DNA from: Anaerolineales bacterium
Lineage (GTDB): Bacteria; Chloroflexota; Anaerolineae; UBA1429
Direction of reading: 5' to 3'
DNA length: 54,744 bases
NCBI GenBank assembly: GCA_039680625.1
Contig: JBDKSN010000075.1
Location: forward strand, 1-54,744
Part shown: piece after piece, positions 1 to 54,744 of the stretch
How positions within the stretch are numbered: the stretch's first letter is position 1
Layout: each line of letters begins with the position of its first letter
Made by a program: the position numbers and the translations under genes
The notes under the pieces: model-generated
Databases searched by the model: none
The model's input: only the letters and a program-made list of their open reading frames with translations
Told to the model about the DNA's origin: nothing

Positions 1-113
1 AGCGCACCAAGTACGACCTGTACTATATCGAGAACTGGTCGCTGCTCTTTGACATCAAGATCATGGTGCGCACCGTGATCAACATCTTCCGCGGCGACCG
101 CAACGCCTACTGA
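1..113 (+). CDS. Bacterial sugar transferase (polyprenyl-phosphate glycosyl-1-phosphate transferase family), C-terminal fragment entering from the left edge
   Basis: Frame 3 reads RTKYDLYYIENWSLLFDIKIMVRTVINIFRGDRNAY*, the conserved C-terminus of WbaP/EpsL-type sugar transferases. Stop TGA at 111-113. Confidence 0.75.
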   Translation, partial: RTKYDLYYIENWSLLFDIKIMVRTVINIFRGDRNAY

Positions 114-868
114 GGCGTCGCCTCGCGCGTAGCGAGCCCCAGCAGCCAGGCATCGATGGCCGGGTCAGCGGGCACCGTCGCATCGAGCGCGATGCGCTGC
201 CACGCATAGCGCACAAGGCGCCCCGCACCGTCCAAGCTCAGTTGGGCTACCCCCACAAACCGCCCGGCTCTTTCGGCGACGTATTGGTCGGCGTGGATGA
301 GCAGCGTGCCGTCGCGCCCCACGATCTCCGGCCCAGCATCGCGCTGATTGCCTCCTACGACGATTACGTCGATGCCCCTGACGCGTTCGGCGATCTGGCG
401 GTCGACCTCTTGCCCGGCGTGCGAGAGCAGGATCACGATGTCGGCCTCGTGGCGCAGCTGGCGCACATAGCGGCGCGCCGTGTGCAGGGGGTCGCGGATC
501 TGCCAGCCGGCGACGTCGCCACTGTCCGTCAGCCCGAGGATGGCCACCTTGTGGCTGCCCATGTCTCGCAGGGCATAGGGTTCGGCGGCCAGCTCGTCGC
601 TGCCTGCGGGGTAGGCGTTGGCTGAGAGGAGCGCAAAGCGCGACGACGCCCGAATGCGTGCCACGCCCTCTGGCCCGAGCGTGGCGAGGTCTTGGGCCCC
701 GAGGACGACGGCATCATAGCCCAGAAGGTCATACAACTCGGCCGCGATCTCGCCCGGGGGCGTCTCGGGGTGGCCGCTGGTGCTCAACAGGCCGTGGCCC
801 GCGTCGAGGACGAGCACCTGATCGGCAGTCGCCCGGGCATTTCGGATCACGGTGGCCCGCCGGGCCAC
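107..868 (-). CDS. Metallophosphoesterase / 5'-nucleotidase-like protein, C-terminal 253-codon part (continuous in frame with 887-1117 across a TGA)
   Basis: ORF track protein contains GGVARRATVIR (upstream extension), VLVLDAGH, YDAVVLGAQDL, ILLSHAG and VIVVGGN, all typical of calcineurin-like/5'-nucleotidase phosphoesterases. The GTG 'start' at 868 lies in frame only 18 nt after the TGA at 887-889. Confidence 0.75.
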   Translation of the reverse strand: MARRATVIRNARATADQVLVLDAGHGLLSTSGHPETPPGEIAAELYDLLGYDAVVLGAQDLATLGPEGVARIRASSRFALLSANAYPAGSDELAAEPYALRDMGSHKVAILGLTDSGDVAGWQIRDPLHTARRYVRQLRHEADIVILLSHAGQEVDRQIAERVRGIDVIVVGGNQRDAGPEIVGRDGTLLIHADQYVAERAGRFVGVAQLSLDGAGRLVRYAWQRIALDATVPADPAIDAWLLGLATREATPQ

Positions 869-886
869 ACCCCCTACGGCGTCCTT

Positions 887-1117
887 TCAACCACAGGCCT
901 CGAGCGCGCCCATCGTGTCGTTGGTATGGATCAAGGTGAGCGTGAGGGCCTCACCGGGTGTCTCGCTCGTAGAGGGGGCGGGGAGCGGTTGCGCCGCGCA
1001 GCCGACCAGCGCACCCCAGGCGAGGACGAGGGTCAGGCCCAGCCCTCGCCAGCGACGCCGTGCAACGATCGATGAGTGGCTATTGCGCCCGAGCCAGGCG
1101 CTGGGCAAAGGCATCAA
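887..1117 (-). CDS. N-terminal part of the same metallophosphoesterase: signal peptide with lipobox plus first metal-binding motif, ending at an in-frame TGA
   Basis: The sequence is MMPLPSAWLGRNSHSSIVARRRWRGLGLTLVLAWGALVGC(lipobox)AAQ...LTLIHTNDTMGALEACG*. The HTND motif is the first phosphoesterase motif. The TGA at 887-889 is in the same frame as ORF 107-868. Confidence 0.7.
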   Translation of the reverse strand: MMPLPSAWLGRNSHSSIVARRRWRGLGLTLVLAWGALVGCAAQPLPAPSTSETPGEALTLTLIHTNDTMGALEACG

Positions 1118-2465
1118 ACGCCTCCAGAGTGCGCTCCAAGTGCGCCGCAGTGTGCGCCAGAGAGATGGCGCCTAGGCCGTGCATGATGCTCACGCCGTTC
1201 ACCAACAGCGCCAGTTTGAGCACACGCTCGCGAAGCGGGTCATCGCAGCGCGTGGGGTCCGTCAGGTCATCGGCGCCTGCCGCCACCACATCGTCGCGCA
1301 GCGGAAAATAGACGGTGGCCAACGAGCCGCCCGGGAACGCGTCATTGCCCCAGCCCGTGCAGCGCGCGAGCACGCCGCGGTCGGCAAAGACGCGCTCGAT
1401 GCCCGTACGGAGCGCCTCGCCCTTGGCCGCCAGCGCGGGATAGATCGTATCCTCGTTGGCGAGCAAATAGTCCAACATCACCTGACCGGCTTCGAGCGAG
1501 AGCGGATGCGCGCTGTAAGTGCCGCCGCTGAACCAAACGCGCGGCTCAGCGGCCTGGCTACACAGCGCCATGACGTCGGCGCGGCCCACTACGGCAGCCA
1601 CCGGCATGCCCCCACCGATGATCTTGCCATAGGTCGAGAGATCTCCTGAGACGCCATAGAGCCGCTGCGCGCCCCCCGCGCGATAACGAAAACCCGTGAT
1701 CACCTCGTCGAGGATGAGCAGGGCGCCATACCGCGTGGTCAGCTCGCGGGCGAGCTGCATGTATTCGCCCGTAGCGGGGACAAAGCCGCCGTTGCCCGGG
1801 CAAGGCTCAAAGATAAAGCAGGCGATCTCGTTGCCATGCGCCGCAAAGACGTCTGCGAGCGCCTGTGGATCGTTGAAGCGCGTCACGAGGGTGTTGTGAT
1901 CGGCGCCGCCATTCACGCCGGCCGAGTCCACACGGTCAAAGCCATGCGCCGTGCGCGACACGCCCTTGAGCGCCAGCGGATTGGCGCCGTGCCAGCCGCC
2001 GCCCACCTTGAGCACCACGTCGCGCCGGGTGTAGGCGCGCGCGAGCATCATGGCATACATCGTCGCCAACGTGCCCGAAGTCGTCAGGCGCACGCGCTCG
2101 GCACCGGTGGCGCGGGCCAGCGTCTCGGCGTAGCGCGTCTGGCGCTCTTCGAGGTGGCCGGTCTGCAAGCCCTCGCCCGCCTGGAGCATGGCGATCAGCC
2201 GGTCGCGGATAATGGCCGAGTTATGGCCCAGGATGTTGGCATAGTGCCCCTGCCAATAGTCCACCAGCTCCTGGCCATCGATGGCGGTGACGGTTGCCCC
2301 CTGGTTGGCCACTACGCGGAAGGGATAGGGTGCAAACAGCCGCGCCGTGTGACTGACGCCATCGATCAGGACTCTTCGCGCGGCCTCATCGGCAGCGGCC
2401 GAGCGAGGAAAACGCTCCCGATAGGCCTCGGTGTACTCGGCGAACAACTGGTTTGTGTCGTACAT
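1080..2465 (-). CDS. Class III (PLP) aminotransferase, glutamate-1-semialdehyde 2,1-aminomutase-like
   Basis: 461 aa with LTTSGTLA, FIFEPCPGNGG, LILDEVITGFRYRAGGAQ and YGKIIGGGMPVAAV, the HemL/class-III aminotransferase signature. Confidence 0.85.
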   Translation of the reverse strand: MYDTNQLFAEYTEAYRERFPRSAAADEAARRVLIDGVSHTARLFAPYPFRVVANQGATVTAIDGQELVDYWQGHYANILGHNSAIIRDRLIAMLQAGEGLQTGHLEERQTRYAETLARATGAERVRLTTSGTLATMYAMMLARAYTRRDVVLKVGGGWHGANPLALKGVSRTAHGFDRVDSAGVNGGADHNTLVTRFNDPQALADVFAAHGNEIACFIFEPCPGNGGFVPATGEYMQLARELTTRYGALLILDEVITGFRYRAGGAQRLYGVSGDLSTYGKIIGGGMPVAAVVGRADVMALCSQAAEPRVWFSGGTYSAHPLSLEAGQVMLDYLLANEDTIYPALAAKGEALRTGIERVFADRGVLARCTGWGNDAFPGGSLATVYFPLRDDVVAAGADDLTDPTRCDDPLRERVLKLALLVNGVSIMHGLGAISLAHTAAHLERTLEAFDAFAQRLARAQ

Positions 2466-2518
2466 CTTACCCCCGTGCAGATGCTCTGTGTTTGCGCCAC
2501 GCCGCGCTCGCCTTTGGC

Positions 2519-2538
2519 GAGGGGCTAGCTAGCCCCTC
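2519..2538. terminator. Perfect 20-nt GC-rich palindrome (GAGGGGCTAG/CTAGCCCCTC) between the two aminotransferase genes; U-tract-less hairpin
   Basis: Read directly. It lies 16 nt downstream of the stop of the 2554-3714 gene. There is no T-run on either side. Confidence 0.4.
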
Positions 2539-2553
2539 ACGCCCACGCGGCGA

Positions 2554-3714
2554 CTAACGGGCCGTCTGATGGAGATATTCGGCGAGTAAGGGAATGCCGG
2601 CGGCGATCGTGTCGGCGCTAGCACACAACGAGATGCGCACAAAGCCATCCGAATGCGCGCCAAAGGCGATGCCCGGGGCCACAGCCACATGGGCCTCTTG
2701 CAGCAGGTTCTGGCAGAAGGTGAGCGAATCCAGCGGCTGGGCCGAGATGTCGGCCAGCATGTAAAAGGCACCGTGGGGATACGAGACAGGCAGCTCGTTG
2801 TCGAGCGCGACCGCAATGGCCAGGTCGCGGCGACGCTTGTATTCCTGGCGCATCGTCTCGACGCAGTCCTGCGGCCCCATGAGCGCCGCGGTGGCCGCCA
2901 CCTGCGCCACGGTGTTGGCGCAAGAGACCACCGGCTCCTGGATCTTGGCCATCTCACGAGCCATCCAGAGGGGCACAGCAGCATAGCCCACGCGCCAGCC
3001 CGTCATGGCATAGGTCTTGGAGGTCGTAAAGATCGAGATGCAGCGGCCGTCTTCGTCCCACAGCGCGGGGCTGAAATGCTGGCCCTCATAGACCAGCCGG
3101 TCATACGTCTCATCCGAGATCACAAAAAGGTCGTGGCGCTGGGCAAAGGTCATACAGCGCTGGAGCACCTCTTGGGAATACACCGCGCCGGTGGGGTTCG
3201 ACGGACTGGTGAGAAAGAGCACCTTGGTGCGCTCGTTGACCAGGCTTTCGAGCTGATCGAAATCAGGCTCAAAGCCGCGCTGTTGCGCCGTCAGATAATA
3301 GCGGGGCACCGCATGGAGCAGACGCGCCGCCATCGAGAAATTGCCATAGCCCGGGTCGGGCAAGAGCACCTCATCGCCCGGCTCGAGCAAGAGAGACATG
3401 CTCGCGTGCACGGCCTGCATGGCGCCGATGGTGACGACGATATTGTCTGGCGTGACGTGCAGATCGTTCTCGCGATCGAGTTTGGCGCAAACGGCCTCGC
3501 GCAGGCACATCATGCCGGCATTCGCTGTGTAGCCGGTATACTCATCGCGGGCCGCACGGCAGGCCGCCTCGATCACGTGAGGGGGCGGGCTAAAGTCGGG
3601 CTGGCCGATCTCGAGGTGAATGGCATCAGCATAGGCAGCAGCCTGATCGAAGATCACCCGAACAGGCGAACGTTCGATGCTGCTCACATTCCTCGCTAAC
3701 GCCTTCATGCCCAT
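2554..3714 (-). CDS. Class I/II PLP-dependent aminotransferase (aspartate/aromatic aminotransferase-like)
   Basis: 386 aa with LEIGQPDF, GYTANAG, LLPDPGYGNF, SNPTG and the SKTYAMTGWRVGY lysine motif. AGGAG sits just upstream, so the true start may be the second ATG at 3708. Confidence 0.9.
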   Translation of the reverse strand: MGMKALARNVSSIERSPVRVIFDQAAAYADAIHLEIGQPDFSPPPHVIEAACRAARDEYTGYTANAGMMCLREAVCAKLDRENDLHVTPDNIVVTIGAMQAVHASMSLLLEPGDEVLLPDPGYGNFSMAARLLHAVPRYYLTAQQRGFEPDFDQLESLVNERTKVLFLTSPSNPTGAVYSQEVLQRCMTFAQRHDLFVISDETYDRLVYEGQHFSPALWDEDGRCISIFTTSKTYAMTGWRVGYAAVPLWMAREMAKIQEPVVSCANTVAQVAATAALMGPQDCVETMRQEYKRRRDLAIAVALDNELPVSYPHGAFYMLADISAQPLDSLTFCQNLLQEAHVAVAPGIAFGAHSDGFVRISLCASADTIAAGIPLLAEYLHQTAR

Positions 3715-3730
3715 GCTCCTTGTGATGCGT

Positions 3731-3777
3731 GTACAAAAACGCGCCGTATGACGAGACCCGGCCTCGTCGCACGGCGC
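3731..3777 (-). terminator. Intrinsic-terminator-like hairpin plus U-run in the leader of the aminotransferase gene / downstream of ftsK
   Basis: The minus-strand RNA reads GCGCCGUGCGACGAG-GCCGGGU-CUCGUCAUACGGCGC followed by GUUUUUGU. It ends about 10 nt before the AGGAG of the 2554-3714 gene. Confidence 0.55.
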
Positions 3778-3894
3778 CAGTTACACACTCGACATCGCCA
3801 CGCGTGCGGCAATGCTTGCAGCCTAGTATAGGCCACTTGGCACATTGCCTAAAATCCTGTTGCCACGTGTAGGGCAGGCGAGACCGTCTTGCCG

Positions 3895-6216
3895 CTAGCG
3901 AGATGCCGACGTGCTGGGCGAGCGGCTATCGCCCTCGCCATCCTCGTCTCTCGCTGGCAGCACGGCTCGTGAGCGGCCCCCCGTGCCCACTGGGCCAACC
4001 ACGCCCAACTCTTCGAGCTGATCCATCAGGCGCGCCGCGCGAGGATAGCCCACACGCAGCTGACGCTGGAGAAAAGAAGCCGAGGCTTGTTGCTTTTCGC
4101 GGACGATGGCCACCGCCTGAGCTAAGAGGCCATCGTCATCCTCTTCGCTCTCTTCGCCCAACGTCATGCCCTCCCAGGGCGGACGCTCTGCGGCGACGGC
4201 CTCGCCCGCCCCCTGATCACTCACCGAGAGAGCGTCGGCGGCCACCGCTGGCGCGGCGCTCTGCCAATAGCGCACCAGAGCCTGTACCTCTTGGTCAGAG
4301 ACATAACTGCCCTGGATGCGCAACAGCTTGGCCGAGTCGGGCGGCATGAAGAGCATATCGCCGTTGCCGAGGAGCTTTTCCGCGCCGGGGCAGTCGAGGA
4401 CCACGCGGGAGTCCACCTGCGCCGTCACGGCAAAGCTGATGCGCGCGGGGAAATTGGCCTTGATCAGGCCCGTGACCACGTCCACCGAGGGCCGCTGCGT
4501 AGCCACGACCAGATGGATGCCCGTCGCCCGCGCCAACTGCGCCAGGCGGCAGATGATGCGCTCGACATCGTCGGGCGCGGCGAGCATCAGGTCGGCTAGC
4601 TCGTCGATCAGCACGACGATGCTGGGCTTGGTCGGCTCGCCGCGCGCTGCAGCCTTTCGGTTGTAAGAGCGCAAGTCGCGCACGCCGAGCTGGGCGAACT
4701 CTTGGTAGCGGCGGTCCATCTCGGTCAGCAGCCAACGCAGGGCGACGATGACCTGTTCCGCCTCGGTCAGCGCTGGAGAGAGCAGGTGTGGCAGCCCATT
4801 GAAGCGCGTCAGCTCGACGCGTTTGGGGTCTACCAACAAGAGGCGCAGCTGTGCGGGAGTGTTCTGCAGCAACAACGAGGCGATGATGGCGTTGAGGCAC
4901 ACGCTCTTGCCCGTGCCGGTGGCCCCGGCCACCAACAGGTGAGGCATGCGGGCCAGATCAGCCACCACTGGCTCTCCCGAGACGCCTCGCCCCAAGCCCA
5001 TACGCAGGTTCGAGTGCACACGCTGGAACTCGGCCGACTCGACCACGCCGCGCAGGCCCACCAGCGCCTTCTCGCGGTTGGGCACCTCGATGCCCACCAC
5101 GGCACGACCCGGGATCGGCGCCTCGATGCGGATGGGCGCTGCCGCCAAAGCCAACGCCAGGTCATTCTGCAGGCCCGAGATCCTGTTCACGCGCACCTTT
5201 TGCCGCTGGGTGCTGCCCGTGTTGTCTTGCCGCTCGACGTAGCCCGGCTCGACGCTGTATTGCGTGACCACCGGCCCGTGGCTCCAGCCAACGACGGTGG
5301 CGGGCACGCCAAAGGCAGCTAGGGTCTGCTCGATCACCTCGGCTTGATGGCGGCACTCGGCCTCGTCTCCGGCGATGGGATGGTCGGGGGCGAGCAGCGT
5401 CAGTGGTGGCAGCTCTGTGGCGACCGCCTTTGCCGACACGTTGCGCTCCTCTTGGGTGGGCGTTGGGCTCGCTACCTGGGTGGCCGCCGCTCGTTCCTTT
5501 GGACGTGGTCGAGAGGCCTGGCGAGACGCCGTCGGCTCTGGGCGTGCTGCACGATCCTTGGCGGCAATAACGGGCGCTGTACGGGGTGTTGCGGCCTGAT
5601 AGTAGCGCCGACGGTTGATGCGGTCGCGGATGGCCGTGCCCACACGCGCCCAAGCCCAGCGAACGTACCAACCGAGCAACGGCCAAGGCAGCGGCACGAT
5701 GAGGTGCAGCCCCCAGACCAGCAGGGCGAGCAGCAACAGTGTCGCCACCGCCTCACCAAGCAGCGGCACGAGGAGCTGATACAGCGCCCACCCGACCCAG
5801 CCACCCCCGTGGCCGTCTTGCGCCAGGCCATACGGCTCGGCGGTCGAGAGCACGTGCACCAGACCGAGCACCGCCAGCAAGACGAGCTCGCCGCCGAGCA
5901 CAGCTCGCCAGCGGATGGGCCACTTTTGCCGCAGCGCACCGCGCAGGTAGAGGAAGGCGCCGAGGCCGAACAGTAGCAGCGATAGCGGATAGGCGCCGAT
6001 GCCGACGGCGCGTCGCAGCCCCATCCAGACGCGATAGCCCAGCTCACCCTTGCCACCCGAAAAGACGGACAGGCAGATGATCAGCCCTAGGGCCATCAAG
6101 ACCAGGCCCCAGGTCTCCTGGCGCTTGAGCCAGGGGGGGCATTGCCAGCGAGGCTGCGTTTGTGCTTGGCGTTTCTTGGTTGGCATGATCCTAATCAAGA
6201 TGAGGGACCGGCTCAC
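3895..6216 (-). CDS. ftsK: DNA translocase FtsK/SpoIIIE
   Basis: 773 aa with N-terminal TM helices, a Pro/Ala-rich linker, Walker A LLVAGATGTGKS, VLIDELADL, HLVVATQRPS and a C-terminal winged-helix gamma domain (LLAQAVAIVREKQQASASFLQRQLRVGYPRAARLMDQLE). The start may instead be ATG 6186 (MPTKKRQ). Confidence 0.9.
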   Translation of the reverse strand: MSRSLILIRIMPTKKRQAQTQPRWQCPPWLKRQETWGLVLMALGLIICLSVFSGGKGELGYRVWMGLRRAVGIGAYPLSLLLFGLGAFLYLRGALRQKWPIRWRAVLGGELVLLAVLGLVHVLSTAEPYGLAQDGHGGGWVGWALYQLLVPLLGEAVATLLLLALLVWGLHLIVPLPWPLLGWYVRWAWARVGTAIRDRINRRRYYQAATPRTAPVIAAKDRAARPEPTASRQASRPRPKERAAATQVASPTPTQEERNVSAKAVATELPPLTLLAPDHPIAGDEAECRHQAEVIEQTLAAFGVPATVVGWSHGPVVTQYSVEPGYVERQDNTGSTQRQKVRVNRISGLQNDLALALAAAPIRIEAPIPGRAVVGIEVPNREKALVGLRGVVESAEFQRVHSNLRMGLGRGVSGEPVVADLARMPHLLVAGATGTGKSVCLNAIIASLLLQNTPAQLRLLLVDPKRVELTRFNGLPHLLSPALTEAEQVIVALRWLLTEMDRRYQEFAQLGVRDLRSYNRKAAARGEPTKPSIVVLIDELADLMLAAPDDVERIICRLAQLARATGIHLVVATQRPSVDVVTGLIKANFPARISFAVTAQVDSRVVLDCPGAEKLLGNGDMLFMPPDSAKLLRIQGSYVSDQEVQALVRYWQSAAPAVAADALSVSDQGAGEAVAAERPPWEGMTLGEESEEDDDGLLAQAVAIVREKQQASASFLQRQLRVGYPRAARLMDQLEELGVVGPVGTGGRSRAVLPARDEDGEGDSRSPSTSASR

Positions 6217-6351
6217 GAGCCCGATCTCGTCTCGTCACCCATCCTCGCCCCAGCCCGGGCGAAGGCGACGCGAAACCTGGTTCTAGCCGCTGTAACCGCA
6301 CTATAGGCCGAGGCCGCCGTCCGGGCCAGCGAGGCTTGGGTTAGGCCACGC

Positions 6352-7374
6352 TCAGTAAAGCAACATGGCTGGGCCGCCATCGTCGGAATCGTCCGAAGCG
6401 TCAGAGTCGTCGGTCGAGCCTTGACCGTTGGCGCGCTTCATGCTGAGGCTGAGGCGATGTCGGGTACTATCGATGCGCAAGATCGAGACCAGCACCCGGT
6501 CGCCCGCACTGGCGACATCCGCCGGGTGCCGGATGTGCTCATCCGAGATCTCGGAGATGTGCACGAGCCCTTCGAGGCCCTCCTCGATCTGCGCAAAGAG
6601 CCCAAAGTCGACCACATTCGTGACGGTAGCCTCGACGACGTCGCCTACCTGATAGTGCTGTTCGGCCAATGCCCAGGGGTTGGGCTGCAACCGCTTCAGG
6701 CTCAAGCCCACATGCCGCGTTGACCGATCGACCGAGAGCACGCACTCCTGGACCTCATCGCCGATGTGCAGCAGATCGCCCGGAGTCGTCACCCGCCCCC
6801 AAGACAGCTCGGAGATGTGGATCAGCCCGTCGAGCCCGCCCAGATCGACAAAGGCGCCGAAATCGCAGACGTTGCTCACTCGCCCGCGGCAGACGTCGCC
6901 CTCATTCAACTCCTCCAGCAGACGGATGCCGTCGGTCGGCCCCCACTGCGTGGCGCGCTCGGAGAACACCAGCCTGTTCCGCGCGCTGTCGAGCTCGATG
7001 ATCTTGACATCGAGCTCCTCGCCCACCCAGCGGATGAGCAGCTCTTCGCGCTGGCTTTCATCATCGACGAGCGGCACCTGTTTGAGCTGCGAGGCGGGGA
7101 CAAAGCCCTGCACCTCGCCCCAACGCACCAAGAGGCCACCGCGATTCCAGCCGGTGACGATGACGCTCAAGGTATCTCCCTGAGCATAATGGTGCTCGAG
7201 CTCATCCCAGGCTTGGGCCAACTCGGGCGAAAGGGGATAGACCCGCGCAGATTCTGCCTTGCCGCCCAACGGGACCGATCTCTCGGCACCCGGTTCGAGG
7301 GCGGTTTGCGCAGCGAGCAACTCGCGCGCACGCACGATAAAGCGCTGCAAGCCATCCAAACTGTAAACAGTCAT
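6352..7374 (-). CDS. S1 RNA-binding domain protein (three S1 repeats, acidic C-terminal tail)
   Basis: The repeats are GDTLSVIVTGWNRGGLLVRW..GFVPASQL, GDVCRGRVSNVCDFGAFVDLGG.DGLIHISELS and GDVVEATVTNVVDFGLFAQIEEGLEGLVHISEIS. The ORF is open to 7527. I prefer ATG 7374 (MTVYSLDG) because GAGGA sits about 10 nt upstream. The start is uncertain. Confidence 0.8.
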   Translation of the reverse strand: MTVYSLDGLQRFIVRARELLAAQTALEPGAERSVPLGGKAESARVYPLSPELAQAWDELEHHYAQGDTLSVIVTGWNRGGLLVRWGEVQGFVPASQLKQVPLVDDESQREELLIRWVGEELDVKIIELDSARNRLVFSERATQWGPTDGIRLLEELNEGDVCRGRVSNVCDFGAFVDLGGLDGLIHISELSWGRVTTPGDLLHIGDEVQECVLSVDRSTRHVGLSLKRLQPNPWALAEQHYQVGDVVEATVTNVVDFGLFAQIEEGLEGLVHISEISDEHIRHPADVASAGDRVLVSILRIDSTRHRLSLSMKRANGQGSTDDSDASDDSDDGGPAMLLY

Positions 7375-7563
7375 GCCACCATGATCCTCTGCCTGAAGCA
7401 TTCGGTTGCGTCTGGCGGGCCAAGCTACTAGCGGCCAGTTGTCGATCCTATCCGTGTGCAGTACTCTAGTGAGGGATTGCCCGAGCGTCAAGCGCAAGCG
7501 GCAGCCCGGGTGAACAGGCCTGGGCATCGAGCCAGACGCTCAACAGATCAGCAAAGTGAGCGT

Positions 7564-7737
7564 ATGCGGCACGAATACTCGTCAGAACATCCTCATGCCA
7601 AATTCGATGTGGTCGAATGGCTCGTTGTCACGCTGATCCTCACCGTGGCTTTCTTTGCCGCCTTGCAGGTCGTAGGCGAGGATCTGCGGGGCGCGGTCCT
7701 GAGCGCATGGGAGGCGGTGACCAGCTGGTTGCCCTGA
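7564..7737 (+). CDS. Small hypothetical single-pass membrane protein (57 aa)
   Basis: Internal ATG of ORF 7456-7737 gives MRHEYSSEHPHAKFDVVEWLVVTLILTVAFFAALQVVGEDLRGAVLSAWEAVTSWLP, with one hydrophobic helix. There is only a weak resemblance to Flp-type pilins (see rejected list). Confidence 0.35.
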   Translation: MRHEYSSEHPHAKFDVVEWLVVTLILTVAFFAALQVVGEDLRGAVLSAWEAVTSWLP

Positions 7738-7746
7738 GGGCAACCT

Positions 7747-7774
7747 TTGACGCTCTCGGCGGTTACGCTATACT
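7747..7774 (+). promoter_or_regulatory. Sigma70-type promoter for the tRNA pair (TTGACG-16 nt-TATACT)
   Basis: Read directly. The -10 ends 9 nt before the first tRNA nucleotide. Confidence 0.55.
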
Positions 7775-7783
7775 GATGCGCGC

Positions 7784-7856
7784 CGGGGTGTGGCGCAGTT
7801 GGCAGCGCGCAGCGTTTGGGACGCTGAAGTCGGAGGTTCGAGTCCTCTCACCCCGA
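7784..7856 (+). tRNA. tRNA-Pro (anticodon TGG)
   Basis: Manual cloverleaf: acceptor CGGGGTG/CACCCCG, D arm GCGC-AGTTGGCA-GCGC, anticodon arm CAGCG-TTTGGGA-CGCTG (UGG with G37), T arm GGAGG-TTCGAGT-CCTCT, discriminator A. No CCA is encoded. Confidence 0.9.
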
Positions 7857-7861
7857 CTTAT

Positions 7862-7934
7862 GCGGGCGTAGCTCAGTTGGCAGAGCTCCTGCCTTCCAAG
7901 CAGGTTGTCGCGCGTTCGAATCGCGTCGCCCGCT
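7862..7934 (+). tRNA. tRNA-Gly (anticodon TCC)
   Basis: Manual cloverleaf: acceptor GCGGGCG/CGCCCGC, D arm GCTC-AGTTGGCA-GAGC, anticodon arm CCTGC-CTTCCAA-GCAGG (UCC), T arm GCGCG-TTCGAAT-CGCGT, discriminator T. The next bases are CCT, so no full CCA is encoded. Confidence 0.9.
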
Positions 7935-7993
7935 CCTGAGTAGTTGGCCGGGCTTGGTACAGCCCCTCAGACTATTGCTAGCCGCGCATGAAT

Positions 7994-8024
7994 AAAGCGG
8001 GCCCCAAAAGGGGCCCGCTTTTGC
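7994..8024. terminator. Bidirectional intrinsic terminator between the tRNAs (+) and the small membrane gene (-)
   Basis: AAAGCGGGCCCC-AAAA-GGGGCCCGCTTT forms a 12-bp stem flanked by A-run and T-run, so it works in both orientations. Confidence 0.75.
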
Positions 8025-8050
8025 GTCTAGCTTGGCGCCCTAGGCCGGGC

Positions 8051-8245
8051 TCAGTGTCTGGTGTTCGAGAGCAGTTTGTGTAGGTGCTCTCGATGCTCCC
8101 ACAACAGCACGATCGTCGGCACCCCCAAGCCCACCAGCACGGGCACCAGGATCGGCACCGACAGAAAGCCGTTGGCGCTGGCGCAAGTGACCGCCAAAGC
8201 CAAAACCAACCATGCCGTAATCGCCCAACCAATCTTGCTGTTCAT
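8051..8245 (-). CDS. Small hypothetical membrane protein (64 aa, two predicted TM helices)
   Basis: MNSKIGWAITAWLVLALAVTCASANGFLSVPILVPVLVGLGVPTIVLLWEHREHLHKLLSNTRH. The ORF is open to 8308. A TTGACA-17-TATGTT promoter is readable on the minus strand around 8343-8371. Confidence 0.45.
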   Translation of the reverse strand: MNSKIGWAITAWLVLALAVTCASANGFLSVPILVPVLVGLGVPTIVLLWEHREHLHKLLSNTRH

Positions 8246-8427
8246 CCCGCGCCTCGCTTTCTGGCGCGCCCCCCACGATGGACGGCGAGCTCGCACCTGG
8301 CACGCCATTGCCCGCGAATACCTTGATCGCCACCATCCATACTAAACATAACACGAGACGGGGGCGGTGTCAATGCTCTCGCCTTCCCTCACGCAGCTCG
8401 CGTTCTCTTGCGGCTCTATCGTCGCGT

Positions 8428-8456
8428 TGACACGATCGAGGCTTTGCCGTATCATG
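8428..8456 (+). promoter_or_regulatory. Sigma70-type promoter of the pheST leader (TTGACA-17 nt-TATCAT)
   Basis: Read directly. Confidence 0.65.
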
Positions 8457-8462
8457 ACTGCA

Positions 8463-8766
8463 TAATTGAATAGCGACCCCACAGGCTATGAAAGAGAACG
8501 TGTGTGGTGCCAGGCCCTCAGGGAGAGGAGATCAGAGACTGCGAGTCTCCTCGGGCCGATCCCACAGATATTCGCTCTGGAGCTGACGGCTGAAGCCTCG
8601 ATGCGAGGTGTGTAGGTCGCTCCGGTCGCCCACCGTTAAGGGGCAGTCGGTAAGCCGTTTCGGCCGCCGATGCTGAGTGGGCCCCGTTTCGGGGTCAACA
8701 AGGGTGGTACCGCAAAGTGACGACTGCAACTTTTGTCCCTTGGGGGTTGCGGTCGTTTTCTTTTTG
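8463..8766 (+). promoter_or_regulatory. T-box riboswitch leader (Phe specifier) with terminator, controlling pheST
   Basis: AGAGA box near 8492. Candidate specifier UUC at 8571-8573 followed by a purine. Conserved T-box core CAACAAGGGTGGTACCGC at 8696-8713. Terminator GACGACTGCAAC...GTTGCGGTCGT plus T-run at 8719-8766, overlapping the T-box 3' half as expected for antiterminator/terminator competition. Confidence 0.85.
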
Positions 8767-8779
8767 TACGGAGGAGAAC

Positions 8780-9808
8780 ATGCTGCAAGAGCTCGAACGA
8801 ATCGAGACCGAGGCCAAGGCCAAGCTGGCCCTGGTGACGACCGCCGATGCGCTAGAGGCATGGCGGGCCGAGTTTCTGGGCAAGAAGGGGGCACTGACTG
8901 CGGCGCTCCGCTCATTGGGCAAGATGCCGCCTGAAGAGCGCCCCGCCGCTGGCCAGCGAGCCAATCAACTGCGCGCCGAGCTCGAGGCGCTGCTGGCCGA
9001 GAAAGAGGAGCAGTTGGCCCAAGAGGCGCTCACTGCCGAGCTTGCGGCGGGGGCGATCGATGTACGCCTGCCGGGGCGGCCTCAAGCCCTGGGCACCCTA
9101 CACATCACCTCGCAGACCTTGCGCCGCATCACCGACATCTTTCACGGCATGGGCTTTCAGGTGTATCGCTCGGGAGAGGTCGAGGACGATGTCACCAACT
9201 TCCAGTTGCTCAACCTGCCACCCGATCATCCCGCGCGCGATATGTGGAGCACTTTTTACCTCACCGACCCCGGCTTGCTGCTGCGAACGCACACCTCGCC
9301 AGGGCAGATTCACGCCATGCGGCACTATTACCCCGAGCCGTTCCGCGTGATCCTACCCGGTAAGTGCTATCGCTTTGAGCAAGTCACCTCGCGGCACGAG
9401 TTCATGTTCTACCAGGTCGAGGGGTTGGTGGTCGGCCACAACATCACCATGGCCGATCTCAAGGGCGTGCTGCTCAATTTCGCCCAGCAGATGTTCGGCC
9501 CCGAGCGCCGCTTGCGCTTTCGCCCGAGCTATTTCCCCTTCACCGAGCCTAGCGCCGAGGCCGATATGGATTGCGCCTTGTGCGGCGGCAAGGGCTGCCA
9601 CCTGTGCAAAGGCACGGGCTGGCTCGAGATCCTCGGCTGCGGCATGGTGCATCCGCAAGTGTTGCGCAACGGTGGCTATGACCCCGCGGTCTATAGCGGC
9701 TTTGCCTTTGGCATGGGCCCCGAGCGCATCGCGATGCTCAAGCATGGCATCGACGACATTCGCCTGTTCTATGGCGCAGACGTGCGCTTCTTGCAGCAGT
9801 TCGCCTAG
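8780..9808 (+). CDS. pheS: Phenylalanine--tRNA ligase alpha subunit
   Basis: GGAGGA RBS then ATG 8780. The sequence MLQELERIE...HPARDMWSTFY...FRPSYFPFTEPSAE...GCGMVHP..GFAFGMGPERIAM shows the class II motifs. Confidence 0.95.
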   Translation: MLQELERIETEAKAKLALVTTADALEAWRAEFLGKKGALTAALRSLGKMPPEERPAAGQRANQLRAELEALLAEKEEQLAQEALTAELAAGAIDVRLPGRPQALGTLHITSQTLRRITDIFHGMGFQVYRSGEVEDDVTNFQLLNLPPDHPARDMWSTFYLTDPGLLLRTHTSPGQIHAMRHYYPEPFRVILPGKCYRFEQVTSRHEFMFYQVEGLVVGHNITMADLKGVLLNFAQQMFGPERRLRFRPSYFPFTEPSAEADMDCALCGGKGCHLCKGTGWLEILGCGMVHPQVLRNGGYDPAVYSGFAFGMGPERIAMLKHGIDDIRLFYGADVRFLQQFA

Positions 9809-9846
9809 GGTGGCGAGGCTTGATCCATTAAGGAGGGAATGAGGAC

Positions 9847-12309
9847 ATGCGCGTTCCTCTTGGCTGGGTGAGAGACCTGGTGAGCTGGGACCTAGAGTTG
9901 CCCGCGCTCTGCGAGCGGCTGACCCTCGGCGGCCTCGAAGTGGCCGGTGTCGAACAGGTCGGCGCAGAGTGGGATCGCACCAAGATCTGGGTGGGCGAGG
10001 TGTTGCGCGTCGAACAGCATCCGAACGCCGATCGCCTGGTGCTGGCCACGGTGGACTATGGCCATGGCGTGCTGCAAGTGGTCACCGGTGCGCCCAACCT
10101 GCACGTGGGTGATCACGGGCAAAAGGTCGTGCTGGCGCTGGAAGGCGCGCGGCTCATCGACGGTCACTCGGACACGCTCCGCTATCAGACGCTCAAGCGC
10201 GGCAAGATCCGTGGCATCGAGTCGGCCGGCATGGTCTGCTCAGAGAAGGAGCTGGGCATCTCGAACGAGCACGAGGGCATCCTCATCCTCGACGCCGATG
10301 CACCCAAGGGCGTGCCCTTTGCCGACTACTATGGTGACACGGTGCTCGATCTCGACCTGACGCCCAACCTGGCGCGCTGTTTCAGCATGTTGGGTGTGGC
10401 GCGCGAGGTGGCTGCGCTCACCGGCCAGCGGTTCGTCGAACCCGAGTATCCCCTGCAGACCGAAGGGCCGGCTATTGCCGGACAAGTCGAGATCGAGGTC
10501 GCCGACCCCGACCTGTGCCCGCGCTATAGCGCCGCGCTGATTCGAGATGTGCACATCGCCCCCTCGCCGGGCTGGATGCAGCGGCGGCTCAAGCTTGCCG
10601 GCATGCGCCCGATCAACAACCTCGTCGACATCACCAACTATGTGATGCTCGAGCTGGGGCAGCCCCTGCACGCTTTTGACTATCGACGGCTGCGACCACG
10701 GGCTGCGGGGGGCGTGCCCGCGATCATCGTGCGCCGCGCCAAGCCGGGCGAGCGCATGAACACGCTCGATGGCGCGCAACACACGTTGAGCGGCCAGGAG
10801 CTGCTCATTACCGATGGCGCGGGGCCCGTGGGCATCGCCGGAGTGATGGGTGGCCTGGAAAGCGAGGTGACCGAGCAGACGGTGGACGTGCTGCTCGAGG
10901 CCGCCAATTTCGACAACATCTCGATCCGGCACACGTCGGCGGCGCTCAAGCTGCCCAGCGAGGCAGCCCAGCGCTTTGGCCGCGGCGTCGACCCCGAGCT
11001 GACGCTGGTGGCGCTCCGTCGCGCCGCGGAGCTCATGCGCACGCTGGCCGGGGGCACCGTGGCTCGGGGTTTTGTCGACCTCTACCCGGGCAAGGCGCCG
11101 CTGCGCCACGTGACCTTTCCCCTGGCCGAAGTGCCGCGGCAGCTGGGCATCTCTCTGGCCAGACAAGAGGTCGAGGGCATGCTCACCCTGCTGGGCTTTG
11201 GCTGCGCGCCGACGGGGGACGGCACGGCGCTCGAGGTGGTGGTGCCGAGCTATCGGCTAGACGTATCGATTCCAGCCGACCTGATCGAGGAGGTCGCGCG
11301 CCTGTATGGCTATGACCGTCTGCCGACCACGCTCATCGCCGAAGAGATGCCGCACTTGCGTCCCGAACCCGCGCTCGAGCGCGAAGAGCGCGCTCGAGAC
11401 GTGCTGGTGGCCTGCGGCCTCACCGAGATCATCACCTATTCGCTGAACACGCTCGAAAGCGAGGCCCGGCTGGCGCCCGGCGCGCCGTTGCCCGATGGCA
11501 CCCGCTATTTGCGCGTGGCCAACCCGCTCTCGCGCGAGACCGAATACCTGCGCCAAACGTTGATGGCGAGCGTGCTCGAAGCGGTGGCGCGCAACCTGCG
11601 CTTTGTCGAGCGTGTGGCGGTGTTCGAGATCGGCCACATCTACCTGCGGCAAGAGGGCCAGGCGTTACCGGCCGAGCCGACCAAGATCTGCATCGCCCTC
11701 ACCGGGCCGCGCGAGCCGCGCTCTTGGCTGGCCCAAGAGAGCGCGAACATGGATTACTATGACTTGAAGGGCATCGTCGAGGCCCTCTGCCGACACCTGG
11801 GCGTCCAAGGAGCCTCGTTCGAGCCGGGCACTCACTCGGCGCTGCACCCCGGCCGCGCGGCTCACTTGCTGGTCAACGGCCAGGTGGCCGGCGTGTTGGG
11901 CGAGCTACACCCCCTGGTGCGGCAGCAGTTCGACCTGCCCGAGCAGGCCGTGTGCCTCGCCGAGCTCGACCTGGCGATGCTGATCGCGGCGGCGCAGCCC
12001 GTGGCGCGCCATACGCCCATCTCGCGTATGCCCACCGCCAAGCTAGACCTGGCAGTAGTGGTCGACGAGGCAGTGCCCAGCGACCGCGTAGAGGCGACGA
12101 TCCGCGAGACGGGCGGTGCATTGCTCGTCGATGTGGTGCTGTTCGACGTCTATCGCGGCCAGCAGCTCGGCGCGGGCAAAAAGAGCCTGGCCTACAGCCT
12201 GACCTTCCAGTCGCCCGACAAGACGTTGACCAGCGAAGAGGCGGTGCAACAGCGCGACCGTATCGTTCGAGCGTTGCAGCGCGCCTTCCAGGCCGAGATC
12301 CGCAGCTAG
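9847..12309 (+). CDS. pheT: Phenylalanine--tRNA ligase beta subunit
   Basis: 820 aa with an N-terminal tRNA-binding (EMAP-like) domain (VGEVLRVEQHPNADRLVL), B3/4 and B5 domains, and a C-terminal FDX-ACB domain (DVYRG..LG.GKKSLAYSLTFQ). Confidence 0.95.
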   Translation: MRVPLGWVRDLVSWDLELPALCERLTLGGLEVAGVEQVGAEWDRTKIWVGEVLRVEQHPNADRLVLATVDYGHGVLQVVTGAPNLHVGDHGQKVVLALEGARLIDGHSDTLRYQTLKRGKIRGIESAGMVCSEKELGISNEHEGILILDADAPKGVPFADYYGDTVLDLDLTPNLARCFSMLGVAREVAALTGQRFVEPEYPLQTEGPAIAGQVEIEVADPDLCPRYSAALIRDVHIAPSPGWMQRRLKLAGMRPINNLVDITNYVMLELGQPLHAFDYRRLRPRAAGGVPAIIVRRAKPGERMNTLDGAQHTLSGQELLITDGAGPVGIAGVMGGLESEVTEQTVDVLLEAANFDNISIRHTSAALKLPSEAAQRFGRGVDPELTLVALRRAAELMRTLAGGTVARGFVDLYPGKAPLRHVTFPLAEVPRQLGISLARQEVEGMLTLLGFGCAPTGDGTALEVVVPSYRLDVSIPADLIEEVARLYGYDRLPTTLIAEEMPHLRPEPALEREERARDVLVACGLTEIITYSLNTLESEARLAPGAPLPDGTRYLRVANPLSRETEYLRQTLMASVLEAVARNLRFVERVAVFEIGHIYLRQEGQALPAEPTKICIALTGPREPRSWLAQESANMDYYDLKGIVEALCRHLGVQGASFEPGTHSALHPGRAAHLLVNGQVAGVLGELHPLVRQQFDLPEQAVCLAELDLAMLIAAAQPVARHTPISRMPTAKLDLAVVVDEAVPSDRVEATIRETGGALLVDVVLFDVYRGQQLGAGKKSLAYSLTFQSPDKTLTSEEAVQQRDRIVRALQRAFQAEIRS

Positions 12310-12320
12310 GCTCGTTTCCT

Positions 12321-12345
12321 GGCGAGGGGGGCCGACCCCCTCGCC
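12321..12345 (+). terminator. GC-rich 10-bp hairpin (GGCGAGGGGG-GCCGA-CCCCCTCGCC) 12 nt after the pheT stop; no U-tract
   Basis: Read directly. Confidence 0.45.
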
Positions 12346-12386
12346 ACTGAGGCCGTGTCGTGTTCGAGATGGCGCTCGGTGTCAAG

Positions 12387-12415
12387 TTGACAGGCCCGCG
12401 GGGTTGTGGTAAGGT
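12387..12415 (+). promoter_or_regulatory. Sigma70-type promoter of the his operon leader (TTGACA-17 nt-TAAGGT)
   Basis: Read directly. Confidence 0.6.
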
Positions 12416-12445
12416 TTGCGCGAAATGGGGGTACTTGTGAGCGCA

Positions 12446-12526
12446 ATGGGTCTCGCCAAGAGCCGCTTGAACCAGGACATCGCTCCTGTGTCTGCCCCCG
12501 TGGCTCACCATCATTCGCTAACCTAG
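12446..12526 (+). promoter_or_regulatory. Candidate his leader peptide mini-ORF (26 codons, three consecutive His codons near the end)
   Basis: ATG 12446 gives MGLAKSRLNQDIAPVSAPVAHHHSLT, ending at TAG 12524-12526. CAC-CAT-CAT sits at 12506-12514. The mini-ORF lies between the promoter and the terminator at 12575-12605. Confidence 0.4.
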
Positions 12527-12574
12527 GTGGGTGGCTCTGCTGCAGAGCCGCAGGTAGGGCGCATCCACCGCCAG

Positions 12575-12605
12575 AGACTAGTTCATCAGAACTGGTCTTT
12601 TTTTG
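12575..12605 (+). terminator. Intrinsic terminator (attenuator) 34 nt upstream of hisZ
   Basis: AGACTAGTTC-ATCA-GAACTGGTCT (10 bp with one G.U) followed by seven T. Confidence 0.75.
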
Positions 12606-12638
12606 TTGCCAGGCTAGACCAACGAGGGGCAAGCAGAC

Positions 12639-13895
12639 ATGGACAGTATCGAACGGAGGCGTCAACGTCCCCTGGGCCTCACCGACCTCTTTGGCGAGCA
12701 GGCCGCGGCTTATGCGGCTCTGGAGCGCTTGCTCATCGAGCAGTTCGAGCGTTGGGGCTATCAGCGGGTGGTGTTGCCCACCATCGGCTACGACGAGACC
12801 CTCTCGACGCAGGCCAGCCCGCGGTTGAGCGAGCAACTGTATCGCTTCTTTGATCGCGATGGCCGCGCCTTGGCCCTGCGCCCAGACATGACTGTGCCGG
12901 TCGCTCGCCTGGTGGGCACCACCCTGTACGATCAGCCGTTGCCGCTGCGCCTGTACTACTCGGGCAAGGTGTTCCGCTACGAGCAGCCCCAGGCCGGGCA
13001 GCGCCGCGAGTTCACCCAAGTGGGCATCGAGCTGATCGGCGCCGCGACTGCCGCGGCCGACGCCGAGGTGATCGGCATGGCCGTCGAGGCACTGCGCGCG
13101 CTCGGCGTCAGCACGTTTCAGCTCAACTTGGGGCAGGTGGACTTTCTCAAGGGCATGCTCAACGGCATGAACCTGTCTGCCGAGGGACTCGCGGCGCTCG
13201 AACAGGCGATCAACCGGCGGAGCCGTGTGGAGCTGCAGCGCACGTTGGCTGCCCTGGCCATCACGGGAGACACTGCCGAGGCGATCTTGGCATTGCCCAG
13301 CTTGTGTGGAGACGCCGAGGTCATCGAGCGGGCGCGCCATCTGACCGGCAATCCCGCAGCCCAGGCCGCGTTGGACCACGTGGCACAGGTCTATCGCCTG
13401 CTCGCGCTGGATGGTTATGCCGAGCACATCATCCTCGACTTGGGCGAAGTGCGCAGCATGGACTATTACACAGGCATCACCTTCCACGGCTATGTCTCTG
13501 GCCTGGGCTTTCACGTGCTCTCCGGCGGGCGGTATGACCGCCTGATCGGCCACTTTGGCCCGCAGATGCCGGCGGTAGGTTTTGCCATGAGCATCGAACG
13601 CTCGCTGCTGGTGGCGCACTCCGCGCCGCCCGCAGGCCCCGACCTGGTATTGCCCGCCTGCGAGCACGCACAATGTCGGCAGTTGGCCGCTCTGGCACGC
13701 TCGCTCGGGCTGCGGGTAGAGTCCGACCTGTTGGGGCGCACGGGGGCAGCGTTGGCCGCGGCTGCCGAGGCTCGTGGCGCTGCCCGAGCCATCTTGTCGT
13801 GCGACGGCGAGCGTTGTATCCTGGCCGACGCCACCGGCGCACGAGAAGTGAGCCTCGCGGTGCTGCAAGAGGAGGTGCGTACGTGGAGCCGTTGA
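12639..13895 (+). CDS. hisZ: ATP phosphoribosyltransferase regulatory subunit HisZ (HisRS paralog)
   Basis: 418 aa with LRPDMTVPVAR, FRYEQPQAGQRREFTQVGIELIG and SGGRYDRL. It lies immediately upstream of, and overlaps, a short-form hisG. Confidence 0.85.
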   Translation: MDSIERRRQRPLGLTDLFGEQAAAYAALERLLIEQFERWGYQRVVLPTIGYDETLSTQASPRLSEQLYRFFDRDGRALALRPDMTVPVARLVGTTLYDQPLPLRLYYSGKVFRYEQPQAGQRREFTQVGIELIGAATAAADAEVIGMAVEALRALGVSTFQLNLGQVDFLKGMLNGMNLSAEGLAALEQAINRRSRVELQRTLAALAITGDTAEAILALPSLCGDAEVIERARHLTGNPAAQAALDHVAQVYRLLALDGYAEHIILDLGEVRSMDYYTGITFHGYVSGLGFHVLSGGRYDRLIGHFGPQMPAVGFAMSIERSLLVAHSAPPAGPDLVLPACEHAQCRQLAALARSLGLRVESDLLGRTGAALAAAAEARGAARAILSCDGERCILADATGAREVSLAVLQEEVRTWSR

Positions 13896-14533
13896 CCTTT
13901 GCTCTGCCCAAGGGGCGACTGCAAGATGAGGTGCTCGCCCTCCTCGGCGAAGCCGGCTATGCGCTCGATGCCGACGTAGGGCGCCGGCTCGTCTTTGAAG
14001 ATCGCAGCGGTGCGTTGCGCTTTATCATGGCCAAGCCGGCCGACGTGCCCACTTATGTCGAATATGGTGCGGCGGCGTTGGGCGTGGTGGGCCTCGATGT
14101 ACTGCGCGAGGGTCGCTGGGATGTGATCGAGCCTCTGGCGCTGGGCGTGGGCGTATGCCGCCTATCTCTGGCAGGGCCAGCCTCGTGGCGCGGACGCAAC
14201 CTGCGCCTTCAACCCGGGCTGCGCGTGGCCAGCAAGTATCCGCGCCTGACACACGAGTTCTTTCAGGCACAAGGCATCTCAGCCGAGATCATCTACCTCA
14301 ACGGCTCTGTCGAGCTGGCGCCCGCGGTTGGCCTGGCTGACCTGTTGGTCGATCTGGTGCAGAGTGGCCGCACCCTGGTCGAGAACGGCCTGATCGAGCT
14401 ACAGACTATCTTGCCGTCCGAGGCCGTGCTCATCGTCAACCGCGCCGCGCACAAGATGCAGTTCGAGCGGATCGAGGCCATCGTCGACCGCCTGGCTGCG
14501 GCGGTAACGCGCCGCGAGGAGGCACAGGCATGA
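13883..14533 (+). CDS. hisG: ATP phosphoribosyltransferase, short form
   Basis: GTG 13883 gives VEPLTFALPKGRLQDEVL...AKPADVPTYVEYGAAALGVVGLDVL...DLVQSGRTLVENGL, 216 aa. It overlaps the hisZ stop. Confidence 0.9.
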   Translation: MEPLTFALPKGRLQDEVLALLGEAGYALDADVGRRLVFEDRSGALRFIMAKPADVPTYVEYGAAALGVVGLDVLREGRWDVIEPLALGVGVCRLSLAGPASWRGRNLRLQPGLRVASKYPRLTHEFFQAQGISAEIIYLNGSVELAPAVGLADLLVDLVQSGRTLVENGLIELQTILPSEAVLIVNRAAHKMQFERIEAIVDRLAAAVTRREEAQA

Positions 14534-15891
14534 GCCGAGTCACGCTGCGGGTGGTGCGCGGGGCAGCCGTCGCCCGAGAGACGCTCTTGCGCCGCAAAGC
14601 CCTCGACGAGCTAGAGGCGCCGCCCGCGCTGCAGGCATCGATCGCGGCTGTCTTTGGCGAGCCGCTCACGCCCGATCAAGCGGTGGCACGCATCTTGAGC
14701 GACGTCCGTCAGCGCGGCGATGAAGCCGTGCGCGACTATTCGCGACGCATCGATGGGGCCGAGTTGCAAGACCTACGTGTGCCCCGCGCGCGCATCGAGC
14801 AGGCCTGGCAGCAGGCCACACCCGCGGTGCAAGAGGCCCTGCAACTGGCTGTGGCGCGCATTCGCGCCTTTCACGAGCGGCAGCCGCGCCAGTCGTGGAT
14901 GCAGTGGGAGGCCGACGGCGGCGGCCTGGGGCAGATCGTGCGGCCGCTAGAGCGCGTGGGCATCTATGCCCCCAACGGGCGCGCACCCTACCCCTCTTCG
15001 TTGCTGATGGCCGCCGTGCCCGCGCGGGTGGCCGGTGTCGAGCAGGTGGTGGTGGCCACTCCGCCGCGCGGCGGCGAGCTGAACGACGCGTTGCTGGCCG
15101 CCGCCTACGCTGCCGAGGTCGATGAGGTGTACGCCATCGGCGGTGCGCAGGCGATCGGCGCTCTGGCCTATGGCACCGCTACGGTGCCCCGCGTAGACAA
15201 GATCCTGGGGCCGGGCAGCATCTTTGTGGTGTTGGCCAAGCGGCGCGTCTTTGGCACCGTGGGCATCGACGCCCTGCCCGGGCCTACCGAGACGCTGTTG
15301 GTGGCCGATGAGAGCGCCAACCCCGCCTATGTCGCCGCCGACATGCTCGCCCAAGCCGAGCATGATCCGATGGCCTCGGCGTTGCTGATCAGCACCAGCG
15401 AGGCCCTGGCCGACGCTGTGCAGGCCGAGATCGACCGGCAACTGCCAGCGCTGGCGCGCCGCGCGATCATCGCCGAGTCTCTGGCGGGCCAGGGGGGCAT
15501 CGTGCTGGTGGGCGATCTCGACACGGCGCTGGCGCTGGCCAACGAATACGCCCCCGAGCACCTGTGCCTGCTGACCCGCGACCCCTGGCGCCATGTGGGC
15601 CAGGTGCGCAACGCCGGCGGCGTGTTCGTGGGCGAACTCTCGTCCGAGGCGCTGGGCGACTATGTCACTGGGCCGACGCACGTCATGCCCACCGGCCAGA
15701 CGGCGCGCTTCTCGTCACCGCTGCAGGTGTGGGATTTCGTCAAGATCACCAGCATCTTTGGCGTCGGCCCCGAGACCGCCCGCCAGACCAGTGCGGCGGC
15801 GGCCACCCTCGCGGACCTCGAAGGCCTCACGGCGCACGCCCAGGCCGTGCGCATTCGCCTGGATGAGCTACAGGAGAACGAGACATGCTAG
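14530..15891 (+). CDS. hisD: Histidinol dehydrogenase
   Basis: 453 aa with an ATGA overlap onto hisG. Motifs: IYAPNGRAPYPSSLLM, GGAQAIGALAYGT, PGPTETLLVAD, AEHDP, GDYVTGPTHVMPT. Confidence 0.95.
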   Translation: MSRVTLRVVRGAAVARETLLRRKALDELEAPPALQASIAAVFGEPLTPDQAVARILSDVRQRGDEAVRDYSRRIDGAELQDLRVPRARIEQAWQQATPAVQEALQLAVARIRAFHERQPRQSWMQWEADGGGLGQIVRPLERVGIYAPNGRAPYPSSLLMAAVPARVAGVEQVVVATPPRGGELNDALLAAAYAAEVDEVYAIGGAQAIGALAYGTATVPRVDKILGPGSIFVVLAKRRVFGTVGIDALPGPTETLLVADESANPAYVAADMLAQAEHDPMASALLISTSEALADAVQAEIDRQLPALARRAIIAESLAGQGGIVLVGDLDTALALANEYAPEHLCLLTRDPWRHVGQVRNAGGVFVGELSSEALGDYVTGPTHVMPTGQTARFSSPLQVWDFVKITSIFGVGPETARQTSAAAATLADLEGLTAHAQAVRIRLDELQENETC

Positions 15892-16994
15892 ACGTCGCCG
15901 CGATGATCGGCCCGCGGGTCAACAGCCTGCAGGAATACGCCCCCGAGCCGCTGTCCGTGGTGGCCCAACGCCTCGGGTTTGCCGTCGATCAGCTCATCAA
16001 GCTGGATGCGAACGAGAACCCCTATGGCCCCACTGCGCACACCTTGGCGCGGCTGCGCGCCTTTGACCAATACCATCGTTACCCTGACGAAAAGGCCCGC
16101 GATCTGCGCCGCGCGATCGGCCAATATGTCTGCGTCGATCCGGCCAACATCTTGGTGGGCAATGGCTCGGATGAGCTGATCGACCTGGTGCTCAAGCTCT
16201 TTCGCCCCGAGCCCAAGGCTCCCTGGCTCGAAGTCATCGTCTGCCCGCCGACCTTTGGCATGTACAGCTTTTACGCGCTGACCAACGACCTGCGTGTGGT
16301 CGAGATCCCGCGCAAACCCGGCTTTGCCCTCGACCTGGAGTGGATCGAGACGCTCTGCGCCGATGGCACTCCCCGACTGATCTTTCTGACGTCGCCCAAC
16401 AACCCCGACGGCAGCCTCTTGCCTGAAGAGACGCTGCGCAGGTTGCTCGACCTGCCGCTGATGGTGGTCCTCGACGAAGCCTATATCGAGTTTGGCGGCG
16501 AATCGCGTGCCCCCTGGGTGCTCGAACGCAACAATCTCATCGTCCTGCGCACCTTTAGCAAATGGGCCGGCCTCGCTGGCCTGCGCGTGGGCTATGGCAT
16601 CTTTCCCACCGAGCTGGCCGGGCCGTTGAGCAAGCTCAAATCGCCGTACAATGTCAACATCGTTGCGCAAGAAGCAGCACTGGCCACCCTCGCCTCGCTG
16701 CCCGAGGCTCAGCAAACCATCACGCTGCTGGTGGCCGAGCGCGAGCGGCTCTTCCACGCCCTACAGGCGTTGCCGTTTCTCACGCCCCTGCCTAGCCACG
16801 CCAACTATATCTTGGTGCACACGGCGATCGATGCCCAGGCGTTGCGCGCCAAGATGGAAGAGCACGGCATCATCCTGCGTTACTTTGCCGGTGGGCCGAT
16901 GAAGGACTATGTACGCATCTCGGTGGGCACACCGGCGCAGACCGACGCCCTGCTCGCGGCGTTGCACGAGCTCGGCGACTCAGCCGCCCAGTAA
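15885..16994 (+). CDS. hisC: Histidinol-phosphate aminotransferase
   Basis: 369 aa with KLDANENPYGP, YPD, SPNNPDG, VVLDEAYIEF and RTFSKWAGLAGLRVGY. Confidence 0.9.
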   Translation: MLDVAAMIGPRVNSLQEYAPEPLSVVAQRLGFAVDQLIKLDANENPYGPTAHTLARLRAFDQYHRYPDEKARDLRRAIGQYVCVDPANILVGNGSDELIDLVLKLFRPEPKAPWLEVIVCPPTFGMYSFYALTNDLRVVEIPRKPGFALDLEWIETLCADGTPRLIFLTSPNNPDGSLLPEETLRRLLDLPLMVVLDEAYIEFGGESRAPWVLERNNLIVLRTFSKWAGLAGLRVGYGIFPTELAGPLSKLKSPYNVNIVAQEAALATLASLPEAQQTITLLVAERERLFHALQALPFLTPLPSHANYILVHTAIDAQALRAKMEEHGIILRYFAGGPMKDYVRISVGTPAQTDALLAALHELGDSAAQ

Positions 16995-17006
16995 GGAGCA
17001 AGAGCC

Positions 17007-17594
<588 letters not shown>

Positions 17595-17595
17595 C

Positions 17596-18219
<624 letters not shown>

Positions 18220-18220
18220 C

Positions 18221-18955
18221 GTGATCCTCTACCCGGCGATCGACCTGCGTCACGGGCGCTGTGTGCGTCTGCAGCAGGGCGCGTTCGACGCTGAGACAGT
18301 GTTCGCCGATGATCCGGCCGAGGCGGCGCGGCGCTGGGCCGGCGAGGGAGCCGAGTGGTTGCACGTGGTCAACCTCGATGGGGCCATCGGCGACCCATCC
18401 GCGCCCAACCTGGCGGCGCTCGAGCGGATCCTCGCCGCGGTACCCATCCCCGTGCAGTTCGGCGGCGGCGTGCGTTCGGTGGCCGATGTCGCGGCGCTGT
18501 TGGCGCTGGGCGTGTCTCGGGTGATCATCGGCAGCATCGCCGTCACGGCTCCCGAGGTCGTGCGCGAGGCCGTGCGCGTGCATGGTGCCGAGGCCATAGC
18601 GGTGGGCATCGATGCGCGTGACGGTCGCGTGGCTATCCACGGTTGGGCTGAGACGTCGACGCGCGATGCGATAGAGCTGGCCAGCACCATGGCCGCGCTG
18701 GGCGTCGAGCGGATCATCCACACCGACGTGCAGCGCGATGGCAGGTTGAGCGGCGTGAATATCGAGGCCTGCCGCCAGATGGCGCGCGAGGCGGGCGTCG
18801 AAGTGATCGCCTCGGGGGGCGTGGCCACGCTCGATGACGTGCGCGCGGCCTGCGCCGCCGAGCCCGACGGCGTGACTGGCTTGATCATCGGCATGGCGCT
18901 ATATCGCGGGGCCTTTGGGCTGGCTGAGGCGTTGCGCCTAACACAAGGAGGTTAG
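18221..18955 (+). CDS. hisA: 1-(5-phosphoribosyl)-5-[(5-phosphoribosylamino)methylideneamino]imidazole-4-carboxamide isomerase
   Basis: GTG 18221 gives [20 protein letters not shown]...HVVNLDGA...QFGGGVRS...[10 protein letters not shown]...IASGGV. Confidence 0.9.
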
Positions 18956-18956
18956 G

Positions 18957-19715
18957 ATGCTGGCGAAGCGGATCATTCCCTGTCTGGATGTCAAAGACGG
19001 CCGTGTGGTCAAGGGTGTGAACTTTGTCTCGTTGCGCGATGCGGGCGATCCGGTGGAGAACGCTACCATCTATAGTCGCGAGCGCGCCGATGAGCTCGTC
19101 TTTCTCGACATCACCGCCACGCACGAGAGCCGCGATATCGTCATCGATATGGTGCGCCGCGTGGCCGACGCTATCGATATTCCCTTCACCGTGGGCGGAG
19201 GCCTACGCACCGTTGAAGACCTGCGCGCGGTGCTGCTGGCTGGCGCCGACAAGACCTCGATCAACAGCTCGGCCGTGCGCACACCCGAGCTGATCACCGA
19301 GGGCGCCAAGCGCTTTGGCTCGCAGTGCATGGTGGTGGCCATCGATGCAACGCAGCGCGTCGAGGGCCAGTGGGAAGTGCTGATCAACGGTGGCCGCGTA
19401 TCCACGGGCCTGGATGCCGTAGCCTGGGCGAAAGAGGTCGAGCGACGAGGCGCCGGCGAGATCCTGCTCACCAGCCTGGACCGCGACGGCACCAAAGACG
19501 GGTATGACATCGCCCTGACGCGCGCGGTAGCCGATGCGGTGTCGATTCCGGTGATCGCCTCGGGCGGCGCGGGCAAGCTCGAGCACTTTTACGAGGCGCT
19601 GACCGCGGGCGGTGCGAGCGGTGCGCTGGCCGCCTCACTGTTCCACTTCCGCGAGGTGACGGTCGACGAGGTCAAGGCGTACCTAGAAGAGCGCGGCGTG
19701 CCGGTGAGGCGCTGA
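18957..19715 (+). CDS. hisF: Imidazole glycerol phosphate synthase, cyclase subunit
   Basis: [23 protein letters not shown]...[11 protein letters not shown]...GGGLR...[17 protein letters not shown]...VIASGGAG. Confidence 0.95.
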
Positions 19716-19717
19716 CC

Positions 19718-20077
19718 ATGGCCACACCCGCTTTGGCCAGCGTCGAGGATGTGCGTTGGGATGAGCACGGCCTCATCCCCGCTATCGTGCAAGATGTCCA
19801 CACCGGCCAGGTGCTGATGGTCGCCTATGTCAATGCCGAGTCGTTGCGGCTCTGCCTGAGCACCGGCGACACCTGGTTCTTTAGCCGCAAGCGGCAGACC
19901 CTGTGGCACAAGGGCGAGACCTCGGGCAACACGCAGCGCATCCGCAGCATCTGCCTCGAGTGCGATGGCGACGCGCTGCTCTTGACAGTCGAGCCGGCCG
20001 GCCCAGCCTGCCACACCGGTGCAGTGTCCTGCTTCTTCCGCGATATGGGTATGGCTGCCCCTGAGGAGGCCGAGTGA
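19718..20077 (+). CDS. hisI: Phosphoribosyl-AMP cyclohydrolase
   Basis: 119 aa with [39 protein letters not shown] and CDGDALLL. Confidence 0.9.
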
Positions 20078-20355
20078 GCGACGTACTGTTGACCCTGCAG
20101 GCGACGATCCGCGACCGTCGCGAACACCCTCGCGAAGGCTCGTATACCTGCCAGCTTTTCGACGCTGGCCGCGCGCGCATCCTGCAAAAGGTGGGCGAGG
20201 AGGCGGTTGAGGTGGTGCTGGCGGGCGCATTGGCCGATGATGGCCAGGTGGTCTATGAGAGCGCCGATCTCATCTATCACCTGCTGGTGGCCTTGGTCGA
20301 GCGCGGCCTGAGCTGGGAAGCGATCGAGGCCGAGCTACAGCGCCGTTTTCACTGA
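20074..20355 (+). CDS. hisE: Phosphoribosyl-ATP pyrophosphohydrolase
   Basis: 93 aa with a GTG start overlapping the hisI stop. Motifs: [10 protein letters not shown]...[10 protein letters not shown] and DLIYHLLV. Confidence 0.9.
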
Positions 20356-20358
20356 CCG

Positions 20359-21129
20359 ATGGCGCAGCCAATGTCTCTCGCGCACATCGACGCCGGCCAT
20401 TATGATGCCGTCTTGTTCGATCTGGATGGCACCCTGGTCGAGACGGACAACCGCTGGGCCAAGCAGCTCGAGGACAGGCTGTCCTGGCTCAAACGGCTCT
20501 GCCCACGGGCAGATCTCGAAGAGCTCTCGCACAGCGTGGTGATGGCTATCGAGACGCCCGGCAATTATGGCATTGCCATGCTCGAACGGCTGGGTCTCGC
20601 CGAGGCGCTCAACGGCGTCAGCGACCGCATCCGCCAGTCCAAGGGCCTGGCCACCAAAGACGGGCAAGAGATCGTACAGGGGAGTGTGGCGTTGCTCGAG
20701 GCATTGCAGCCTCGTTTCCGCCTGGCCGTGGTGACCACGCGCGCCCGACGCGAGGCGAGCGCCTTCATTCAAGGGCTGGGGTTGACGCGCTTTTTCCCGG
20801 TGGTCATCACCCGCCAGGATGTCTTGCGGATGAAGCCCCATCCCGAGCCACTGCTCAAGGCGGCAGCGCTGCTGGGCGTCAGCCCCACGCGCTGCATCAT
20901 GGTGGGCGACACGGGCACCGACATGCGCTCTGCACGGCGGGCGGGCGCCCTGGCCGTGGGGGTGCTCTCGGGGTTTGGCACCAAACGCGAACTCGAGCGC
21001 GGTGGCGCCCAGATCATCTTGCCCTACGCCGCCGACCTGGCGCCGCTGCTCTGCGAGCCGAACTCGGTCGACGCAGCCAGCTACTCGCTGGCCTCTTCTT
21101 CCTCTTCCTCGCCGACCCCCACGCGATAG
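20359..21129 (+). CDS. HAD-IA family phosphatase (phosphoglycolate-phosphatase-like), last gene of the his operon
   Basis: DAVLFDLDGTLVETD (motif I), VVTTR (motif II) and MVGDTGTDMRSARRAG (motif IV). It starts 4 nt after the hisE stop. The Ser-rich C-terminal tail overlaps the def 3' end. Confidence 0.8.
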   Translation: MAQPMSLAHIDAGHYDAVLFDLDGTLVETDNRWAKQLEDRLSWLKRLCPRADLEELSHSVVMAIETPGNYGIAMLERLGLAEALNGVSDRIRQSKGLATKDGQEIVQGSVALLEALQPRFRLAVVTTRARREASAFIQGLGLTRFFPVVITRQDVLRMKPHPEPLLKAAALLGVSPTRCIMVGDTGTDMRSARRAGALAVGVLSGFGTKRELERGGAQIILPYAADLAPLLCEPNSVDAASYSLASSSSSSPTPTR

Positions 21130-21614
21130 AGCTTGTCGGGGCTGGCCAACCGATCGAGGTAGAGGATGCCCTCTAGATGGTCGTATTCGTGCTGAAACGC
21201 CTGCGCCAGCAGATCATAGCCCTTGTAACGCACGGGCTTGCCCCGCACGTCCTGACCCTTGATCAGCACTTCCGTGGCGCGCACCACCGTGCCGCGATAG
21301 CCCGGCACGCTCAGGCAACCCTCGTCCATCTCTTCTGCGCCGCGCATGCGCACGATCTCGGGGTTCACCAACACATAGCGCTTGCTGGGGCCGATCTCCC
21401 GATCGTTCTCATCTACCTCGGGCGGCATCTCGATCACCACGACTCGCTGCAACACGCCGATCTGGGGCGCGGCCAGGCCTAGGCCTTGATAGGCGTGTAG
21501 CGAGTCGAACATATCGTCCACCAGGCGCCGCAGGTCGTCGCCAAAGTGCGATACCTTCTTGGACTTTTGGCGCAACAGGGGATTCTCAGCGGTCACGATC
21601 GGACGCACGGCCAT
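21081..21614 (-). CDS. def: Peptide deformylase
   Basis: GGAGG RBS then ATG 21614 gives MAVRPIVT...GLGLAAPQIG...EGCLSVPG...HEYDHLEG. It has an unusual acidic tail, GEEEEEEASE. Confidence 0.9.
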   Translation of the reverse strand: MAVRPIVTAENPLLRQKSKKVSHFGDDLRRLVDDMFDSLHAYQGLGLAAPQIGVLQRVVVIEMPPEVDENDREIGPSKRYVLVNPEIVRMRGAEEMDEGCLSVPGYRGTVVRATEVLIKGQDVRGKPVRYKGYDLLAQAFQHEYDHLEGILYLDRLASPDKLYRVGVGEEEEEEASE

Positions 21615-21770
21615 GGAGTCCGCCTCCAGAATTGTATAGTGAATCAATCATGATTCTAGCCAGCGTAGGGCGCTTGTCAAACGCGCACCAGCGGCGCCTC
21701 AGCGCTCGGCGTGCTTGACACGCCCTCGCCCTGCGCTACAGTTCATTCGATCCTGACCAGAGGATAGGAC

Positions 21771-22235
21771 ATGGAGAAACAGCCGAACGCGGAGTATTGT
21801 TTTGTGTGTGGCCTGGCCAACCCCAGCGGTCTCAAGGCCACCTTCTATCAGGTCTCGGATACTCGAGTGGTGGCGCACTATGTGGCGGGCGAAGAGTATC
21901 AGGGCTATCCCGGCGTGCTCCACGGTGGTATCACCAGCGCCCTGCTGGACGAGGTCATCGAGCGCACGCTGATCCCCACCGATCGTTGGGCGATGACAGC
22001 CGAGCTGCAGGTGCGCTTTTTGGCGCCAGTGCCCATCGGCCAACCGATCACGGTCGAGGGCGAGTTGGTGCGCCTACGCAGCCGCACAATGGAGGGGCGC
22101 GGCCGCATAGTGCTGGCCGATGGCACCGTGGCAGCCACGGCAGAGGCCAAGTACATCCTGTTGAGTCCTCAGCAGGCCAAGAGTTACGACGTGCCCAGCT
22201 CTTGGCAGGATATCTCCGATGAGGTGGGGCAATAG
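21771..22235 (+). CDS. PaaI/hotdog-fold thioesterase family protein
   Basis: 154 aa with CFVCGLANPSGLKATF and GVLHGGITSALLDEV, as expected for a hotdog thioesterase. Confidence 0.8.
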   Translation: MEKQPNAEYCFVCGLANPSGLKATFYQVSDTRVVAHYVAGEEYQGYPGVLHGGITSALLDEVIERTLIPTDRWAMTAELQVRFLAPVPIGQPITVEGELVRLRSRTMEGRGRIVLADGTVAATAEAKYILLSPQQAKSYDVPSSWQDISDEVGQ

Positions 22236-22333
22236 ACCAACGCAGCCCTAGGGATGATATCCGAGCGGTCACTGGCCTGGCCTGCCCGCTCGGCTGGCTG
22301 CGCCTGGCTGTCAGTGAGCGCGGCGTCTGCCGC

Positions 22334-22735
22334 GTGTCGCTCCAGCCAGAGGAGCCACGCTCGCTGGCCATCGATGCGGAAGCAGCGGCGCTGGCCGCCG
22401 AGGCCGAGCAGCAGCTGCGCGAGTATCTCGCGGGCACGCGCCGCGCATTCGATCTGACGCTCGACCTCTCGTCGGGGAGCGCCTTTCAACAGGCCACGTG
22501 GCGCGCCACGTGCACGGTGCCCTTTGGCCTGCCGGTGGCCTATGGCGAGATTGCCGCACAGCTGGGCCAGCCGCAGGCGGCGCGTGCGGTGGGCCAGGCG
22601 CTCAAGCGCAACCCTCTCTTGATCCTGGTGCCCTGTCACCGCGTGGTGCGGATGCACGGCGGCTTGGGTGGCTTTCGCGCGGGAGATGCGGCCAAAGTGT
22701 GGCTGCTCAAGCACGAGGGAGCACTCTTGCTCTAG
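22334..22735 (+). CDS. ogt: Methylated-DNA--protein-cysteine methyltransferase (coordinates conservative; homology continues upstream to about 22259 without a canonical in-frame start)
   Basis: Active-site LVPCHRVV plus TVPFG..VAYGEIA and RAVG.ALKRNP. The upstream in-frame sequence IRAVTGLACPLGWLRLAVSERGVCR looks like the N-terminal MGMT domain. Confidence 0.85.
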   Translation: MSLQPEEPRSLAIDAEAAALAAEAEQQLREYLAGTRRAFDLTLDLSSGSAFQQATWRATCTVPFGLPVAYGEIAAQLGQPQAARAVGQALKRNPLLILVPCHRVVRMHGGLGGFRAGDAAKVWLLKHEGALLL

Positions 22736-23361
22736 CTGCGAGGATTCAGGAACTGGGACCTGCGCCTGACGTGCATCGGCTCGACGAAATTGATGAGCTG
22801 TTCGATCTCTGTGATCTGCCGATCCACCAGGCGCAGCTTGTTCAACAGACGGCGGCGTTGGCGGCGCGCCAACAGCTTCTTGAGTGGGTCGAATGGCCCA
22901 TGGATCGGCTCGGCTAGCATCTGGGTGATCTCTGTCAGCGCGCGGTCTTGGTCGACCTCGGTCAGTAAGCGCCGCCAATACCCCGCCTCATAGCGAGAGG
23001 TCATACCGCGATCGCTGAAATACAGGGTGATGTCGGCCATCATCTCGATGGCGGCCAGCCGGTACACCTCGGGCAGGCGATAGTGCAGGGCGGTCTGGAG
23101 CTTGTTGTAGGCGAAGTGGTAGAGCTCGTTCGTCTCGCGCTGTAGCACGTCGCGGCGCGGCTCGATGCGCCGTTTGAGCATCACGCTGAGGTTCTGGTGC
23201 CCCTGCACAAAGGCGTCTTCGGCGTCTTTGTAGGCATAGAGCATATCGGCCTCGAACCGCCGGCCACAGAGAGTGCAGGCCAGATCGGGGTGATCTGGCA
23301 GGGGCACTAGCTGGCCATCGCAGTAGGGGCAGTCGTAGAACTGCGGTGCCTCGGGTGGCAT
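22732..23361 (-). CDS. Hypothetical protein with an N-terminal CxxC...CxxC zinc ribbon and a helical C-terminal region
   Basis: 209 aa: FYDCPYCDGQLVPLPDHPDLACTLCGRRF followed by Arg/Leu-rich helices. I recognise no family. Confidence 0.6.
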   Translation of the reverse strand: MPPEAPQFYDCPYCDGQLVPLPDHPDLACTLCGRRFEADMLYAYKDAEDAFVQGHQNLSVMLKRRIEPRRDVLQRETNELYHFAYNKLQTALHYRLPEVYRLAAIEMMADITLYFSDRGMTSRYEAGYWRRLLTEVDQDRALTEITQMLAEPIHGPFDPLKKLLARRQRRRLLNKLRLVDRQITEIEQLINFVEPMHVRRRSQFLNPRS

Positions 23362-23387
23362 CTGCTGACTCCTCGAATCCTCGTCAT

Positions 23388-23417
23388 GGCCAGGCAGAGA
23401 GGGTACTCTGCCTGGCC
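23388..23417. terminator. 12-bp perfect GC-rich hairpin (GGCCAGGCAGAG-AGGGTA-CTCTGCCTGGCC) downstream of the oxidoreductase gene; no U-tract
   Basis: Read directly. Confidence 0.4.
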
Positions 23418-23441
23418 CAGTTAAGATCTGCCGAGCGCTGT

Positions 23442-24560
23442 CTAGTCGAGCGCCCGCTCATCCAACCCCAGGGGCAGCGGTGCGGGGCGCGTAAACGTGC
23501 TCGTCACTTGATGATAGGCGCCCATCGCCGCACACTCCAAAAAGCCCTGCATGAGGTCGAGCACGTGATAGGCCTGCGCGCCGGTTTGCCGATGAGGGCG
23601 CCCCTCAAGGAGCGCATAGGCCATATCGACCACGCCCAGTCCCCATTGCTCCCGACCGGCGGTGTGACCGTGGGTCAGCGACACCTCCTCGAACGGGCCA
23701 CGCTCGCGCGCAAGGAGCACCGGCCCACCCAACGTGTTGGGATCGGGCACGCCCAACGTGCCCTCGGTGCCATAGATCTCGATGTTCGGCAGGCGCGAGG
23801 CGTAGGTCGCAAAGGTGGTGATGATCGTGCCGATCGCGCCATTGGCGAACTCGAGCGTGCCCGTCACGTGGTCGGGCGTCTCGACGATGATCTTGTGCCC
23901 CTTGAGCGGCTCGCTCGTGATGGTGCGCTCGCCGATCAAGATGCCCGCGGCGCCGCACTGCCGCACCACTGGCCCCAACAAGGTGGTCAACGCCGTGAGA
24001 TAGTAAGGCCCCATGTCGAACATCGGCCCGGCGCCCGGCTTGTAATAGTACTCGGGGTTGGGGTGCCAGTGTTCGTGCCCCCGGCTCATCATAAAGGCCG
24101 CTGCGGCCACGGGCCGGCCGATGGCGCCCTCATCGAGCAGCTTGCGGCAGGTCTGCAGGCCGCCGCCCAAGGGCGTGCTAGGGGCCGCGCCCACGAGGAC
24201 ACCAGCCGCTTGCGCGGCAGCGAGGATCTCGGCGCCCTCGGTGCGGTTGACGGCCAGGGGCTTTTCGGTAAAGACGTTCTTGCCCGCGGCGATGGCCGCC
24301 AGGCTGATGTCCTTATGAGCCTGAGGGTTGGTCAGGTTGACAACGATGCGGATCTCGGGCATGGCCAACAGCTCATCCACCGTGCAGGGGCGCGGGATGC
24401 CATACTCTGCGGCGGCCTGGGCGGCGCGCTCGGGGAAGGCATCGGCGCAAGCCACGCACTCGAGGATGTCAAAGCTCTGTACCGTGCGGAAATAGTTGCC
24501 GCTGATGTTGCCGCAACCGATGATGCCGATCTTGACGGTATTCACAAGTGCGCTCCTCAT
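23442..24560 (-). CDS. Gfo/Idh/MocA family NAD(P)-dependent oxidoreductase
   Basis: 372 aa with Rossmann motif KIGIIGCGNISGNY and the EKPLA motif (VFTEKPLAV). Confidence 0.9.
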   Translation of the reverse strand: MRSALVNTVKIGIIGCGNISGNYFRTVQSFDILECVACADAFPERAAQAAAEYGIPRPCTVDELLAMPEIRIVVNLTNPQAHKDISLAAIAAGKNVFTEKPLAVNRTEGAEILAAAQAAGVLVGAAPSTPLGGGLQTCRKLLDEGAIGRPVAAAAFMMSRGHEHWHPNPEYYYKPGAGPMFDMGPYYLTALTTLLGPVVRQCGAAGILIGERTITSEPLKGHKIIVETPDHVTGTLEFANGAIGTIITTFATYASRLPNIEIYGTEGTLGVPDPNTLGGPVLLARERGPFEEVSLTHGHTAGREQWGLGVVDMAYALLEGRPHRQTGAQAYHVLDLMQGFLECAAMGAYHQVTSTFTRPAPLPLGLDERALD

Positions 24561-24578
24561 CTGCAGAGTCAGAACTCG

Positions 24579-27500
24579 TCACGCGTCACAATGTTGGATG
24601 ATCACCTGGCCATAGAGGCCCCAGTCTTTGACCACATAGTCCGGCGTAAAGGTCTCGTCGGTGCGGCGGAACGAGCGCCAGTCGGTCCAGGCCTCACGGC
24701 CGGTGGCCAGGTGTAGCGGGCCGAGCATGTTGCGCGGGCTGCTCACGACCTCGATACCGATGTTGTTGACGCCCGGCCCGAGGTGGTCGGTGATGTCCAG
24801 CCCGTTCGCGGATGCCCAGGGAATGTGCCCGGCGACCGCACCGTTGACATGTACCGCCACATCCACCGCCTGATAGTCCTGCAGATAGACGCGCACACGC
24901 CGGCCCAGCTCCGGCCGGTAGACGAAGGTGCCCTCATAGATCATGCTGCCGGCATAGTGCAAGTAGCCTTGGCTCGTCCAATCGCCAAAATGCAGGCTAT
25001 CGGGTTCGGCAATGATCGCCCGGTCCGTATCGATGCCGAAATCACCGATGAGGAAGCAGTCCTCTAGCTCCATGTGGTTGGTGTAGAGGCACGAGAGCTC
25101 GAGCCAGTTCTCGCCGGGCAACAGCTCGGGCAACAGCACCTTGTGGAACGAGCGATCGAGATACCAGCCCAACGCCCGGTTCGGCACGGGTTCGTCGTTG
25201 AGGGCGATGCCGAATTGCGCCGCGCCTTCGACCAGCAGGTAGACGGGCGCCTCGGGCACATCGCGCACCTCAAAGGTGAACTCGAGCGCCACCGGCGTGT
25301 CGTCATTGGGATGGGGCTTGGTGGCCCACTTGTAGCGCTGCGGCAGCCCGTTGTAATAGTTCTGCCGCATGCCTAGCATCTCGCGCACCTCGCTCTGCGC
25401 CCGCCAGACCTCCATCTCGTCTGACCACTCGCGGTCACCCACGGTGTAGCAGCAACGGTCGAGGGTGAGTACGTTCGGGTCGGTGCGCTTGAGGGTGCAC
25501 TCGGGACCGATGAACTGCGCTCGGGTCACATGGCGCGACACGCGGAACACCGGCGCGATGCGCTCGACGGCGCCTGCCACCGGCTCACCTTGCGGATCGA
25601 TCACATAAAGCAACGACCCCGCCGGCCCGATATTGGCAAAGAAGCGCACCTGGCCATCGAGCACGTCGGCGGGCACAGGCGTGGCCTTGCCCGTGAGTGG
25701 ATCCCACTGCTCGACGCGGCCCTTCCCTTGCAGGCGCACCTCGAGGTCATAGCCGTTGCTGCGGTCGCCATTAGTGATGAAATAAGCCTGACAACCATCG
25801 ATGTCGCGCTGCATGTAGAGCAACGAGGCGGCCTCTTGGCCATAGATCGTGCGCAAGCTCACGCGACGCGCCACAGCAGCCTCGAGAGCGCCTTGCAACT
25901 GGCTGGCGTCAGCGATGCGCGTCACGCCAGGCTGTTGCCACAGCGCAGACAATCGCTCGGCAGGCTCAGCCTCGATCAGAGAGGGCGGCTCGCCCACCAC
26001 GATCACCTTGCCGCCGGCGGCCAGATAGCCATCGAGAACCGCGACGGTCGAGCCGAGGAGCGTCTTCATCTCGGGCGGGACCACCACGACCCGATAGGGC
26101 GCGCGCCCCACATAGAGCATATCGCCCTCGATGCGGCACGAGTCGGCCATGATCTGCTCATCGCCCAGGTCGCAATCATAGTGCGTAGCCAGCACAGCCT
26201 GGATAAAGTCGTTGTAGCGCTCGCCGTAGGCATCCACCTGATCTTGGCTGGCCACCCCTTCGCCGAGCATGGCCCAGCCCGTGCTGACCGGGTGCAGCAA
26301 GAGCACATCGCGCACGGCCTCGCCCGCCGTCGTGATGCTGCCCACGCGCGCGAAATAGTCCTCGACGACCTTGTTGTACTTCCACCAGGTCGTGTTGTAG
26401 TTGAAACTGGGCGGATAGTCGCGCTTGCGGCAGCCGCGCAGACTATAGAGCGCCAGGTGTTGGCAGCGCAGGTTGACGCCCAGCACATATTGCCAATCGC
26501 CCACCCACTTTTGGCCCTCGAAGGTGAACTCCCAGCTCGAGCAGCCATAGGTCTCGGACAACACGCGCTGGCGCCCGAACTGATTGGCCACGCTCGAACA
26601 CTGCTTGACGGTGTTGAACTCGTGCGTCTGCTCGGTCAGCATGTCGATGCCGGGCACCTGTTGCCAGCGGTAGTGCGGCATGATCGCGCCACCGCGCATG
26701 ATCGCGAGGCCCAGCTCGGCCTCGCACAGGTAGTGTCCGGTAAACGCCAGGTTGTGTTCGCCGCACCACTCGCCCAACTGCTTGCTATAGGCCTCGGTAA
26801 AGCGTTGGCTGATGGTATACCAGTAGTCGTGGCGGGCCTTGGCGGCGCGCTCGCCGTCATAGAACAGCCAGGGCAGCACCTCGAGCAGGTCATAGCCGCG
26901 CCGCTCTTGGAAGAACTCGGGCAGCCCGTCGGTCCAGGGCAGGGCGCGTCGCCCAGAGGTCACCTGAACCGCGAACACATTCGGCTCGTCGGTAAAGATG
27001 CCCGGCACCGCGCCGCCCCAATCACTGCCGATATCCTGGCGGTAGGCCTCGTAGGTGATGTCGCGGAAGGCCGCCACGGCGTCGGGGTTCAGGTTGTCGG
27101 CATAGGCATCGTCGTTGAACCACTCCGAGGGGCCTGACACCTCACGACGAAAGACCAGCAAGGTCTCGCCCTCGGCCAATGCTACGCCGCGCCGGATGCG
27201 CTTGGCGGCGGTGATCTGCCCATCGCTCACCGTTGCGCGGAACACTGCGAGCACATCCGCGTCGCCGGCAGGATAGCGGCTGGCTTGTTCGACGGTGACG
27301 ACCTTGGCGCGGAAGGCGTCTCCGCCGCGCGCGGGCACCAGGCCACCCGCGGCGCCTGAGGGCCAACGGTCCTCATCATAGAGCCAGGCGTTCATGCCCT
27401 CTTCGCGGGCGACGCGCACGCATTCGCGGATGCACTCCATCCACTCTGGCCCCATATACTCGGTCTCGAGGCCATCGCGCGAGTGCATGAAAAAGCCGCC

Positions 27501-27632
27501 CATGCCGTGGGCCTTCATGTCGCGGATCTGGCGGGCTAGCTCAGCGGGTTCGAGTCTGTCGTTCCATGACCAGAACGGCGCGCCTCGCAGCGTCGCGGGC
27601 GGGTCGGCAAAGGTCTTGCGCAGCGTGTCCAT
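24579..27632 (-). CDS. Large glycoside hydrolase (1017 aa); N-terminus resembles the GH106/alpha-L-rhamnosidase-like family (family assignment uncertain)
   Basis: RGAPFWSWNDRLEPAELARQIRDMKAHGMGGFFMHSRDGLETEYMGPEW...AWLYDEDRWPSG is an N-terminal pattern I associate with large uncharacterised GHs. There is no signal peptide. Confidence 0.7.
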   Translation of the reverse strand: MDTLRKTFADPPATLRGAPFWSWNDRLEPAELARQIRDMKAHGMGGFFMHSRDGLETEYMGPEWMECIRECVRVAREEGMNAWLYDEDRWPSGAAGGLVPARGGDAFRAKVVTVEQASRYPAGDADVLAVFRATVSDGQITAAKRIRRGVALAEGETLLVFRREVSGPSEWFNDDAYADNLNPDAVAAFRDITYEAYRQDIGSDWGGAVPGIFTDEPNVFAVQVTSGRRALPWTDGLPEFFQERRGYDLLEVLPWLFYDGERAAKARHDYWYTISQRFTEAYSKQLGEWCGEHNLAFTGHYLCEAELGLAIMRGGAIMPHYRWQQVPGIDMLTEQTHEFNTVKQCSSVANQFGRQRVLSETYGCSSWEFTFEGQKWVGDWQYVLGVNLRCQHLALYSLRGCRKRDYPPSFNYNTTWWKYNKVVEDYFARVGSITTAGEAVRDVLLLHPVSTGWAMLGEGVASQDQVDAYGERYNDFIQAVLATHYDCDLGDEQIMADSCRIEGDMLYVGRAPYRVVVVPPEMKTLLGSTVAVLDGYLAAGGKVIVVGEPPSLIEAEPAERLSALWQQPGVTRIADASQLQGALEAAVARRVSLRTIYGQEAASLLYMQRDIDGCQAYFITNGDRSNGYDLEVRLQGKGRVEQWDPLTGKATPVPADVLDGQVRFFANIGPAGSLLYVIDPQGEPVAGAVERIAPVFRVSRHVTRAQFIGPECTLKRTDPNVLTLDRCCYTVGDREWSDEMEVWRAQSEVREMLGMRQNYYNGLPQRYKWATKPHPNDDTPVALEFTFEVRDVPEAPVYLLVEGAAQFGIALNDEPVPNRALGWYLDRSFHKVLLPELLPGENWLELSCLYTNHMELEDCFLIGDFGIDTDRAIIAEPDSLHFGDWTSQGYLHYAGSMIYEGTFVYRPELGRRVRVYLQDYQAVDVAVHVNGAVAGHIPWASANGLDITDHLGPGVNNIGIEVVSSPRNMLGPLHLATGREAWTDWRSFRRTDETFTPDYVVKDWGLYGQVIIQHCDA

Positions 27633-27672
27633 CGTGCGTCTCCTCGTTCGTTACGTGGCCGTCATTCGGCCG

Positions 27673-28467
27673 TCACTCGGCGATCACCGGATTGCGCAGC
27701 ACACCGAGGCCGGCGATCTCGATCTCGATCACATCGCCCGCCCGCAAGAATACGGGCGGCTTGCGGGCAAAGCCCACCCCTGAGGGCGTGCCCGTCATGA
27801 TCACCGTCCCCGGCAGCAGCGTGAAGGCGTCTGACAGGTAGGCGATGATCTGAGCACAGCCAAAGATGAGGTCGTTGGTGTTGGAATGCTGCATCTCGCG
27901 GCCATTCAGGCGCGACATGATCTCGGCGTTATCGGGATCCAGGTCGGTCTCGATCCACGGGCCGAGCGGGGCAAAGGTATCGAACGACTTGCCTCGCGCC
28001 CACTGCCCGCCATCGAGGCGCAGCTGGCAGTCTCGCGCGCTCACGTCATTGGCGCACGTATAGCCCAGCACATAGTCGAGCGCTGTCTCGGGCGTGACGT
28101 GCCGCGCCTTTTTGCCGATGACGATGGCCAGCTCTGCCTCATAGTCCACCTCATCGGGGGCCACTCGCGGCAAGAGGATGGGGTCTTCTGGGCCGCACGC
28201 CGCCGTGGTTGCCTTGATAAAGAGCACGGGCCGCTCGGGGATGGGGGCGCCACTCTCGATGGCATGAGCGCGATAGTTGAGGCCGATGGCCAGGATGTTG
28301 GGCGGCTCGACGGGCGCGAGCAGGCGCACGGCTGCCAGGGGGCGAGTCTCGCCGCTAGGCCGCCAGGAGCCAAAGGGGGAACCATCGAGCAGCTCGACCT
28401 GCTGGTCAGCGGTGAGGCGAGCATAGCGGGCAACGCCGCCAACAGCGACACGGGCAAAACGAGTCAC
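27673..28467 (-). CDS. Fumarylacetoacetate hydrolase (FAH) family protein
   Basis: GAGGAGG RBS then GTG 28467. Motifs: ILAIGLNYRAHA, DYEAELAIVIGK, NDVSARD and GTVIMTGTPSGVG. Confidence 0.85.
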   Translation of the reverse strand: MTRFARVAVGGVARYARLTADQQVELLDGSPFGSWRPSGETRPLAAVRLLAPVEPPNILAIGLNYRAHAIESGAPIPERPVLFIKATTAACGPEDPILLPRVAPDEVDYEAELAIVIGKKARHVTPETALDYVLGYTCANDVSARDCQLRLDGGQWARGKSFDTFAPLGPWIETDLDPDNAEIMSRLNGREMQHSNTNDLIFGCAQIIAYLSDAFTLLPGTVIMTGTPSGVGFARKPPVFLRAGDVIEIEIAGLGVLRNPVIAE

Positions 28468-28571
28468 AAGTAGAGCCTCCTCTGTGTCGGCTGAGGCGCA
28501 TTCTAGCCCCACGCGAATACAGCGTCAACGAGACCTTGTGGCCCGGCTAGGCGCGCAAGGGCTGTTCTTTT

Positions 28572-28600
28572 TTGACAACCCTTCTTGGGCGTGATAGCCT
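28572..28600 (+). promoter_or_regulatory. Candidate promoter of the glycyl radical enzyme gene (TTGACA-17 nt-TAGCCT)
   Basis: Read directly. The -10 is weak. Confidence 0.45.
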
Positions 28601-28678
28601 GAGTTGGCTTTAGGGTGCGCAGCCCTTTGCCCATGAGCAGAGGCCATCGCTCTCTATCGCTTCTCATCGTGGAGCTGG

Positions 28679-31045
28679 ATGATGCCAACCGACCGCGTGA
28701 ACCGTCTACGCCAGCAGAGCATCGACGCCAAGCCGACCATCTCGATCGAGCGTGCGCGCCTGATGACCGACTTTTACCGCGAGAATCTGGGCAAGTATTC
28801 TACCCCCGTGCTGCGAGCGCGTTCTTTCTACTACCTCTGTCAACACAAGACGGTCTACATCGGCGACGATGAGCTGATCGTCGGCGAGCGTGGGCCAGCG
28901 CCCAAGGCCACGCCGACCTATCCCGAGCTCACCTGCCACAGCGCCCAAGACCTGCGTATCCTCCGCTCGCGCCCCATGACGAGCTATGCCATCAGCGACG
29001 AGGATATCGCGCTCTATGAGCGCGAGGTCATCCCCTACTGGCAGGGCCGCTCGATGCGCGACCGCATCTTTGGGGCGATGTCGCCCCAGTGGCTGGCCTA
29101 TTACGACGCGGGCTTGTTCACCGAGTTCATGGAGCAGCGCGCCCCCGGCCACACCGTGCTCGACGACAAGATCTATCACCGCGGCCTGCTCGACCTCAAG
29201 GGCGACATCGCCGCCGAGCTGGCGGCGCTCGATTTCGTCGGCGATCCCCAGGCCACAGATCGGCGCGAAGAGCTGCTGGCGATGGACATCGCCTGCTCTG
29301 CCGCCATCCTCTATGCCGAGCGCCACGCCGACCTCGCCGAACAGTTGGCTGCCCACGAACCCGACCTGCGCCGTCGCGCCGAGCTGCGGCAGATCGCCAC
29401 GGTGTGTCACTGGGTGCCAGCTCACGCGCCGCGCACCTTTTGGGAAGCGCTGCAGATGTATTGGTTCGTCCACCTGGCCGTCATCACCGAGCTCAACGGG
29501 TGGGATTCGTTCAACCCGGGTCACCTCGATCAACACCTCGGCCCCTTCTATGCGGCCGACCTCGCCTCGGGTGCGCTGGACCGCGAGGGCGCTCAAGAGC
29601 TGCTGAGCTGTTTATGGTGCAAGTTCAACAACCAGCCCGCGCCGCCCAAGGTGGGTGTGACCGCCGCTGAGAGCGGCACCTACAACGACTTTGCCAACAT
29701 CAACATCGGCGGCATGGATGTCGAGGGGCGTGACGCGGTCAACGACGTGTCTTACCTGATGCTCGAGGTGATCGAAGAGCTACACCTGCTCCAGCCGGGG
29801 AGCAACATCCAGCTCTGCACGGCCAACTCGGATGACTTTGTACGAGCAGCGTGTCGGGTCATTCGCCGCGGCTTTGGCTATCCAGCAGTGTTCAACGCCG
29901 ACATGGTGGTGCAAGAGCAGCTGCGCATGGGCAAGGCGCTCGCCGATGCACGCCAGGGCGGAACCAGCGGCTGCGTCGAGACGGGCTGCTTTGGCAAAGA
30001 GGCCTACATCCTCACGGGCTACCTCAACCTGCCCAAGGTGCTCGAGCTGGCCCTGAACAACGGCCGCGACCCACGCACGGGCCAACAACTGGGCCCGCGG
30101 ACAGGCGAGGCGACAGCGATGGGCACCTTCGCCGAGCTGTATGCCGCCTTTGAGGCGCAACTGCATGCAGTGGTCGAGTGCAAGATCGCCGGCAACAACT
30201 ATATCGAGCGCATGTATGCCCAGCACGCGCCGGCGCCCTTCCTTTCGGCGATCACTGCCGACTGCATCGCCAGAGGGTTGGACTATAACGCGGGCGGCGC
30301 GCGCTACAACACGAGCTTTATCCAGGGCGTAGGCATCGGCACGATCACCGACTGCCTCTCGGCCATCCAGACGCACGTGTATGACCAAGAGACAGTGTCG
30401 ATGGCCAGGCTCTTGTCCGCCCTAGCCGCCAATTTCGCCGGGGATGAGCCGCTGCGCCAGCAGCTCGCCAACCGCACGCCCCGCTATGGCAATGATGACG
30501 ACGCCGCCGACGCCTTGATGCAGCGGGTATTCGAGAGTTTCTACCGCGAGGTAGAGGGCCGCCCCAACCTTCGCGGGGGCCGCTATCATATCGATATGCT
30601 CCCCACGACGTGCCACATCTATTTCGGCTCGGTGATGGGCGCCTCGGCCGACGGGCGCCTGGCGGGTCGGCCGCTCTCGGAGGGCATCTCGCCCGTGCAA
30701 GGCGCCGACCGTCGTGGGCCTACCGCTGTGGTGCGCTCGGCAGCCAAGATGGACCATCGGCGTACGGGCGGAACGTTGCTCAATCAAAAGTTCCAGCCGC
30801 ATGTGTTGGCCGATGAGCAAGGCCTGGCGGGCCTGGTGGCCCTGATCCGCACGTATTTTCGCCTGGGCGGTCACCATATCCAGTTCAACGTGATCGATGC
30901 CGACACGCTGCACGAGGCGCAGGCACACCCTGACGAGTATCGCGGCCTCCTGGTGCGCGTCGCGGGCTACAGCGACTATTTCTGCGATCTCAGCCGCGAC
31001 CTGCAAGAAGAGATCATCGCCCGTACGGCGCAAGAGGGCTTTTGA
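28679..31045 (+). CDS. Glycyl radical enzyme, PFL2/glycerol(diol)-dehydratase-like 1,2-eliminase class
   Basis: 788 aa. Glycyl radical motif LLVRVAGYSDYF (Gly763, nt 30965-30967). Thiyl loop TSGCVETG (Cys432 nt 29972-29974, Glu434 nt 29978-29980). The N-terminus, ISIERARLMTDFY...GDDELIVGERG, is typical of the PFL2 family. Confidence 0.9.
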   Translation: MMPTDRVNRLRQQSIDAKPTISIERARLMTDFYRENLGKYSTPVLRARSFYYLCQHKTVYIGDDELIVGERGPAPKATPTYPELTCHSAQDLRILRSRPMTSYAISDEDIALYEREVIPYWQGRSMRDRIFGAMSPQWLAYYDAGLFTEFMEQRAPGHTVLDDKIYHRGLLDLKGDIAAELAALDFVGDPQATDRREELLAMDIACSAAILYAERHADLAEQLAAHEPDLRRRAELRQIATVCHWVPAHAPRTFWEALQMYWFVHLAVITELNGWDSFNPGHLDQHLGPFYAADLASGALDREGAQELLSCLWCKFNNQPAPPKVGVTAAESGTYNDFANINIGGMDVEGRDAVNDVSYLMLEVIEELHLLQPGSNIQLCTANSDDFVRAACRVIRRGFGYPAVFNADMVVQEQLRMGKALADARQGGTSGCVETGCFGKEAYILTGYLNLPKVLELALNNGRDPRTGQQLGPRTGEATAMGTFAELYAAFEAQLHAVVECKIAGNNYIERMYAQHAPAPFLSAITADCIARGLDYNAGGARYNTSFIQGVGIGTITDCLSAIQTHVYDQETVSMARLLSALAANFAGDEPLRQQLANRTPRYGNDDDAADALMQRVFESFYREVEGRPNLRGGRYHIDMLPTTCHIYFGSVMGASADGRLAGRPLSEGISPVQGADRRGPTAVVRSAAKMDHRRTGGTLLNQKFQPHVLADEQGLAGLVALIRTYFRLGGHHIQFNVIDADTLHEAQAHPDEYRGLLVRVAGYSDYFCDLSRDLQEEIIARTAQEGF

Positions 31046-31199
31046 GCCACACCCTGTGTCACGGTCAGCGCTCTTGCCGGAGGCAACGGCGGCTCATCTT
31101 GCGAGAGTGCGGCCGAGCGGCTGGTTGTGGCCGCGGGCCGCGCCGTGGTATAATCCTGGCGCTAGGGTAATAGCCGCTGTCTGAATCAGGAGGAAACCG

Positions 31200-31955
31200 A
31201 TGTCTGGTCACAGCAAATGGGCCACCATCAAGAGAGCCAAGGGTGCCGCTGATGCCAAGCGCGGGGCGGTGTTCACCAAGCTCGGCCACGAGATCGCCTT
31301 GGCTGCTCGTGAGGGTGGGCCTGACCCCGATGCGAATTTCCGCTTGCGTATCGTCTTGGACAAGGCCCGGGCGGCCAACATGCCCAAAGACAATATCGAG
31401 CGAGCGATCAAACGGGGCAGCGGCGACGGTGGCGAGGGTACCACGCTGGAAGAGTACATCTATGAGGGCTATGGCCCCGGTGGCTCGGCCATTCTGGTGC
31501 AGACGCTGACCGACAACCGCAACCGGACCGTGGCCGAGGTGCGCCACGTGTTCTCTCGCTACGGCGGCAACTTGGGCGCCGATGGCTGCGTAGCCTGGAT
31601 GTTTGAACGCAAAGGCGTCATCACGATCAACCCCGAGGGCCAAGACCCCGATGAGATCATGCTGGTGGCTATCGATGCCGGCGCCGACGATGTCGAAGTG
31701 GGCGACGGTGAGATCGAAGTGACTACCGCCTTGCAGGATTTCAAGGCCGTGCTGGATGCGCTCCTCGCGGCGGGCTTGAAGGTAGAGAGCTCGTCGGTCG
31801 CCTGGGTGCCGAACTCGCAGATCGACATGTCCGACGCCGAGGCTATCCGCAACCTCAAGCTCGTCGAGGCGCTCGAAGATCTGGATGATGTCCAGGAGGT
31901 CTTTACCAACCTCAACATCACCGACGAGGTTATGGACAAGTATCAGGCGGCCTAG
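31200..31955 (+). CDS. yebC: YebC/PmpR family DNA-binding transcriptional regulator
   Basis: MSGHSKWATIKRAKGAADAKRG..FTKL...NMPKDNIERAIKRG...YEGYGPGG.AI. An extended -10 (TGgTATAAT) is at 31146-31154. Confidence 0.95.
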   Translation: MSGHSKWATIKRAKGAADAKRGAVFTKLGHEIALAAREGGPDPDANFRLRIVLDKARAANMPKDNIERAIKRGSGDGGEGTTLEEYIYEGYGPGGSAILVQTLTDNRNRTVAEVRHVFSRYGGNLGADGCVAWMFERKGVITINPEGQDPDEIMLVAIDAGADDVEVGDGEIEVTTALQDFKAVLDALLAAGLKVESSSVAWVPNSQIDMSDAEAIRNLKLVEALEDLDDVQEVFTNLNITDEVMDKYQAA

Positions 31956-31960
31956 GCCGC

Positions 31961-32458
31961 ATGTTGATCTTGGGGCTGGATCCAGGGTTGGCGACCACCG
32001 GCTATGGCTTGGTGGAAGGCGAGGGCGCCGAGATGCGGATGGTGGCCTATGGCGTGATCGAGACGCCGGCGCACATCCCCATCGGCGACCGACTGGCCCA
32101 GCTCTATGCCGCGATCACCGCGCTCCTCGTCCGCTATCGCCCTCAGGCGGCGGCGGTCGAGGAGCTGTTTTTTGCCACCAATGCGCGCACGGCCATCATG
32201 GTCGGCGAAGGGCGTGGCGTCATTCTGTTGGCCCTGGCCCAGGCGGCCGTGCCGGTGATCGAGTACACGCCGCTGCAGATCAAACAGGCCGTCACCGGCT
32301 ATGGCCTGGCCGACAAGGCCCAGGTGCAACAGATGGTGCAGCTCTTGTTGTCTCTAGAGGCCGTGCCCAAGCCCGATGACGCTGCCGATGCCTTGGCGGC
32401 CTCGATCTGTCATTATAATGCGACGCGCTATGCCGAGCTCGCCCGCGACGTGGAGTAA
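31961..32458 (+). CDS. ruvC: Crossover junction endodeoxyribonuclease RuvC
   Basis: MLILGLDPGLATTGYGLVE...AVEELFF...EYTPLQIKQAVTGYG.ADK.QV..MV...PKPDDAADALA. Confidence 0.95.
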   Translation: MLILGLDPGLATTGYGLVEGEGAEMRMVAYGVIETPAHIPIGDRLAQLYAAITALLVRYRPQAAAVEELFFATNARTAIMVGEGRGVILLALAQAAVPVIEYTPLQIKQAVTGYGLADKAQVQQMVQLLLSLEAVPKPDDAADALAASICHYNATRYAELARDVE

Positions 32459-32461
32459 AAC

Positions 32462-33040
32462 ATGATCGCCAGCCTTTGCGGACAGGTGCAGTATCGTGAA
32501 GAGGACGCCCTGGTCGTGGTGGTGCAGGGCGTGGGCTACCGCGTGCACGTGGCTGATAGCGTCCTCGATGCCGTGCCTCACGTGGGCGCTCACGTCGAGC
32601 TGGTCACCGAGATGGTGGTGCGCGAGAACGAGATCGCGCTCTATGGCTTTCAAACAAGCGAAGAGCGCGACCTGTTTCGCTTGCTGCTGACCGTCAGCGG
32701 CGTGGGGCCACGCACGGCCATCGCCGTCCTCTCTACATTCTCGCCCGAGACGCTCCGCGCTGCTGTAGCGCATGACGATGTGGCGGCGTTGACGCGCATC
32801 CCAGGCATCGGGCGCAAGACGGCGCAACGCCTGGTGCTCGACCTCAGAGACCGAGTGGGCGTGCCCACCCAGCCCTGGCAGCCCGGGGCGCCGTCTGAGG
32901 GCGACGTGGATGTCCTCCAGGCACTGACGGCGCTCGGCTACAGCCTGGCAGAGGCCCAAGCGGCTCTAGTCGCCGTGCCCGCCGAGGCGACGACGCTGGA
33001 TGAGCGCATCCTCGCTGCGCTGCGCTCTCTCGGGGCCTAG
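32462..33040 (+). CDS. ruvA: Holliday junction branch migration complex subunit RuvA
   Basis: MIASLCGQV...VVVVQGVGYRVHV...LYGF....ERDLFRLLLTVSGVGPRTA...IPGIGRKTAQRLVLDL. No ruvB follows in this window. Confidence 0.95.
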   Translation: MIASLCGQVQYREEDALVVVVQGVGYRVHVADSVLDAVPHVGAHVELVTEMVVRENEIALYGFQTSEERDLFRLLLTVSGVGPRTAIAVLSTFSPETLRAAVAHDDVAALTRIPGIGRKTAQRLVLDLRDRVGVPTQPWQPGAPSEGDVDVLQALTALGYSLAEAQAALVAVPAEATTLDERILAALRSLGA

Positions 33041-34347
33041 GCCCCGAATAGCCCCTGGAACCAGATACCCAACTCGGGGAAAAGCCCAAGGGCCAGCAGG
33101 CAGAGGGCCAAGGCCAACAGTAACAGGCTCAGCCAGAGCGGCTCGCGACGGCTGCCCGGCGGCGGCGTAGAGCCCCACGAAGTGACGACGATCCGTGTGA
33201 CGCCCCAGGCAGGGCCAAGGGCACTCAGCACACAGACCCATGTCCACGGCGAACGCAGGTCAGCCATGCCGAGGATGGCTATGCGGCTGGCGTAGCCGAC
33301 GGTAGGGGGCAGGCCAGCGAGCGAGAGGCCGGCGATCCACACGGCCGTGAGCGTGAGCGGCGCCCGCCGAAAGGCACCAGCCAGCGGACGTAGGTCATCG
33401 GTGCCAAAGCAATAGGCCAGCACGCGAGCGGCCACCCATAACGTTGCGCAAGCCAGAGCGCGGTAGGCCAGATGTTGCGTGGCCAGGTTTAGCGCACCAG
33501 CGGATTCCGCACTCATCGCCAGGGCAGCGATGCCCACGTCGGCCAGAGCGGCATAGCCGGTCACGGCGCTGAGCTCTCGCGGCAGCAGGGCGCCCACGGC
33601 GCCATAGAGCAACGTAGCCACTCCCCCCCAGCGCAAGAACAAGCCCCAAGTTGCCAAGTCGCTCAGGGCGCTCAACTCGTTCAGGCGCAGCGAGGCGAGC
33701 AACCCCAAAGCGCACACCGCCAGAAAGGCGCCTGTGGGCCGCGAAGCGCGGCTCAGCGGCGGAGCCCACACGCCAAAGGGCAACACACCCAACACCAGGG
33801 CAAGCCCAAAGAGCGCCGCCGGCTGGCCCAAGAAGGTCAACGATAGCGGACTCTCGCCCCGCGCAGCCTCAGACACCCAGCCAGCAACCAGCAAGAGCAG
33901 CGTGCCGCTCAACAGCACGATGATCGTGCGCATGATGAGCTCGGGCGAGGTGGGGGCCAGCAAGCAGCAGGCGATGCCCAGCACTGCCAGCGCCATGAAC
34001 GCACCGGCGAGCTGCAGGCTCGTGGCGCATGCGGCAACCATCAGCAGGCCGAACGTGGCTAGCGCGCTCGACCACACTAGCGGGCTTTCGGGGGCGAGCC
34101 AACCGCCGCCCATCAGCAAGCCCAGCGCAACCGACAGCACACTCACGTAGAAAGCGCTCTGGGTACTCAGGGCCAGCGAGCGGCCCATCAAGTTCAGCGC
34201 CTCTTGGCCAGCAGCCAACGGTGCAAGCCCAGCCACCAAGAGACAGGCCAGCGCCGAGATCGACGCGGCAATCTGTCGCACCTGGCGCACCGGCCAGACA
34301 GCTAGCGCCGCCACAAAGGGGATGGCCAGCAAGGCGATGAGGGGCAT
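33037..34347 (-). CDS. Polytopic membrane protein, degenerate Mrp/complex-I antiporter-like (NuoN/MnhD-like) subunit, lysine-free
   Basis: 436 aa and highly hydrophobic. Remnant motifs are LPFGVWAPPLSRASRPTGAFL and IAGLSLAGLPPTVGY. It has an ATGA overlap with the upstream gene. Confidence 0.6.
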   Translation of the reverse strand: MPLIALLAIPFVAALAVWPVRQVRQIAASISALACLLVAGLAPLAAGQEALNLMGRSLALSTQSAFYVSVLSVALGLLMGGGWLAPESPLVWSSALATFGLLMVAACATSLQLAGAFMALAVLGIACCLLAPTSPELIMRTIIVLLSGTLLLLVAGWVSEAARGESPLSLTFLGQPAALFGLALVLGVLPFGVWAPPLSRASRPTGAFLAVCALGLLASLRLNELSALSDLATWGLFLRWGGVATLLYGAVGALLPRELSAVTGYAALADVGIAALAMSAESAGALNLATQHLAYRALACATLWVAARVLAYCFGTDDLRPLAGAFRRAPLTLTAVWIAGLSLAGLPPTVGYASRIAILGMADLRSPWTWVCVLSALGPAWGVTRIVVTSWGSTPPPGSRREPLWLSLLLLALALCLLALGLFPELGIWFQGLFGA

Positions 34348-34952
34348 CAGCCGGCCTCTTCTTGGTTGAGGCGCTGCACCTGATGCTCAGACAGCACCCC
34401 GATCACCAGAGCCAGGCCGATCTCGAGCAGGCCCAACAGGGCAGTCATCAGCAGGCCGTTGTCCATGTACAGGAAAGCGACCTCAAAGCCATTGAGCGCC
34501 GTCATGGTGGCCAGCCCCTGGCCCAACACCGAGCTTTCGGTGGCCGCGAGCAACATGCCCGCAAGCAAGAGCCAGTAGCAGGTCAACAGTGCGTCGGCGG
34601 GCAGGCCCGGCAGGCGAAACGCCCTTTGCAGGCCAGCCGCAGCAAAGCCAGCCAGGGCCACACAGAATATCCCAAATAGGCTGCCCATGCGCGCCAGTGG
34701 GTCGACCGCATCACGACGACGTTGGCGTTGCAGATGCGCCACCGAGCCAGCCGCGACCAAGAGGATCAGGCAGGCTGCCAACCCCAGCCCGAGTTGAGCA
34801 TAGAGCACCGGCCGCAGCAACGTCTGGCTGACCAGCACGGTACGCAACAAGACCTGCAGCGCCAGACCCAAGACGCCAAGCCTACGGGCCGAAAACGCCA
34901 GCAGCCCTGTGGCCAGGCAGAGCACGATGATCACCTGCGTGCTTGTCAGCAT
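34347..34952 (-). CDS. Polytopic membrane protein (201 aa, about 6 TM helices), unknown family, lysine-free
   Basis: Hydrophobic ORF translationally coupled to both neighbours, with a 13-nt gap upstream and an ATGA overlap downstream. Confidence 0.5.
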   Translation of the reverse strand: MLTSTQVIIVLCLATGLLAFSARRLGVLGLALQVLLRTVLVSQTLLRPVLYAQLGLGLAACLILLVAAGSVAHLQRQRRRDAVDPLARMGSLFGIFCVALAGFAAAGLQRAFRLPGLPADALLTCYWLLLAGMLLAATESSVLGQGLATMTALNGFEVAFLYMDNGLLMTALLGLLEIGLALVIGVLSEHQVQRLNQEEAG

Positions 34953-34965
34953 ATCGGGCCGCCGT

Positions 34966-36546
34966 TCACAGGCCGCTCTCCAGAGCGACGAGCAGCATCA
35001 CCACCACCCATAGCAATCCCCACAAGATGATCAGCCGTTCTTCCAAGAGGCCAAACAGGCGATACAAACCCTCTGCAGCCACGCCGAACGCGTGGTCGAG
35101 AGCCAGGGCGGCGCCCTCCCAGGCGCCCTGCCACACGGGGCGCACAGACTCTCGCCAGCGGTTGGCGCGCCGATTGGCCCGCAGCGCTGCGGGCGAAAGC
35201 GCCAACACAAAGCCGACGATGATGGGCAATAACAGCAGTACAAGGCTCACCACCACCCACTGGGCTGGCGCGCCGAACAGGGGCAGGCCAGAGCCGGCGA
35301 TACCCGGCACCACGCCGAGCACCAAGCCCAGCGCCGATAATGCTGCCCCCAAGCCCCAAGCGAGCCAGTCATTGGGCGGCTGCGAGCGCGTGGTCTGGCG
35401 AAGCCAGGGCATGAGCAACACCGCCGCCGTGGCGCAGGCGAGTGCCGCCCCCAGCACCTGCCAGAACGCCAACCAGCCGTCGCCCAAAGCCAGCGTCGCC
35501 GCCAGATCTTGCCAGCGGGCCACGGCCACTCCACCGGGCGCCAACCCGGCCAGCGAAGCCACGGCGACGATGCGCGGCAGCTGGTACGCCCCGGACTCCT
35601 CGACCCGTTCGAGCACCACCAGGGCCGCATAGGCGACGACCGCGCCCAGCAGTGCCAGCGTGGCCGCGCCGGCTCCCTCCCCAGCGTAGAGCACGCCCGC
35701 CAGCAGCGCCTGCCCAAAAGCCAGGCCATACAGCGCATCGAGGGCGCGACCGCGCGAGCCCCACAGCGCCGTCGACACGCCGGCAAAGAGCACGATGAGC
35801 GTGCCCAAGACGAGCAAGGGCGTCGCAACACGCGGGCTGAGAGCCGCTCCGCCCCCCAGAGTGCACAACAGATGCGCCGCCGTCACCGTGAGCGAGGCCA
35901 TTGTCGGCCAACGCAACGCCGGATAGCCCAGCAGTACGCCGCCCAAGCCCAGGGTGAAGGCAGCCGTGAGGATAGCGCCATAGGGCGGCGCCGCCGAGGC
36001 GTTGGCTGGCAGGCTCAACACCGCCGCCAGAGCGAGCGCCGCGAGAGCGCCGAGCACCCCCAACACGCCGAACACGGCAAAGGGGCCACGCGAGCCCGCC
36101 GGCAATGAGCCTTCGACCCACAGGATGACGATATCGAGCAGCCCAACAGCCAGAGCCGCGGCCAACGCATCCCGAGTGGCGAGGCACAGCAGCACCATGG
36201 CCACCAGCAGCGTCTCAGGCACTACACGGCGTTCTTCGCGAGGGTTGGCCAGGTGCGCAAGCGAGGCCAGCATCAGCACAGCCCCTTCGAGACGCGTGGC
36301 GTGATCCCACGCCAACGACAGGCCGTGATAGAGCCTGCCGGCGGGCACCGTCGCTGTGCTCGCTGGAAGCACCAGCACCACGAGCAGCAAGGCGACGTTG
36401 GCTCCCAGCCCGAATCGACGCGCCACGGTCGGCTGGCCGCGACGCAGCAGCGCCAGCCACACGACAGCGCCCAGAGTGGCGAGGGCAAAGGGGATAAGGG
36501 GCAACAGCATCCTGTCTCGATCCGTAAGTTGGCTGGATTCTAGCAC
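34966..36546 (-). CDS. Polytopic membrane protein (up to 526 aa), degenerate antiporter-like (NuoL/M-like) subunit, lysine-free
   Basis: Hydrophobic throughout. The remnant motif is VAVASLAGLAPGGVAV. The start is possibly ATG 36510 (MLLPLIPF). Confidence 0.55.
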   Translation of the reverse strand: MLESSQLTDRDRMLLPLIPFALATLGAVVWLALLRRGQPTVARRFGLGANVALLLVVLVLPASTATVPAGRLYHGLSLAWDHATRLEGAVLMLASLAHLANPREERRVVPETLLVAMVLLCLATRDALAAALAVGLLDIVILWVEGSLPAGSRGPFAVFGVLGVLGALAALALAAVLSLPANASAAPPYGAILTAAFTLGLGGVLLGYPALRWPTMASLTVTAAHLLCTLGGGAALSPRVATPLLVLGTLIVLFAGVSTALWGSRGRALDALYGLAFGQALLAGVLYAGEGAGAATLALLGAVVAYAALVVLERVEESGAYQLPRIVAVASLAGLAPGGVAVARWQDLAATLALGDGWLAFWQVLGAALACATAAVLLMPWLRQTTRSQPPNDWLAWGLGAALSALGLVLGVVPGIAGSGLPLFGAPAQWVVVSLVLLLLPIIVGFVLALSPAALRANRRANRWRESVRPVWQGAWEGAALALDHAFGVAAEGLYRLFGLLEERLIILWGLLWVVVMLLVALESGL

Positions 36547-36734
36547 GGTTCGGCGCCTGCGGACAATTGCGCGCGGTCGGGCTTGGACACCGAGGTGTAT
36601 CCGTGATCAAGTCCCTCACCGAGACCCCTCTCTTGGTGCTGTCTATTACCTTGCCCTATGGTTGATTATCGTGATCTGGCAGGCCGAGCGAGGTACACGG
36701 TTGGTGAGTGTGACGGCCTCGGCGGACGGTTGGC

Positions 36735-36763
36735 TTGCGCGAGCTCTAGCACGAATCTATAAT
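36735..36763 (+). promoter_or_regulatory. Sigma70-type promoter of the ABC transporter operon (TTGCGC-17 nt-TATAAT)
   Basis: Read directly. The ORF-track start at 36762 lies inside the -10, so translation must start downstream. Confidence 0.6.
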
Positions 36764-36824
36764 GCCTTGTGAGGGGCGGTACAGGCCCTGTCTAGCTTGG
36801 TGTTTTACGCCCGATGAGGAGGAT

Positions 36825-39152
36825 ATGATGCGCACCAAACTGTTCTCACTCTTGAGTGTGGCGCTGGCACTGGCCATGGTGCTCAGCGGCTGCGCTCAAC
36901 CCACGCCTACGCCAGTGCCTCAGACCCCGACGCCGGTGTCTGAGCAGGCTGAGAAGCCCACCGCTGCACCCAAGGTGTTCAAGGTGGGCTATGTCACGGA
37001 CACGGGCGGCATCGACGACAAGTCGTTCAATGCCACCTCCTGGAAGGGTGTCCAGATGGCGATCGAGAAGTTGGGCATCGAGGGCAGCTACCTCGAGTCG
37101 CAGCAGCAGACCGACTATGCCAAGAACATCACCGAGTTTGTGCAACAAGGCGCAGACCTGATCATCACGGCGGGCTATCTGCTGGGCGACGATACGGCCA
37201 AGGCTGCGGTCGCGAACCCCGATGTCAAATTCGCTATCGTGGACTATTCCTACGATCCCCCGATCGACAACGTGCTCGGCCTGACCTTTGCCACCGATGA
37301 GGCCACCTTCTTGGCCGGTTATCTGGCGGCGGGCATGACCAAGACGGGCGTCGTCGGTACGTTCGGCGGCATGGAGATCCCTTCGGTGACCATCTTCATG
37401 GATGGGTTCGCCCAGGGTGTCTGGTACTATAACCAGGCGCATGGCACCAACGTACAGGTGCTCGGCACCGACTACTATGTGGGCAACTTTGAGTCCACAG
37501 ACGATGGCCGCCGCGCCGGTGAGAGCCTGATGGACGAGGGCGCCGACATCATCATGCCTGTGGCTGGCCCCGTGGGCATGGGCACGGCCGCTGTGTTGCA
37601 AGAGCGTGGCGGCCTGCTGATCGGCGTGGACGCAGACTGGACCGTCTCGGCCCCCGAGTACAAAGACATTGTGCTCAAGTCTGTGCTCAAGAACATGGAT
37701 GTGTCGGTCTACAACGTCATCGAGCAGGCGATGAAGGGCAACTTTGCTGGCGGCACCTATGTGGGCACGCTGGCGAACAACGGTGTCGGCCTGGCCCCGG
37801 GCGGAGTGGAAGACACGATCCCCGCTGAGCTGGCGCAAGAGCTCGACGCGATCAGCAAAGACATCATCGCGGGCAAGATCTGGACGGGGTGGGGCGAGGC
37901 GCCTACCGGCGTCGAGACCGGCGTTGTGTTTGGCGAGCCCGTCAACCTGATCTTTTGGCACAACCAAGCTCCTGACAGCTTCCGTGGCAAGCTGCTCGAC
38001 CAGATCATCGCCGACTTTGAGGCCAAGTATCCCGAGATCCACGTCATTGCGACCTACCAGGGCGACTATACCGAGCTGTACAAAAAGCTCGTGGCGGCCA
38101 TCTCGGCCGGCAATACGCCCGACCTGGCCGTGTCGTATCCTTCGATGGTCTCTGACTATCTGAAGGCTGGTGTTGTGCAAGAGCTCGATCCTTACATCGA
38201 AGATCCGGACATCGGCCTGACCACCGAAGACATGTCAGACATCTACCCCGGCTACCTCGCTGAGGGGCGCTTCCCGGCCTATGACAACAAGTACTATACC
38301 TTCCCGTTCGCCAAGAGCGCTGAGGGAATGTGGTACAACCTCGACCTGCTGAAGCAGGTCGGCTATGACGCCCCGCCCAAGACGTGGGAAGAGTTCGAGG
38401 AGATGTGCCTGGCCGTCCACGACCAGACGGGCAAGATTGGCTACGCCTACTATGAGAACGCCTCGACGTTCGACGCCTGGCTGTACAGCCGCGGCGTATC
38501 GCGCGTGAACGAGGATCAGACTGAGGCGATCTTTAACAGCCCCGAGGCCGTCGAACAGCTCGCGATGATGAAGCGCCTGATCGATGCCGGCGCGGCGGTC
38601 AAGCCTGAAGGCTCGTACGCCGACCAGGCCGAGTTCGCCAAGGGCAACGTAGCCTTCACCTTTGGCTCGACGTCGGGCACGTACTACTATCAGCAAGCCA
38701 TCCAAGAGAGCGGCAACCTGGTCAAGGAATATGGGCACACGCTCCCGCCGCAAGCCGATCCGGAGAATCCGGGCACGGTGCTCTACGGCGGCAGCCTGGT
38801 CATGTTCAAGACCACTGAGAACCAGCAAAAGGCCGCCTGGCTGTTCATGAAGTTCTTTGCCTCGACCGAGCAGACGGCCAAGTGGGGCAGCATCTCGGGC
38901 TATATGCCCGTGCGAGCCTCGGCCTCTGCCTTGCTCAAGGACTATTTCGCCGAGAACCCCATCGTCAAGCAGCAGGTGGAGGAGATCATGCCGGCTGCGC
39001 GACCTGGTCCCTCCGTCGCGGGTGAGCAAGAGATGCGCACCTACGTCGAAGAGGCCATGACCAAGGTGTTCGAGGGCATCGCCGATCCGCAGACGGCGTT
39101 GGATGAGGCGGTTCGGCTCTCGAACGAGGCTCTGGCTCGCGGGCGGCAATAG
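36825..39152 (+). CDS. Lipoprotein fusing two substrate-binding proteins: N-terminal BMP/PnrA-family (nucleoside-type) SBP plus C-terminal family-1 (sugar-type) extracellular solute-binding protein
   Basis: GAGGAGG RBS then ATG 36825/36828. Signal peptide and lipobox MMRTKLFSLLSVALALAMVLSGC. BMP motifs: VGYVTDTGGIDDKSFN, GTFGGMEIP, IGVDADW. From about nt 37944 the family-1 SBP pattern appears: NLIFWHNQ..., FEAKYPEIHV, AAISAGNTPDLAV, YYTFPFAKSAEGMWYN, PKTWEEF. Confidence 0.85.
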   Translation: MMRTKLFSLLSVALALAMVLSGCAQPTPTPVPQTPTPVSEQAEKPTAAPKVFKVGYVTDTGGIDDKSFNATSWKGVQMAIEKLGIEGSYLESQQQTDYAKNITEFVQQGADLIITAGYLLGDDTAKAAVANPDVKFAIVDYSYDPPIDNVLGLTFATDEATFLAGYLAAGMTKTGVVGTFGGMEIPSVTIFMDGFAQGVWYYNQAHGTNVQVLGTDYYVGNFESTDDGRRAGESLMDEGADIIMPVAGPVGMGTAAVLQERGGLLIGVDADWTVSAPEYKDIVLKSVLKNMDVSVYNVIEQAMKGNFAGGTYVGTLANNGVGLAPGGVEDTIPAELAQELDAISKDIIAGKIWTGWGEAPTGVETGVVFGEPVNLIFWHNQAPDSFRGKLLDQIIADFEAKYPEIHVIATYQGDYTELYKKLVAAISAGNTPDLAVSYPSMVSDYLKAGVVQELDPYIEDPDIGLTTEDMSDIYPGYLAEGRFPAYDNKYYTFPFAKSAEGMWYNLDLLKQVGYDAPPKTWEEFEEMCLAVHDQTGKIGYAYYENASTFDAWLYSRGVSRVNEDQTEAIFNSPEAVEQLAMMKRLIDAGAAVKPEGSYADQAEFAKGNVAFTFGSTSGTYYYQQAIQESGNLVKEYGHTLPPQADPENPGTVLYGGSLVMFKTTENQQKAAWLFMKFFASTEQTAKWGSISGYMPVRASASALLKDYFAENPIVKQQVEEIMPAARPGPSVAGEQEMRTYVEEAMTKVFEGIADPQTALDEAVRLSNEALARGRQ

Positions 39153-39178
39153 CCGCGCGCCCTGACACGCCTTGTGCA

Positions 39179-39206
39179 AGAGGAGCAGGCTTAGGCCTGC
39201 TCCTCT
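39179..39206 (+). terminator. Intercistronic GC-rich hairpin after the SBP gene (AGAGGAGCAGGC-TTAG-GCCTGCTCCTCT), followed by a possible internal promoter (TTGCGA-18-TAGAAT, about 39229-39258)
   Basis: Read directly. There is no long U-tract, so it is probably a partial terminator or mRNA stabiliser that gives excess SBP transcript. Confidence 0.45.
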
Positions 39207-39299
39207 CTTGTGCCAGTGAATGCGAGCGCTTGCGAACCGTTGGGCTTGCCGAGTAGAATGCCCGCAGAGCACCTGCCCATATAGACCCGGAGTAAGAGC

Positions 39300-40856
39300 A
39301 TGACCCCCATTCTGCAGCTAGAGGGCATCACCAAGGTCTTCCCCGGTGTGGTAGCCAACGACGATATCGACCTGACGCTGCAACAGGGAGAGATCCTCGC
39401 TCTATTGGGCGAGAACGGCGCCGGCAAGAGTACCCTGATGAACATCCTTTACGGCCTCTATGCGCCCACCGCTGGGCGCATCGTTATTCGTGGGCAGCAG
39501 GTGACCATTACGGGGCCTCACGATGCCATCGCCCAAGGCATCGGCATGGTGCATCAGCACTTTATGCTCGTACCACCGCTCACCGTCACCGAGAATGTCA
39601 TCCTCGGCAACGAGCCTATCCGCCACGGACTGTTTCTCGACCGCAACCGAGCGGCGGCGCGAATCCGGCAGATCTCGGCCGACTATGGCCTGGAGGTCGA
39701 TCCCTCTGCGGTGGTGAGCACGCTGCCTGTGGGGGCACAGCAACGCGTCGAGATCATCAAGGTGCTCTATCGCAGCGCCGATGTGCTGATCCTCGACGAG
39801 CCGACGGCGGTACTCACCCCCCAAGAGGTCGACGACCTATTTGCGATCGTCCGCCGGCTGGTGGCCGGGGGCAAGTCGATCATCTTTATCACGCACAAGC
39901 TCAAAGAGGTGATGGCCCTCGCCGACCGCATCGTGGTGCTGCGTCGCGGGCGCGTGGTGGGGGAAACCACGCCCGCCGAGGCCACCGAAGAGATGCTGGC
40001 GGCCATGATGGTCGGCCGTGAGGTGTCGCTGGCGGTGGCCAAGACGCCCGCCAAACCTGCACAGCCCGTGTTGCAGGTCGAGGGCCTCCATGTGTTGAGC
40101 GACCGACACCAGCTGGCCGTACAAGATGTCTCGTTCACGGTGCGCAGCGGAGAGATCGTGGGCCTGGCCGGCGTGCAGGGCAATGGACAGACCGAACTCG
40201 TCGAGGCGCTGGCCGGGCAACGCGAGGTGCTCTCGGGCAGCGTGCGGATCGGCGGCCACGACGTCACGCGCGCCTCGCCACGGCGTCGTGCGCAACTGGG
40301 CGTGGCCTATGTGCCTGAAGATCGCCAACGCGACGGCCTGGTGCTGGACTTTCCCGTGGCCGACAACCTCATCCTCAACACATACTATCAGCCGCCCTTT
40401 GCCCGGGGGATCCTCTTGCAGCGCGCAGCGATTCGGGCCACGGCTGAGCGCCTGGTCAAGGATTTCGATGTACGCACGCCGAGCATCGATACGGCGGTGG
40501 CCAACCTATCGGGCGGCAACCAGCAAAAGGTCATCGTGGCGCGCGAGTTCGACCGCCCAGTCGTTTTGCTGCTCGCCTCGCAACCCACGCGCGGCTTGGA
40601 TGTCGGCTCGATCGAGTACATCCATGCCCGCATCGTCGAAAAGCGCGACCACGGCGCCGGCGTGTTGCTCGTCTCCTCGGAGCTAGACGAGATCATGGAG
40701 CTCGCCGACCGCATCCTCGTCATGTTCCGCGGGGCAATCATGGCCGACCTGCCGGCAGGCAGCACCACGCGAGAGCAAATCGGCTTGTTGATGGCCGGTG
40801 GCCGCCACGAGCAGCCCCAACCGGCACCGGAGGAAGAGGAGGTGGGTGGCCGATGA
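39300..40856 (+). CDS. ABC transporter ATP-binding protein with two fused nucleotide-binding domains (BMP/nucleoside-sugar type)
   Basis: 518 aa. Walker A GENGAGKST, signatures LPVGAQQRVEI and LSGGNQQKV, Walker B LILDEPT and LLASQPTRGLD. Confidence 0.95.
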   Translation: MTPILQLEGITKVFPGVVANDDIDLTLQQGEILALLGENGAGKSTLMNILYGLYAPTAGRIVIRGQQVTITGPHDAIAQGIGMVHQHFMLVPPLTVTENVILGNEPIRHGLFLDRNRAAARIRQISADYGLEVDPSAVVSTLPVGAQQRVEIIKVLYRSADVLILDEPTAVLTPQEVDDLFAIVRRLVAGGKSIIFITHKLKEVMALADRIVVLRRGRVVGETTPAEATEEMLAAMMVGREVSLAVAKTPAKPAQPVLQVEGLHVLSDRHQLAVQDVSFTVRSGEIVGLAGVQGNGQTELVEALAGQREVLSGSVRIGGHDVTRASPRRRAQLGVAYVPEDRQRDGLVLDFPVADNLILNTYYQPPFARGILLQRAAIRATAERLVKDFDVRTPSIDTAVANLSGGNQQKVIVAREFDRPVVLLLASQPTRGLDVGSIEYIHARIVEKRDHGAGVLLVSSELDEIMELADRILVMFRGAIMADLPAGSTTREQIGLLMAGGRHEQPQPAPEEEEVGGR

Positions 40857-42319
40857 AGCGTTCTCCACGCGATCGTCAGCAGCGAGCACAGCCCTTCTGG
40901 ATGCCCTTGCTCGCCATTGTGACGGCCCTCATCCTGGGCGGCATCCTGATCATCGTCTCTGACCTGGAGGTGATTGCCGCCTTCACGCGCATCCCGCGGC
41001 AGGTGGCCGTGCCCTTCACCGACCCCTCGACGCAGGTCTCTCTCGAAGAGGCCCTCTGGAAACACCCCAACGAGGTGCAGGTCGGTGACGGGGTGCTGGT
41101 GGACGGGCGCACGTTGCGCGTCGTCGAAGAGGTGACCGACCCGAGCAAGCAGATCGCCCTGAGCGAGGCGCGCAAGCTCTATCCTACGCTGGGCCCTGGC
41201 GTCACCATCTACTACAACTTTTGGCAAAAGCCCACGGTGGGCCTCAAGGCGGCCTGGCACTCGGTCAAGACGGCCTACGTGGCCCTTTTCGAGGGCTCGA
41301 TCGGCAACCCCAAGCAGATGGTGCAGGCGCTGGCGGCCTGGCTCAAGGGCGACCCTTCGCTGCTGAGTCGGGCGTTCTATCCCCTCTCCGAGAGCCTGGT
41401 TACCTCGACGCCCTACATCCTGACGGGGCTGGCGGTGGCGCTGGGCTTTCGGGCGGGGCTGTTCAACATCGGCGCCGAGGGGCAGTACTTTGTCGGCGGC
41501 CTTACCTCGGTATGGGTGGGCTATAGCCTCAAGGGCCTGCCCATCTATGTGCACCTGCCACTCACCATCCTGGCCGGCGCAGTCGGCGGCGGCCTGTGGG
41601 GCGCCATACCGGGATTGCTCAAAGCCAAGACAGGCGGGCATGAAGTGATCAACACGATCATGATGAACTATATCGCCTTTGCTTTGAGCGACTGGCTGCT
41701 CAACGGTCCCATGATGCGCCCCGGCGGCTTTCGGCCCATCTCTCCCGAGATCGAACCCAGCGCTCGGCTGCCACGCTTTTTTGGGGGCGACATCCGCTTC
41801 CACGCGGGGTTCTTTGTGGCCTTGGCCATGGCTGCGCTCGTCTATTGGTTGTTGTTCAAGACGACGATCGGCTATGAGCTGCGGACGGTGGGCGCCAACC
41901 CACGCGCGGCGCGCTATGCAGGCATCAGCCTGACGCGCAACATCGTGCTGGCCATGTTCCTTAGCGGCGGCCTGGCGGGCATGGCGGGTGCAAACGACAT
42001 CGCCGGCGTCATCTACTACATGCCCAACGCCTTTTCGGCGGGCTATGGTTGGGATTCGATCGCCCTGGCGCTGTTGGGCCGCAGCCATCCGGTGGGTGTG
42101 GTGCTGGCGGCGCTGCTCTTTGGCACGCTACGCGCTGGAGCTACGCGCATGCAGTCGGTGGCCCAGATCCCCATCGACATCATCTCGATCTTGCAGGCGA
42201 TGATCATCATCTTTATCGCCGCGCCTGAGATCATCCGCTCACTCTATCGCCTCAAGAAGCCCAGCACCGCAGAGCTGGCCTTGGCCGGCGGTGATACCGC
42301 TGAGGGAGCACAGGCATGA
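40853..42319 (+). CDS. ABC transporter permease (BMP-type, NupB/RnsC-like) with an N-terminal extension of about 180 aa
   Basis: The core starts around TPYILTGLAVALGFRAGLFNIGAEGQ. It is preceded by one TM helix (LLAIVTALILGGILIIV) and a soluble segment of about 140 aa. Confidence 0.9.
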   Translation: MKRSPRDRQQRAQPFWMPLLAIVTALILGGILIIVSDLEVIAAFTRIPRQVAVPFTDPSTQVSLEEALWKHPNEVQVGDGVLVDGRTLRVVEEVTDPSKQIALSEARKLYPTLGPGVTIYYNFWQKPTVGLKAAWHSVKTAYVALFEGSIGNPKQMVQALAAWLKGDPSLLSRAFYPLSESLVTSTPYILTGLAVALGFRAGLFNIGAEGQYFVGGLTSVWVGYSLKGLPIYVHLPLTILAGAVGGGLWGAIPGLLKAKTGGHEVINTIMMNYIAFALSDWLLNGPMMRPGGFRPISPEIEPSARLPRFFGGDIRFHAGFFVALAMAALVYWLLFKTTIGYELRTVGANPRAARYAGISLTRNIVLAMFLSGGLAGMAGANDIAGVIYYMPNAFSAGYGWDSIALALLGRSHPVGVVLAALLFGTLRAGATRMQSVAQIPIDIISILQAMIIIFIAAPEIIRSLYRLKKPSTAELALAGGDTAEGAQA

Positions 42320-43584
42320 GCACCACCCAGCCCGTGATCATCGACCCCCATGCTCGTCGTCGTAGCCGCACGATGGGTGTCTTTCTCATCTTGATCGGGC
42401 TGCTCATCTATGGCGCGTTTGTGCGTTCTTCCAGTGTCGGGCAGTTGGCGACTTTTGGGATGAACCCGGGCCGGCAGACGCAAGCGATGCGCATCCCCGA
42501 CATCACGCTGCCGGTGCTCACCAGCCTGTATGTCATGTCGCTGCTCTCGGTGGCCCTGGGCGTGGGGCAGTTGGTGTGGGGTTGGCGGCGCGCCGAGGGC
42601 CTGGTGTTGGGCCTGGTGGCGGGGCTGCTGGCGTTGGCCTTTCTCACCTGGGCCGCGCGCGGCCAGAGCCTCAATCTAGTGGGGATCCTCGAAGCGGCGG
42701 TGCAGCGCGCGACGCCCATCGCTTTGGCGGCGCTGAGCGGCGTCATCTGCGAGCGCTCGGGCATCATCAACATCGCCATCGAGGGCATGATGCTCACGGC
42801 GGCGATGGTCTCATCGCTGGTCGGCAGTGTGACGCACAACCTAACGATCGCGCTGTTGGTCTCGATCTTGGTATCGGGCCTGTTAGGGGCGCTGCTCGCG
42901 GTGCTATCGATCCGCTACAAGGTGAACCAGATCATCAGCGGCACGGCGATCAACATCCTCGCCACGGGCGCGACGAGCTTTATCAGCGCCAAGTTCATGG
43001 CTCCCTACGAGTATCTCAACACCCCGGGCAAGTTTGCCAACTGGCCAGTGCCCCTGCTCTCACGCATTCCGGTCATCGGGCCAGTGTTCTTTGAGAGCAA
43101 CGTGGTGGTCTATCTCTTGTTCATCCTGTTGATCGTAGTGCACGTGATGCTCTACTACACGCGCTGGGGCCTGCGCACCCGAGCCATCGGCGAGCATCCG
43201 CGGGCAGCCGACACGTTGGGTGTCGACGTGCTGCGGATGCGCTACATCAACGTGTTTGTTGGCGGGATGGTGGCCGGCCTGGGCGGCGTCTTTCTCGTGC
43301 TGGGCTCGGTGCCGCGCTTTGACGAGCTGATGACCGCAGGCAAGGGCTATATCGGCCTGGCGGCCATGATCTTTGGCAACTGGAACCCGTTTGGTGCGTT
43401 CGGCGCCTCACTCATCTTTGGCTTCACCGAGACGTTCCAGGCCAAGCTGCAGATCCTCAAGGTGCCCATCCCCTCGCAGTTCATGCGCATGCTGCCCTAT
43501 CTGATCACAATGATCGTCTTGGCGGGCGTGGTGGGGCGTTCAGTGCCGCCCGCCGCCGAGGGCCAGGTGTACGAGAAGCAGTAG
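42316..43584 (+). CDS. ABC transporter permease (BMP-type, NupC/RnsD-like) with an N-terminal TM extension of about 110 aa
   Basis: The core starts around ATPIALAALSGVICERSGIINIAIEGMML. The start overlaps the upstream gene by 4 nt. Confidence 0.9.
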   Translation: MSTTQPVIIDPHARRRSRTMGVFLILIGLLIYGAFVRSSSVGQLATFGMNPGRQTQAMRIPDITLPVLTSLYVMSLLSVALGVGQLVWGWRRAEGLVLGLVAGLLALAFLTWAARGQSLNLVGILEAAVQRATPIALAALSGVICERSGIINIAIEGMMLTAAMVSSLVGSVTHNLTIALLVSILVSGLLGALLAVLSIRYKVNQIISGTAINILATGATSFISAKFMAPYEYLNTPGKFANWPVPLLSRIPVIGPVFFESNVVVYLLFILLIVVHVMLYYTRWGLRTRAIGEHPRAADTLGVDVLRMRYINVFVGGMVAGLGGVFLVLGSVPRFDELMTAGKGYIGLAAMIFGNWNPFGAFGASLIFGFTETFQAKLQILKVPIPSQFMRMLPYLITMIVLAGVVGRSVPPAAEGQVYEKQ

Positions 43585-43613
43585 CCAGCAGCGCTGACCC
43601 ATGGGGCAAAACA

Positions 43614-43643
43614 AAGACGCCGAGCCAACGGGCTCGGCGTCTT
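43614..43643. terminator. Intrinsic terminator between convergent genes (AAGACGCCGAGCC-AACG-GGCTCGGCGTCTT)
   Basis: 13-bp stem. The U-run (UGUUUUG) is on the minus-strand side and an A-rich run is on the plus side. Confidence 0.75.
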
Positions 43644-43655
43644 GCAAGGTTACGC

Positions 43656-44021
43656 TCAGCTCTGCATCTGCAACTGAATATCTGGCTGGTCGATATAGAG
43701 GAGGATCAGCGCCGACAGCGCCATCGAAATGGCAAAGGTGACGGCCAGCTCGGTGTTGAAGCCGCCCTCTTCGGGCGGGCGCATGACGTTGCCCACGATC
43801 ACGAGCAGCCGCACGATGATGTTGAACCCCTGCACAAAGATGCTCGCGGTGCGGCTCGCTCCCCGACGCAGGATCAGGAACACCCCCAGCACGCCAAACA
43901 ACACCAAGATCGCGCCCCAAGCCACGGCGTTGAGGCTCTTGAGCACGTTGAGCGGCATGATGATGATGGGGATGAACTGAAAGATCGCGACCAAGATCAG
44001 GCCACGTGGCAGCTTTCTCAT
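43656..44021 (-). CDS. Hypothetical membrane protein (121 aa, about 4 TM helices) with its own strong promoter
   Basis: MRKLPRGLILVAIFQFIPIIIMPL.... GGGGGAGG RBS. Minus-strand promoter TTGACA-17-TAGAAT at 44052-44080. The gene is visibly less GC-rich than its neighbours. Confidence 0.6.
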   Translation of the reverse strand: MRKLPRGLILVAIFQFIPIIIMPLNVLKSLNAVAWGAILVLFGVLGVFLILRRGASRTASIFVQGFNIIVRLLVIVGNVMRPPEEGGFNTELAVTFAISMALSALILLYIDQPDIQLQMQS

Positions 44022-44193
44022 CTCGCCTCCCCCGCGGGCGGTATGAAGATGATTCTAGGGCGCACGAGGGGGCGTGTCAAAGTGCGCCGGTAGCCCTGGG
44101 ACGGTGCTCGCTCGAGATTACCGCCGACAAGGGCTATGCCCTCGCTGCACTGCAGCGTCGCCATAGTCGGTAAGAGTGAGGCGCGTTACCCTC

Positions 44194-46464
44194 CTAGATA
44201 GACGCTGCGGGCGTTGGCGAGGGTTCGGCCAGGCCGTGGGCGCGCAGCGCACGCTCGTACAGGTCGCAGCGCAGCCGCACGGGGCTACTCGGAGTGATCA
44301 CGCCGATCAGCTCGAGCGTGGCCAGCGCGGGATCGCTGCGCGTAAAGCGCAGGCGCTCGCCCGCCAGGATCTGGCGCAGACGAGCGCTGGCCGCAGGATC
44401 GGCGGCCACCCGCGCCACCGTGGCAGCGAGATGCTCGTCGGTCGCCAGCATGTTGTCCACAGCGTCGGCGATGGTCTGACGGTCGATGCTGACCACTTGA
44501 TGCCGTTGCAGCCAAGCACAGAGCTGCATGGTCAGGTAAGGGTGCCCGCCCGTGGCCTGCAACACGAGTTGCGGCGCCTCTTCACTGATGTGCACGCCCT
44601 GCGTGGCGAATTGCGCCAGGATGCCGCCGATCTGCAACACATCCAGGTCGCCCAGGTAGATGCACTCGGCGACGTGCAGCGGCGAGTTGCGCTGGCTGGC
44701 CAGATTGCGCAAATCGAGCGCCCCGGCGAGCACGAAAAAGTACTTGGCCAAGGGGCCATCGGTGCCGCGTGCTCGCACCAAGATCGAGCGCAGTGCGGCC
44801 CACACGCCCGCAGTGACGTCGGCCGGCAGGCGATCCAGCTGATCGAGCAGCACGGTGATGCGCGGCGTCGGACTGGCTGCGGCCAACGCCTCGAGCAGCG
44901 CGAGCCAGTCGGCAGCGGTGGTGATCTCGTCCAGCGGGTGCGCGGCCAGTGCGTTCGCGATGGGCGAGGCCTGGCGCAATACGGCCTGCCGCACGCGGCG
45001 CAGCGGGCCACCTTGCGCCGCCCAATCGGCATCGAGTTGCGCCGCGATGGCCTGCGCCACATAGCGCAAGCAGCCGACCAGATCGGCGTCCGACAGCGCG
45101 GCCAGGTCGCTATACACGCACGACTGCTCGGCGCGCAGTTCCTCTTGCACCTGCAAGAGCAGGGTCGTTTTACCGCTATAGGGCGAGCCAAGGACGACGA
45201 CATATTGCGCAATGGCCGGTTGCCGGGCCATCTTCAGGATGCGCGCCATCTCATCACGGCGCAGCCGCAAGGCGCCACTCTCGCCCGACCGCAGCGGCCC
45301 ATGCGTTACCCAGGCTTGCTCGGCCGTGCGGGTAACCGGCCTTGGCACCGTTTGAGCCGCAGGCGAAGAGGCCTGCGTCGCGACGGCCTCGGCCTCCTCG
45401 GCCTCCGACGTCTTGCGCGCAGCGAGCCACAGTTTGCCCGACAGCGAGCGCATATAGAGCACTGGCGCCGCCCAATCGGCAGGCTCTCCGCCGGCGGTGC
45501 TGATGGCCAGGCGCCCCTCGGTCATACACTCGTCCATCGTCAGGTCGAGCGACACGGCACGATAAAAGGCGCTGCCAAAGCGCGTCGCCGCCTCATCTTC
45601 TACGGGCCACTGCATGGCAATGACGGCGGGCATATCGCCGCGCATCAGCGCCGCAGCCAGGCCCATGATCTGGCCGCGTGCTGTGTTGCAGGCATTTAGG
45701 AAGACGAGCTGGGTCTTGTGACGGCAGAGCAGTCGCGCGAGCGCTCGCGCTTCGAGCGGCGCCGCATCGCCATGGGCATCTTCGAACAAGAGCGAGCCGG
45801 TCTGTCGCGTGGCGTCATACTCGCCATGCCCCACAAAGTGCACGATCTCGGGCATCACCTCGATGAGGCGCTCCTGCAGGCCCTGCGGGGTGGCGTGCGC
45901 ACACACGACCAGGTTGATGCGCCCCTGATCGATGAGCTCTTGCAGCGAACTCTGCACCAGCGCGACCTCATGCTCCCAGTCGAGCGGGGGGCGGTTGTAG
46001 GGAGAGGCCGCGACCACCAACACCGTCAAGCGGCCGGCTGTGATCGGCTCGGGCTGGGGGCTGGGGATGCGGGCGTAGCGTGCGATAGAGACGCGCCGAT
46101 CATAGATCACATAGTCTTGCCGAGCCGGATCATACAACAGCTCCCAGGGGAGCTGGGCCAGGCGGCCATCGTCAGTGTGGATGCGCAGACGCAGGCCGCG
46201 GCGCCGATCGATCGCACACTGATAGCTCCGGCCCCAGGCATCACGGATGCCGTCGGCAAAGACGTTCTGCCAGAGGAGCTGCCCCAAGCGCTGGGCGTTG
46301 TCTTCGGCATAGAGCAGGCGCTCGCCCTGCGCCTCTGGCTCGATATCGAGGCGCACGCGTTGGGGTGGCACCTCGCCCGCGGGCGATTGCAGCACCTCGG
46401 CAAGCATATCCCTGGACGTCGGGTCCCAGTCAGAGACGCGTAGATCCAGGCTCAAGTACAGCAT
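44194..46464 (-). CDS. CHAT-domain (caspase-like) protease fused to a P-loop STAND/AAA_35-like NTPase
   Basis: 756 aa with LPWELLYD, the His motif EIVHFVGHGEY, the Cys motif LVFLNACNTARG, Walker A VVLGSPYSGKTTLL, Walker B ITVLLDQLD and TGGHPYLT. Minus-strand promoter TTGACG-18-TATAAT at 46501-46530. GAGGAG RBS. Confidence 0.85.
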   Translation of the reverse strand: MLYLSLDLRVSDWDPTSRDMLAEVLQSPAGEVPPQRVRLDIEPEAQGERLLYAEDNAQRLGQLLWQNVFADGIRDAWGRSYQCAIDRRRGLRLRIHTDDGRLAQLPWELLYDPARQDYVIYDRRVSIARYARIPSPQPEPITAGRLTVLVVAASPYNRPPLDWEHEVALVQSSLQELIDQGRINLVVCAHATPQGLQERLIEVMPEIVHFVGHGEYDATRQTGSLLFEDAHGDAAPLEARALARLLCRHKTQLVFLNACNTARGQIMGLAAALMRGDMPAVIAMQWPVEDEAATRFGSAFYRAVSLDLTMDECMTEGRLAISTAGGEPADWAAPVLYMRSLSGKLWLAARKTSEAEEAEAVATQASSPAAQTVPRPVTRTAEQAWVTHGPLRSGESGALRLRRDEMARILKMARQPAIAQYVVVLGSPYSGKTTLLLQVQEELRAEQSCVYSDLAALSDADLVGCLRYVAQAIAAQLDADWAAQGGPLRRVRQAVLRQASPIANALAAHPLDEITTAADWLALLEALAAASPTPRITVLLDQLDRLPADVTAGVWAALRSILVRARGTDGPLAKYFFVLAGALDLRNLASQRNSPLHVAECIYLGDLDVLQIGGILAQFATQGVHISEEAPQLVLQATGGHPYLTMQLCAWLQRHQVVSIDRQTIADAVDNMLATDEHLAATVARVAADPAASARLRQILAGERLRFTRSDPALATLELIGVITPSSPVRLRCDLYERALRAHGLAEPSPTPAASI

Positions 46465-46634
46465 CGACTCCTCTAGACAGACCAGCCCTCATTGCCGGGC
46501 ATTATAGCCGCCTCGCGCGAGAGGCGTCAAGCATCGACGTAAAGCTGGCGAGAGGGCGTGGGGAGTTGGCCTCGGTTGACGCCAGGGGGCACAGTCGGGC
46601 TATAATGGCGGCAGCTCACCCCGAGGCGCTCGCC

Positions 46635-47345
46635 ATGAACATCGACGAACTCAAACGGCAGGCAGGCGTGTATGCTGCTGGCTTGGTGCAAGACGGCATG
46701 GTGGTGGGGCTGGGCAGCGGCTCGACAGCCCGCTTTGCCACCGAGCACATCGGCGCGCGGCTGGCGGCCGGCGACTTGCGGCATATCGTCGGCGTGCCCA
46801 CCTCAGAAGAGACAGCGCGCCTGGCACGGACGCTGGGCATCCCCCTGACCGACCTCGACCAACAGCTCTTTTGCGATCTGACGATCGATGGCGCCGACGA
46901 AGTCGACCCCGCGCTGAACGTGATCAAGGGCCTTGGCGGCTGCTTGCTCCGTGAAAAGATCGTGGCCTACAACACCTGCCGCGAGGTCATCGTGGTCGAT
47001 CAACGCAAGGTCTCGCCTCGCCTAGGGATCGTCAGCCCCGTGCCCGTCGAGGTGGTGCGCTTTGGCTGGCAGCGCACGCGCGAGGCCCTCGCCCGTACTG
47101 GCACCCAACCTGTGCTCCGGTTGCGCGACGGTCACCCCTTTGTCACCGATGAGGGCCACTATATCCTCGATTGCCGCTATACTGAGCCTTTCGCCCCGCA
47201 CGAACTCTCTCAGCGCTTGCACGCCATCCCCGGCGTTGTCGAACATGGGATATTCATCGGCCTGGCGAGCGAGGTCATCGTGGCCACGCCCCAGGGCATA
47301 GGCCTGCTGGACGTGCAGTCGGGCCAAGTCCGTTTGACAGCCTGA
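46635..47345 (+). CDS. rpiA: Ribose-5-phosphate isomerase A
   Basis: ATG 46635 gives MNIDELKRQAG..AA.LVQDGMVVGLGSGSTA...IDGADEVDP.LN.IKG.GG.LLREKIVA. 236 aa. Confidence 0.9.
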   Translation: MNIDELKRQAGVYAAGLVQDGMVVGLGSGSTARFATEHIGARLAAGDLRHIVGVPTSEETARLARTLGIPLTDLDQQLFCDLTIDGADEVDPALNVIKGLGGCLLREKIVAYNTCREVIVVDQRKVSPRLGIVSPVPVEVVRFGWQRTREALARTGTQPVLRLRDGHPFVTDEGHYILDCRYTEPFAPHELSQRLHAIPGVVEHGIFIGLASEVIVATPQGIGLLDVQSGQVRLTA

Positions 47346-47362
47346 AAGCCTCTGGCTAGAAT
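47334..47362 (+). promoter_or_regulatory. Strong sigma70-type promoter overlapping the rpiA stop (TTGACA-17 nt-TAGAAT)
   Basis: Read directly. Confidence 0.6.
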
Positions 47363-47368
47363 GTCGCA

Positions 47369-47495
47369 GTTTTGCGAGAGGTGTCGCGGCAAATGCGCCT
47401 ACGAACGTGGCGGGCTGAGATCGTGCCCCTAGGTGGCGCGGCCCCTCTTTCCTTGTTTTGCTGAGCGGAGACCTCAAGGTCTCCGCCTTTTTTTT
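47369..47495 (+). ncRNA. Promoter-to-terminator unit of about 125 nt: candidate riboswitch/attenuator leader of the nucleobase permease, or an independent small RNA (class not recognised)
   Basis: Bounded by the promoter above and a strong terminator, GCGGAGACC-TCAA-GGTCTCCGC plus 8 T (47465-47495). It contains no ORF with an RBS. Confidence 0.35.
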
Positions 47496-47618
47496 GCACT
47501 TTGCTGGATCTTGGGGTGAGAGCGCTCTTGTCGCAAGAGTGCTTGGCGTTCGGCCAACGTTGGCCGGCGAATACAACGGCGTCATCGGCAGTCGTCTCAG
47601 CGGTGAAAGGAGAATGCA

Positions 47619-48989
47619 GTGGCAGCGCAGACCAGACCCATCGGCTATCTGCCCCAAGACCGTCCGCCCTTGGCGGAGATGGTCACCCTCGGCCTACAGC
47701 ACGTCATCACGATGTTCCCATCGACGGTGCTCGTGGCCATCCTCACCGGTTTCGACGTCGGCGTCACGCTGTTCGCCAGCGGTCTGGCCACGGTGGTGGC
47801 GCTCTTGCTCTCGGGCAAGCGCATCCCGCTCTACTATGGCTCTAGCTTTTCGTACATCGCAGCTATCGTAGGCGTGGTGGGCGCCGAGTGGGGCGGCGTC
47901 CGCGTGGCCCAGGGTGGCATCGTCGCCACGGCGCTGGTCTCGGTCATCGCGGGACTGGTGATCCGCGCGTCGGGCAAAGAGGCACTCGACCGCGTGTTGC
48001 CGCCGGTGATCACCGGCTCGGTGGCCATCGTGATCGGCATCTCGCTAGCCAAGACCGCACTCGACATGGCGTCGAGCGACTGGCTGATCTCGGGCGTCAC
48101 GCTGCTGGTGACCATCCTGTTCTCGGTCTATCTGCGGGGCAAGGGATTCCTGGGGATGATCCCGGTGCTCCTGGGCGCGTTGGTCGGTTACATCTTTGCG
48201 AAGAGTATCGAGGCCAGCCGCTTCTTGGCTGCGCTCGGCTCTTCGCGAGAGCTGATGAGCTTTGGCGATGGCCTCTCGACGACGCTGGGCAAACTCTTTG
48301 CGCCAGTGGCTGCCGCCGATTGGCTGCGTCGGCCCGATTTTACTTTCCCCATCTTCAAGTGGCCGGCCATCATCGCCATCGCGCCCATCGCCATCGCCAC
48401 GATCCCCGAGTCGACGGCGCACGTCTATCAGATCAGCCTCTACGTCGACACGCTGGCCGAGGACCTGGGCCGCAAACCGCTGAACATCAAGAACTTGGTG
48501 GGTTTGAACCTGATCCTGGACGGCATCGGCGATGCGATCAACGGCCTACTCGGCGGCTGCGCGGGCACCAACTATGGCGAGAACAACTCGCTCATGGCCA
48601 TCACGCGGAACTATTCCGGCCCGGTGCTGATCTGCGCCGGCGTCATCGCCATGGTGCTCAGCTTTGTGGGCAAACTCTCGGCTGTGGTCGAGACGCTGCC
48701 CACCGCGGTCACCGGCGGCCTGGCGATCTTTTTGTTCGGGGTGATCGGCCTGCAGGGTGTGGCGCTGATGCAGTCAGAGAAAGTCGATCTGTTTGACCCC
48801 AAACAGCTCGCCATCGGCGCGGTCATCCTCGTCGTGGGCATCGGCGGCGCGATGTTCCCGGGCGGCAACCTGCCGGTGAGCATCCCTGGCGTCTTCCCCG
48901 ATGGCCTGCCCGCCATCGCCACCGCGGCAGTGCTCGGCATCGTGCTCAACCTCATCTTTCTCCTCTTCCCCGACAAGAACAAGAAGTAG
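47619..48989 (+). CDS. NCS2 family nucleobase:cation symporter (uracil/xanthine permease-like)
   Basis: AAAGGAG RBS then GTG 47619. 456 aa with LGLQHVITMFPSTVLVA, IPESTAHV and NYGENNSLMAITR, as expected for NCS2/UraA-PbuX permeases. Confidence 0.9.
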   Translation: MAAQTRPIGYLPQDRPPLAEMVTLGLQHVITMFPSTVLVAILTGFDVGVTLFASGLATVVALLLSGKRIPLYYGSSFSYIAAIVGVVGAEWGGVRVAQGGIVATALVSVIAGLVIRASGKEALDRVLPPVITGSVAIVIGISLAKTALDMASSDWLISGVTLLVTILFSVYLRGKGFLGMIPVLLGALVGYIFAKSIEASRFLAALGSSRELMSFGDGLSTTLGKLFAPVAAADWLRRPDFTFPIFKWPAIIAIAPIAIATIPESTAHVYQISLYVDTLAEDLGRKPLNIKNLVGLNLILDGIGDAINGLLGGCAGTNYGENNSLMAITRNYSGPVLICAGVIAMVLSFVGKLSAVVETLPTAVTGGLAIFLFGVIGLQGVALMQSEKVDLFDPKQLAIGAVILVVGIGGAMFPGGNLPVSIPGVFPDGLPAIATAAVLGIVLNLIFLLFPDKNKK

Positions 48990-49006
48990 CTTACTCAATG
49001 CTGTTG

Positions 49007-49030
49007 GGGGCAGGCGAGGGCCTGCCCCCG
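49007..49030 (+). terminator. GC-rich 10-bp hairpin (GGGGGCAGGC-GAGG-GCCTGCCCCC) after the permease gene; no U-tract
   Basis: Read directly. Confidence 0.4.
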
Positions 49031-49143
49031 CTGCTCAGGGCGAGTGAGCACAGGTTCCGAGTGCCATCCGGCGTAGCCCGTTTGTCTCCATGGTGAGCCA
49101 GGCTATATAGTAGGGCAGCCTCTATGATGGGACGTGGTACAAG

Positions 49144-50163
49144 ATGGCGCACATGCTCACGTTTCCCCCGGGCAAGCTGCCCCTCGAGTTCATGCACAAG
49201 CTCTTGTCGCGCTATGCCGTCGACGATGAGCGCCTGGTGGCCGGGCCGGGCATCGGCGTCGACGTGGCGGTGATCGACAACGGCGACCGCTACATGGTGA
49301 TCAAGACAGACCCAATCACCTTTGCCACCGATCAGATCGGCTGGTATGCGGTCAACATCAACGCCAACGACATCGCCACCAGCGGGGCGCAACCGCTGTG
49401 GATGCTCAACGCGGTGCTGTTGCCCGAACAGGGGACCACCGCCGCCCTCGTCGAGGAGATCTTTACCCAAATCCACGCGGCTTGCCGCGCGATCGGTGTG
49501 ACTGCCGTGGGGGGGCATACCGAGGTGGTGCACGATCTGCCCCGGCCCATCGTCGTCGGCGTGATGATTGGCGAGGTGGCCAAAGACCGCTTGTTGACCA
49601 CGCAAGGGATGCAGGTGGGCGACGCGATCGTGTTGGTCAAGAGCATCCCCATCGAGGCCACGGCGATCATCGCGCGGGAAAAGGCCGCGGTGCTCCGCGA
49701 ACGCGGTGTGCCCGAAGAGACCATCGCACGTGCCCAGCACTATCTATACGACCCCGGCATCTCGCTGCTGGCCCCCGCGCGGCTGGCGGCGAATTGCCCC
49801 GGCGTGCACGCCATGCACGACCCAACGGAGGGCGGCCTGGCCAGCGGCCTGCACGAGGTGGCCCTGGCGGCCCATACGGGCATCGAGGTGTGGGCCGAGG
49901 CGATCTCGGTCGCACCCGAAGGCCAGCTGCTGTGCGATCTGCTCGGGCTGGACGTGTTGGGCACCATCGCCTCTGGCGCGCTGATCGTCGCCGTGGCTGC
50001 TGAGCAGGCCGACACTCTGCTCGCCGCGCTACGGGCGAGCGACTATCCGGCGGCGGTCATCGGGCGCGCCACCCCGGCAGACGAGGGGCGCGTATTGGTG
50101 CGCGGCGGCCAGCGCCTGCCGCTGCCCGAGTTCGCTCGCGACGAGATTGCCCGCATCTTTTAG
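49144..50163 (+). CDS. AIR synthase-related (PurM/HypE/ThiL superfamily) protein
   Basis: 339 aa with GVDVAVID, IKTDPITF, NINANDIATSGAQPLW and VGGHTEV. It lacks the SelD N-terminal Cys/Sec loop. Confidence 0.8.
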   Translation: MAHMLTFPPGKLPLEFMHKLLSRYAVDDERLVAGPGIGVDVAVIDNGDRYMVIKTDPITFATDQIGWYAVNINANDIATSGAQPLWMLNAVLLPEQGTTAALVEEIFTQIHAACRAIGVTAVGGHTEVVHDLPRPIVVGVMIGEVAKDRLLTTQGMQVGDAIVLVKSIPIEATAIIAREKAAVLRERGVPEETIARAQHYLYDPGISLLAPARLAANCPGVHAMHDPTEGGLASGLHEVALAAHTGIEVWAEAISVAPEGQLLCDLLGLDVLGTIASGALIVAVAAEQADTLLAALRASDYPAAVIGRATPADEGRVLVRGGQRLPLPEFARDEIARIF

Positions 50164-52793
50164 CCCGTGGGCGGGCGTAGCGCCTGCTCGGCCAGGGTGC
50201 CAGCCAGGGCCTGCTCTTGTTCGAGCGTCTCGACCTGGCCGTCGAGCAGGGCAGTCTGCAAGCGATCGAGGATGACGCGGTAGATCGGCCCCGGCGGCAG
50301 GCCCAACGAACGAAGGTAGTGGCCGTCGACGCGCGGCCTCAAGGTTGCCAGCTCGCGCTCGTAAAGGTCTAGGCGAGCCTGCACCACCGGTGAGTCGGTG
50401 AGCACCGAGAGCACAAAGCGGGCCTCTCGCGAATAGGGCCGCAACAGGTGATAGAGGGTGCTGCGCAACAAGGCCCGCGCGCCCAGGTCGGGGAGGCACT
50501 CGCGCAGGGCCGAGACCTCACGCAATAGACGAGCATCGCGCGTCGAGCAGTGCAGCCGCTCGGTCAAGGTGTCGAGCTCGGCAGAGGTCATGCTACTGGT
50601 GAGCAAGGCCAGATAGGCCAGGCCCAGCGCTGGTGCGTCTGGCTCTTGGTCCTCCTCGGCACCGTCTTTGGCCGCTGCCGTCAGTGGTTGGGGCCAAGAG
50701 CTGAACCGTTCGCGCAGCCGTGCAAAGAGCGCCGGCATCTCGCGGGTCCAGTGCAGTGCCGGGTGAATGTGCGCCAACGCCCCCAGACGCGACAGTCGCT
50801 CCAGCCCCTTCTCCGGCTCCGCCTCATCGAGTAGCAGATACAGCTCGTGGCGCAGCCTCTCGCCGGTGACGTTATCGAGCAGGTCGATCGCGTCGTCGAT
50901 CAGGCTGGCCGTGCGCTCTTCGATCGTAAAGCCCAGGCGCTGCTCAAAGCGCACGGCGCGGAGGATGCGCGTCGGGTCTTCGACAAAGCTCAGATTGTGC
51001 AACACCTGGATGCGCCGCTGCTGCAGATCGCGCTCGCCCCCATAATAGTCGAGCAGCTCGCCATAGCGCTCGCGGTCGAGGCAAATGGCCATCGTGTTGA
51101 TCGTAAAGTCGCGCCGGTAGAGGTCTTGCTTGATCGAGCTGCGCTCGACGGTGGGCAACACCGTGGGCCGCTCATAGAACTCGGTGCGCGCGGTGACAAA
51201 ATCGAGCGCGGCGGGCACGCCCGCAGGCCGGTCTGCCGGCAAGATGATCTTGGCCGTGCCAAAGCGGCCGTGGCTACGCACCCGCGCGCCCAGTTGCGGC
51301 GCCAGCACTCGAGCCATATGGATGGCATCGCCCTCGACTACCAGGTCTAGGTCGAGGGTGGGCGTGCCCAACAACAGATCGCGCACAAAGCCGCCCACGA
51401 CATACAGCGCATAGCCCAAGTCATTGGCCACATCGCGCGCGGTGAGCAGCAGATGGTGCAGCTCGTCGGGCAGAGCGTCGGCCATCAGCCGCTGGATCTC
51501 GCTCGCCCGCGAGGCATGATGGTTGGGCGTCCACAGTTTGATCAAGTCGGTGCGAGTGACGATGCCCACAAAGCGGCCATTGCGCACCACAGGCACCTGG
51601 CCGAGGCTGTGTTCGATCATCACCTGTTGCACGCGCTCGACGGGCGCGTCGGGGTCGACGCTCACGGCGCCCGTATAGAGCACCGTGCGCACGGGCATAT
51701 CGCCCAGCCGATGATGTAGCGCGCGGTCGATGTCGCTGCGGGTGACGATGCCGATCAGGTGCTCGTCATCGCTCACCACGGGAAAGCCCTCGTGCCCATA
51801 GCGTCGCATGAGTTGCGCGGCGTCGCGGATAGTGATGTCGGCGGTGAGGGTATGCACATTCGTCGACATGATCTGGCGCACCCGTACGGGGGGAGCCACG
51901 AGCTCGGCCAGGGCGTCGAGCAAGGCGCGTTCGAGCGTGGCCAGGTCGGCGTGCTCGATACGGCCGGCCGCCGCCTTGTCGTGCCCACCGCCGCCAAAGC
52001 GGCGTAGCAACTCGCCCACATCGATGGCATCGGTGGTGCTGCGCGCGATCAACTGCACGCTATCCTCAAACTGGGCGAGCATCAGGCAGGCATCGGGTTC
52101 GTACACATCCATCAGCGGGTGGATCAGCGAGGACAGCTCATCGACATACTCGTCGAGCTGGACAGAGGCCACACAGATGCTCCTCCCGCTGATGTTGTGC
52201 ATCTGCGCGCCGGCGAGCAGCTCGTTGAGCACCGCACGCTGCTCGGCCGTCAACGGCAGCGAGAGAAACTGGTTGACCAGGGCGAGGTCGGCGCCTGCTT
52301 CGAGCAGCCAGCTCGCGGCGCGCGCATCGCGATAGGTGGTGGTGAGGAACGAGAGCGCGCCCGTGTCCTCATAGATGCCCATCAAGAGCAGGCTGGCGCC
52401 GAGGCGCGAGAGGCTCAGCCCCTGTTCGTGGATGCGCTCCAAGAGCAGCGTCGTGCAAGCGCCGGTGGTCTCGCGCAAGAGCACCGTGGCGCCCTCCATG
52501 CCGTCTTGGGCCTCATGATGGTCGATCAGCGAAATGCGCGTACTCGGCGTCATCCCACGCATCGGCGAGACGGCCTGCGTATCGACCAACAGCAGGTCGG
52601 TGATCGTGCGATGGCCGATCCGCTCGCGCTCGATAAAGGGCAGCGAGTCTTGGTAGAGCGTGGCCAGGTCGCGCACGTTGCGATTGAGCTTGATGGGCAG
52701 CACTGCCTCATACTCGGGGTAGAGCAGCTTGGCCGCGTACATGGATGCGAGGGCATCCATGTCGGTGCGCTCATGGCTGGTGATGATCTTCAT
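50160..52793 (-). CDS. Multidomain DHH/DHHA1 phosphoesterase - tandem CBS - tRNA nucleotidyltransferase (CCA-adding/poly(A) polymerase family) protein
   Basis: 877 aa with SHERTDMDALAS, LIDHHE, FGGGGHDKAAAG, a CBS pair (VRQIMSTNV..., GQVPVVRNGRFVGIVTRTDL), and then YVVGGFVRDLLLG.PT.DLDLVVEGDA and RRDFTINTMA. Confidence 0.85.
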   Translation of the reverse strand: MKIITSHERTDMDALASMYAAKLLYPEYEAVLPIKLNRNVRDLATLYQDSLPFIERERIGHRTITDLLLVDTQAVSPMRGMTPSTRISLIDHHEAQDGMEGATVLLRETTGACTTLLLERIHEQGLSLSRLGASLLLMGIYEDTGALSFLTTTYRDARAASWLLEAGADLALVNQFLSLPLTAEQRAVLNELLAGAQMHNISGRSICVASVQLDEYVDELSSLIHPLMDVYEPDACLMLAQFEDSVQLIARSTTDAIDVGELLRRFGGGGHDKAAAGRIEHADLATLERALLDALAELVAPPVRVRQIMSTNVHTLTADITIRDAAQLMRRYGHEGFPVVSDDEHLIGIVTRSDIDRALHHRLGDMPVRTVLYTGAVSVDPDAPVERVQQVMIEHSLGQVPVVRNGRFVGIVTRTDLIKLWTPNHHASRASEIQRLMADALPDELHHLLLTARDVANDLGYALYVVGGFVRDLLLGTPTLDLDLVVEGDAIHMARVLAPQLGARVRSHGRFGTAKIILPADRPAGVPAALDFVTARTEFYERPTVLPTVERSSIKQDLYRRDFTINTMAICLDRERYGELLDYYGGERDLQQRRIQVLHNLSFVEDPTRILRAVRFEQRLGFTIEERTASLIDDAIDLLDNVTGERLRHELYLLLDEAEPEKGLERLSRLGALAHIHPALHWTREMPALFARLRERFSSWPQPLTAAAKDGAEEDQEPDAPALGLAYLALLTSSMTSAELDTLTERLHCSTRDARLLREVSALRECLPDLGARALLRSTLYHLLRPYSREARFVLSVLTDSPVVQARLDLYERELATLRPRVDGHYLRSLGLPPGPIYRVILDRLQTALLDGQVETLEQEQALAGTLAEQALRPPTG

Positions 52794-52814
52794 CGCCTGG
52801 CCCGCCTCTCGGGC

Positions 52815-53741
52815 TCAATCACCCGGCTCGTCGTCATCGTCAAACAGATCGTCCAGCTCGCTCCAGGCCTGATCGAGCGGCACAAACGGGCGCTCGACGA
52901 AATCGGCCGCGATCGATTCAAGATAGGCCTTGACGCCGAGCTCGCTGTGCTTGGTATCGAGTTCTTCGACCTTGGCCACCCAGGCATCGATGAGCGCCTG
53001 CGCCCGTTGCTCCAGATCCGACAGATCTAGCCCCAAGCCAAACATATAATCGATGCGGCGCATGAGGTCATACCAGCTCTTCCAATCCTGCTCGACGCGC
53101 ATGGCTTGCACAGTGATGCCCATGCGGTTGAACTCGTAGGCTGGAGAGAAGGCATTCATGTCGATCATCTCGATGCCGCGCAACTCGGCCTGGTACACCA
53201 AATAGTTGCCGATCGTCGCGCCGCCCTCATAGTCCGAAAAGTGCACGGCATAGCGGCTCAGCTCTTGCCGCAAGCGCGGCAGGCTGTAAGAGCACGAGAT
53301 CTCGCGCTCTTTCTCAAAAGGCATGGCGCCATACACCCCACCTACGCTGACCACGCGCCGGGCATTGGCCGCATCGCACAAATCCAAGAAGGCATCGGCA
53401 TAGGCCTTCTCATGCAGGTGAGGCTCCTCGCCCAAGAAGATGAGCAAGCCCTTGTCGTCGATGTGGGTATACCACAGCTCATTGCGATGCTCAGCCATCG
53501 ACAGACAATGGCCGTTCTTGAGCTTGACCTCGGGCCGCATCAGGTGGTGCGAGCCAGGCAGCTGGAAAAGGTAGCAATCGTCGCAGCGTAGCTCGGCGAT
53601 GCGTCGCGCGCCCAGCTGCTCGATCAGGTAAGCGGGCAACCCCGACGAGTTCTCGCCCGCATCGGCCCATTGCTCCCACCCAGCGATCATATAGTTGTTC
53701 TGATTCTGCGGCCGCTCGTACATTCGGACCATATCGTTCAT
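52815..53741 (-). CDS. PAC2 (proteasome assembly chaperone 2-like) family protein
   Basis: 308 aa. NYMIAGWEQWADAGENSSGLPAYL and VSVGGVYGAMP fit the PAC2 pattern as I remember it. Confidence 0.65.
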   Translation of the reverse strand: MNDMVRMYERPQNQNNYMIAGWEQWADAGENSSGLPAYLIEQLGARRIAELRCDDCYLFQLPGSHHLMRPEVKLKNGHCLSMAEHRNELWYTHIDDKGLLIFLGEEPHLHEKAYADAFLDLCDAANARRVVSVGGVYGAMPFEKEREISCSYSLPRLRQELSRYAVHFSDYEGGATIGNYLVYQAELRGIEMIDMNAFSPAYEFNRMGITVQAMRVEQDWKSWYDLMRRIDYMFGLGLDLSDLEQRAQALIDAWVAKVEELDTKHSELGVKAYLESIAADFVERPFVPLDQAWSELDDLFDDDDEPGD

Positions 53742-53834
53742 TGCGCCGCACCTTTCTCTCGCGTGGATCGCTGCCGTATAATGGCAGTCAGTAGATTCAT
53801 ATTCTGCCTGTTCTCAGCTCGGGGGTCAAAACGC

Positions 53835-54744
53835 ATGCCGCCACAAGGGGATCAAGATATTCTCGCGCGCTTCCTGCCCCCGGTGGCCGCCTGGTTTCGC
53901 CAACGATATGGGGCGTTGACGCCGCCACAGCGCTTGGGCTGGCCGGCCATCGCCGCCGGCGAGCACACGCTGATCCTCTCGCCCACGGGTTCGGGCAAGA
54001 CCATGTCCGCCTTCCTCTGGGGCATCAACCTGGTGGCCCAAGACCTGCTCGACTATCCAGATTTGGAGGGCGTGCAGGTTCTATACATCAGCCCGCTCAA
54101 GGCGCTGAACAACGACATCGCGCGCAACCTGCGCGAGCCTCTGCACGGCATCCGCGAAACGGCCCACCAGATGGGCTATGTGCTGCCCGACATTCGCACT
54201 GCGGTGCGCACCGGAGACACCTCGGCGAGCGACCGTCGCAAGCTCGTCACTACCCCCCCACAGATCCTGATCACCACGCCTGAGTCGCTCTATCTCCTCC
54301 TCACCAGCCCACGCGCTCGAGAGATCCTGCGCACGGTGCATACGGTGATCGTGGATGAGATCCATACCCTTTGTGGCAACAAGCGTGGTGTGCATCTGGC
54401 GCTGACCCTCGAACGGCTGGGCCACCTGGCCGACAAACCCTTTCAACGGATCGGCCTCTCGGCCACGCAACGCCCGTTGGACGAGGTAGCGCGCTTCTTG
54501 GTGGGCCAGGAGTGGGCCGAGGACGAGGAAGGGCGTGAGCAGCTGGTCTCTCGGCCAGTGACCATCGTCGATGCGGGCACGCAAAAGGACCTCGACCTGG
54601 AAGTGCGCACCGTCGTGCCCGACCTGCGCAGACTGCCGGGCGGCTCGATCTGGCCGGCGCTTATCCCCGATGTGCTCACGAACATCCGTCGGCACCGCAC
54701 CACGCTCGTCTTTGCCAACAGCCGTCGGGGCGCCGAGCGCGCGG
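53835..54744 (+). CDS. lhr: Lhr-like ATP-dependent DEAD/DEAH-box helicase, N-terminal part (runs off the right edge)
   Basis: ATG 53835 gives MPPQGDQDILARFLPPVAAWFRQRYG.LTPPQRLGWPAI..GEHTLILSPTGSGKT...YISPLKALNNDI...TGDT...LITTPESL...VIVDEIH...IGLSATQRP. This frame has no stop before 54744. Confidence 0.85.
   Translation, partial: MPPQGDQDILARFLPPVAAWFRQRYGALTPPQRLGWPAIAAGEHTLILSPTGSGKTMSAFLWGINLVAQDLLDYPDLEGVQVLYISPLKALNNDIARNLREPLHGIRETAHQMGYVLPDIRTAVRTGDTSASDRRKLVTTPPQILITTPESLYLLLTSPRAREILRTVHTVIVDEIHTLCGNKRGVHLALTLERLGHLADKPFQRIGLSATQRPLDEVARFLVGQEWAEDEEGREQLVSRPVTIVDAGTQKDLDLEVRTVVPDLRRLPGGSIWPALIPDVLTNIRRHRTTLVFANSRRGAERA

Follow-up and report, generated by a model that had tools for sequence, protein, structure and literature searches.

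The hypD locus and its surroundings

The window (the whole 54,744-nucleotide stretch of Anaerolineales DNA analyzed here) contains a glycyl radical enzyme (GRE) gene on the plus strand, which lies at least 23 kb from both contig ends and has sequenced neighbors on either side. The features of the locus, in order of position, are as follows.

3895..7527, minus strand: ftsK and S1-domain genes (Pfam FtsK_SpoIIIE and S1)
[quoted passage not shown]
28671..28674, plus strand: GGAG ribosome-binding site, 7 nt before the ATG at 28682 (read directly from the sequence)
28679..31045, plus strand: hypD, predicted trans-4-hydroxy-L-proline dehydratase, 788 aa (NF043068, PDB 6vxc, active-site residues, and dN/dS)
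28688..30628, plus strand: PFL-like ten-stranded barrel domain, residues 4 to 650 (Pfam PF02901, 755.9 bits)
29969..29980, plus strand: Cys loop G-C-V-E, residues 431 to 434, with thiyl Cys432 and Glu434 (translation; aligned to Cys434-Val435-Glu436 of Clostridioides difficile HypD)
30677..30985, plus strand: glycyl radical domain, residues 667 to 769 (Pfam PF01228, Gly_radical, 124.5 bits)
30956..30973, plus strand: Gly loop RVAGYS, residues 760 to 765, with radical site Gly763 at nt 30965-30967 (translation)
31200-31955, plus strand: yebC (Pfam PF01709/PF20772)
31961-32458, plus strand: ruvC (Pfam PF02075)
32462-33040, plus strand: ruvA (Pfam PF01330/PF14520)

The reading frame is open across 28679..31045 and its 788 codons are intact. 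The true start is probably the second ATG, at 28682, since this codon is the one preceded by the GGAG sequence and the ortholog in G001, a genome of the same genus, begins MPTDRV. Translation verified the positions at which the first-pass annotation had placed the RVAGYS motif and the GCVE loop in a 788-aa protein, and its assignment to the GRE 1,2-eliminase class with a Cys-x-Glu loop was correct; a second profile search of the contigs returned the identical PFL-like span. The GC3 of hypD (0.82) is on par with that of neighboring genes.

Pfam matches agreed with the flanks described at first pass, namely a divergent FAH hydrolase and yebC-ruvC-ruvA. In same-genus genomes the arrangement differs, with approximately 7 kb between the FAH hydrolase gene and hypD, and yebC, ruvC, and ruvA are not beside hypD in G001, G002, and G015, where the gene order on one strand is S1, ftsK, (DUF72), hypD. 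Comparison of these gene orders indicates that a rearrangement in the window has parted the ftsK and S1 genes, both upstream of hypD in the related genomes, from hypD. A functional link between hypD and its neighbors (the FAH hydrolase, a GH106-like protein, a Gfo/Idh/MocA oxidoreductase, and yebC-ruvCA) was rejected, as they are not conserved beside hypD. No Hyp-pathway genes were found near hypD, an Rfam search of the vicinity returned two tRNAs (7784-7934) and no riboswitch or other RNA element, and a promoter and terminator scan of the hypD strand gave nothing exceeding shuffle expectation.

Enzyme identity and selection

Using the NCBIfam equivalog model NF043068, a score of 1,238 bits was obtained for the window protein (cut-off, 1,100), with residues 4 to 786 matching model positions 1 to 783 of 784. 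The protein is collinear over 781 residues with C. difficile HypD (PDB 6vxc), query positions being the C. difficile positions minus 2. From the alignment it was found that all 15 active-site residues of C. difficile HypD are kept (F152, R156, H160, W277, D278, K326, S334, D339, F340, C434, V435, E436, Y450, T645, and G765, in C. difficile numbering), with the roles of these residues taken from PMC7077986. The Cys loop GCVE and the Gly loop RVAGYSD are likewise identical to those of the C. difficile enzyme (PDB 6vxc/6vxe), and the Gly loop is identical in HypDs that have an adjacent activase, such as that of G033. Judged from these comparisons, the gene very probably encodes trans-4-hydroxy-L-proline dehydratase (HypD), and the conversion of Hyp to P5C would be expected of the window enzyme as well.

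The first-pass annotation had likened the protein to the B12-independent glycerol dehydratase of Clostridium butyricum (PDB 1r8w). The two do share the GRE eliminase fold, a CxE Cys loop, and the RVAGYS Gly loop, and the query is collinear (residues 3 to 784) with residues 9 to 784 of the 787-aa enzyme, but C. difficile HypD matches the query with twice the score (1,027 versus 498 bits). Because the protein is a HypD ortholog by its equivalog score and by all of its substrate-pocket residues, the glycerol dehydratase analogy is not the best fit. Inspection of the pocket, a check put forward at first pass, matched every HypD residue, and the pocket is of the HypD rather than the glycerol dehydratase type since the HypD-specific Asp278, Asp339, and Ser334 (C. 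difficile numbering; Asp276, Asp337, and Ser332 in the window protein) are present, the Ser334 position being Phe in glycerol dehydratase (PMC7077986). A glycerol or diol dehydratase identity was ruled out by the scores and these three residues.

In the tree, the window protein and those of G001, G002, L046, and G015 form a clade separate from other Anaerolineae HypDs, and the NF043068 score of the window protein is below those of G039 (1,357 bits) and G033 (1,316 bits). Both observations, and the missing activase, would fit a HypD-like eliminase that acts on some other substrate, for instance a different isomer of hydroxyproline or a cyclic amine related to it; however, the score still exceeds the curated equivalog cut-off and each Hyp-contacting or mutagenesis-essential residue is identical (residue roles from PMC7077986), making a different substrate very unlikely.

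The absence of an adjacent activase, the position among housekeeping genes, and the lack of nearby Hyp-pathway genes, all of which distinguish this locus from that of C. difficile, are also what might be seen if hypD were a relic or a never-activated GRE, deprived of its activase and now decaying or serving a nonradical purpose. Against this, the frame is unbroken, no residue among the 15 with catalytic or binding roles has been lost, and both loops are preserved; the GC3 matches that of the neighbors, 13 genomes of the family have kept an ortholog, and dN/dS against orthologs, across five genomes, is 0.10 to 0.28, which indicates that hypD is intact and under purifying selection. The relic alternative raised at first pass was accordingly rejected, and we regard it as highly improbable.

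GRE activases in the genome and their linkage to hypD

In C. difficile a dedicated activase gene is immediately upstream of hypD, whereas the window hypD has none within at least 23 kb. Among window open reading frames of at least 60 aa, the sole CX3CX2C string is in an 85-aa shadow frame (26636-26893, minus strand) that has a low GC3 (0.63), is antisense to a real gene, and is no credible activase; the GRE-activase model TIGR02494 had no match on the hypD contig. The first-pass annotation was thus correct that the locus lacks a radical-SAM activase, and the genome-wide search that it recommended was performed on all contigs of the assembly (99.7% complete, 218 contigs). Profile searches identified four GREs and two GRE activases, the latter on contigs C108 and C168, in line with its suggestion of a remotely encoded activase. 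ProC (P5C reductase) is also encoded in the genome, its TIGR00112 match being split across two contig ends.

C108:225-1133: stand-alone GRE activase, intact (TIGR02494, 347.7 bits; cut-off, 174)
C49:51007-51426: 5' part of proC, model positions 1 to 142, at a contig end (TIGR00112)
C112:5-379: 3' part of proC, model positions 140 to 263, at a contig start (TIGR00112)

The C108 activase has the motifs CNLRCFWC (residue 31), CIGCGSCFKVC (residue 57), CVGCGTCADNC (residue 86), and the SAM-binding GGE (residue 135), and its dN/dS is 0.04 to 0.20. It resembles HypD activases (NF043069) in its CX3CX2C motif, two ferredoxin-like clusters, and length of approximately 300 aa. Of the specific models, NF043069 gives it the highest score, but this score (333 bits) is below the cut-off of 425, compared with 398 to 413 bits for HypD-adjacent activases of Anaerolineae; in the tree it is parted from 72 HypD-adjacent activases by a branch with a support value of 99, and partners of the C108 type in other genera are C17-type and C206-type GREs (named for the contigs carrying them here) or RIGGYSD-type GREs. 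Its tree position and NF043069 score do not favor a translocated HypD activase. The second activase, on C168, is intact (TIGR02494, 289 bits) and adjoins a GRE with an odd Gly loop, RMGGWCA. A third radical-SAM candidate, on C120 (TIGR02494, 40 bits), was rejected as a GRE activase, being an AmmeMemoRadiSam enzyme (TIGR04337, 377 bits).

A survey covered 78 HypD loci across phyla. At 71 of these, an activase gene was immediately upstream of hypD in the same orientation, 9 to 160 nt away, and seven had no adjacent activase. The statement made at first pass that GRE genes are almost always beside their activase therefore holds for HypD across phyla but not for this lineage, as hypD is unlinked from an activase in all 13 HypD-bearing genomes of the family of the window organism and in approximately 14 of 30 genomes from the rest of the class Anaerolineae. 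In the tree, C108 activase orthologs from six genomes of the family group as a single clade (support value, 98). The HypD-bearing genomes G015, G022, and G048 have no GRE activase other than the C108 type, even at an E value of ≤1e-6, and in the complete genomes G001 and G022 it is located 816 and 627 kb from hypD, respectively. Some relatives possess 8 to 10 GREs and one activase. No literature on GRE/activase ratios in Anaerolineae was found.

A dedicated HypD activase could in principle be missing from the draft assembly, which would make the orphan state an artifact: the assembly is in 218 contigs, proC is split, and contig C108 starts 224 nt before the activase, leaving the upstream neighbor outside the assembled sequence (in G001 and G002 this neighbor is a divergent ABC exporter). 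However, hypD is far from either contig end with its neighbors sequenced, the genome is 99.7% complete, and G001 (same genus) and G022, both assembled as single contigs, likewise have hypD unlinked and no extra activase. With these two complete genomes the artifact was ruled out, its probability being put lowest of all the alternatives weighed here.

Candidate activation in trans

Taken together, these comparisons establish, at the level of sequence, the identity of the enzyme, its intact catalytic residues, purifying selection on its gene, an intact remote activase, and a conserved unlinked arrangement. We consider it likely that the window encodes a functional HypD that has no dedicated neighboring activase and is served in trans by the C108 activase, shared with two orphan GREs. 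The glycyl radical of HypD would most likely be installed by this stand-alone, putatively broad-specificity enzyme. The radical at Gly763 would then generate a thiyl radical at Cys432, which would abstract a hydrogen atom from Hyp; elimination of water, aided by Asp276, His158, Glu434, and Asp337, would yield P5C, which the ProC of the genome could convert to proline.

In other genera of the family the C108-type activase gene is in an operon, flanked by the genes for a C17-type and a C206-type GRE; G052 and G024 have the order C17-type GRE, activase, C206-type GRE. In this genus it is dispersed from both, and HypD and the C17-type and C206-type GREs are all orphans here. Activase specificity is tied largely to the sequence of the Gly loop (PMC13450708, section 2.5). 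Given the resemblance among the Gly loops of the three GREs (RV[A/T]G[Y/F]S), which read RVAGYSD in HypD, RVTGYSA in the C17 type, and RVTGFSA in the C206 type, the C108 activase probably serves all of them.

Activation of HypD by the C168 activase instead is improbable. That protein is a bona fide GRE activase, present and intact, and within this genome itself (G000) nothing separates the two candidates; yet its type is missing from genomes of the family, G015, G022, and G048 among them, that have nonetheless kept HypD under purifying selection, it always adjoins its own GRE, and the RMGGWCA loop of that GRE is unlike RVAGYSD.

Some observations weigh against trans-activation by the C108 enzyme. 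By the NF043069 score and the tree split given above, it is not an ortholog of HypD activases. Documented cross-activation is limited to closely related GREs, such as PFL/TdcE, HPADs, and BSS/IBSS (PMC13450708), and HypD shares only 27% sequence identity with either the C17 or the C206 type. Partner recognition by GRE activases is acknowledged to be poorly understood (PMC13450708).

The nearest known parallel to the proposed arrangement would be PflA of Escherichia coli, one activase with several GREs at separate loci (PflB and TdcE) that have a common Gly loop. E. coli PflA also activates GrcA. The E. coli clients are close paralogs with the identical loop RVSGYAV, whereas the presumed clients here are approximately 27% identical, have loops that are similar yet not identical, and belong to different functional classes, with a CxE eliminase alongside enzymes whose Cys loops have no Glu.

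HypD is already known and abundant, and the main value of the window copy is as a record of Hyp catabolism in uncultured Anaerolineae, a class in which gene adjacency fails as a basis for annotating GRE function. For the family and part of the class, we lean slightly toward a wider reading in which a single broad-specificity activase serves up to 8 to 10 diverse, scattered GREs (HypD, the C17 and C206 types, and several uncharacterized eliminase-like enzymes), and incoming hypD genes shed their own dedicated activase, rendered superfluous by the resident one. A near-complete genome with 8 to 10 different GREs and one activase offers a concrete candidate for such a generalist, which would aid the in vitro activation of orphan GREs. 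If this reading is true, the enzyme would be a natural generalist activase and a counterexample to the one-GRE-one-activase pairing used in annotation and reconstitution.

Identity of the glycyl radical enzyme

The glycyl radical enzyme (GRE) gene lies between a FAH-family hydrolase gene and yebC-ruvC-ruvA, flanks that agree with the first-pass annotation, in an assembly of 2.8 Mb (218 contigs, 99.7% complete; the window is all of contig C75).

Features of the window
3895-7527, minus: S1-domain gene and ftsK, now about 21 kb from hypD
7784-7856 and 7862-7934, plus: two adjacent tRNA genes (Rfam)
23442-24560: Gfo/Idh/MocA oxidoreductase, after the 1017-aa protein
24579-27632, minus: 1017-aa protein, weak partial GH106 alpha-L-rhamnosidase match (84.6 bits)
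27673-28512, minus: FAH-family hydrolase, divergent from hypD
28679-31045, plus: hypD, open frame, 788 aa
HypD residues 4-650: PFL-like domain (Pfam, 756 bits)
HypD residues 431-434: Cys loop GCVE (Cys432, Glu434)
HypD residues 667-769: Gly_radical domain (Pfam, 124.5 bits)
HypD residues 760-765: Gly loop RVAGYS (Gly763)
31200-31955, plus: yebC
31961-32458, plus: ruvC
32462-33040, plus: ruvA

The true start of hypD is probably the second ATG (28682), because it is preceded by GGAG at 7 nt and a same-genus orthologue begins MPTDRV. The catalytic residues Cys432, Glu434 and Gly763 proposed previously are borne out by the two loops, and the assignment to the CxE eliminase class was correct. The protein scored 1238 bits against NF043068, the NCBIfam equivalog for trans-4-hydroxy-L-proline dehydratase (HypD; cut-off, 1100), and at most 549 bits against other specific NCBIfam models. 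In a search of solved structures, C. difficile HypD (6vxc) aligned collinearly over 781 residues (1027 bits); the scores for C. butyricum glycerol dehydratase and choline TMA-lyase were 498 and 483 bits. In C. difficile HypD, the Cys loop is Cys434-Val435-Glu436, the essential acid-base residues are His160, Asp278 and Asp339, Ser334, Tyr450 and Thr645 are carboxylate ligands, Phe340, with Phe152 and Trp277, makes aromatic contacts, and Arg156 and Lys326 are charge partners (PMC7077986). All 15 C. difficile residues, Gly765 included, recur unchanged in the window protein, where the numbering is lower by 2; because of this identity the protein is assigned by sequence as HypD, and a diol or glycerol dehydratase is ruled out. 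Its nearest genomic relatives are from Chloroflexota/Anaerolineae MAGs (72 to 79% identity).

For a GRE without a neighbouring activase, the first-pass annotation had offered two alternatives, a relic or a remotely encoded activase. The relic alternative is rejected, as pairwise dN/dS between the window hypD and two same-genus and two same-family orthologues was 0.10 to 0.28 (0.14 to 0.16 inside the genus) and its GC3 (0.82) is in line with that of adjoining genes. The protein is a functional-looking HypD, ordinary for its kind, from an Anaerolineae bacterium that is uncultured. Nothing resembling a Hyp-pathway gene was found near hypD in this genome, in the same-genus genomes G001 and G002, or in G015 of the same family. 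ProC (P5C reductase) carries P5C on to proline; here proC is cut between contig ends (C49:51007-51426 and C112:5-379), and these contigs are probably neighbours in the chromosome.

Elsewhere in the window, the block of 1017-aa protein and oxidoreductase is syntenic in G001 and G002; nothing ties the 1017-aa protein to Hyp-rich glycoproteins. Plus-strand AT skew is strongly positive (0.18 to 0.38) at 32000-36000, overlapping minus-strand genes at 33037-36546, one with a Proton_antipo_M (membrane antiporter/NADH-quinone oxidoreductase) domain; the skew may come from T-rich codons of hydrophobic proteins. Beyond the two tRNAs, the window has no Rfam matches.

GREs and activases of the genome

That the locus lacks an activase was upheld: among window ORFs 60 aa or longer, CX3CX2C occurs once, in an antisense shadow ORF (85 aa, low GC3), and a profile search of the genome gave no activase-model matches on C75. 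The genome contains four PFL-like GREs (on C75, the HypD, and on C168, C206 and C17). Two GRE activases exceed the TIGR02494 (GRE-activase model) cut-off, both on contigs other than C75, in support of the remote-activase alternative.

GRE and radical SAM loci outside the window
C17:15624-17954 (locus L012), minus: GRE, 776 aa, Cys loop GCNW
C206:2288-4597 (locus L011), minus: GRE, 769 aa, Cys loop GCHW
C168:15221-18537 (loci L002, L010): GRE and activase
C168:17722-18537: the activase, directly after the C168 GRE
C108:225-1133: stand-alone activase, start 224 nt from the contig end, upstream side unassembled
C120:8041-9093 (locus L003 1084-2136): AmmeMemoRadiSam-system radical SAM enzyme (TIGR04337, 377 bits)

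The C108 activase is intact (CNLRCFWC, two CX2CX2CX3C clusters, GGE), with dN/dS of 0.04 to 0.20. It was rejected as a canonical HypD activase: it scored 333 bits against the HypD activase model NF043069 (cut-off, 425; hypD-adjacent Anaerolineae activases, 398 to 413), and in an 84-sequence tree it formed one clade (98*) with orthologues from five related genomes, and 72 HypD-adjacent activases lay across a 99* branch from it. The third-ranked radical-SAM match, the C120 protein (40 bits on TIGR02494), was discarded as a GRE activase, being an AmmeMemoRadiSam enzyme; the genome has no PflA-like radical SAM protein beyond these three, and each relative checked has one similar weak match.

In the C168 GRE (821 aa) the Cys loop, GCWE, is of the CxE type and the Gly loop, RMGGWCA, is unusual. 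Its best NCBIfam score was 414 bits, against the TIGR01774 subfamily, and it fell short of every equivalog cut-off; it looks like an uncharacterised eliminase-type GRE. Both this GRE and the activase after it are conserved in G001, G002 and G008 (same family). The C17 and C206 Cys loops are without Glu, and next to each of these GREs is a gene homologous to the Gfo/Idh/MocA oxidoreductase of the window; the C206 GRE has further unannotated ORFs at its side. A search of solved structures, run for the C17-type GRE only, gave E. coli PflD as the best relative, with a score of just 162 bits.

Separation of hypD from GRE activase genes

Distances between hypD and the C108 activase orthologue in relatives
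G001, same genus, one contig: hypD 0.23 Mb, activase orthologue 1.05 Mb, 816 kb apart
G022, same family, one contig: hypD 1.13 Mb, activase (the only GRE activase) 0.51 Mb, 627 kb apart
G048, same family: hypD and activase both on its contig C2, 675 kb apart
G015, same family: hypD and activase both on its contig C8, opposite strands, 12.5 kb apart

HypD occurs in 13 of 42 family genomes, with an adjacent activase in none of the 13; the unlinked hypD is a conserved arrangement, not an assembly accident. Exactly one GRE activase (E<=1e-6) was found in each of G015, G022, G048, G016, G017 and G003, and the two remaining activases of G001 each adjoin their own GRE. The C108 activase orthologue stands alone in G001 and G002, with a divergent ABC exporter on one side and sugar-acid genes (enolase superfamily, UxuA, PfkB, SIS) on the other, in synteny with C108. 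Upstream of hypD on the same strand in G001, G002 and G015 are the S1-domain gene and ftsK, followed in the window's genus only by a DUF72 gene. The DUF72 and 384-aa neighbours of the G001 hypD are missing from the window, where a rearrangement has put hypD beside the FAH gene.

Across phyla, the activase lies immediately upstream on the same strand (gap, 9 to 160 nt) at 71 of 78 informative HypD loci and is absent within 6 kb at the other 7. In the class outside the family, 16 HypD genes were activase-adjacent and about 14 were not (121-genome sample; tallied by eye from coordinate tables, 2 of the 14 being uncertain, at contig ends). The unlinked hypD is thus a minority overall yet common in Anaerolineae. 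The unlinked state requires at least seven changes on the HypD tree; the clade of the window, G001, G002, locus L046 and G015 is entirely unlinked, and a separate second family lineage (G008, G022) groups with activase-adjacent Anaerolineae HypDs.

A candidate shared activase

In unlinked genomes of the class outside the family, an activase is often beside another, non-HypD GRE. The window's family is GRE-rich and activase-poor, with 177 PF02901 matches against 59 activase matches in 42 genomes, both inflated by fragmented MAGs. G017 (99% complete, 30 contigs) has 8 GREs and G016 (95% complete, 40 contigs) 10, each with 1 activase (loci L150-L168); the GREs are sequence-diverse, with Gly loops in G017 of RIGGYSD, RVSGYSQ, RVSGLSS, RVGGFSA, RVSGWSA, RVTGFSA and RVGGYSE. 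One GRE copy in G017 (its contig C20) is a 538-aa open frame that looks truncated, and one in G016 (its contig C13) has a reported in-frame TAG. A literature search found no published account of this many-GRE/one-activase pattern.

Orthologues of the C108 activase in G052 and G024, from other genera of the family, are 65 to 68% identical and lie in a tight same-strand cluster, in the order C17-type GRE, activase, C206-type GRE. The orthologue comes after the C17-type GRE in G008 and adjoins a different GRE, with loop RIGGYSD, in G016 and G017. In the window's genus, the C17-type GRE, C206-type GRE and activase are scattered (at 1.98, 1.83 and 1.05 Mb in G001). Across six genomes, the GREs without an adjoining activase were HypD (RVAGYSD), C17-type (RVTGYSA) and C206-type (RVTGFSA); the RMGGWCA-loop GRE had its own activase alongside every time. 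Activase specificity rests largely on the Gly loop and is little studied, and cross-activation has been reported only among near-identical GREs (review PMC13450708, section 2.5). The simplest reading of these arrangements is that the C108 activase is shared, and would serve HypD together with two other orphan GREs, the C17- and C206-types. Such a shared activase would probably be broad in specificity. What these data add to the first-pass annotation is evidence, from genome comparison, that a GRE activase is shared in this lineage.

Follow-up and report, generated by a model that had tools for sequence, protein, structure and literature searches.

Introduction

Tandem receptors of ABC importers are exemplified by GlnPQ of Lactococcus lactis, in which the binding domains SBD1 and SBD2 follow one another across short linkers and differ in ligand specificity (PMC8025302). 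In GlnPQ the two domains are of a single family, form one chain with the permease and supply only that translocator. The protein described here, a fusion of two substrate-binding proteins (SBPs), resembles GlnPQ in having more than one complete binding domain per polypeptide and a short linker. However, its heads are of different structural classes and sit on a lipid anchor, and they seem to serve two translocators, one of which has its genes at another locus. It therefore falls outside the GlnPQ type, defined by SBDs of one family that are fused to a permease and serve one translocator. The earlier note on this DNA knew of no described tandem across families, and our literature search agrees: it returned no published cross-family SBP fusion, only work on the within-family tandem SBDs of GlnPQ and OpuA.

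Each head has better-known counterparts. PnrA/TmpC of Treponema pallidum, pneumococcal PnrA and Lbp of Clostridium thermocellum (PDB 2fqw, 6y9u and 7x0r) have the fold, motifs and lipobox of the N-terminal half, and likewise the operon partners found here, a double-NBD ATPase and two BPD_transp_2 permeases, but they are single-domain proteins. For the C-terminal half and its candidate permeases, permF and permG, the closest known systems are the glycerol-3-phosphate importer UgpB-UgpAEC of E. coli (PDB 4aq4) and the M. tuberculosis UgpB (glycerophosphocholine). The UgpB clade of CUT1 takes in binders of G3P, GPC and U3G. In this clade, two Tyr and two Ser coordinate the phosphate (PMC12718374). 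The dinucleotide (U3G)-binding SBP of Thermus thermophilus (PDB 7c0f-7c19) is also near the C-terminal half (TM 0.82-0.84, 26% identity). Unlike in the Ugp system, the SBP gene here stands apart from the permease genes as part of a second receptor's gene, a neighbouring UgpC is missing, and permF and permG bear extra membrane segments of ~100 aa relative to UgpAE.

Importer parts may also be encoded apart from their permeases. Shared MsiK/MalK-type ATPases, such as Streptomyces MsiK, serve several CUT1 importers in trans, and the genome studied here too has a stand-alone MsiK-like ATPase. In the MsiK case only the ATPase is detached, whereas here the detached part is the receptor, which normally sets specificity. 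What is new is that the missing partner of the C-terminal half appears to be a permease pair on another contig that has no SBP gene of its own. We hold it to be fairly likely, from sequence comparisons, that one lipid-anchored protein carries two independent substrate-binding modules, each serving a different ABC importer.

A genuine fusion behind one lipobox

The window is the whole stretch of DNA that was analysed, 54,744 nucleotides of contig JBDKSN010000075.1 from an Anaerolineales bacterium (assembly GCA_039680625.1). The fusion gene is an uninterrupted ORF at 36825-39152 (+) encoding 775 aa. A Shine-Dalgarno sequence, GAGGAGG, can be read directly at 36816..36822 (+), ahead of ATG-ATG at 36825/36828; the database copy of the protein has 774 aa and begins at the second Met, and its orthologues begin MR. 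The translation opens with a lipoprotein signal peptide (36825..36893, +) ending in the lipobox LSGC noticed earlier (Cys23), and the predicted model shows a helix at residues 6-20 followed by disorder. The lipobox cysteine is kept in the fusion orthologues, all of which have the start G-C-A/T-Q-P-T-P-T-P in common. Next comes a Pro/Thr-rich tether (residues 24-51; 36894..36977, +; pLDDT <50), which is the least constrained part of the protein (dN/dS 0.26).

Beyond the tether lie two complete domains connected by a 20-residue coil. The N-terminal head, a BMP/PnrA-type binding domain matched by Pfam Bmp, spans residues 52-352 (36978..37880, +). The inter-domain junction (residues 353-372; 37881..37940, +) comprises the WTGWGE end of the Bmp domain and a short variable linker. 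The C-terminal head, a family-1 (CUT1) domain of the UgpB clade, occupies residues 373-775 and runs to the stop codon (37941..39152, +). Structure prediction and pocket inspection, both proposed in the earlier note, gave a lobed domain predicted with confidence on either side of a coil at the junction (pTM 0.62; pLDDT >90 in the C-terminal head) and a C-half pocket with a set of residues invariant across 27 orthologues. The protein has no transmembrane domain and is a separate lipoprotein. Databases name it either 'basic membrane protein A' or 'extracellular solute-binding protein', and either name conceals half of its function.

Could two adjacent genes have been merged by an assembly or gene-calling artefact? 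The window does come from a 218-contig draft assembly. Yet the same in-frame junction, WTGWGE..linker..FWHxQAPD, is found in 12 independent sequences (NCBI, JGI, ENA and Logan assemblies), one of them in a single-contig genome of 3.34 Mb (G150). The search for orthologous fusions found the protein, with 61-84% identity, in no fewer than 10 independent assemblies (P0003 84%, P0004 79%, P0005-P0009 66-68%, L040 82%). Because the same fusion recurs in independent assemblies, an artefact is ruled out, and we give that explanation practically no chance. The junction itself has a dN/dS of 0.06 against the closest orthologue; among orthologues its length differs by up to 13 residues and its identity ranges from 32 to 90%. 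In the window the junction sequence IIAGKIWTGWGEAPTGVETGVVFGEPVNLIFWH (residues 346-379) has no Cys, stop or hydrophobic stretch, and residues 353-372 hold neither a lipobox nor a stop, in keeping with the first reading that no second signal peptide, lipobox or stop separates the halves. All free orthologues of the C-terminal half have a signal peptide, whereas the fused C-terminal half has none of its own. Two unrelated SBP folds, each complete, are thus genuinely fused in frame after a single lipobox, as had been supposed. Both halves are under purifying selection (dN/dS 0.18 in the N-terminal and 0.13 in the C-terminal half).

The BMP-type head and the adjacent importer

The complete N-terminal BMP-family domain that had been expected is matched by Bmp PF02608 over residues 54-350 (E 3.3e-53; 181 bits, with the cut-off at 24.1; covering positions 3-293 of a profile of 301). 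Profile, lipobox and operon partners all place this half among the BMP/PnrA lipoproteins, and the genome has no other close BMP receptor. Its best PDB match is Lbp (7x0r, E 1e-52), whose crystal contained guanosine (PMC9601137), and both proteins have the DDKSFN (DxSFN) and GVDADW (GVDxD) motifs. From this match and these common motifs, the N-terminal half probably binds nucleosides. The name 'laminaribiose-binding protein' proved a misleading guide to the ligand, since the Lbp crystal held guanosine and growth on laminaribiose persisted in a knockout of the Lbp transporter (PMC9601137).

The transporter encoded downstream is of the BMP type only, as first read. It consists of a double-NBD ABC ATPase (39300..40856, +; two stretches matching Pfam ABC_tran), which is 70-79% identical across orthologous operons, and two BPD_transp_2 permeases, PermA (40853..42319, +) and PermB (42316..43584, +; Pfam). 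A 121-aa gene of no known family (43656..44021, −) bounds the locus on its downstream side in every relative; it has no Pfam match, and tblastn finds it at 44-68% identity in L006, L008, L032, L034 and L036. A Bmp operon with the ATPase and both permeases is kept in L006, L008, L036 and L040, and the fusion gene itself heads the BMP operon in G000, G150, L008 and L040. We propose that the PnrA/BMP head would capture nucleosides and dock on this importer.

G230, from a sister genus in the same family, has the orthologous operon, from Bmp through ATPase, PermA and PermB to the 121-aa gene, with a single-domain Bmp protein; neither a C-half orthologue nor permF was found in it. PermA carries an extracytoplasmic insert of ~150 aa after TM1, which we considered as a docking platform for the extra head. 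This idea was rejected because G230, with its single-domain Bmp, has the insert as well.

The C-terminal head is UgpB-like

Both profiles expected for a complete family-1 SBP match the C-terminal half: SBP_bac_8 PF13416 over residues 393-714 (E 1.4e-45; 157 bits against a cut-off of 27) and SBP_bac_1 PF01547 over residues 389-684 (E 9e-34; 118 bits against 26). Its model superposes on solved CUT1 SBPs with TM 0.82-0.87, and Foldseek ranks UgpB and the Thermus dinucleotide-binding SBP highest (TM 0.82-0.85). No second member of this half's orthogroup occurs in the genome, where the other family-1 SBPs are at most 34% identical to it. The earlier description as 'sugar-type' holds for the family, but not plainly for the ligand, since this head resembles UgpB, an organophosphate type. 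The nearest NCBIfam models are UgpB for the C half and UgpA and UgpE for permF and permG, with scores far below the equivalog cut-offs; for the UgpB equivalog NF008211 the C half scores 96 bits against 411.

The pocket combines conserved and altered features. The phosphate-coordinating set of UgpB is kept, with Y415, S498, S615 and Y693 aligning to UgpB Y42, S121, S247 and Y323, each of the four being either invariant or conserved to at least 90% across 27 orthologues. The position aligned to UgpB R374 is kept as well; we take these UgpB numbers to be those of the E. coli protein. The residues that hold the glycerol moiety in UgpB are not: W169 falls in a gap, W172 is replaced by Tyr and E66 by Pro. 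Invariant across the 27 orthologues are Y415, Y438, S440, S498, S615-617, Y621 and Y654. The U3G contacts of the Thermus protein, taken from the names of deposited mutants (PDB 7c0f), are Y56, F79, N81, S127, Y224, T240, Y246 and Q274; the C half has, in the same order, Y, Y, S, S, Y, S, Y and Y at the aligned positions. Four of these eight are identical, two are conservative and two, N81 and Q274, are changed, at an overall identity as low as 26%.

On the basis of 23-26% identity to solved proteins, the C-terminal half probably binds an organophosphate other than glycerol-3-phosphate, possibly a nucleotide or phosphodiester. A NAD-related or dinucleotide substrate, suggested by nadC-nadA-nadB ahead of permFG-SBP in G017 and G105, was dropped: the nad cluster also adjoins an unrelated SBP_bac_3-Bmp-Bmp fusion in L055, so the adjacency reflects lineage synteny.

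A candidate partner importer in trans

The C-terminal head was said to lack a MalFGK-type partner. This stands for the window, and no BPD_transp_1 permease occurs anywhere on its contig, but it does not stand for the genome. A UgpA/UgpE-like permease pair, permF-permG, lies on another contig (C79:915-3269, −) with no binding-protein gene and with an inositol-monophosphatase-family (IMPase) gene after permG, at C79:117-899. All CUT1-type permease pairs in the genome adjoin a family-1 SBP except this pair and two cut by contig ends. In G017, G105 and L035, permF-permG is directly followed by a free-standing orthologue of the C half, at 58-64% identity, and the C79 genes match their G017 counterparts over full length (permF 59%, permG 54% identical). 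Judged by ORF sizes, the free homologues of G017 and G105 had seemed to belong to BMP-type operons, but the genes there proved by Pfam to be nadA, nadB and two BPD_transp_1 permeases. The IMPase-like gene is 46% identical to the gene following the free SBP in G006. The BPD_transp_1 permease pair expected of a family-1 receptor is found in trans only, as the C79 pair, orthologous to the pairs beside the free orthologues.

Co-occurrence points the same way. Among 301 genomes of the class, permF is present in five, all five of which carry a C-half orthologue, and the orthologue occurs in only six (hypergeometric P = 3e-10). A tight permF-permG-IMPase cluster devoid of an SBP gene is found in the genome studied here (G000) and likewise in G150, G301 and G302, the three other genomes examined that have the C-half domain at the BMP operon. 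The values of dN/dS are 0.16 for permF, 0.21 for permG and 0.15 for the IMPase gene. From synteny, co-occurrence and matching divergence, we infer that the C-terminal half docks on permFG. It would then be the relocated cognate receptor of this type-I translocator, whose locus would have lost its own SBP gene, and the IMPase-family enzyme, always encoded 3' of permG, would act on the cargo once inside the cell. Energy would come from the one stand-alone MsiK/MalK-type ATPase in the genome (C155:~13155-14387). The missing ATPase at the permFG locus was considered as a case against function and rejected, because no CUT1 permease pair in this genome has its own ATPase and a single MsiK-like gene is present.

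The established docking partners of family-1 (cluster D) SBPs are BPD_transp_1 permeases of the MalFG/UgpAE type, and BPD_transp_2 permeases are not among them. This counts against a second reading, which we judge quite improbable, that both heads feed the adjacent BMP-type (BPD_transp_2) translocator and the family-1 head widens its substrate range, like SBD1 and SBD2 of GlnPQ. Gene order speaks for it. Apart from the place of the fusion gene at the head of BMP operons, in L041 the BMP ATPase comes immediately after the same C-terminal domain, and in L032 a family-1-only lipoprotein occupies that position in an otherwise BMP-type operon with PermA and PermB intact. The L032 arrangement also tells against our own model, since it fits equally well with a functional link between the family-1 domain and the BMP translocator; however, the L032 ATPase is frameshifted. 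Moreover, the orthologous operon of G230 makes do with a plain Bmp protein, and the C-half domain tracks permFG across the 301 genomes. L034 retains a family-1-only lipoprotein, having lost both the Bmp domain and the BMP transporter. L054 encodes a Bmp-Bmp-PhnD-like lipoprotein followed in cis by PhnC and PhnE and by a BMP-type ATPase with two permeases, so that each class of head has its own class of translocator and the non-BMP head brings its own. Productive docking of the family-1 head on the adjacent BPD_transp_2 translocator would be a receptor-translocator pairing across importer classes, which seems to us very improbable; if true, the L032 operon would encode a functional transporter instead of one in decay.

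Other observations weigh against the two-importer model. G006 has the free SBP, and no permF match at E <= 1e-60 was found in that genome, which is 87% complete. In the G030-like lineage, no BMP transporter follows the fusion. Six other family-1 SBPs in the genome (at C185, C118, C83, C169, C165 and C78:19406) lack adjacent permeases, and one of them could in principle serve permFG. The C-terminal domain would then stand outside transport, as a spacer or scaffold, a ligand sink or a sensor. The free orthologues fill the position of the Bmp domain with a mere disordered tether, which indicates that bulk is tolerated there. We nevertheless regard such a role as unlikely, given the invariant pocket across 27 orthologues and the dN/dS of the C half. 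None of the six orphans exceeds 34% identity to the orthogroup natively beside permFG, and the four genomes with permFG but no SBP at that locus all carry the C-half domain.

Returning to the two-importer model, the Bmp domain stands where free orthologues have a disordered tether of 45-95 residues between lipobox and binding domain. On this reading the fusion is old within one Anaerolineae clade and has been undone several times.

Implications for importer annotation

Annotation of ABC importers and prediction of transport capacity assume one receptor per gene, with the translocator encoded next to it. Neither assumption seems to hold here: a single gene would supply receptors for two importer classes, and the permFG importer seems an orphan unless the fused domain is recognised. 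The natural series formed by a free SBP beside permFG, the fusion, the secondary loss of the Bmp head and a sister genus with a plain Bmp protein allows one to ask what tethering two receptors buys a cell. The gain may be co-expression of receptors for related nutrients, for example a nucleoside and an organophosphate, or it may lie in less lipoprotein processing or in placement within the envelope. Anaerolineae are abundant in anaerobic digesters. Relatives include Bmp-Bmp, Bmp-Bmp-PhnD-like and SBP_bac_3-Bmp-Bmp forms, and these multi-headed proteins suggest a lineage-wide modular use of receptors.

A probable two-receptor lipoprotein

The reading we consider most likely is that a single lipoprotein provides the receptors of two importers that differ in class. 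One of these would be encoded in cis beside the fusion gene; the other, encoded elsewhere, would have given up its own receptor gene. Our literature search turned up no earlier account of a cross-class receptor fusion serving two translocators, which is best seen as a variation on the known multi-SBD theme. An earlier note had described a Bmp-type and a family-1 substrate-binding protein (SBP) joined in one frame; that observation is confirmed here, and its interpretation is supported and extended.

The gene is a single open frame of 775 codons (36825-39152, + strand), with a ribosome-binding site (GAGGAGG, 36816-36822, +) before an ATG-ATG at 36825/36828. In the product, a lipoprotein signal (lipobox LSGC, Cys23) leads into a tether rich in Pro and Thr. 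A Pfam profile search matches both domains as complete, Bmp at residues 54-350 (E 3.3e-53) and family 1 at residues 389-714 (SBP_bac_8, E 1.4e-45; SBP_bac_1, E 9e-34). The junction, in which the note saw no stop, maps to residues 346-379, where the translated frame runs on with neither a stop nor a cysteine, and no stretch of it is hydrophobic. An AlphaFold2 model, with 27 orthologues as input, contains two confidently folded bilobed domains joined by a coil (349-372); pLDDT is ~80 in the N half and mostly >90 in the C half, and a pTM of 0.62 is consistent with a beads-on-a-string arrangement in which the two domains would not be oriented rigidly to each other.

An assembly artefact merging two genes is excluded for practical purposes. 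Searching for orthologous fusions recovered the same architecture from independent assemblies (NCBI, JGI, ENA and Logan), at 84% identity in P0003, 79% in P0004 and 66-68% in P0005-P0009, together with partial copies. Two MAGs have it as well, one being "Anaerolineae bacterium AnMBR.bin314" (3.34 Mb in a single contig) and the other showing 82% identity. All fusion copies share a WTGWGE-linker-FWHxQAPDxFRG junction. Compared with the closest orthologue, the Bmp half has a dN/dS of 0.18, the family-1 half 0.13 and the junction 0.06. Among 301 genomes of the class, the full fusion is confined to this genus; G030 has a further copy, truncated at the end of a contig.

The importer in cis

The downstream transporter is of the BMP type, as had been proposed: a double-NBD ATPase (39300-40856, +) and two BPD_transp_2 permeases, PermA (40853-42319, +) and PermB (42316-43584, +). 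This importer depends on the N half, since the only other Bmp-family gene in the genome is a distant paralogue on contig C81 with its own permeases. Among solved proteins, the N half is closest to Clostridium thermocellum "Lbp" (7x0r, E 1e-52); BmpA, PnrA and TmpC come next. Despite its name, the Lbp crystal held guanosine in the pocket, and its transporter was dispensable for growth on laminaribiose (PMC9601137). We infer that the N half would serve nucleoside uptake.

In PermA, one TM helix is followed by a ~150-aa extracytoplasmic insert, with a weak NusA_N-like match, and then the conserved core. Relatives keep this insert whether they have the fusion or not (G230, L032). G230, from a sister genus of the same family, has the orthologous Bmp-ATPase-PermA-PermB-p121 operon (66-70% identity); since the same long insert there stands beside a single-domain Bmp protein, it is unrelated to the fusion. 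The p121 gene (43656-44021, −; 121 aa, no Pfam family) lies directly downstream of PermB in every related locus.

A candidate partner for the C half

With UgpB, the curated model nearest to it, the C half scores 96 bits, below the cut-off of 411 that would make it an equivalog; its closest structures are those of E. coli UgpB, a Thermus SBP that binds the dinucleotide U3G, and M. tuberculosis UgpB. Among the 49 BPD_transp_1 matches in this genome, all CUT1-type pairs adjoin a family-1 SBP except two pairs cut by contig ends and one intact pair on contig C79. The latter comprises permF (C79:2037-3269, −; 410 aa) and permG (C79:915-2021, −; 368 aa), closest to UgpA and UgpE, respectively, with an inositol-monophosphatase-family (IMPase) gene 16 nt after permG (C79:117-899, −). 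The missing ATPase is normal, since no CUT1 locus of this genome has one; a single stand-alone MsiK/MalK-type ATPase lies on C155.

Free-standing homologues of the C half (58-62% identity) occur in three of the 301 genomes, G006, G105 and G017. A permF-permG pair with these unusual lengths immediately precedes the free SBP in G017, G105 and L035 (a metagenomic contig); in G006, the genes after the free SBP encode an IMPase-family protein and a type-I phosphodiesterase. Full-length identities to C79 (permF 59% and permG 54% in G017; IMPase 46% in G006) mirror those of the SBP domain, and no other family-1 SBP of this genome exceeds 34% identity to the C-half orthogroup.

At E ≤ 1e-60, permF orthologues occur in exactly five of the 301 genomes (G000, this genome; G150; G030; G017; G105). 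All five carry a C-half orthologue, which is present in six genomes overall (hypergeometric P = 3e-10); the sixth, G006, is 87% complete and has no permF match at that threshold. G230 has neither a C-half orthologue nor permF. In G150 (complete), G301 and G302, permF-permG-IMPase stands without an SBP, as it does here, and dN/dS of the orphan genes (0.16, 0.21 and 0.15) indicates purifying selection.

Alternatively, though less probably, the C half could be tied to the BMP-type importer. The main support is locus L032, where an SBP1-only lipoprotein heads a BMP-type operon with intact permeases and an ATPase carrying one frameshift. Two controls separate the C half from that importer: G230, with its single-domain Bmp protein at the head of the orthologous operon, and L034, where an SBP1-only lipoprotein still adjoins p121 although both the Bmp domain and the complete BMP transporter are gone. 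The ATPase of L032 (9647-11135) is split near 10200-10225, which may mean that the gene is a true pseudogene or that the metagenome was misassembled there.

permF and permG each bear an extra ~100-aa hydrophobic insert (C79:915-3269, −; L023:5800-8154; L035:530-2830), probably two added TM helices each; this marks them as a rare CUT1 subfamily, with members in only 5 of the 301 Anaerolineae genomes. Elsewhere in this genome, a family-8 SBP match with an in-frame TAG (C17:6745-7524, −), possibly a pseudogene or sequencing error, adjoins a CUT1/Pot-like permease pair.

As to the cargo of the C half, its residues aligned to UgpB Y42, S121, S247, Y323 and R374 (E. coli numbering) show little or no variation across the 27 orthologues. 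The two Tyr and two Ser among them form the phosphate-coordinating set common to G3P, GPC and U3G binders (PMC12718374); the glycerol-recognising W169, W172 and E66 are absent. Eight contact positions of the Thermus U3G-binding protein are named by its deposited mutants; the C half matches four exactly and two conservatively, and differs at two. Together with the UgpA/UgpE-like permeases and the invariably linked IMPase, these sequence features point to an organophosphate other than G3P, the weakest step of our argument. As speculation, a nucleotide-like cargo would make biological sense beside a nucleoside receptor.

History and multi-headed relatives

In a maximum-likelihood tree, the family-1 domain forms one orthogroup (100/100 support). 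Its basal clade contains free SBPs only, and all those whose surroundings are known adjoin permFG. The 12 fusion sequences all fall in a derived clade (88/85), which also includes five nested free forms; at least five changes between fused and free states are needed. The nested forms keep a fusion-type signal and linker (GCA-R/Q-PTPTP, DTSNILGE), and at L032 and L034 they occupy the chromosomal place of the fusion; the simplest reading is thus that the Bmp head was lost repeatedly. Free orthologues have their own lipobox and a disordered 45-95-residue tether, whose place the Bmp domain occupies in the fusion. In P0129, P0130, P0132 and P0134-P0138, the tethers are long Lys/Glu/Val/Thr repeats (e.g. 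VVVEKEV, TKEVTKEI); those of fusion-clade members are instead Pro/Thr/Ala-rich.

The closest length-matched relatives of the fusion protein are mostly tandem Bmp-Bmp lipoproteins (~690 aa, very common in Anaerolineae), along with three-headed forms. At L054, a Bmp-Bmp-PhnD-like lipoprotein (P0016, 1036 aa) is encoded in cis upstream of PhnC (above the equivalog cut-off) and PhnE, and also of a BMP-type ATPase and two permeases. At L055, an SBP_bac_3-Bmp-Bmp lipoprotein (P0117, 931 aa) is immediately preceded by a polar-amino-acid-type permease, and its neighbourhood lacks a BMP translocator. These contexts suggest that each head class pairs with its own translocator class, encoded beside it or elsewhere.

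A UDG, RNase J and FtsK run flanks both permFG (C79:3207-7619) and, in another member of the Anaerolineae, the three-headed gene of L054 (2289-7869); different transporter genes have therefore come to occupy one chromosomal neighbourhood. nadC-nadA-nadB adjoins different SBP or permease genes in several Anaerolineae (L022, L023, L055), probably as conserved lineage synteny rather than a functional link.

Follow-up and report, generated by a model that had tools for sequence, protein, structure and literature searches.

A CHAT protease fused to an AAA_35-type NTPase at a fixed chromosomal site in uncultured Anaerolineales

Gene content and expression signals of the locus

The stretch of DNA analysed here (the window; 54,744 nucleotides, contig JBDKSN010000075.1 of assembly GCA_039680625.1) carries a genuine gene whose product joins a caspase-like CHAT protease to an ATP-binding switch domain (Table 1). 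The ATG is the first codon of its reading frame and lines up with the N-termini of all orthologs in the alignment. By identity the product is P0001, annotated solely as 'MAG: CHAT domain-containing protein [Anaerolineales bacterium]', and sequence search retrieves about 60 full-length ortholog clusters. The AF2 model (pLDDT 81.5) consists of two folded halves with a disordered linker, residues 351-398, between them. The motifs and codon coordinates of the original prediction were all exact on re-check, and the proposed fusion of CHAT with an AAA_35-type P-loop domain was borne out by Pfam profile matches. As had also been predicted, Pfam search of the window protein finds no TPR or WD40 repeats after the NTPase; a winged helix is followed by only ~10 residues to the C-terminus (Pfam and model). 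Column entropy indicates that conservation is even along the protein, with no hypervariable sensor region.

The gene had been credited with its own TTGACG-18-TATAAT promoter, and such a site is present upstream. A promoter scan gave two promoter-like sites versus 0.5 expected, and the element is phylogenetically footprinted: five orthologous intergenic regions, which elsewhere share only 61% identity, all carry TTGACGC and GCTATAAT unchanged. The downstream four-transmembrane (4-TM) gene has, as proposed, a promoter-like site of its own. Its GC content is 0.59 and its GC3 is 0.86; since the latter matches neighbouring genes, the lower overall GC derives from amino-acid composition. No hairpin comparable to the one that follows the 4-TM gene was found between it and the CHAT-NTPase gene.

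Table 1. Coordinates of the features at the CHAT-NTPase locus (positions in the window).
Feature	Position	Strand	Remarks
Sigma-70-like promoter, TTGACG-18-TATAAT	46501..46530	-	11/12 consensus positions
CHAT-NTPase ORF	44194..46464	-	Complete, 756 aa: CHAT protease, linker, AAA_35-type NTPase
CHAT half, aa 1-340	45445..46464	-	N-terminal beta-meander (aa 1-40, conserved) and CHAT caspase-fold domain
H213 codon, predicted catalytic His (VGHG)	45826..45828	-	Invariant, 31/31 orthologs
C259 codon, predicted catalytic Cys (LNAC)	45688..45690	-	30/31 orthologs
Linker, aa 341-382, Ala/Glu/Pro/Thr-rich	45319..45444	-	pLDDT <50 for residues 351-398
AAA_35-type NTPase module, aa 383-745	44230..45318	-	Complete (Pfam, alignment, model)
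Walker A, G426-SPYSGKTT-L435	45160..45189	-	GKTT 431-434 invariant in 31 orthologs
Walker B, D541-Q542	44839..44844	-	Asp invariant; next residue Gln only in the window's clade
GHPYL, G640-H-P-Y-L644	44533..44547	-	GxP-type, start of lid helix; invariant in family
4-TM gene, 121 aa	43656..44021	-	Adjacent, co-oriented downstream; four hydrophobic segments; neighbour, module membership not established
13-bp GC-rich hairpin	43614..43643		Between convergent 4-TM and ABC-permease genes; like a bidirectional terminator

The CHAT half

The N-terminal half matches the Pfam CHAT profile PF12770 over residues 57-337 (E=1.3e-34, 120.5 bits against a cutoff of 24), the match spanning positions 4-287 of the 289 in the profile, and is the best conserved part of the protein, with the lowest mean column entropy (1.17 bits). 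The motifs LPWELLYD and TVLVVAASP lie at residues 105-112 and 147-155, EIVHFVGHGEY at 206-216 and QLVFLNACNTARG at 252-264; H213 is encoded by CAT and C259 by TGC. These two residues had been proposed as a catalytic pair, and they match the dyad positions of SAVED-CHAT (8tl0), H213 aligning to its HG and C259 to its NAC. The only ortholog lacking the Cys is P0007, which has Gly there. In the model H213 lies at the end of strand 207-217 and C259 at the end of strand 253-259. A profile search of PDB sequences also leads to 8tl0 (E=5.8e-14), and the top Foldseek matches are 8tl0 (E=9e-11), DdvA (8rot) and separase. Judged by sequence and model, the CHAT half is a predicted caspase-like fold with a putative His/Cys dyad. 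The closest CHAT domains outside the family belong to CHAT-EAD1, CHAT-NACHT and CHAT-NB-ARC-TPR proteins.

The linker and the NTPase half

The linker, predicted to be rich in Ala, Glu and Pro, has this composition with Thr in addition, is disordered in the model and shows the highest entropy and most indels of the ortholog alignment. The NTPase module that follows is composed of an N-terminal FxTxGPL motif, R403-x-E405, Walker A, Walker B, the GHPYL lid and a winged-helix-like end. Its match to Pfam AAA_35 (PF14516, residues 536-738) reaches 29.5 bits against a cutoff of 27 and covers only profile positions 129-327, while AAA_16, AAA_22, ATPase_2 and NACHT give sub-threshold matches around the P-loop. 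The AAA_35 assignment is strengthened by transitivity, since among 77 scanned relatives of this half 73 match the profile, with E-values down to 1e-65.

Walker A lies within VVLGSPYSGKTTLL (residues 423-436; K432 codon, 45169-45171) and fits the pattern GxxxxGK[ST] as G426-SPYS-G431-K-T. R403 and E405, ~27 residues ahead of K432, are invariant. The motif ITVLLDQLD occupies residues 536-544, and its Walker B Asp is followed by Glu in all family members outside the window's clade; this D-E pair is conserved at 90% or more among wider AAA_35 relatives. The Gln co-occurs with an Asp three residues past D541 (D-Q-[LV]-D), and D-Q is also found in P0005, which has retained the C-terminal module described below. 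The TGGHPYLT signature singled out in the original prediction (residues 638-645) proved invariant among orthologs in its GHPYL core, the G and P of which are conserved at 90% or more across 77 distant relatives. The module ends in the helical, winged-helix-like part, residues 662-745 in the model. The R-x-E and GxP lid motifs and the winged helix were reportedly described as STAND motifs by Leipe and colleagues in 2004. In Foldseek the fold of the NTPase half comes closest to classical AAA+ proteins, namely ORC/Cdc6, RuvB, HslU, RFC and RuvBL; solved STANDs (Apaf-1, NLRs, MalT, Avs) do not occur among the top 50 matches, the resolution of which is limited by the whole-protein query.

Searched alone, the NTPase module has 880 relatives, most with the module at their own N-terminus. 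Among the best 148 of these, 136 lack CHAT, eight are NTPase-CHAT and four CHAT-NTPase proteins. A Pfam census of 77 relatives found AAA_35 in 73, TIR_2 in 12, CHAT in six, Pkinase in four, and Peptidase_C14, SpoIIE and FGE-sulfatase in three each. The fusion partners of this NTPase type in other organisms include TIR, CHAT, caspase, kinase and PP2C modules. Such exchange of effectors is characteristic of STAND-type proteins in conflict and signalling (PMC7159879). The TIR, CHAT, caspase and kinase fusions share with the window protein the series FxTxGPL, R-x-E, GKT, D-E (D-Q in the window's clade), SPLN, GHPYL and winged helix, but mostly have the NTPase N-terminal and the extra module C-terminal, whereas CHAT is N-terminal in the window protein.

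Loss of a C-terminal module

A typical family member is ~910 aa long and carries a mostly degenerate C-terminal module of ~170 aa with a predicted restriction-endonuclease-like fold, which is present in 20 of 31 aligned relatives and absent from the window protein. The module is modelled with a pLDDT of 90.9, and its Foldseek matches, although weak (best E=9e-3), are nearly all PD-(D/E)xK proteins. Only one of the 20 modules, that of P0034, passes Mrr_cat (32.6 bits against a cutoff of 21); ExK is intact only there, the E and the D each occurring in roughly half of the members. Sequence comparison points to an ancestral layout of CHAT, disordered linker, AAA_35-type NTPase with winged helix and C-terminal restriction-endonuclease-fold module, so that the absence of the module from the window's lineage is a secondary loss. 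The module was lost at least twice. At least four module-less species of the window's clade and at least seven of a second clade have nevertheless retained every catalytic motif, for which reason this form is probably functional rather than decaying. The compact, sensor-less architecture that had been noted therefore holds for the window copy, but not as the original state.

Distribution and synteny

The carriers are ~38 species representatives, all of them uncultured Anaerolineae or Chloroflexota MAGs with one copy per genome. With rpiA on one side and an unchanged set of downstream genes on the other, the gene keeps its position in orthologs of 61-65% identity as well as in those of 38-39%, and synteny with rpiA, AIRS and PolyA_pol is kept down to the latter level. 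Its neighbours are housekeeping genes in every clade, and what varies at the locus between clades is the ABC operon, while the CHAT gene stays. IMG/VR (phage) and PLSDB (plasmid) records do not contain it, and its GC3 (0.81) lies within the range of neighbouring genes (0.79-0.87). We conclude that a small group of uncultured Anaerolineales has inherited the gene vertically, always at one position in the chromosome, which contradicts the proposal of a one-gene insertion. Fixed synteny across the clade, which the original prediction named, together with absence of a defence or toxicity phenotype, as evidence against its own reading, is what is found within the sub-lineage. Four other Anaerolineae, with rpiA 61-65% identical, have no CHAT-NTPase adjoining rpiA, and the gene is therefore not a class-wide core function. 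No neighbour conserved across the whole family was found; the gene is thus stand-alone, as had been predicted.

Comparison with known CHAT and caspase-STAND systems

PADLOC and NCBIfam place the protein in no known defence family. Weak matches to SAVED_CHAT and BovA concern the CHAT part only, and those to Avs5 (PADLOC E=0.09; NCBIfam E=0.4, 8.5 bits against a cutoff of 1000) the P-loop only, with models that exclude Avs11-21. The usual hallmarks of defence genes (defence island, mobile elements, patchiness) are absent from the family, which is single-copy and in stable synteny.

SAVED-CHAT (8tl0) is the best sequence and structure match of the CHAT half, with the same His/Cys positions. What activates SAVED-CHAT and the TPR-CHAT/Csx29 proteins of type III CRISPR systems is a SAVED filament driven by cyclic oligoadenylate or the gRAMP-RNA complex. 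The window protein has no SAVED or TPR domain in Pfam searches and carries an NTPase in place of these activators, and no CRISPR-type genes lie within ~8 kb on either side of its gene.

The closest characterised architecture is KrAvs12 of Ktedonobacter racemifer, a caspase-like protease fused to STAND Avs12, which has been reconstituted with its partner EACC1 and is activated by oligomerisation (PMC12642450). KrAvs12 and the window protein, both from a Chloroflexota host, share the fusion of a caspase-like Cys protease at the N-terminus to a P-loop NTPase, which in the window protein is a putative oligomerisation domain. The output of KrAvs12 depends on the catalytic Cys, and by analogy the same logic, in which NTPase assembly activates the protease, may be expected for the window protein. 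In contrast, Avs12 recognises a structural protein of the phage through a large sensor (PMC12642450; PMC13581612), whereas the window protein has no sensor, and KrAvs12 has a dedicated upstream pore-forming substrate, EACC1. The window locus lacks both a co-oriented gene upstream and an EACC1-like match: the gene 5' of the CHAT gene is the divergent rpiA, and the downstream 4-TM and DUF5671-like proteins do not match EACC1 in Pfam. Unlike KrAvs12, moreover, the window NTPase is of AAA_35 type, matches no Avs model and stands in a stable housekeeping context. The original prediction that no member of this architecture had been characterised does not hold for the architecture class (KrAvs12-EACC1; PMC12642450), but it does for the present family and for AAA_35 NTPases, for which the searchable literature yielded no characterised member.

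In the predicted EACC1-caspase conflict systems (System 4) and caspase-STAND fusions of Kaur, Burroughs, Iyer and Aravind (2020; PMC7159879), the N-terminal part is likewise always a caspase-superfamily peptidase, and a STAND NTPase is one of many alternative modules at the C-terminus. System 4, described as prevalent in actinobacteria and sporadic in proteobacteria (PMC7159879), and the window family are both enriched in bacteria with a multicellular habit, and the nearest CHAT relatives of the window protein carry EAD1, NACHT or NB-ARC. The small single-TM EACC1 gene that defines System 4, directly 5' of the caspase gene, is absent at the window locus, however, and the window family is single-copy, syntenic and not diversifying.

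HetF, the divisome CHAT protease of filamentous Anabaena, demonstrates that CHAT proteases can serve development instead of immunity (PMC9457339; PMC8406250), and like the CHAT-NTPase gene it lies at a stable chromosomal locus; it is membrane-anchored and has no NTPase, and no PatU3-like neighbour occurs at the CHAT-NTPase locus. Orthology to HetF (NF045509 equivalog) was rejected, the match being confined to the CHAT region and scoring 75.2 bits where the cutoff is 1200. DdvA (PDB 8rot) superposes on the CHAT half at the lowest rmsd (6.8 A over 365 columns); it is a transmembrane anti-sigma factor of Myxococcus with a CHAT domain that regulates a CBASS/CRISPR island (PMC11506125) and, unlike the window protein, lacks an NTPase.

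Proposed mechanism and alternative explanations

In our preferred reading, to which we assign a probability of roughly one half, the protein is a stand-alone, nucleotide-gated caspase-like protease of a lineage-specific, vertically inherited family that ancestrally had a C-terminal nuclease-fold module. ATP binding by the NTPase would lead to self-association, as in STAND and ORC/Cdc6-type switches, gathering the tethered CHAT domains and activating them by proximity. The activated protease would then cut cellular proteins in trans, or itself within the linker, and cleavage may result in growth arrest or death of one cell of a filament, an output of the abortive-infection or programmed-cell-death type. 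Because no separate sensor domain remains, the input would come through the NTPase/winged-helix body or through the expression level. The Walker B Gln of the window's clade may slow hydrolysis and prolong the on-state, but the sequence is equally compatible with an NTPase cycle that this clade can do without. In favour of this reading are the domain architecture and catalytic residues, the conflict-type partners of the nearest CHAT and NTPase relatives, the KrAvs12 precedent, the lack of a family-wide neighbour and the motifs retained by the module-less form. Against it stand the missing hallmarks of defence genes, the even conservation, the lack of a match to any known defence family and a fold of the NTPase half nearest to classical AAA+ proteins.

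A domesticated regulatory protease with a non-lethal, lineage-core role, cutting for instance a regulator of division, septum or filament development and using the NTPase as timing or assembly switch, is possible but rather doubtful. By analogy it would resemble separase, or HetF, which degrades PatU3 at the divisome of filamentous cyanobacteria. Consistent with such a role are the single copy, the synteny with rpiA, AIRS and PolyA_pol to 38-39% identity among housekeeping neighbours in all clades, the host-like GC3 with no links to mobile elements, and the even conservation. HetF offers an experimental precedent (PMC9457339; PMC8406250), and described Anaerolineae isolates are filamentous according to a statement cited in PMC10907252. 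Separase is among the fold matches, and HetF is the best NCBIfam match over the CHAT region, although at 75 bits against the equivalog cutoff of 1200. The gene is, however, restricted to a sub-lineage, its closest CHAT and NTPase relatives occur in conflict-type architectures (TIR, EAD1, NACHT, NB-ARC), and the nuclease-fold module of the ancestral form is hard to reconcile with a divisome role. More speculative, and in our estimate unlikely, is the proposal that an immune-type caspase-NTPase became fixed and domesticated in one Anaerolineales lineage and is now a core, self-contained cell-fate switch. It would have lost the nuclease-fold module, gained the hydrolysis-impairing Glu-to-Gln change in Walker B (D-Q-x-D), and might serve sacrificial cell death, filament fragmentation or division control.

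The 4-TM gene had been suggested as a possible partner. In a two-gene module, which we regard as improbable, the substrate of the CHAT protease would be the 4-TM protein, which on being cut in its cytoplasmic C-terminal tail would release a membrane-disrupting activity; the DUF5671-like 2-TM protein of sister species would be another target. The arrangement would be analogous to caspase-EACC1, protease-Pepco or protease-gasdermin pairs. Protease-licensed membrane effectors provide a precedent (PMC12642450), and the tail of the 4-TM protein, invariant as P-D-x-Q-x-x-M-Q, is predicted to lie in the cytoplasm. Pfam and PADLOC searches, however, give this protein no match to EACC1, Pepco or gasdermin models. 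Wherever synteny with rpiA is kept, and at four loci that have lost rpiA adjacency, the 4-TM gene follows directly in the same orientation, with a strong terminator-like hairpin after it and none before it, and the DUF5671-like membrane gene of orthologs overlaps the CHAT stop codon by 4 nt. Yet the 4-TM gene has its own promoter-like site and is also syntenic with downstream F2-F7-F8 or ABC genes, it is missing over 8-10 kb at about half of the CHAT-NTPase loci, and its homologs form at least 192 clusters versus about 62 for the CHAT-NTPase family. In GCA_964407215.1 the two genes are on separate contigs, the 4-TM gene on ...007.1 beside a Bmp ABC operon and the CHAT-NTPase gene on ...002.1. 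The 4-TM gene is therefore not an obligate partner.

It is very improbable that the window copy is a non-functional, decaying remnant. The ~170-aa module is gone, the catalytic Glu of Walker B is replaced (D-Q), and the DUF5671-like neighbour of sister species is also missing, but the reading frame is intact, every other invariant residue is kept and the promoter is conserved. The same module-less form occurs in at least four diverged species (62-65% identity), an independently module-less second clade also keeps the motifs, and D-Q is found with the module present in P0005. Finally, the first reading saw a mobile defence cassette of a single gene, recently inserted between the ABC operon and rpiA. 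The domain make-up (similar to single-gene STAND defence proteins), the conserved own promoter and the orientation divergent from rpiA would suit it, but it is hardly credible, being already contradicted by the unchanged position in 61-65% and 38-39% orthologs, the ABC operon rather than the CHAT gene differing between clades, the lack of the gene in phage and plasmid collections and a GC3 of 0.81 against 0.79-0.87 in neighbours.

Significance

Caspase-like proteases coupled to oligomerising NTPases underlie apoptosomes and inflammasomes and, as recognised more recently, bacterial anti-phage systems. To our knowledge, almost all bacterial examples are defence genes that occur patchily, evolve fast, encode a sensor and have the gene of a dedicated toxic substrate beside them. 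The CHAT-NTPase family is the opposite, being single-copy, syntenic over deep divergence, evenly conserved and without a family-wide partner, and it has repeatedly lost its only accessory domain. Caspase-STAND fusions are already known and characterised (KrAvs12-EACC1); new here are the Walker B D-Q of the window's clade and the fusion of NTPase relatives to TIR, CHAT, caspase and kinase modules. Since all carriers are uncultured MAGs, work on this protein has to be heterologous, and the natural switch from D-E to D-Q between sister clades offers a ready comparison for the role of hydrolysis. If active, the protein, with its two domains, would be a minimal model in which to study the gating of a caspase-like protease by nothing but an NTPase, and a test case for immune-type modules becoming fixed cellular regulators in Anaerolineales. 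Were the domestication proposal true, it would provide the first functional assignment for the AAA_35 NTPase class and show in bacteria a counterpart of apoptosome-like machinery that was co-opted for development.

Domain architecture and active-site residues

The CHAT-NTPase gene encodes a protein of 756 aa with an ATG start, the position of which coincides in the alignment with the N-termini of all orthologs. The fusion of a caspase-like CHAT protease to a P-loop NTPase of the AAA_35 type, which the original prediction had read from the sequence and proposed to verify with Pfam, is borne out by that search, in which both families exceed their thresholds: CHAT at aa 57-337 (E=1.3e-34) and AAA_35 at aa 536-738 (29.5 bits vs. 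a gathering score of 27). AAA_16, AAA_22, ATPase_2 and NACHT also match around the P-loop, all below threshold, and the motif and codon coordinates originally assigned are all exact. An identical public protein (P0001) carries the sole annotation 'MAG: CHAT domain-containing protein [Anaerolineales bacterium]'. The antisense 507-aa ORF and several other long overlapping ORFs, which are Arg/Ala/Gly-rich, are not genes but the shadow ORFs expected in DNA of 67% GC.

In an AlphaFold2 model of the window protein, built from 31 orthologs (pLDDT 81.5, pTM 0.67), aa 1-340 form a three-stranded N-terminal meander and an alpha/beta CHAT domain, the linker is disordered (pLDDT <50 at aa 351-398), and aa 400-745 fold into an alpha/beta P-loop domain that has a helical lid and ends in a winged-helix-like part. 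Residue conservation was counted over 31 full-length family members that are 37-65% identical to the window protein. H213 (VGHG) is invariant and C259 (LNAC) is kept in 30 of the 31, and both align with their counterparts, HG and NAC, in 8tl0, a SAVED-CHAT protease of solved structure (profile E=5.8e-14), as anticipated for a catalytic dyad. The model places them at the C-terminal ends of consecutive strands, as expected of a caspase fold. Also invariant are GKTT 431-434, the Walker B residue D541, R403 and E405 upstream of the P-loop, R559, R566 and GHPYL 640-644. Conservation is even along the protein, variability being limited to loops, the linker and the insert between Walker A and B.

With the whole protein as Foldseek query, the N-terminal half matches SAVED-CHAT, the DdvA CHAT domain and separase, and the C-terminal half matches HslU, ORC/Cdc6, RuvB and RFC-type AAA+ proteins; no solved STAND structure is among the top 50 matches. 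A PDB sequence search returned nothing significant for the NTPase half or for the C-terminal module found in other family members, and CHAT alone matched. By its motifs (R-x-E element, GxP lid motif, winged helix) the NTPase module looks STAND-like, and by fold search it is nearest to ORC/Cdc6-type AAA+ proteins; we refer to it as 'AAA_35-type, STAND-like', a name that does not fix its exact clade.

The five members of the window's clade share a change in the Walker B motif, which reads D-Q-[LV]-D in 5/5 of them and D-E-[VL]-G in every other family member. The Glu is at least 90% conserved among 77 distant relatives of the NTPase. In such P-loop ATPases, a Glu to Gln change at this position classically blocks hydrolysis and keeps binding. 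Loss of the catalytic Glu is coupled in the window's clade to an Asp gained three residues after D541, which might compensate for it. A helical insert of ~22 residues between the two Walker motifs (roughly aa 483-504 in the alignment and model) also marks this clade.

Coordinates of the features discussed in the text
Feature	Sequence	Position	Strand	Remark
CHAT-NTPase gene	window	44194-46464	-	756 aa
Walker B	window	44839-44844	-	aa 541-544; D-Q-L-D in window, D-E-V-G elsewhere
Antisense ORF	window	44176-45699	+	507 aa
4-TM gene	window	43656-44021	-	121 aa
4-TM gene	L067	8001-8369		unrelated MAG
F2 and F7 homologs	window	34455-36459	-	far side of ABC operon
Second conserved intergenic element	window	~46590-46610		alignment columns 60-75
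tRNA-Pro(TGG), tRNA-Gly(TCC)	window	7784-7936	+	tandem
DUF5671-like gene	L001	12277-12627
DUF5671-like gene	L004	12851-13198
DUF5671-like gene	L006	6630-6992
DUF5671-like gene	L011	~10268-10588
TruD gene	L006	5403-6560
~470-aa gene	L008	8451-9854	-
~470-aa gene	L009	8354-9775	-
~470-aa gene	L010	8293-9732	-
~470-aa gene	L010	14900-16306	+
CHAT region	NZ_CP050444.1	32918-33892		Tolypothrix sp. PCC 7910 plasmid

Longer relatives and loss of a C-terminal module

A second large clade of the family comprises proteins of ~910 aa (e.g., P0022, P0041 and P0060) encoded in different housekeeping contexts. An extra C-terminal module of ~170 aa is present in 20 of the 31 aligned members. One such module, that of P0034, scores above the Pfam cutoff for Mrr_cat (32.6 bits vs. 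21, E=9.5e-8). The structure model of the module is confident (pLDDT 90.9, pTM 0.88) and has Foldseek matches that are individually weak (best E=9e-3) and nearly all PD-(D/E)xK nucleases, with EcoT38I, Ecl18kI, MspJI, AspBHI, PspGI, the Avs4 nuclease domain, Cap4 and XisH among the matches. The complete D...ExK set occurs in P0034 alone, each residue being found in about half of the aligned members. In most members the module thus appears to be a nuclease fold with a degenerate catalytic site, which could serve as a binding or sensing domain or be a decaying second effector.

In a simple neighbour-joining tree, P0005, basal in the window's clade, retains the module and the other four clade members lack it; it is also missing in a second clade (P0058/31/37/42/44/55) and in P0043. 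The module has therefore been lost independently at least twice, and the compact, sensor-less form of the window protein is derived. The description of the protein as compact and without a sensor thus holds for the window copy and fails as the ancestral layout. Because all catalytic motifs are kept, the truncated proteins are probably functional variants, not pseudogenes.

In the 910-aa clade, a divergently oriented gene upstream of the CHAT-NTPase encodes a secreted protein of ~470 aa, the N-terminus of which is a signal or TM segment. The gene occurs at 15 loci, with 54-57% identity among the three that were compared; a GH172 gene usually lies on its far side, and a second paralog is present downstream in L010 and L046. 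As the protein has neither a Pfam match nor a homolog in the window, it was ruled out as relevant to the window locus.

Vertical inheritance of the locus

The gene had been likened to a one-gene insertion between an ABC operon and rpiA. The closest orthologs (P0002, P0004 and P0005, 61-65% identity) have the same arrangement as the window: upstream lies divergent rpiA, preceded by xanthine/uracil permease, AIRS-like, PolyA-polymerase and PAC2 genes, and downstream are genes for small membrane proteins along with the Bmp-type ABC operon. At just 38-39% identity, P0058 still adjoins rpiA, AIRS and PolyA_pol, and because its locus lacks the ABC operon, it is the operon and not the CHAT gene that is the variable element. 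When one genome of each GTDB species was scanned, the family turned up in ~38 species representatives, one locus each, all of them uncultured Anaerolineae, Anaerolineales or Chloroflexota MAGs, counts that come from pattern-seeded scans which can miss divergent members. All relatives are on MAG or metagenome contigs, and several of the related contigs derive from metagenomes of bioreactors. GC3 is 0.81 for the CHAT-NTPase gene, 0.79 for rpiA and 0.86-0.87 for the other neighbours. No relative was found among IMG/VR viral contigs, and PLSDB plasmids gave only distant matches of ~30% identity limited to the CHAT domain. An insertion or mobile defence cassette is ruled out by this synteny, by the single copy per genome, by the host-like composition and by the lack of phage or plasmid records. 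The family is not class-wide in Anaerolineae; at the rpiA site, the gene is absent from four other genomes of this class whose rpiA is 61-65% identical to that of the window.

A CHAT region 32% identical to that of the window protein is encoded on a Tolypothrix plasmid, within an 'AAA-like domain-containing protein'.

The -35 and -10 hexamers of the promoter assigned to the gene do not vary among five orthologous upstream regions, the rest of which is only 61% identical and interrupted by large indels; this pattern supports a real and old promoter. A second conserved element, [GC]CGATTATAGCC, is present in 3/5 of the orthologous intergenic regions (window, L001 and L011), has a variant form in L006 and is missing in L004; its reverse complement, GGCTATAATCG[CG], resembles a -10 box belonging to the promoter of divergent rpiA. 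The tandem tRNA genes, unrelated to the CHAT-NTPase, are the sole Rfam/ARAGORN matches in the window.

Neighbouring membrane-protein genes

The 4-TM gene, suggested earlier as a possible partner, encodes a protein with four hydrophobic segments, the N-terminus and C-terminal tail of which are predicted to be cytoplasmic by the positive-inside rule; its core RVA[ST]IFVQG and tail P-D-x-Q-x-x-M-Q are invariant. A functional link to the CHAT-NTPase is very improbable. The gene does come after the CHAT gene wherever the locus is rpiA-syntenic, and also at four loci without rpiA, and no terminator-like hairpin separates the two, a strong one lying after the 4-TM gene. However, a profile search yields at least 192 homolog clusters vs. 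~62 for the CHAT-NTPase, 103 of the 120 homologs listed from those clusters lie outside the loci examined, and the MAG GCA_964407215.1 carries a homolog (P0506) on CAYOUT010000007.1 and its CHAT-NTPase (P0022) on CAYOUT010000002.1. Just as in the window, the P0506 gene faces a Bmp ABC operon in convergent orientation; HAD hydrolase genes lie upstream of it, and there is no CHAT gene in its vicinity. An obligate partnership is ruled out by the cluster number and the separate contigs, and the 10/10 metagenome loci in which the gene lay beside a CHAT gene are an artefact of narrow peptide patterns. Shared synteny best accounts for the two genes being neighbours in the window's lineage. The 4-TM protein may instead be tied to the Bmp-type (nucleoside-like) transporter, since its gene is convergent with that operon both in the window and in an unrelated MAG (L067). 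The family consists of unannotated small membrane proteins of ~122 aa, the organism-named sources of which are all Anaerolineae/Chloroflexi MAGs.

The CHAT-NTPase gene of sister species is directly followed by a gene for a DUF5671-like 2-TM protein of 115-120 aa (Pfam E=1.4e-7), and a 4-nt overlap with the CHAT stop codon in L001 suggests that the two genes are translationally coupled. The DUF5671-like gene has been lost in the window, where it is absent from 44021-44194 and 172 nt separate the CHAT and 4-TM genes. The CHAT and membrane genes need not be contiguous, as a TruD pseudouridine synthase gene intervenes in L006. Homologs of the membrane proteins F2 and F7 lie beyond the ABC operon in the window. 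In more distant relatives the genes for F2, F7 and a Proton_antipo_M protein come directly after the 4-TM gene, which points to insertion of the Bmp ABC operon into an older CHAT/4-TM/F2/F7/F8 block, or to its loss from that block.

Relatives of the modules and known systems

A search of 1.84 billion representative proteins with aa 395-756 alone found 880 relatives of the NTPase module at E<=1e-3, 209 of them at E<=1e-10. Among the best 148 of the 880, 136 lack CHAT, 8 have the NTPase before CHAT and 4 have CHAT before the NTPase; the reverse order (e.g., P0285, 753 aa) is thus twice as frequent among representatives as that of the window protein. In the 136 proteins without CHAT, typically of 350-750 aa, the module is typically N-terminal. 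A Pfam census of 77 of these relatives gave AAA_35 (73), TIR_2 (12), TIR (10), CHAT (6), Pkinase (4), GAF_3 (4), Peptidase_C14 (3), SpoIIE (3), FGE-sulfatase (3) and WD40 (2). The nearest CHAT domains outside the family belong to CHAT-EAD1, CHAT-NACHT, CHAT-NB-ARC and CHAT-NB-ARC-TPR proteins, the last by precomputed Pfam annotations; PF19955 in these relatives is EAD1 and not EACC1. Such swapping of effectors is the hallmark of NTP-dependent conflict and signalling systems of multicellular bacteria (Kaur et al., PMC7159879).

The CHAT-NTPase is not surprising in kind. Fusions of caspase-like proteases to STAND-type NTPases were predicted in PMC7159879, as were bacterial Apaf-1-like proteins in PMC13581612, and the caspase-Avs12 fusion KrAvs12-EACC1 has been reconstituted experimentally (PMC12642450), so that the claim that no member of this architecture had been characterised is outdated at the architecture level. 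In contrast to KrAvs12-EACC1 and the predicted caspase-STAND proteins, the NTPase of this family is of the AAA_35 type, and the family has neither a repeat sensor nor EACC1. It further differs from known caspase-STAND systems in its ancestral, repeatedly lost degenerate nuclease-fold module and in its vertical, housekeeping-like genomic behaviour. No characterised AAA_35/PF14516 NTPase was found in the searchable literature. The PADLOC check proposed for a defence gene, and the NCBIfam defence families, gave weak partial matches and no membership, and orthology to HetF is ruled out (75 bits vs. a cutoff of 1200).

Proposed mechanism and role

In this protein a flexible linker joins a conserved caspase-type active site to a nucleotide-binding module, likewise conserved, that includes a lid and a winged helix. 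If it works like the switches of STAND and ORC/Cdc6 type and like the caspase-Avs12 fusion (PMC12642450), the CHAT domains would be brought together, and thereby activated, when the protein self-associates in a nucleotide-dependent way. No partner conserved across the whole family was found in the loci examined and, as there is no dedicated substrate gene, the protease would most likely cleave itself or, in trans, cellular proteins. The leading hypothesis for the outcome, at about even odds (roughly 0.5), is abortive infection or programmed cell death, mainly because of the swappable effectors among the relatives. Non-lethal regulatory cleavage, like that of PatU3 by HetF (PMC9457339), is possible and less probable. 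A regulatory or domesticated, lineage-fixed role is favoured by the single copy, deep synteny, housekeeping neighbours, lack of mobile elements and even conservation, but the domain relatives point to conflict systems.

The CHAT-NTPase is a clean minimal system with a natural contrast between D-E and D-Q forms of Walker B, and a possible case of domestication.
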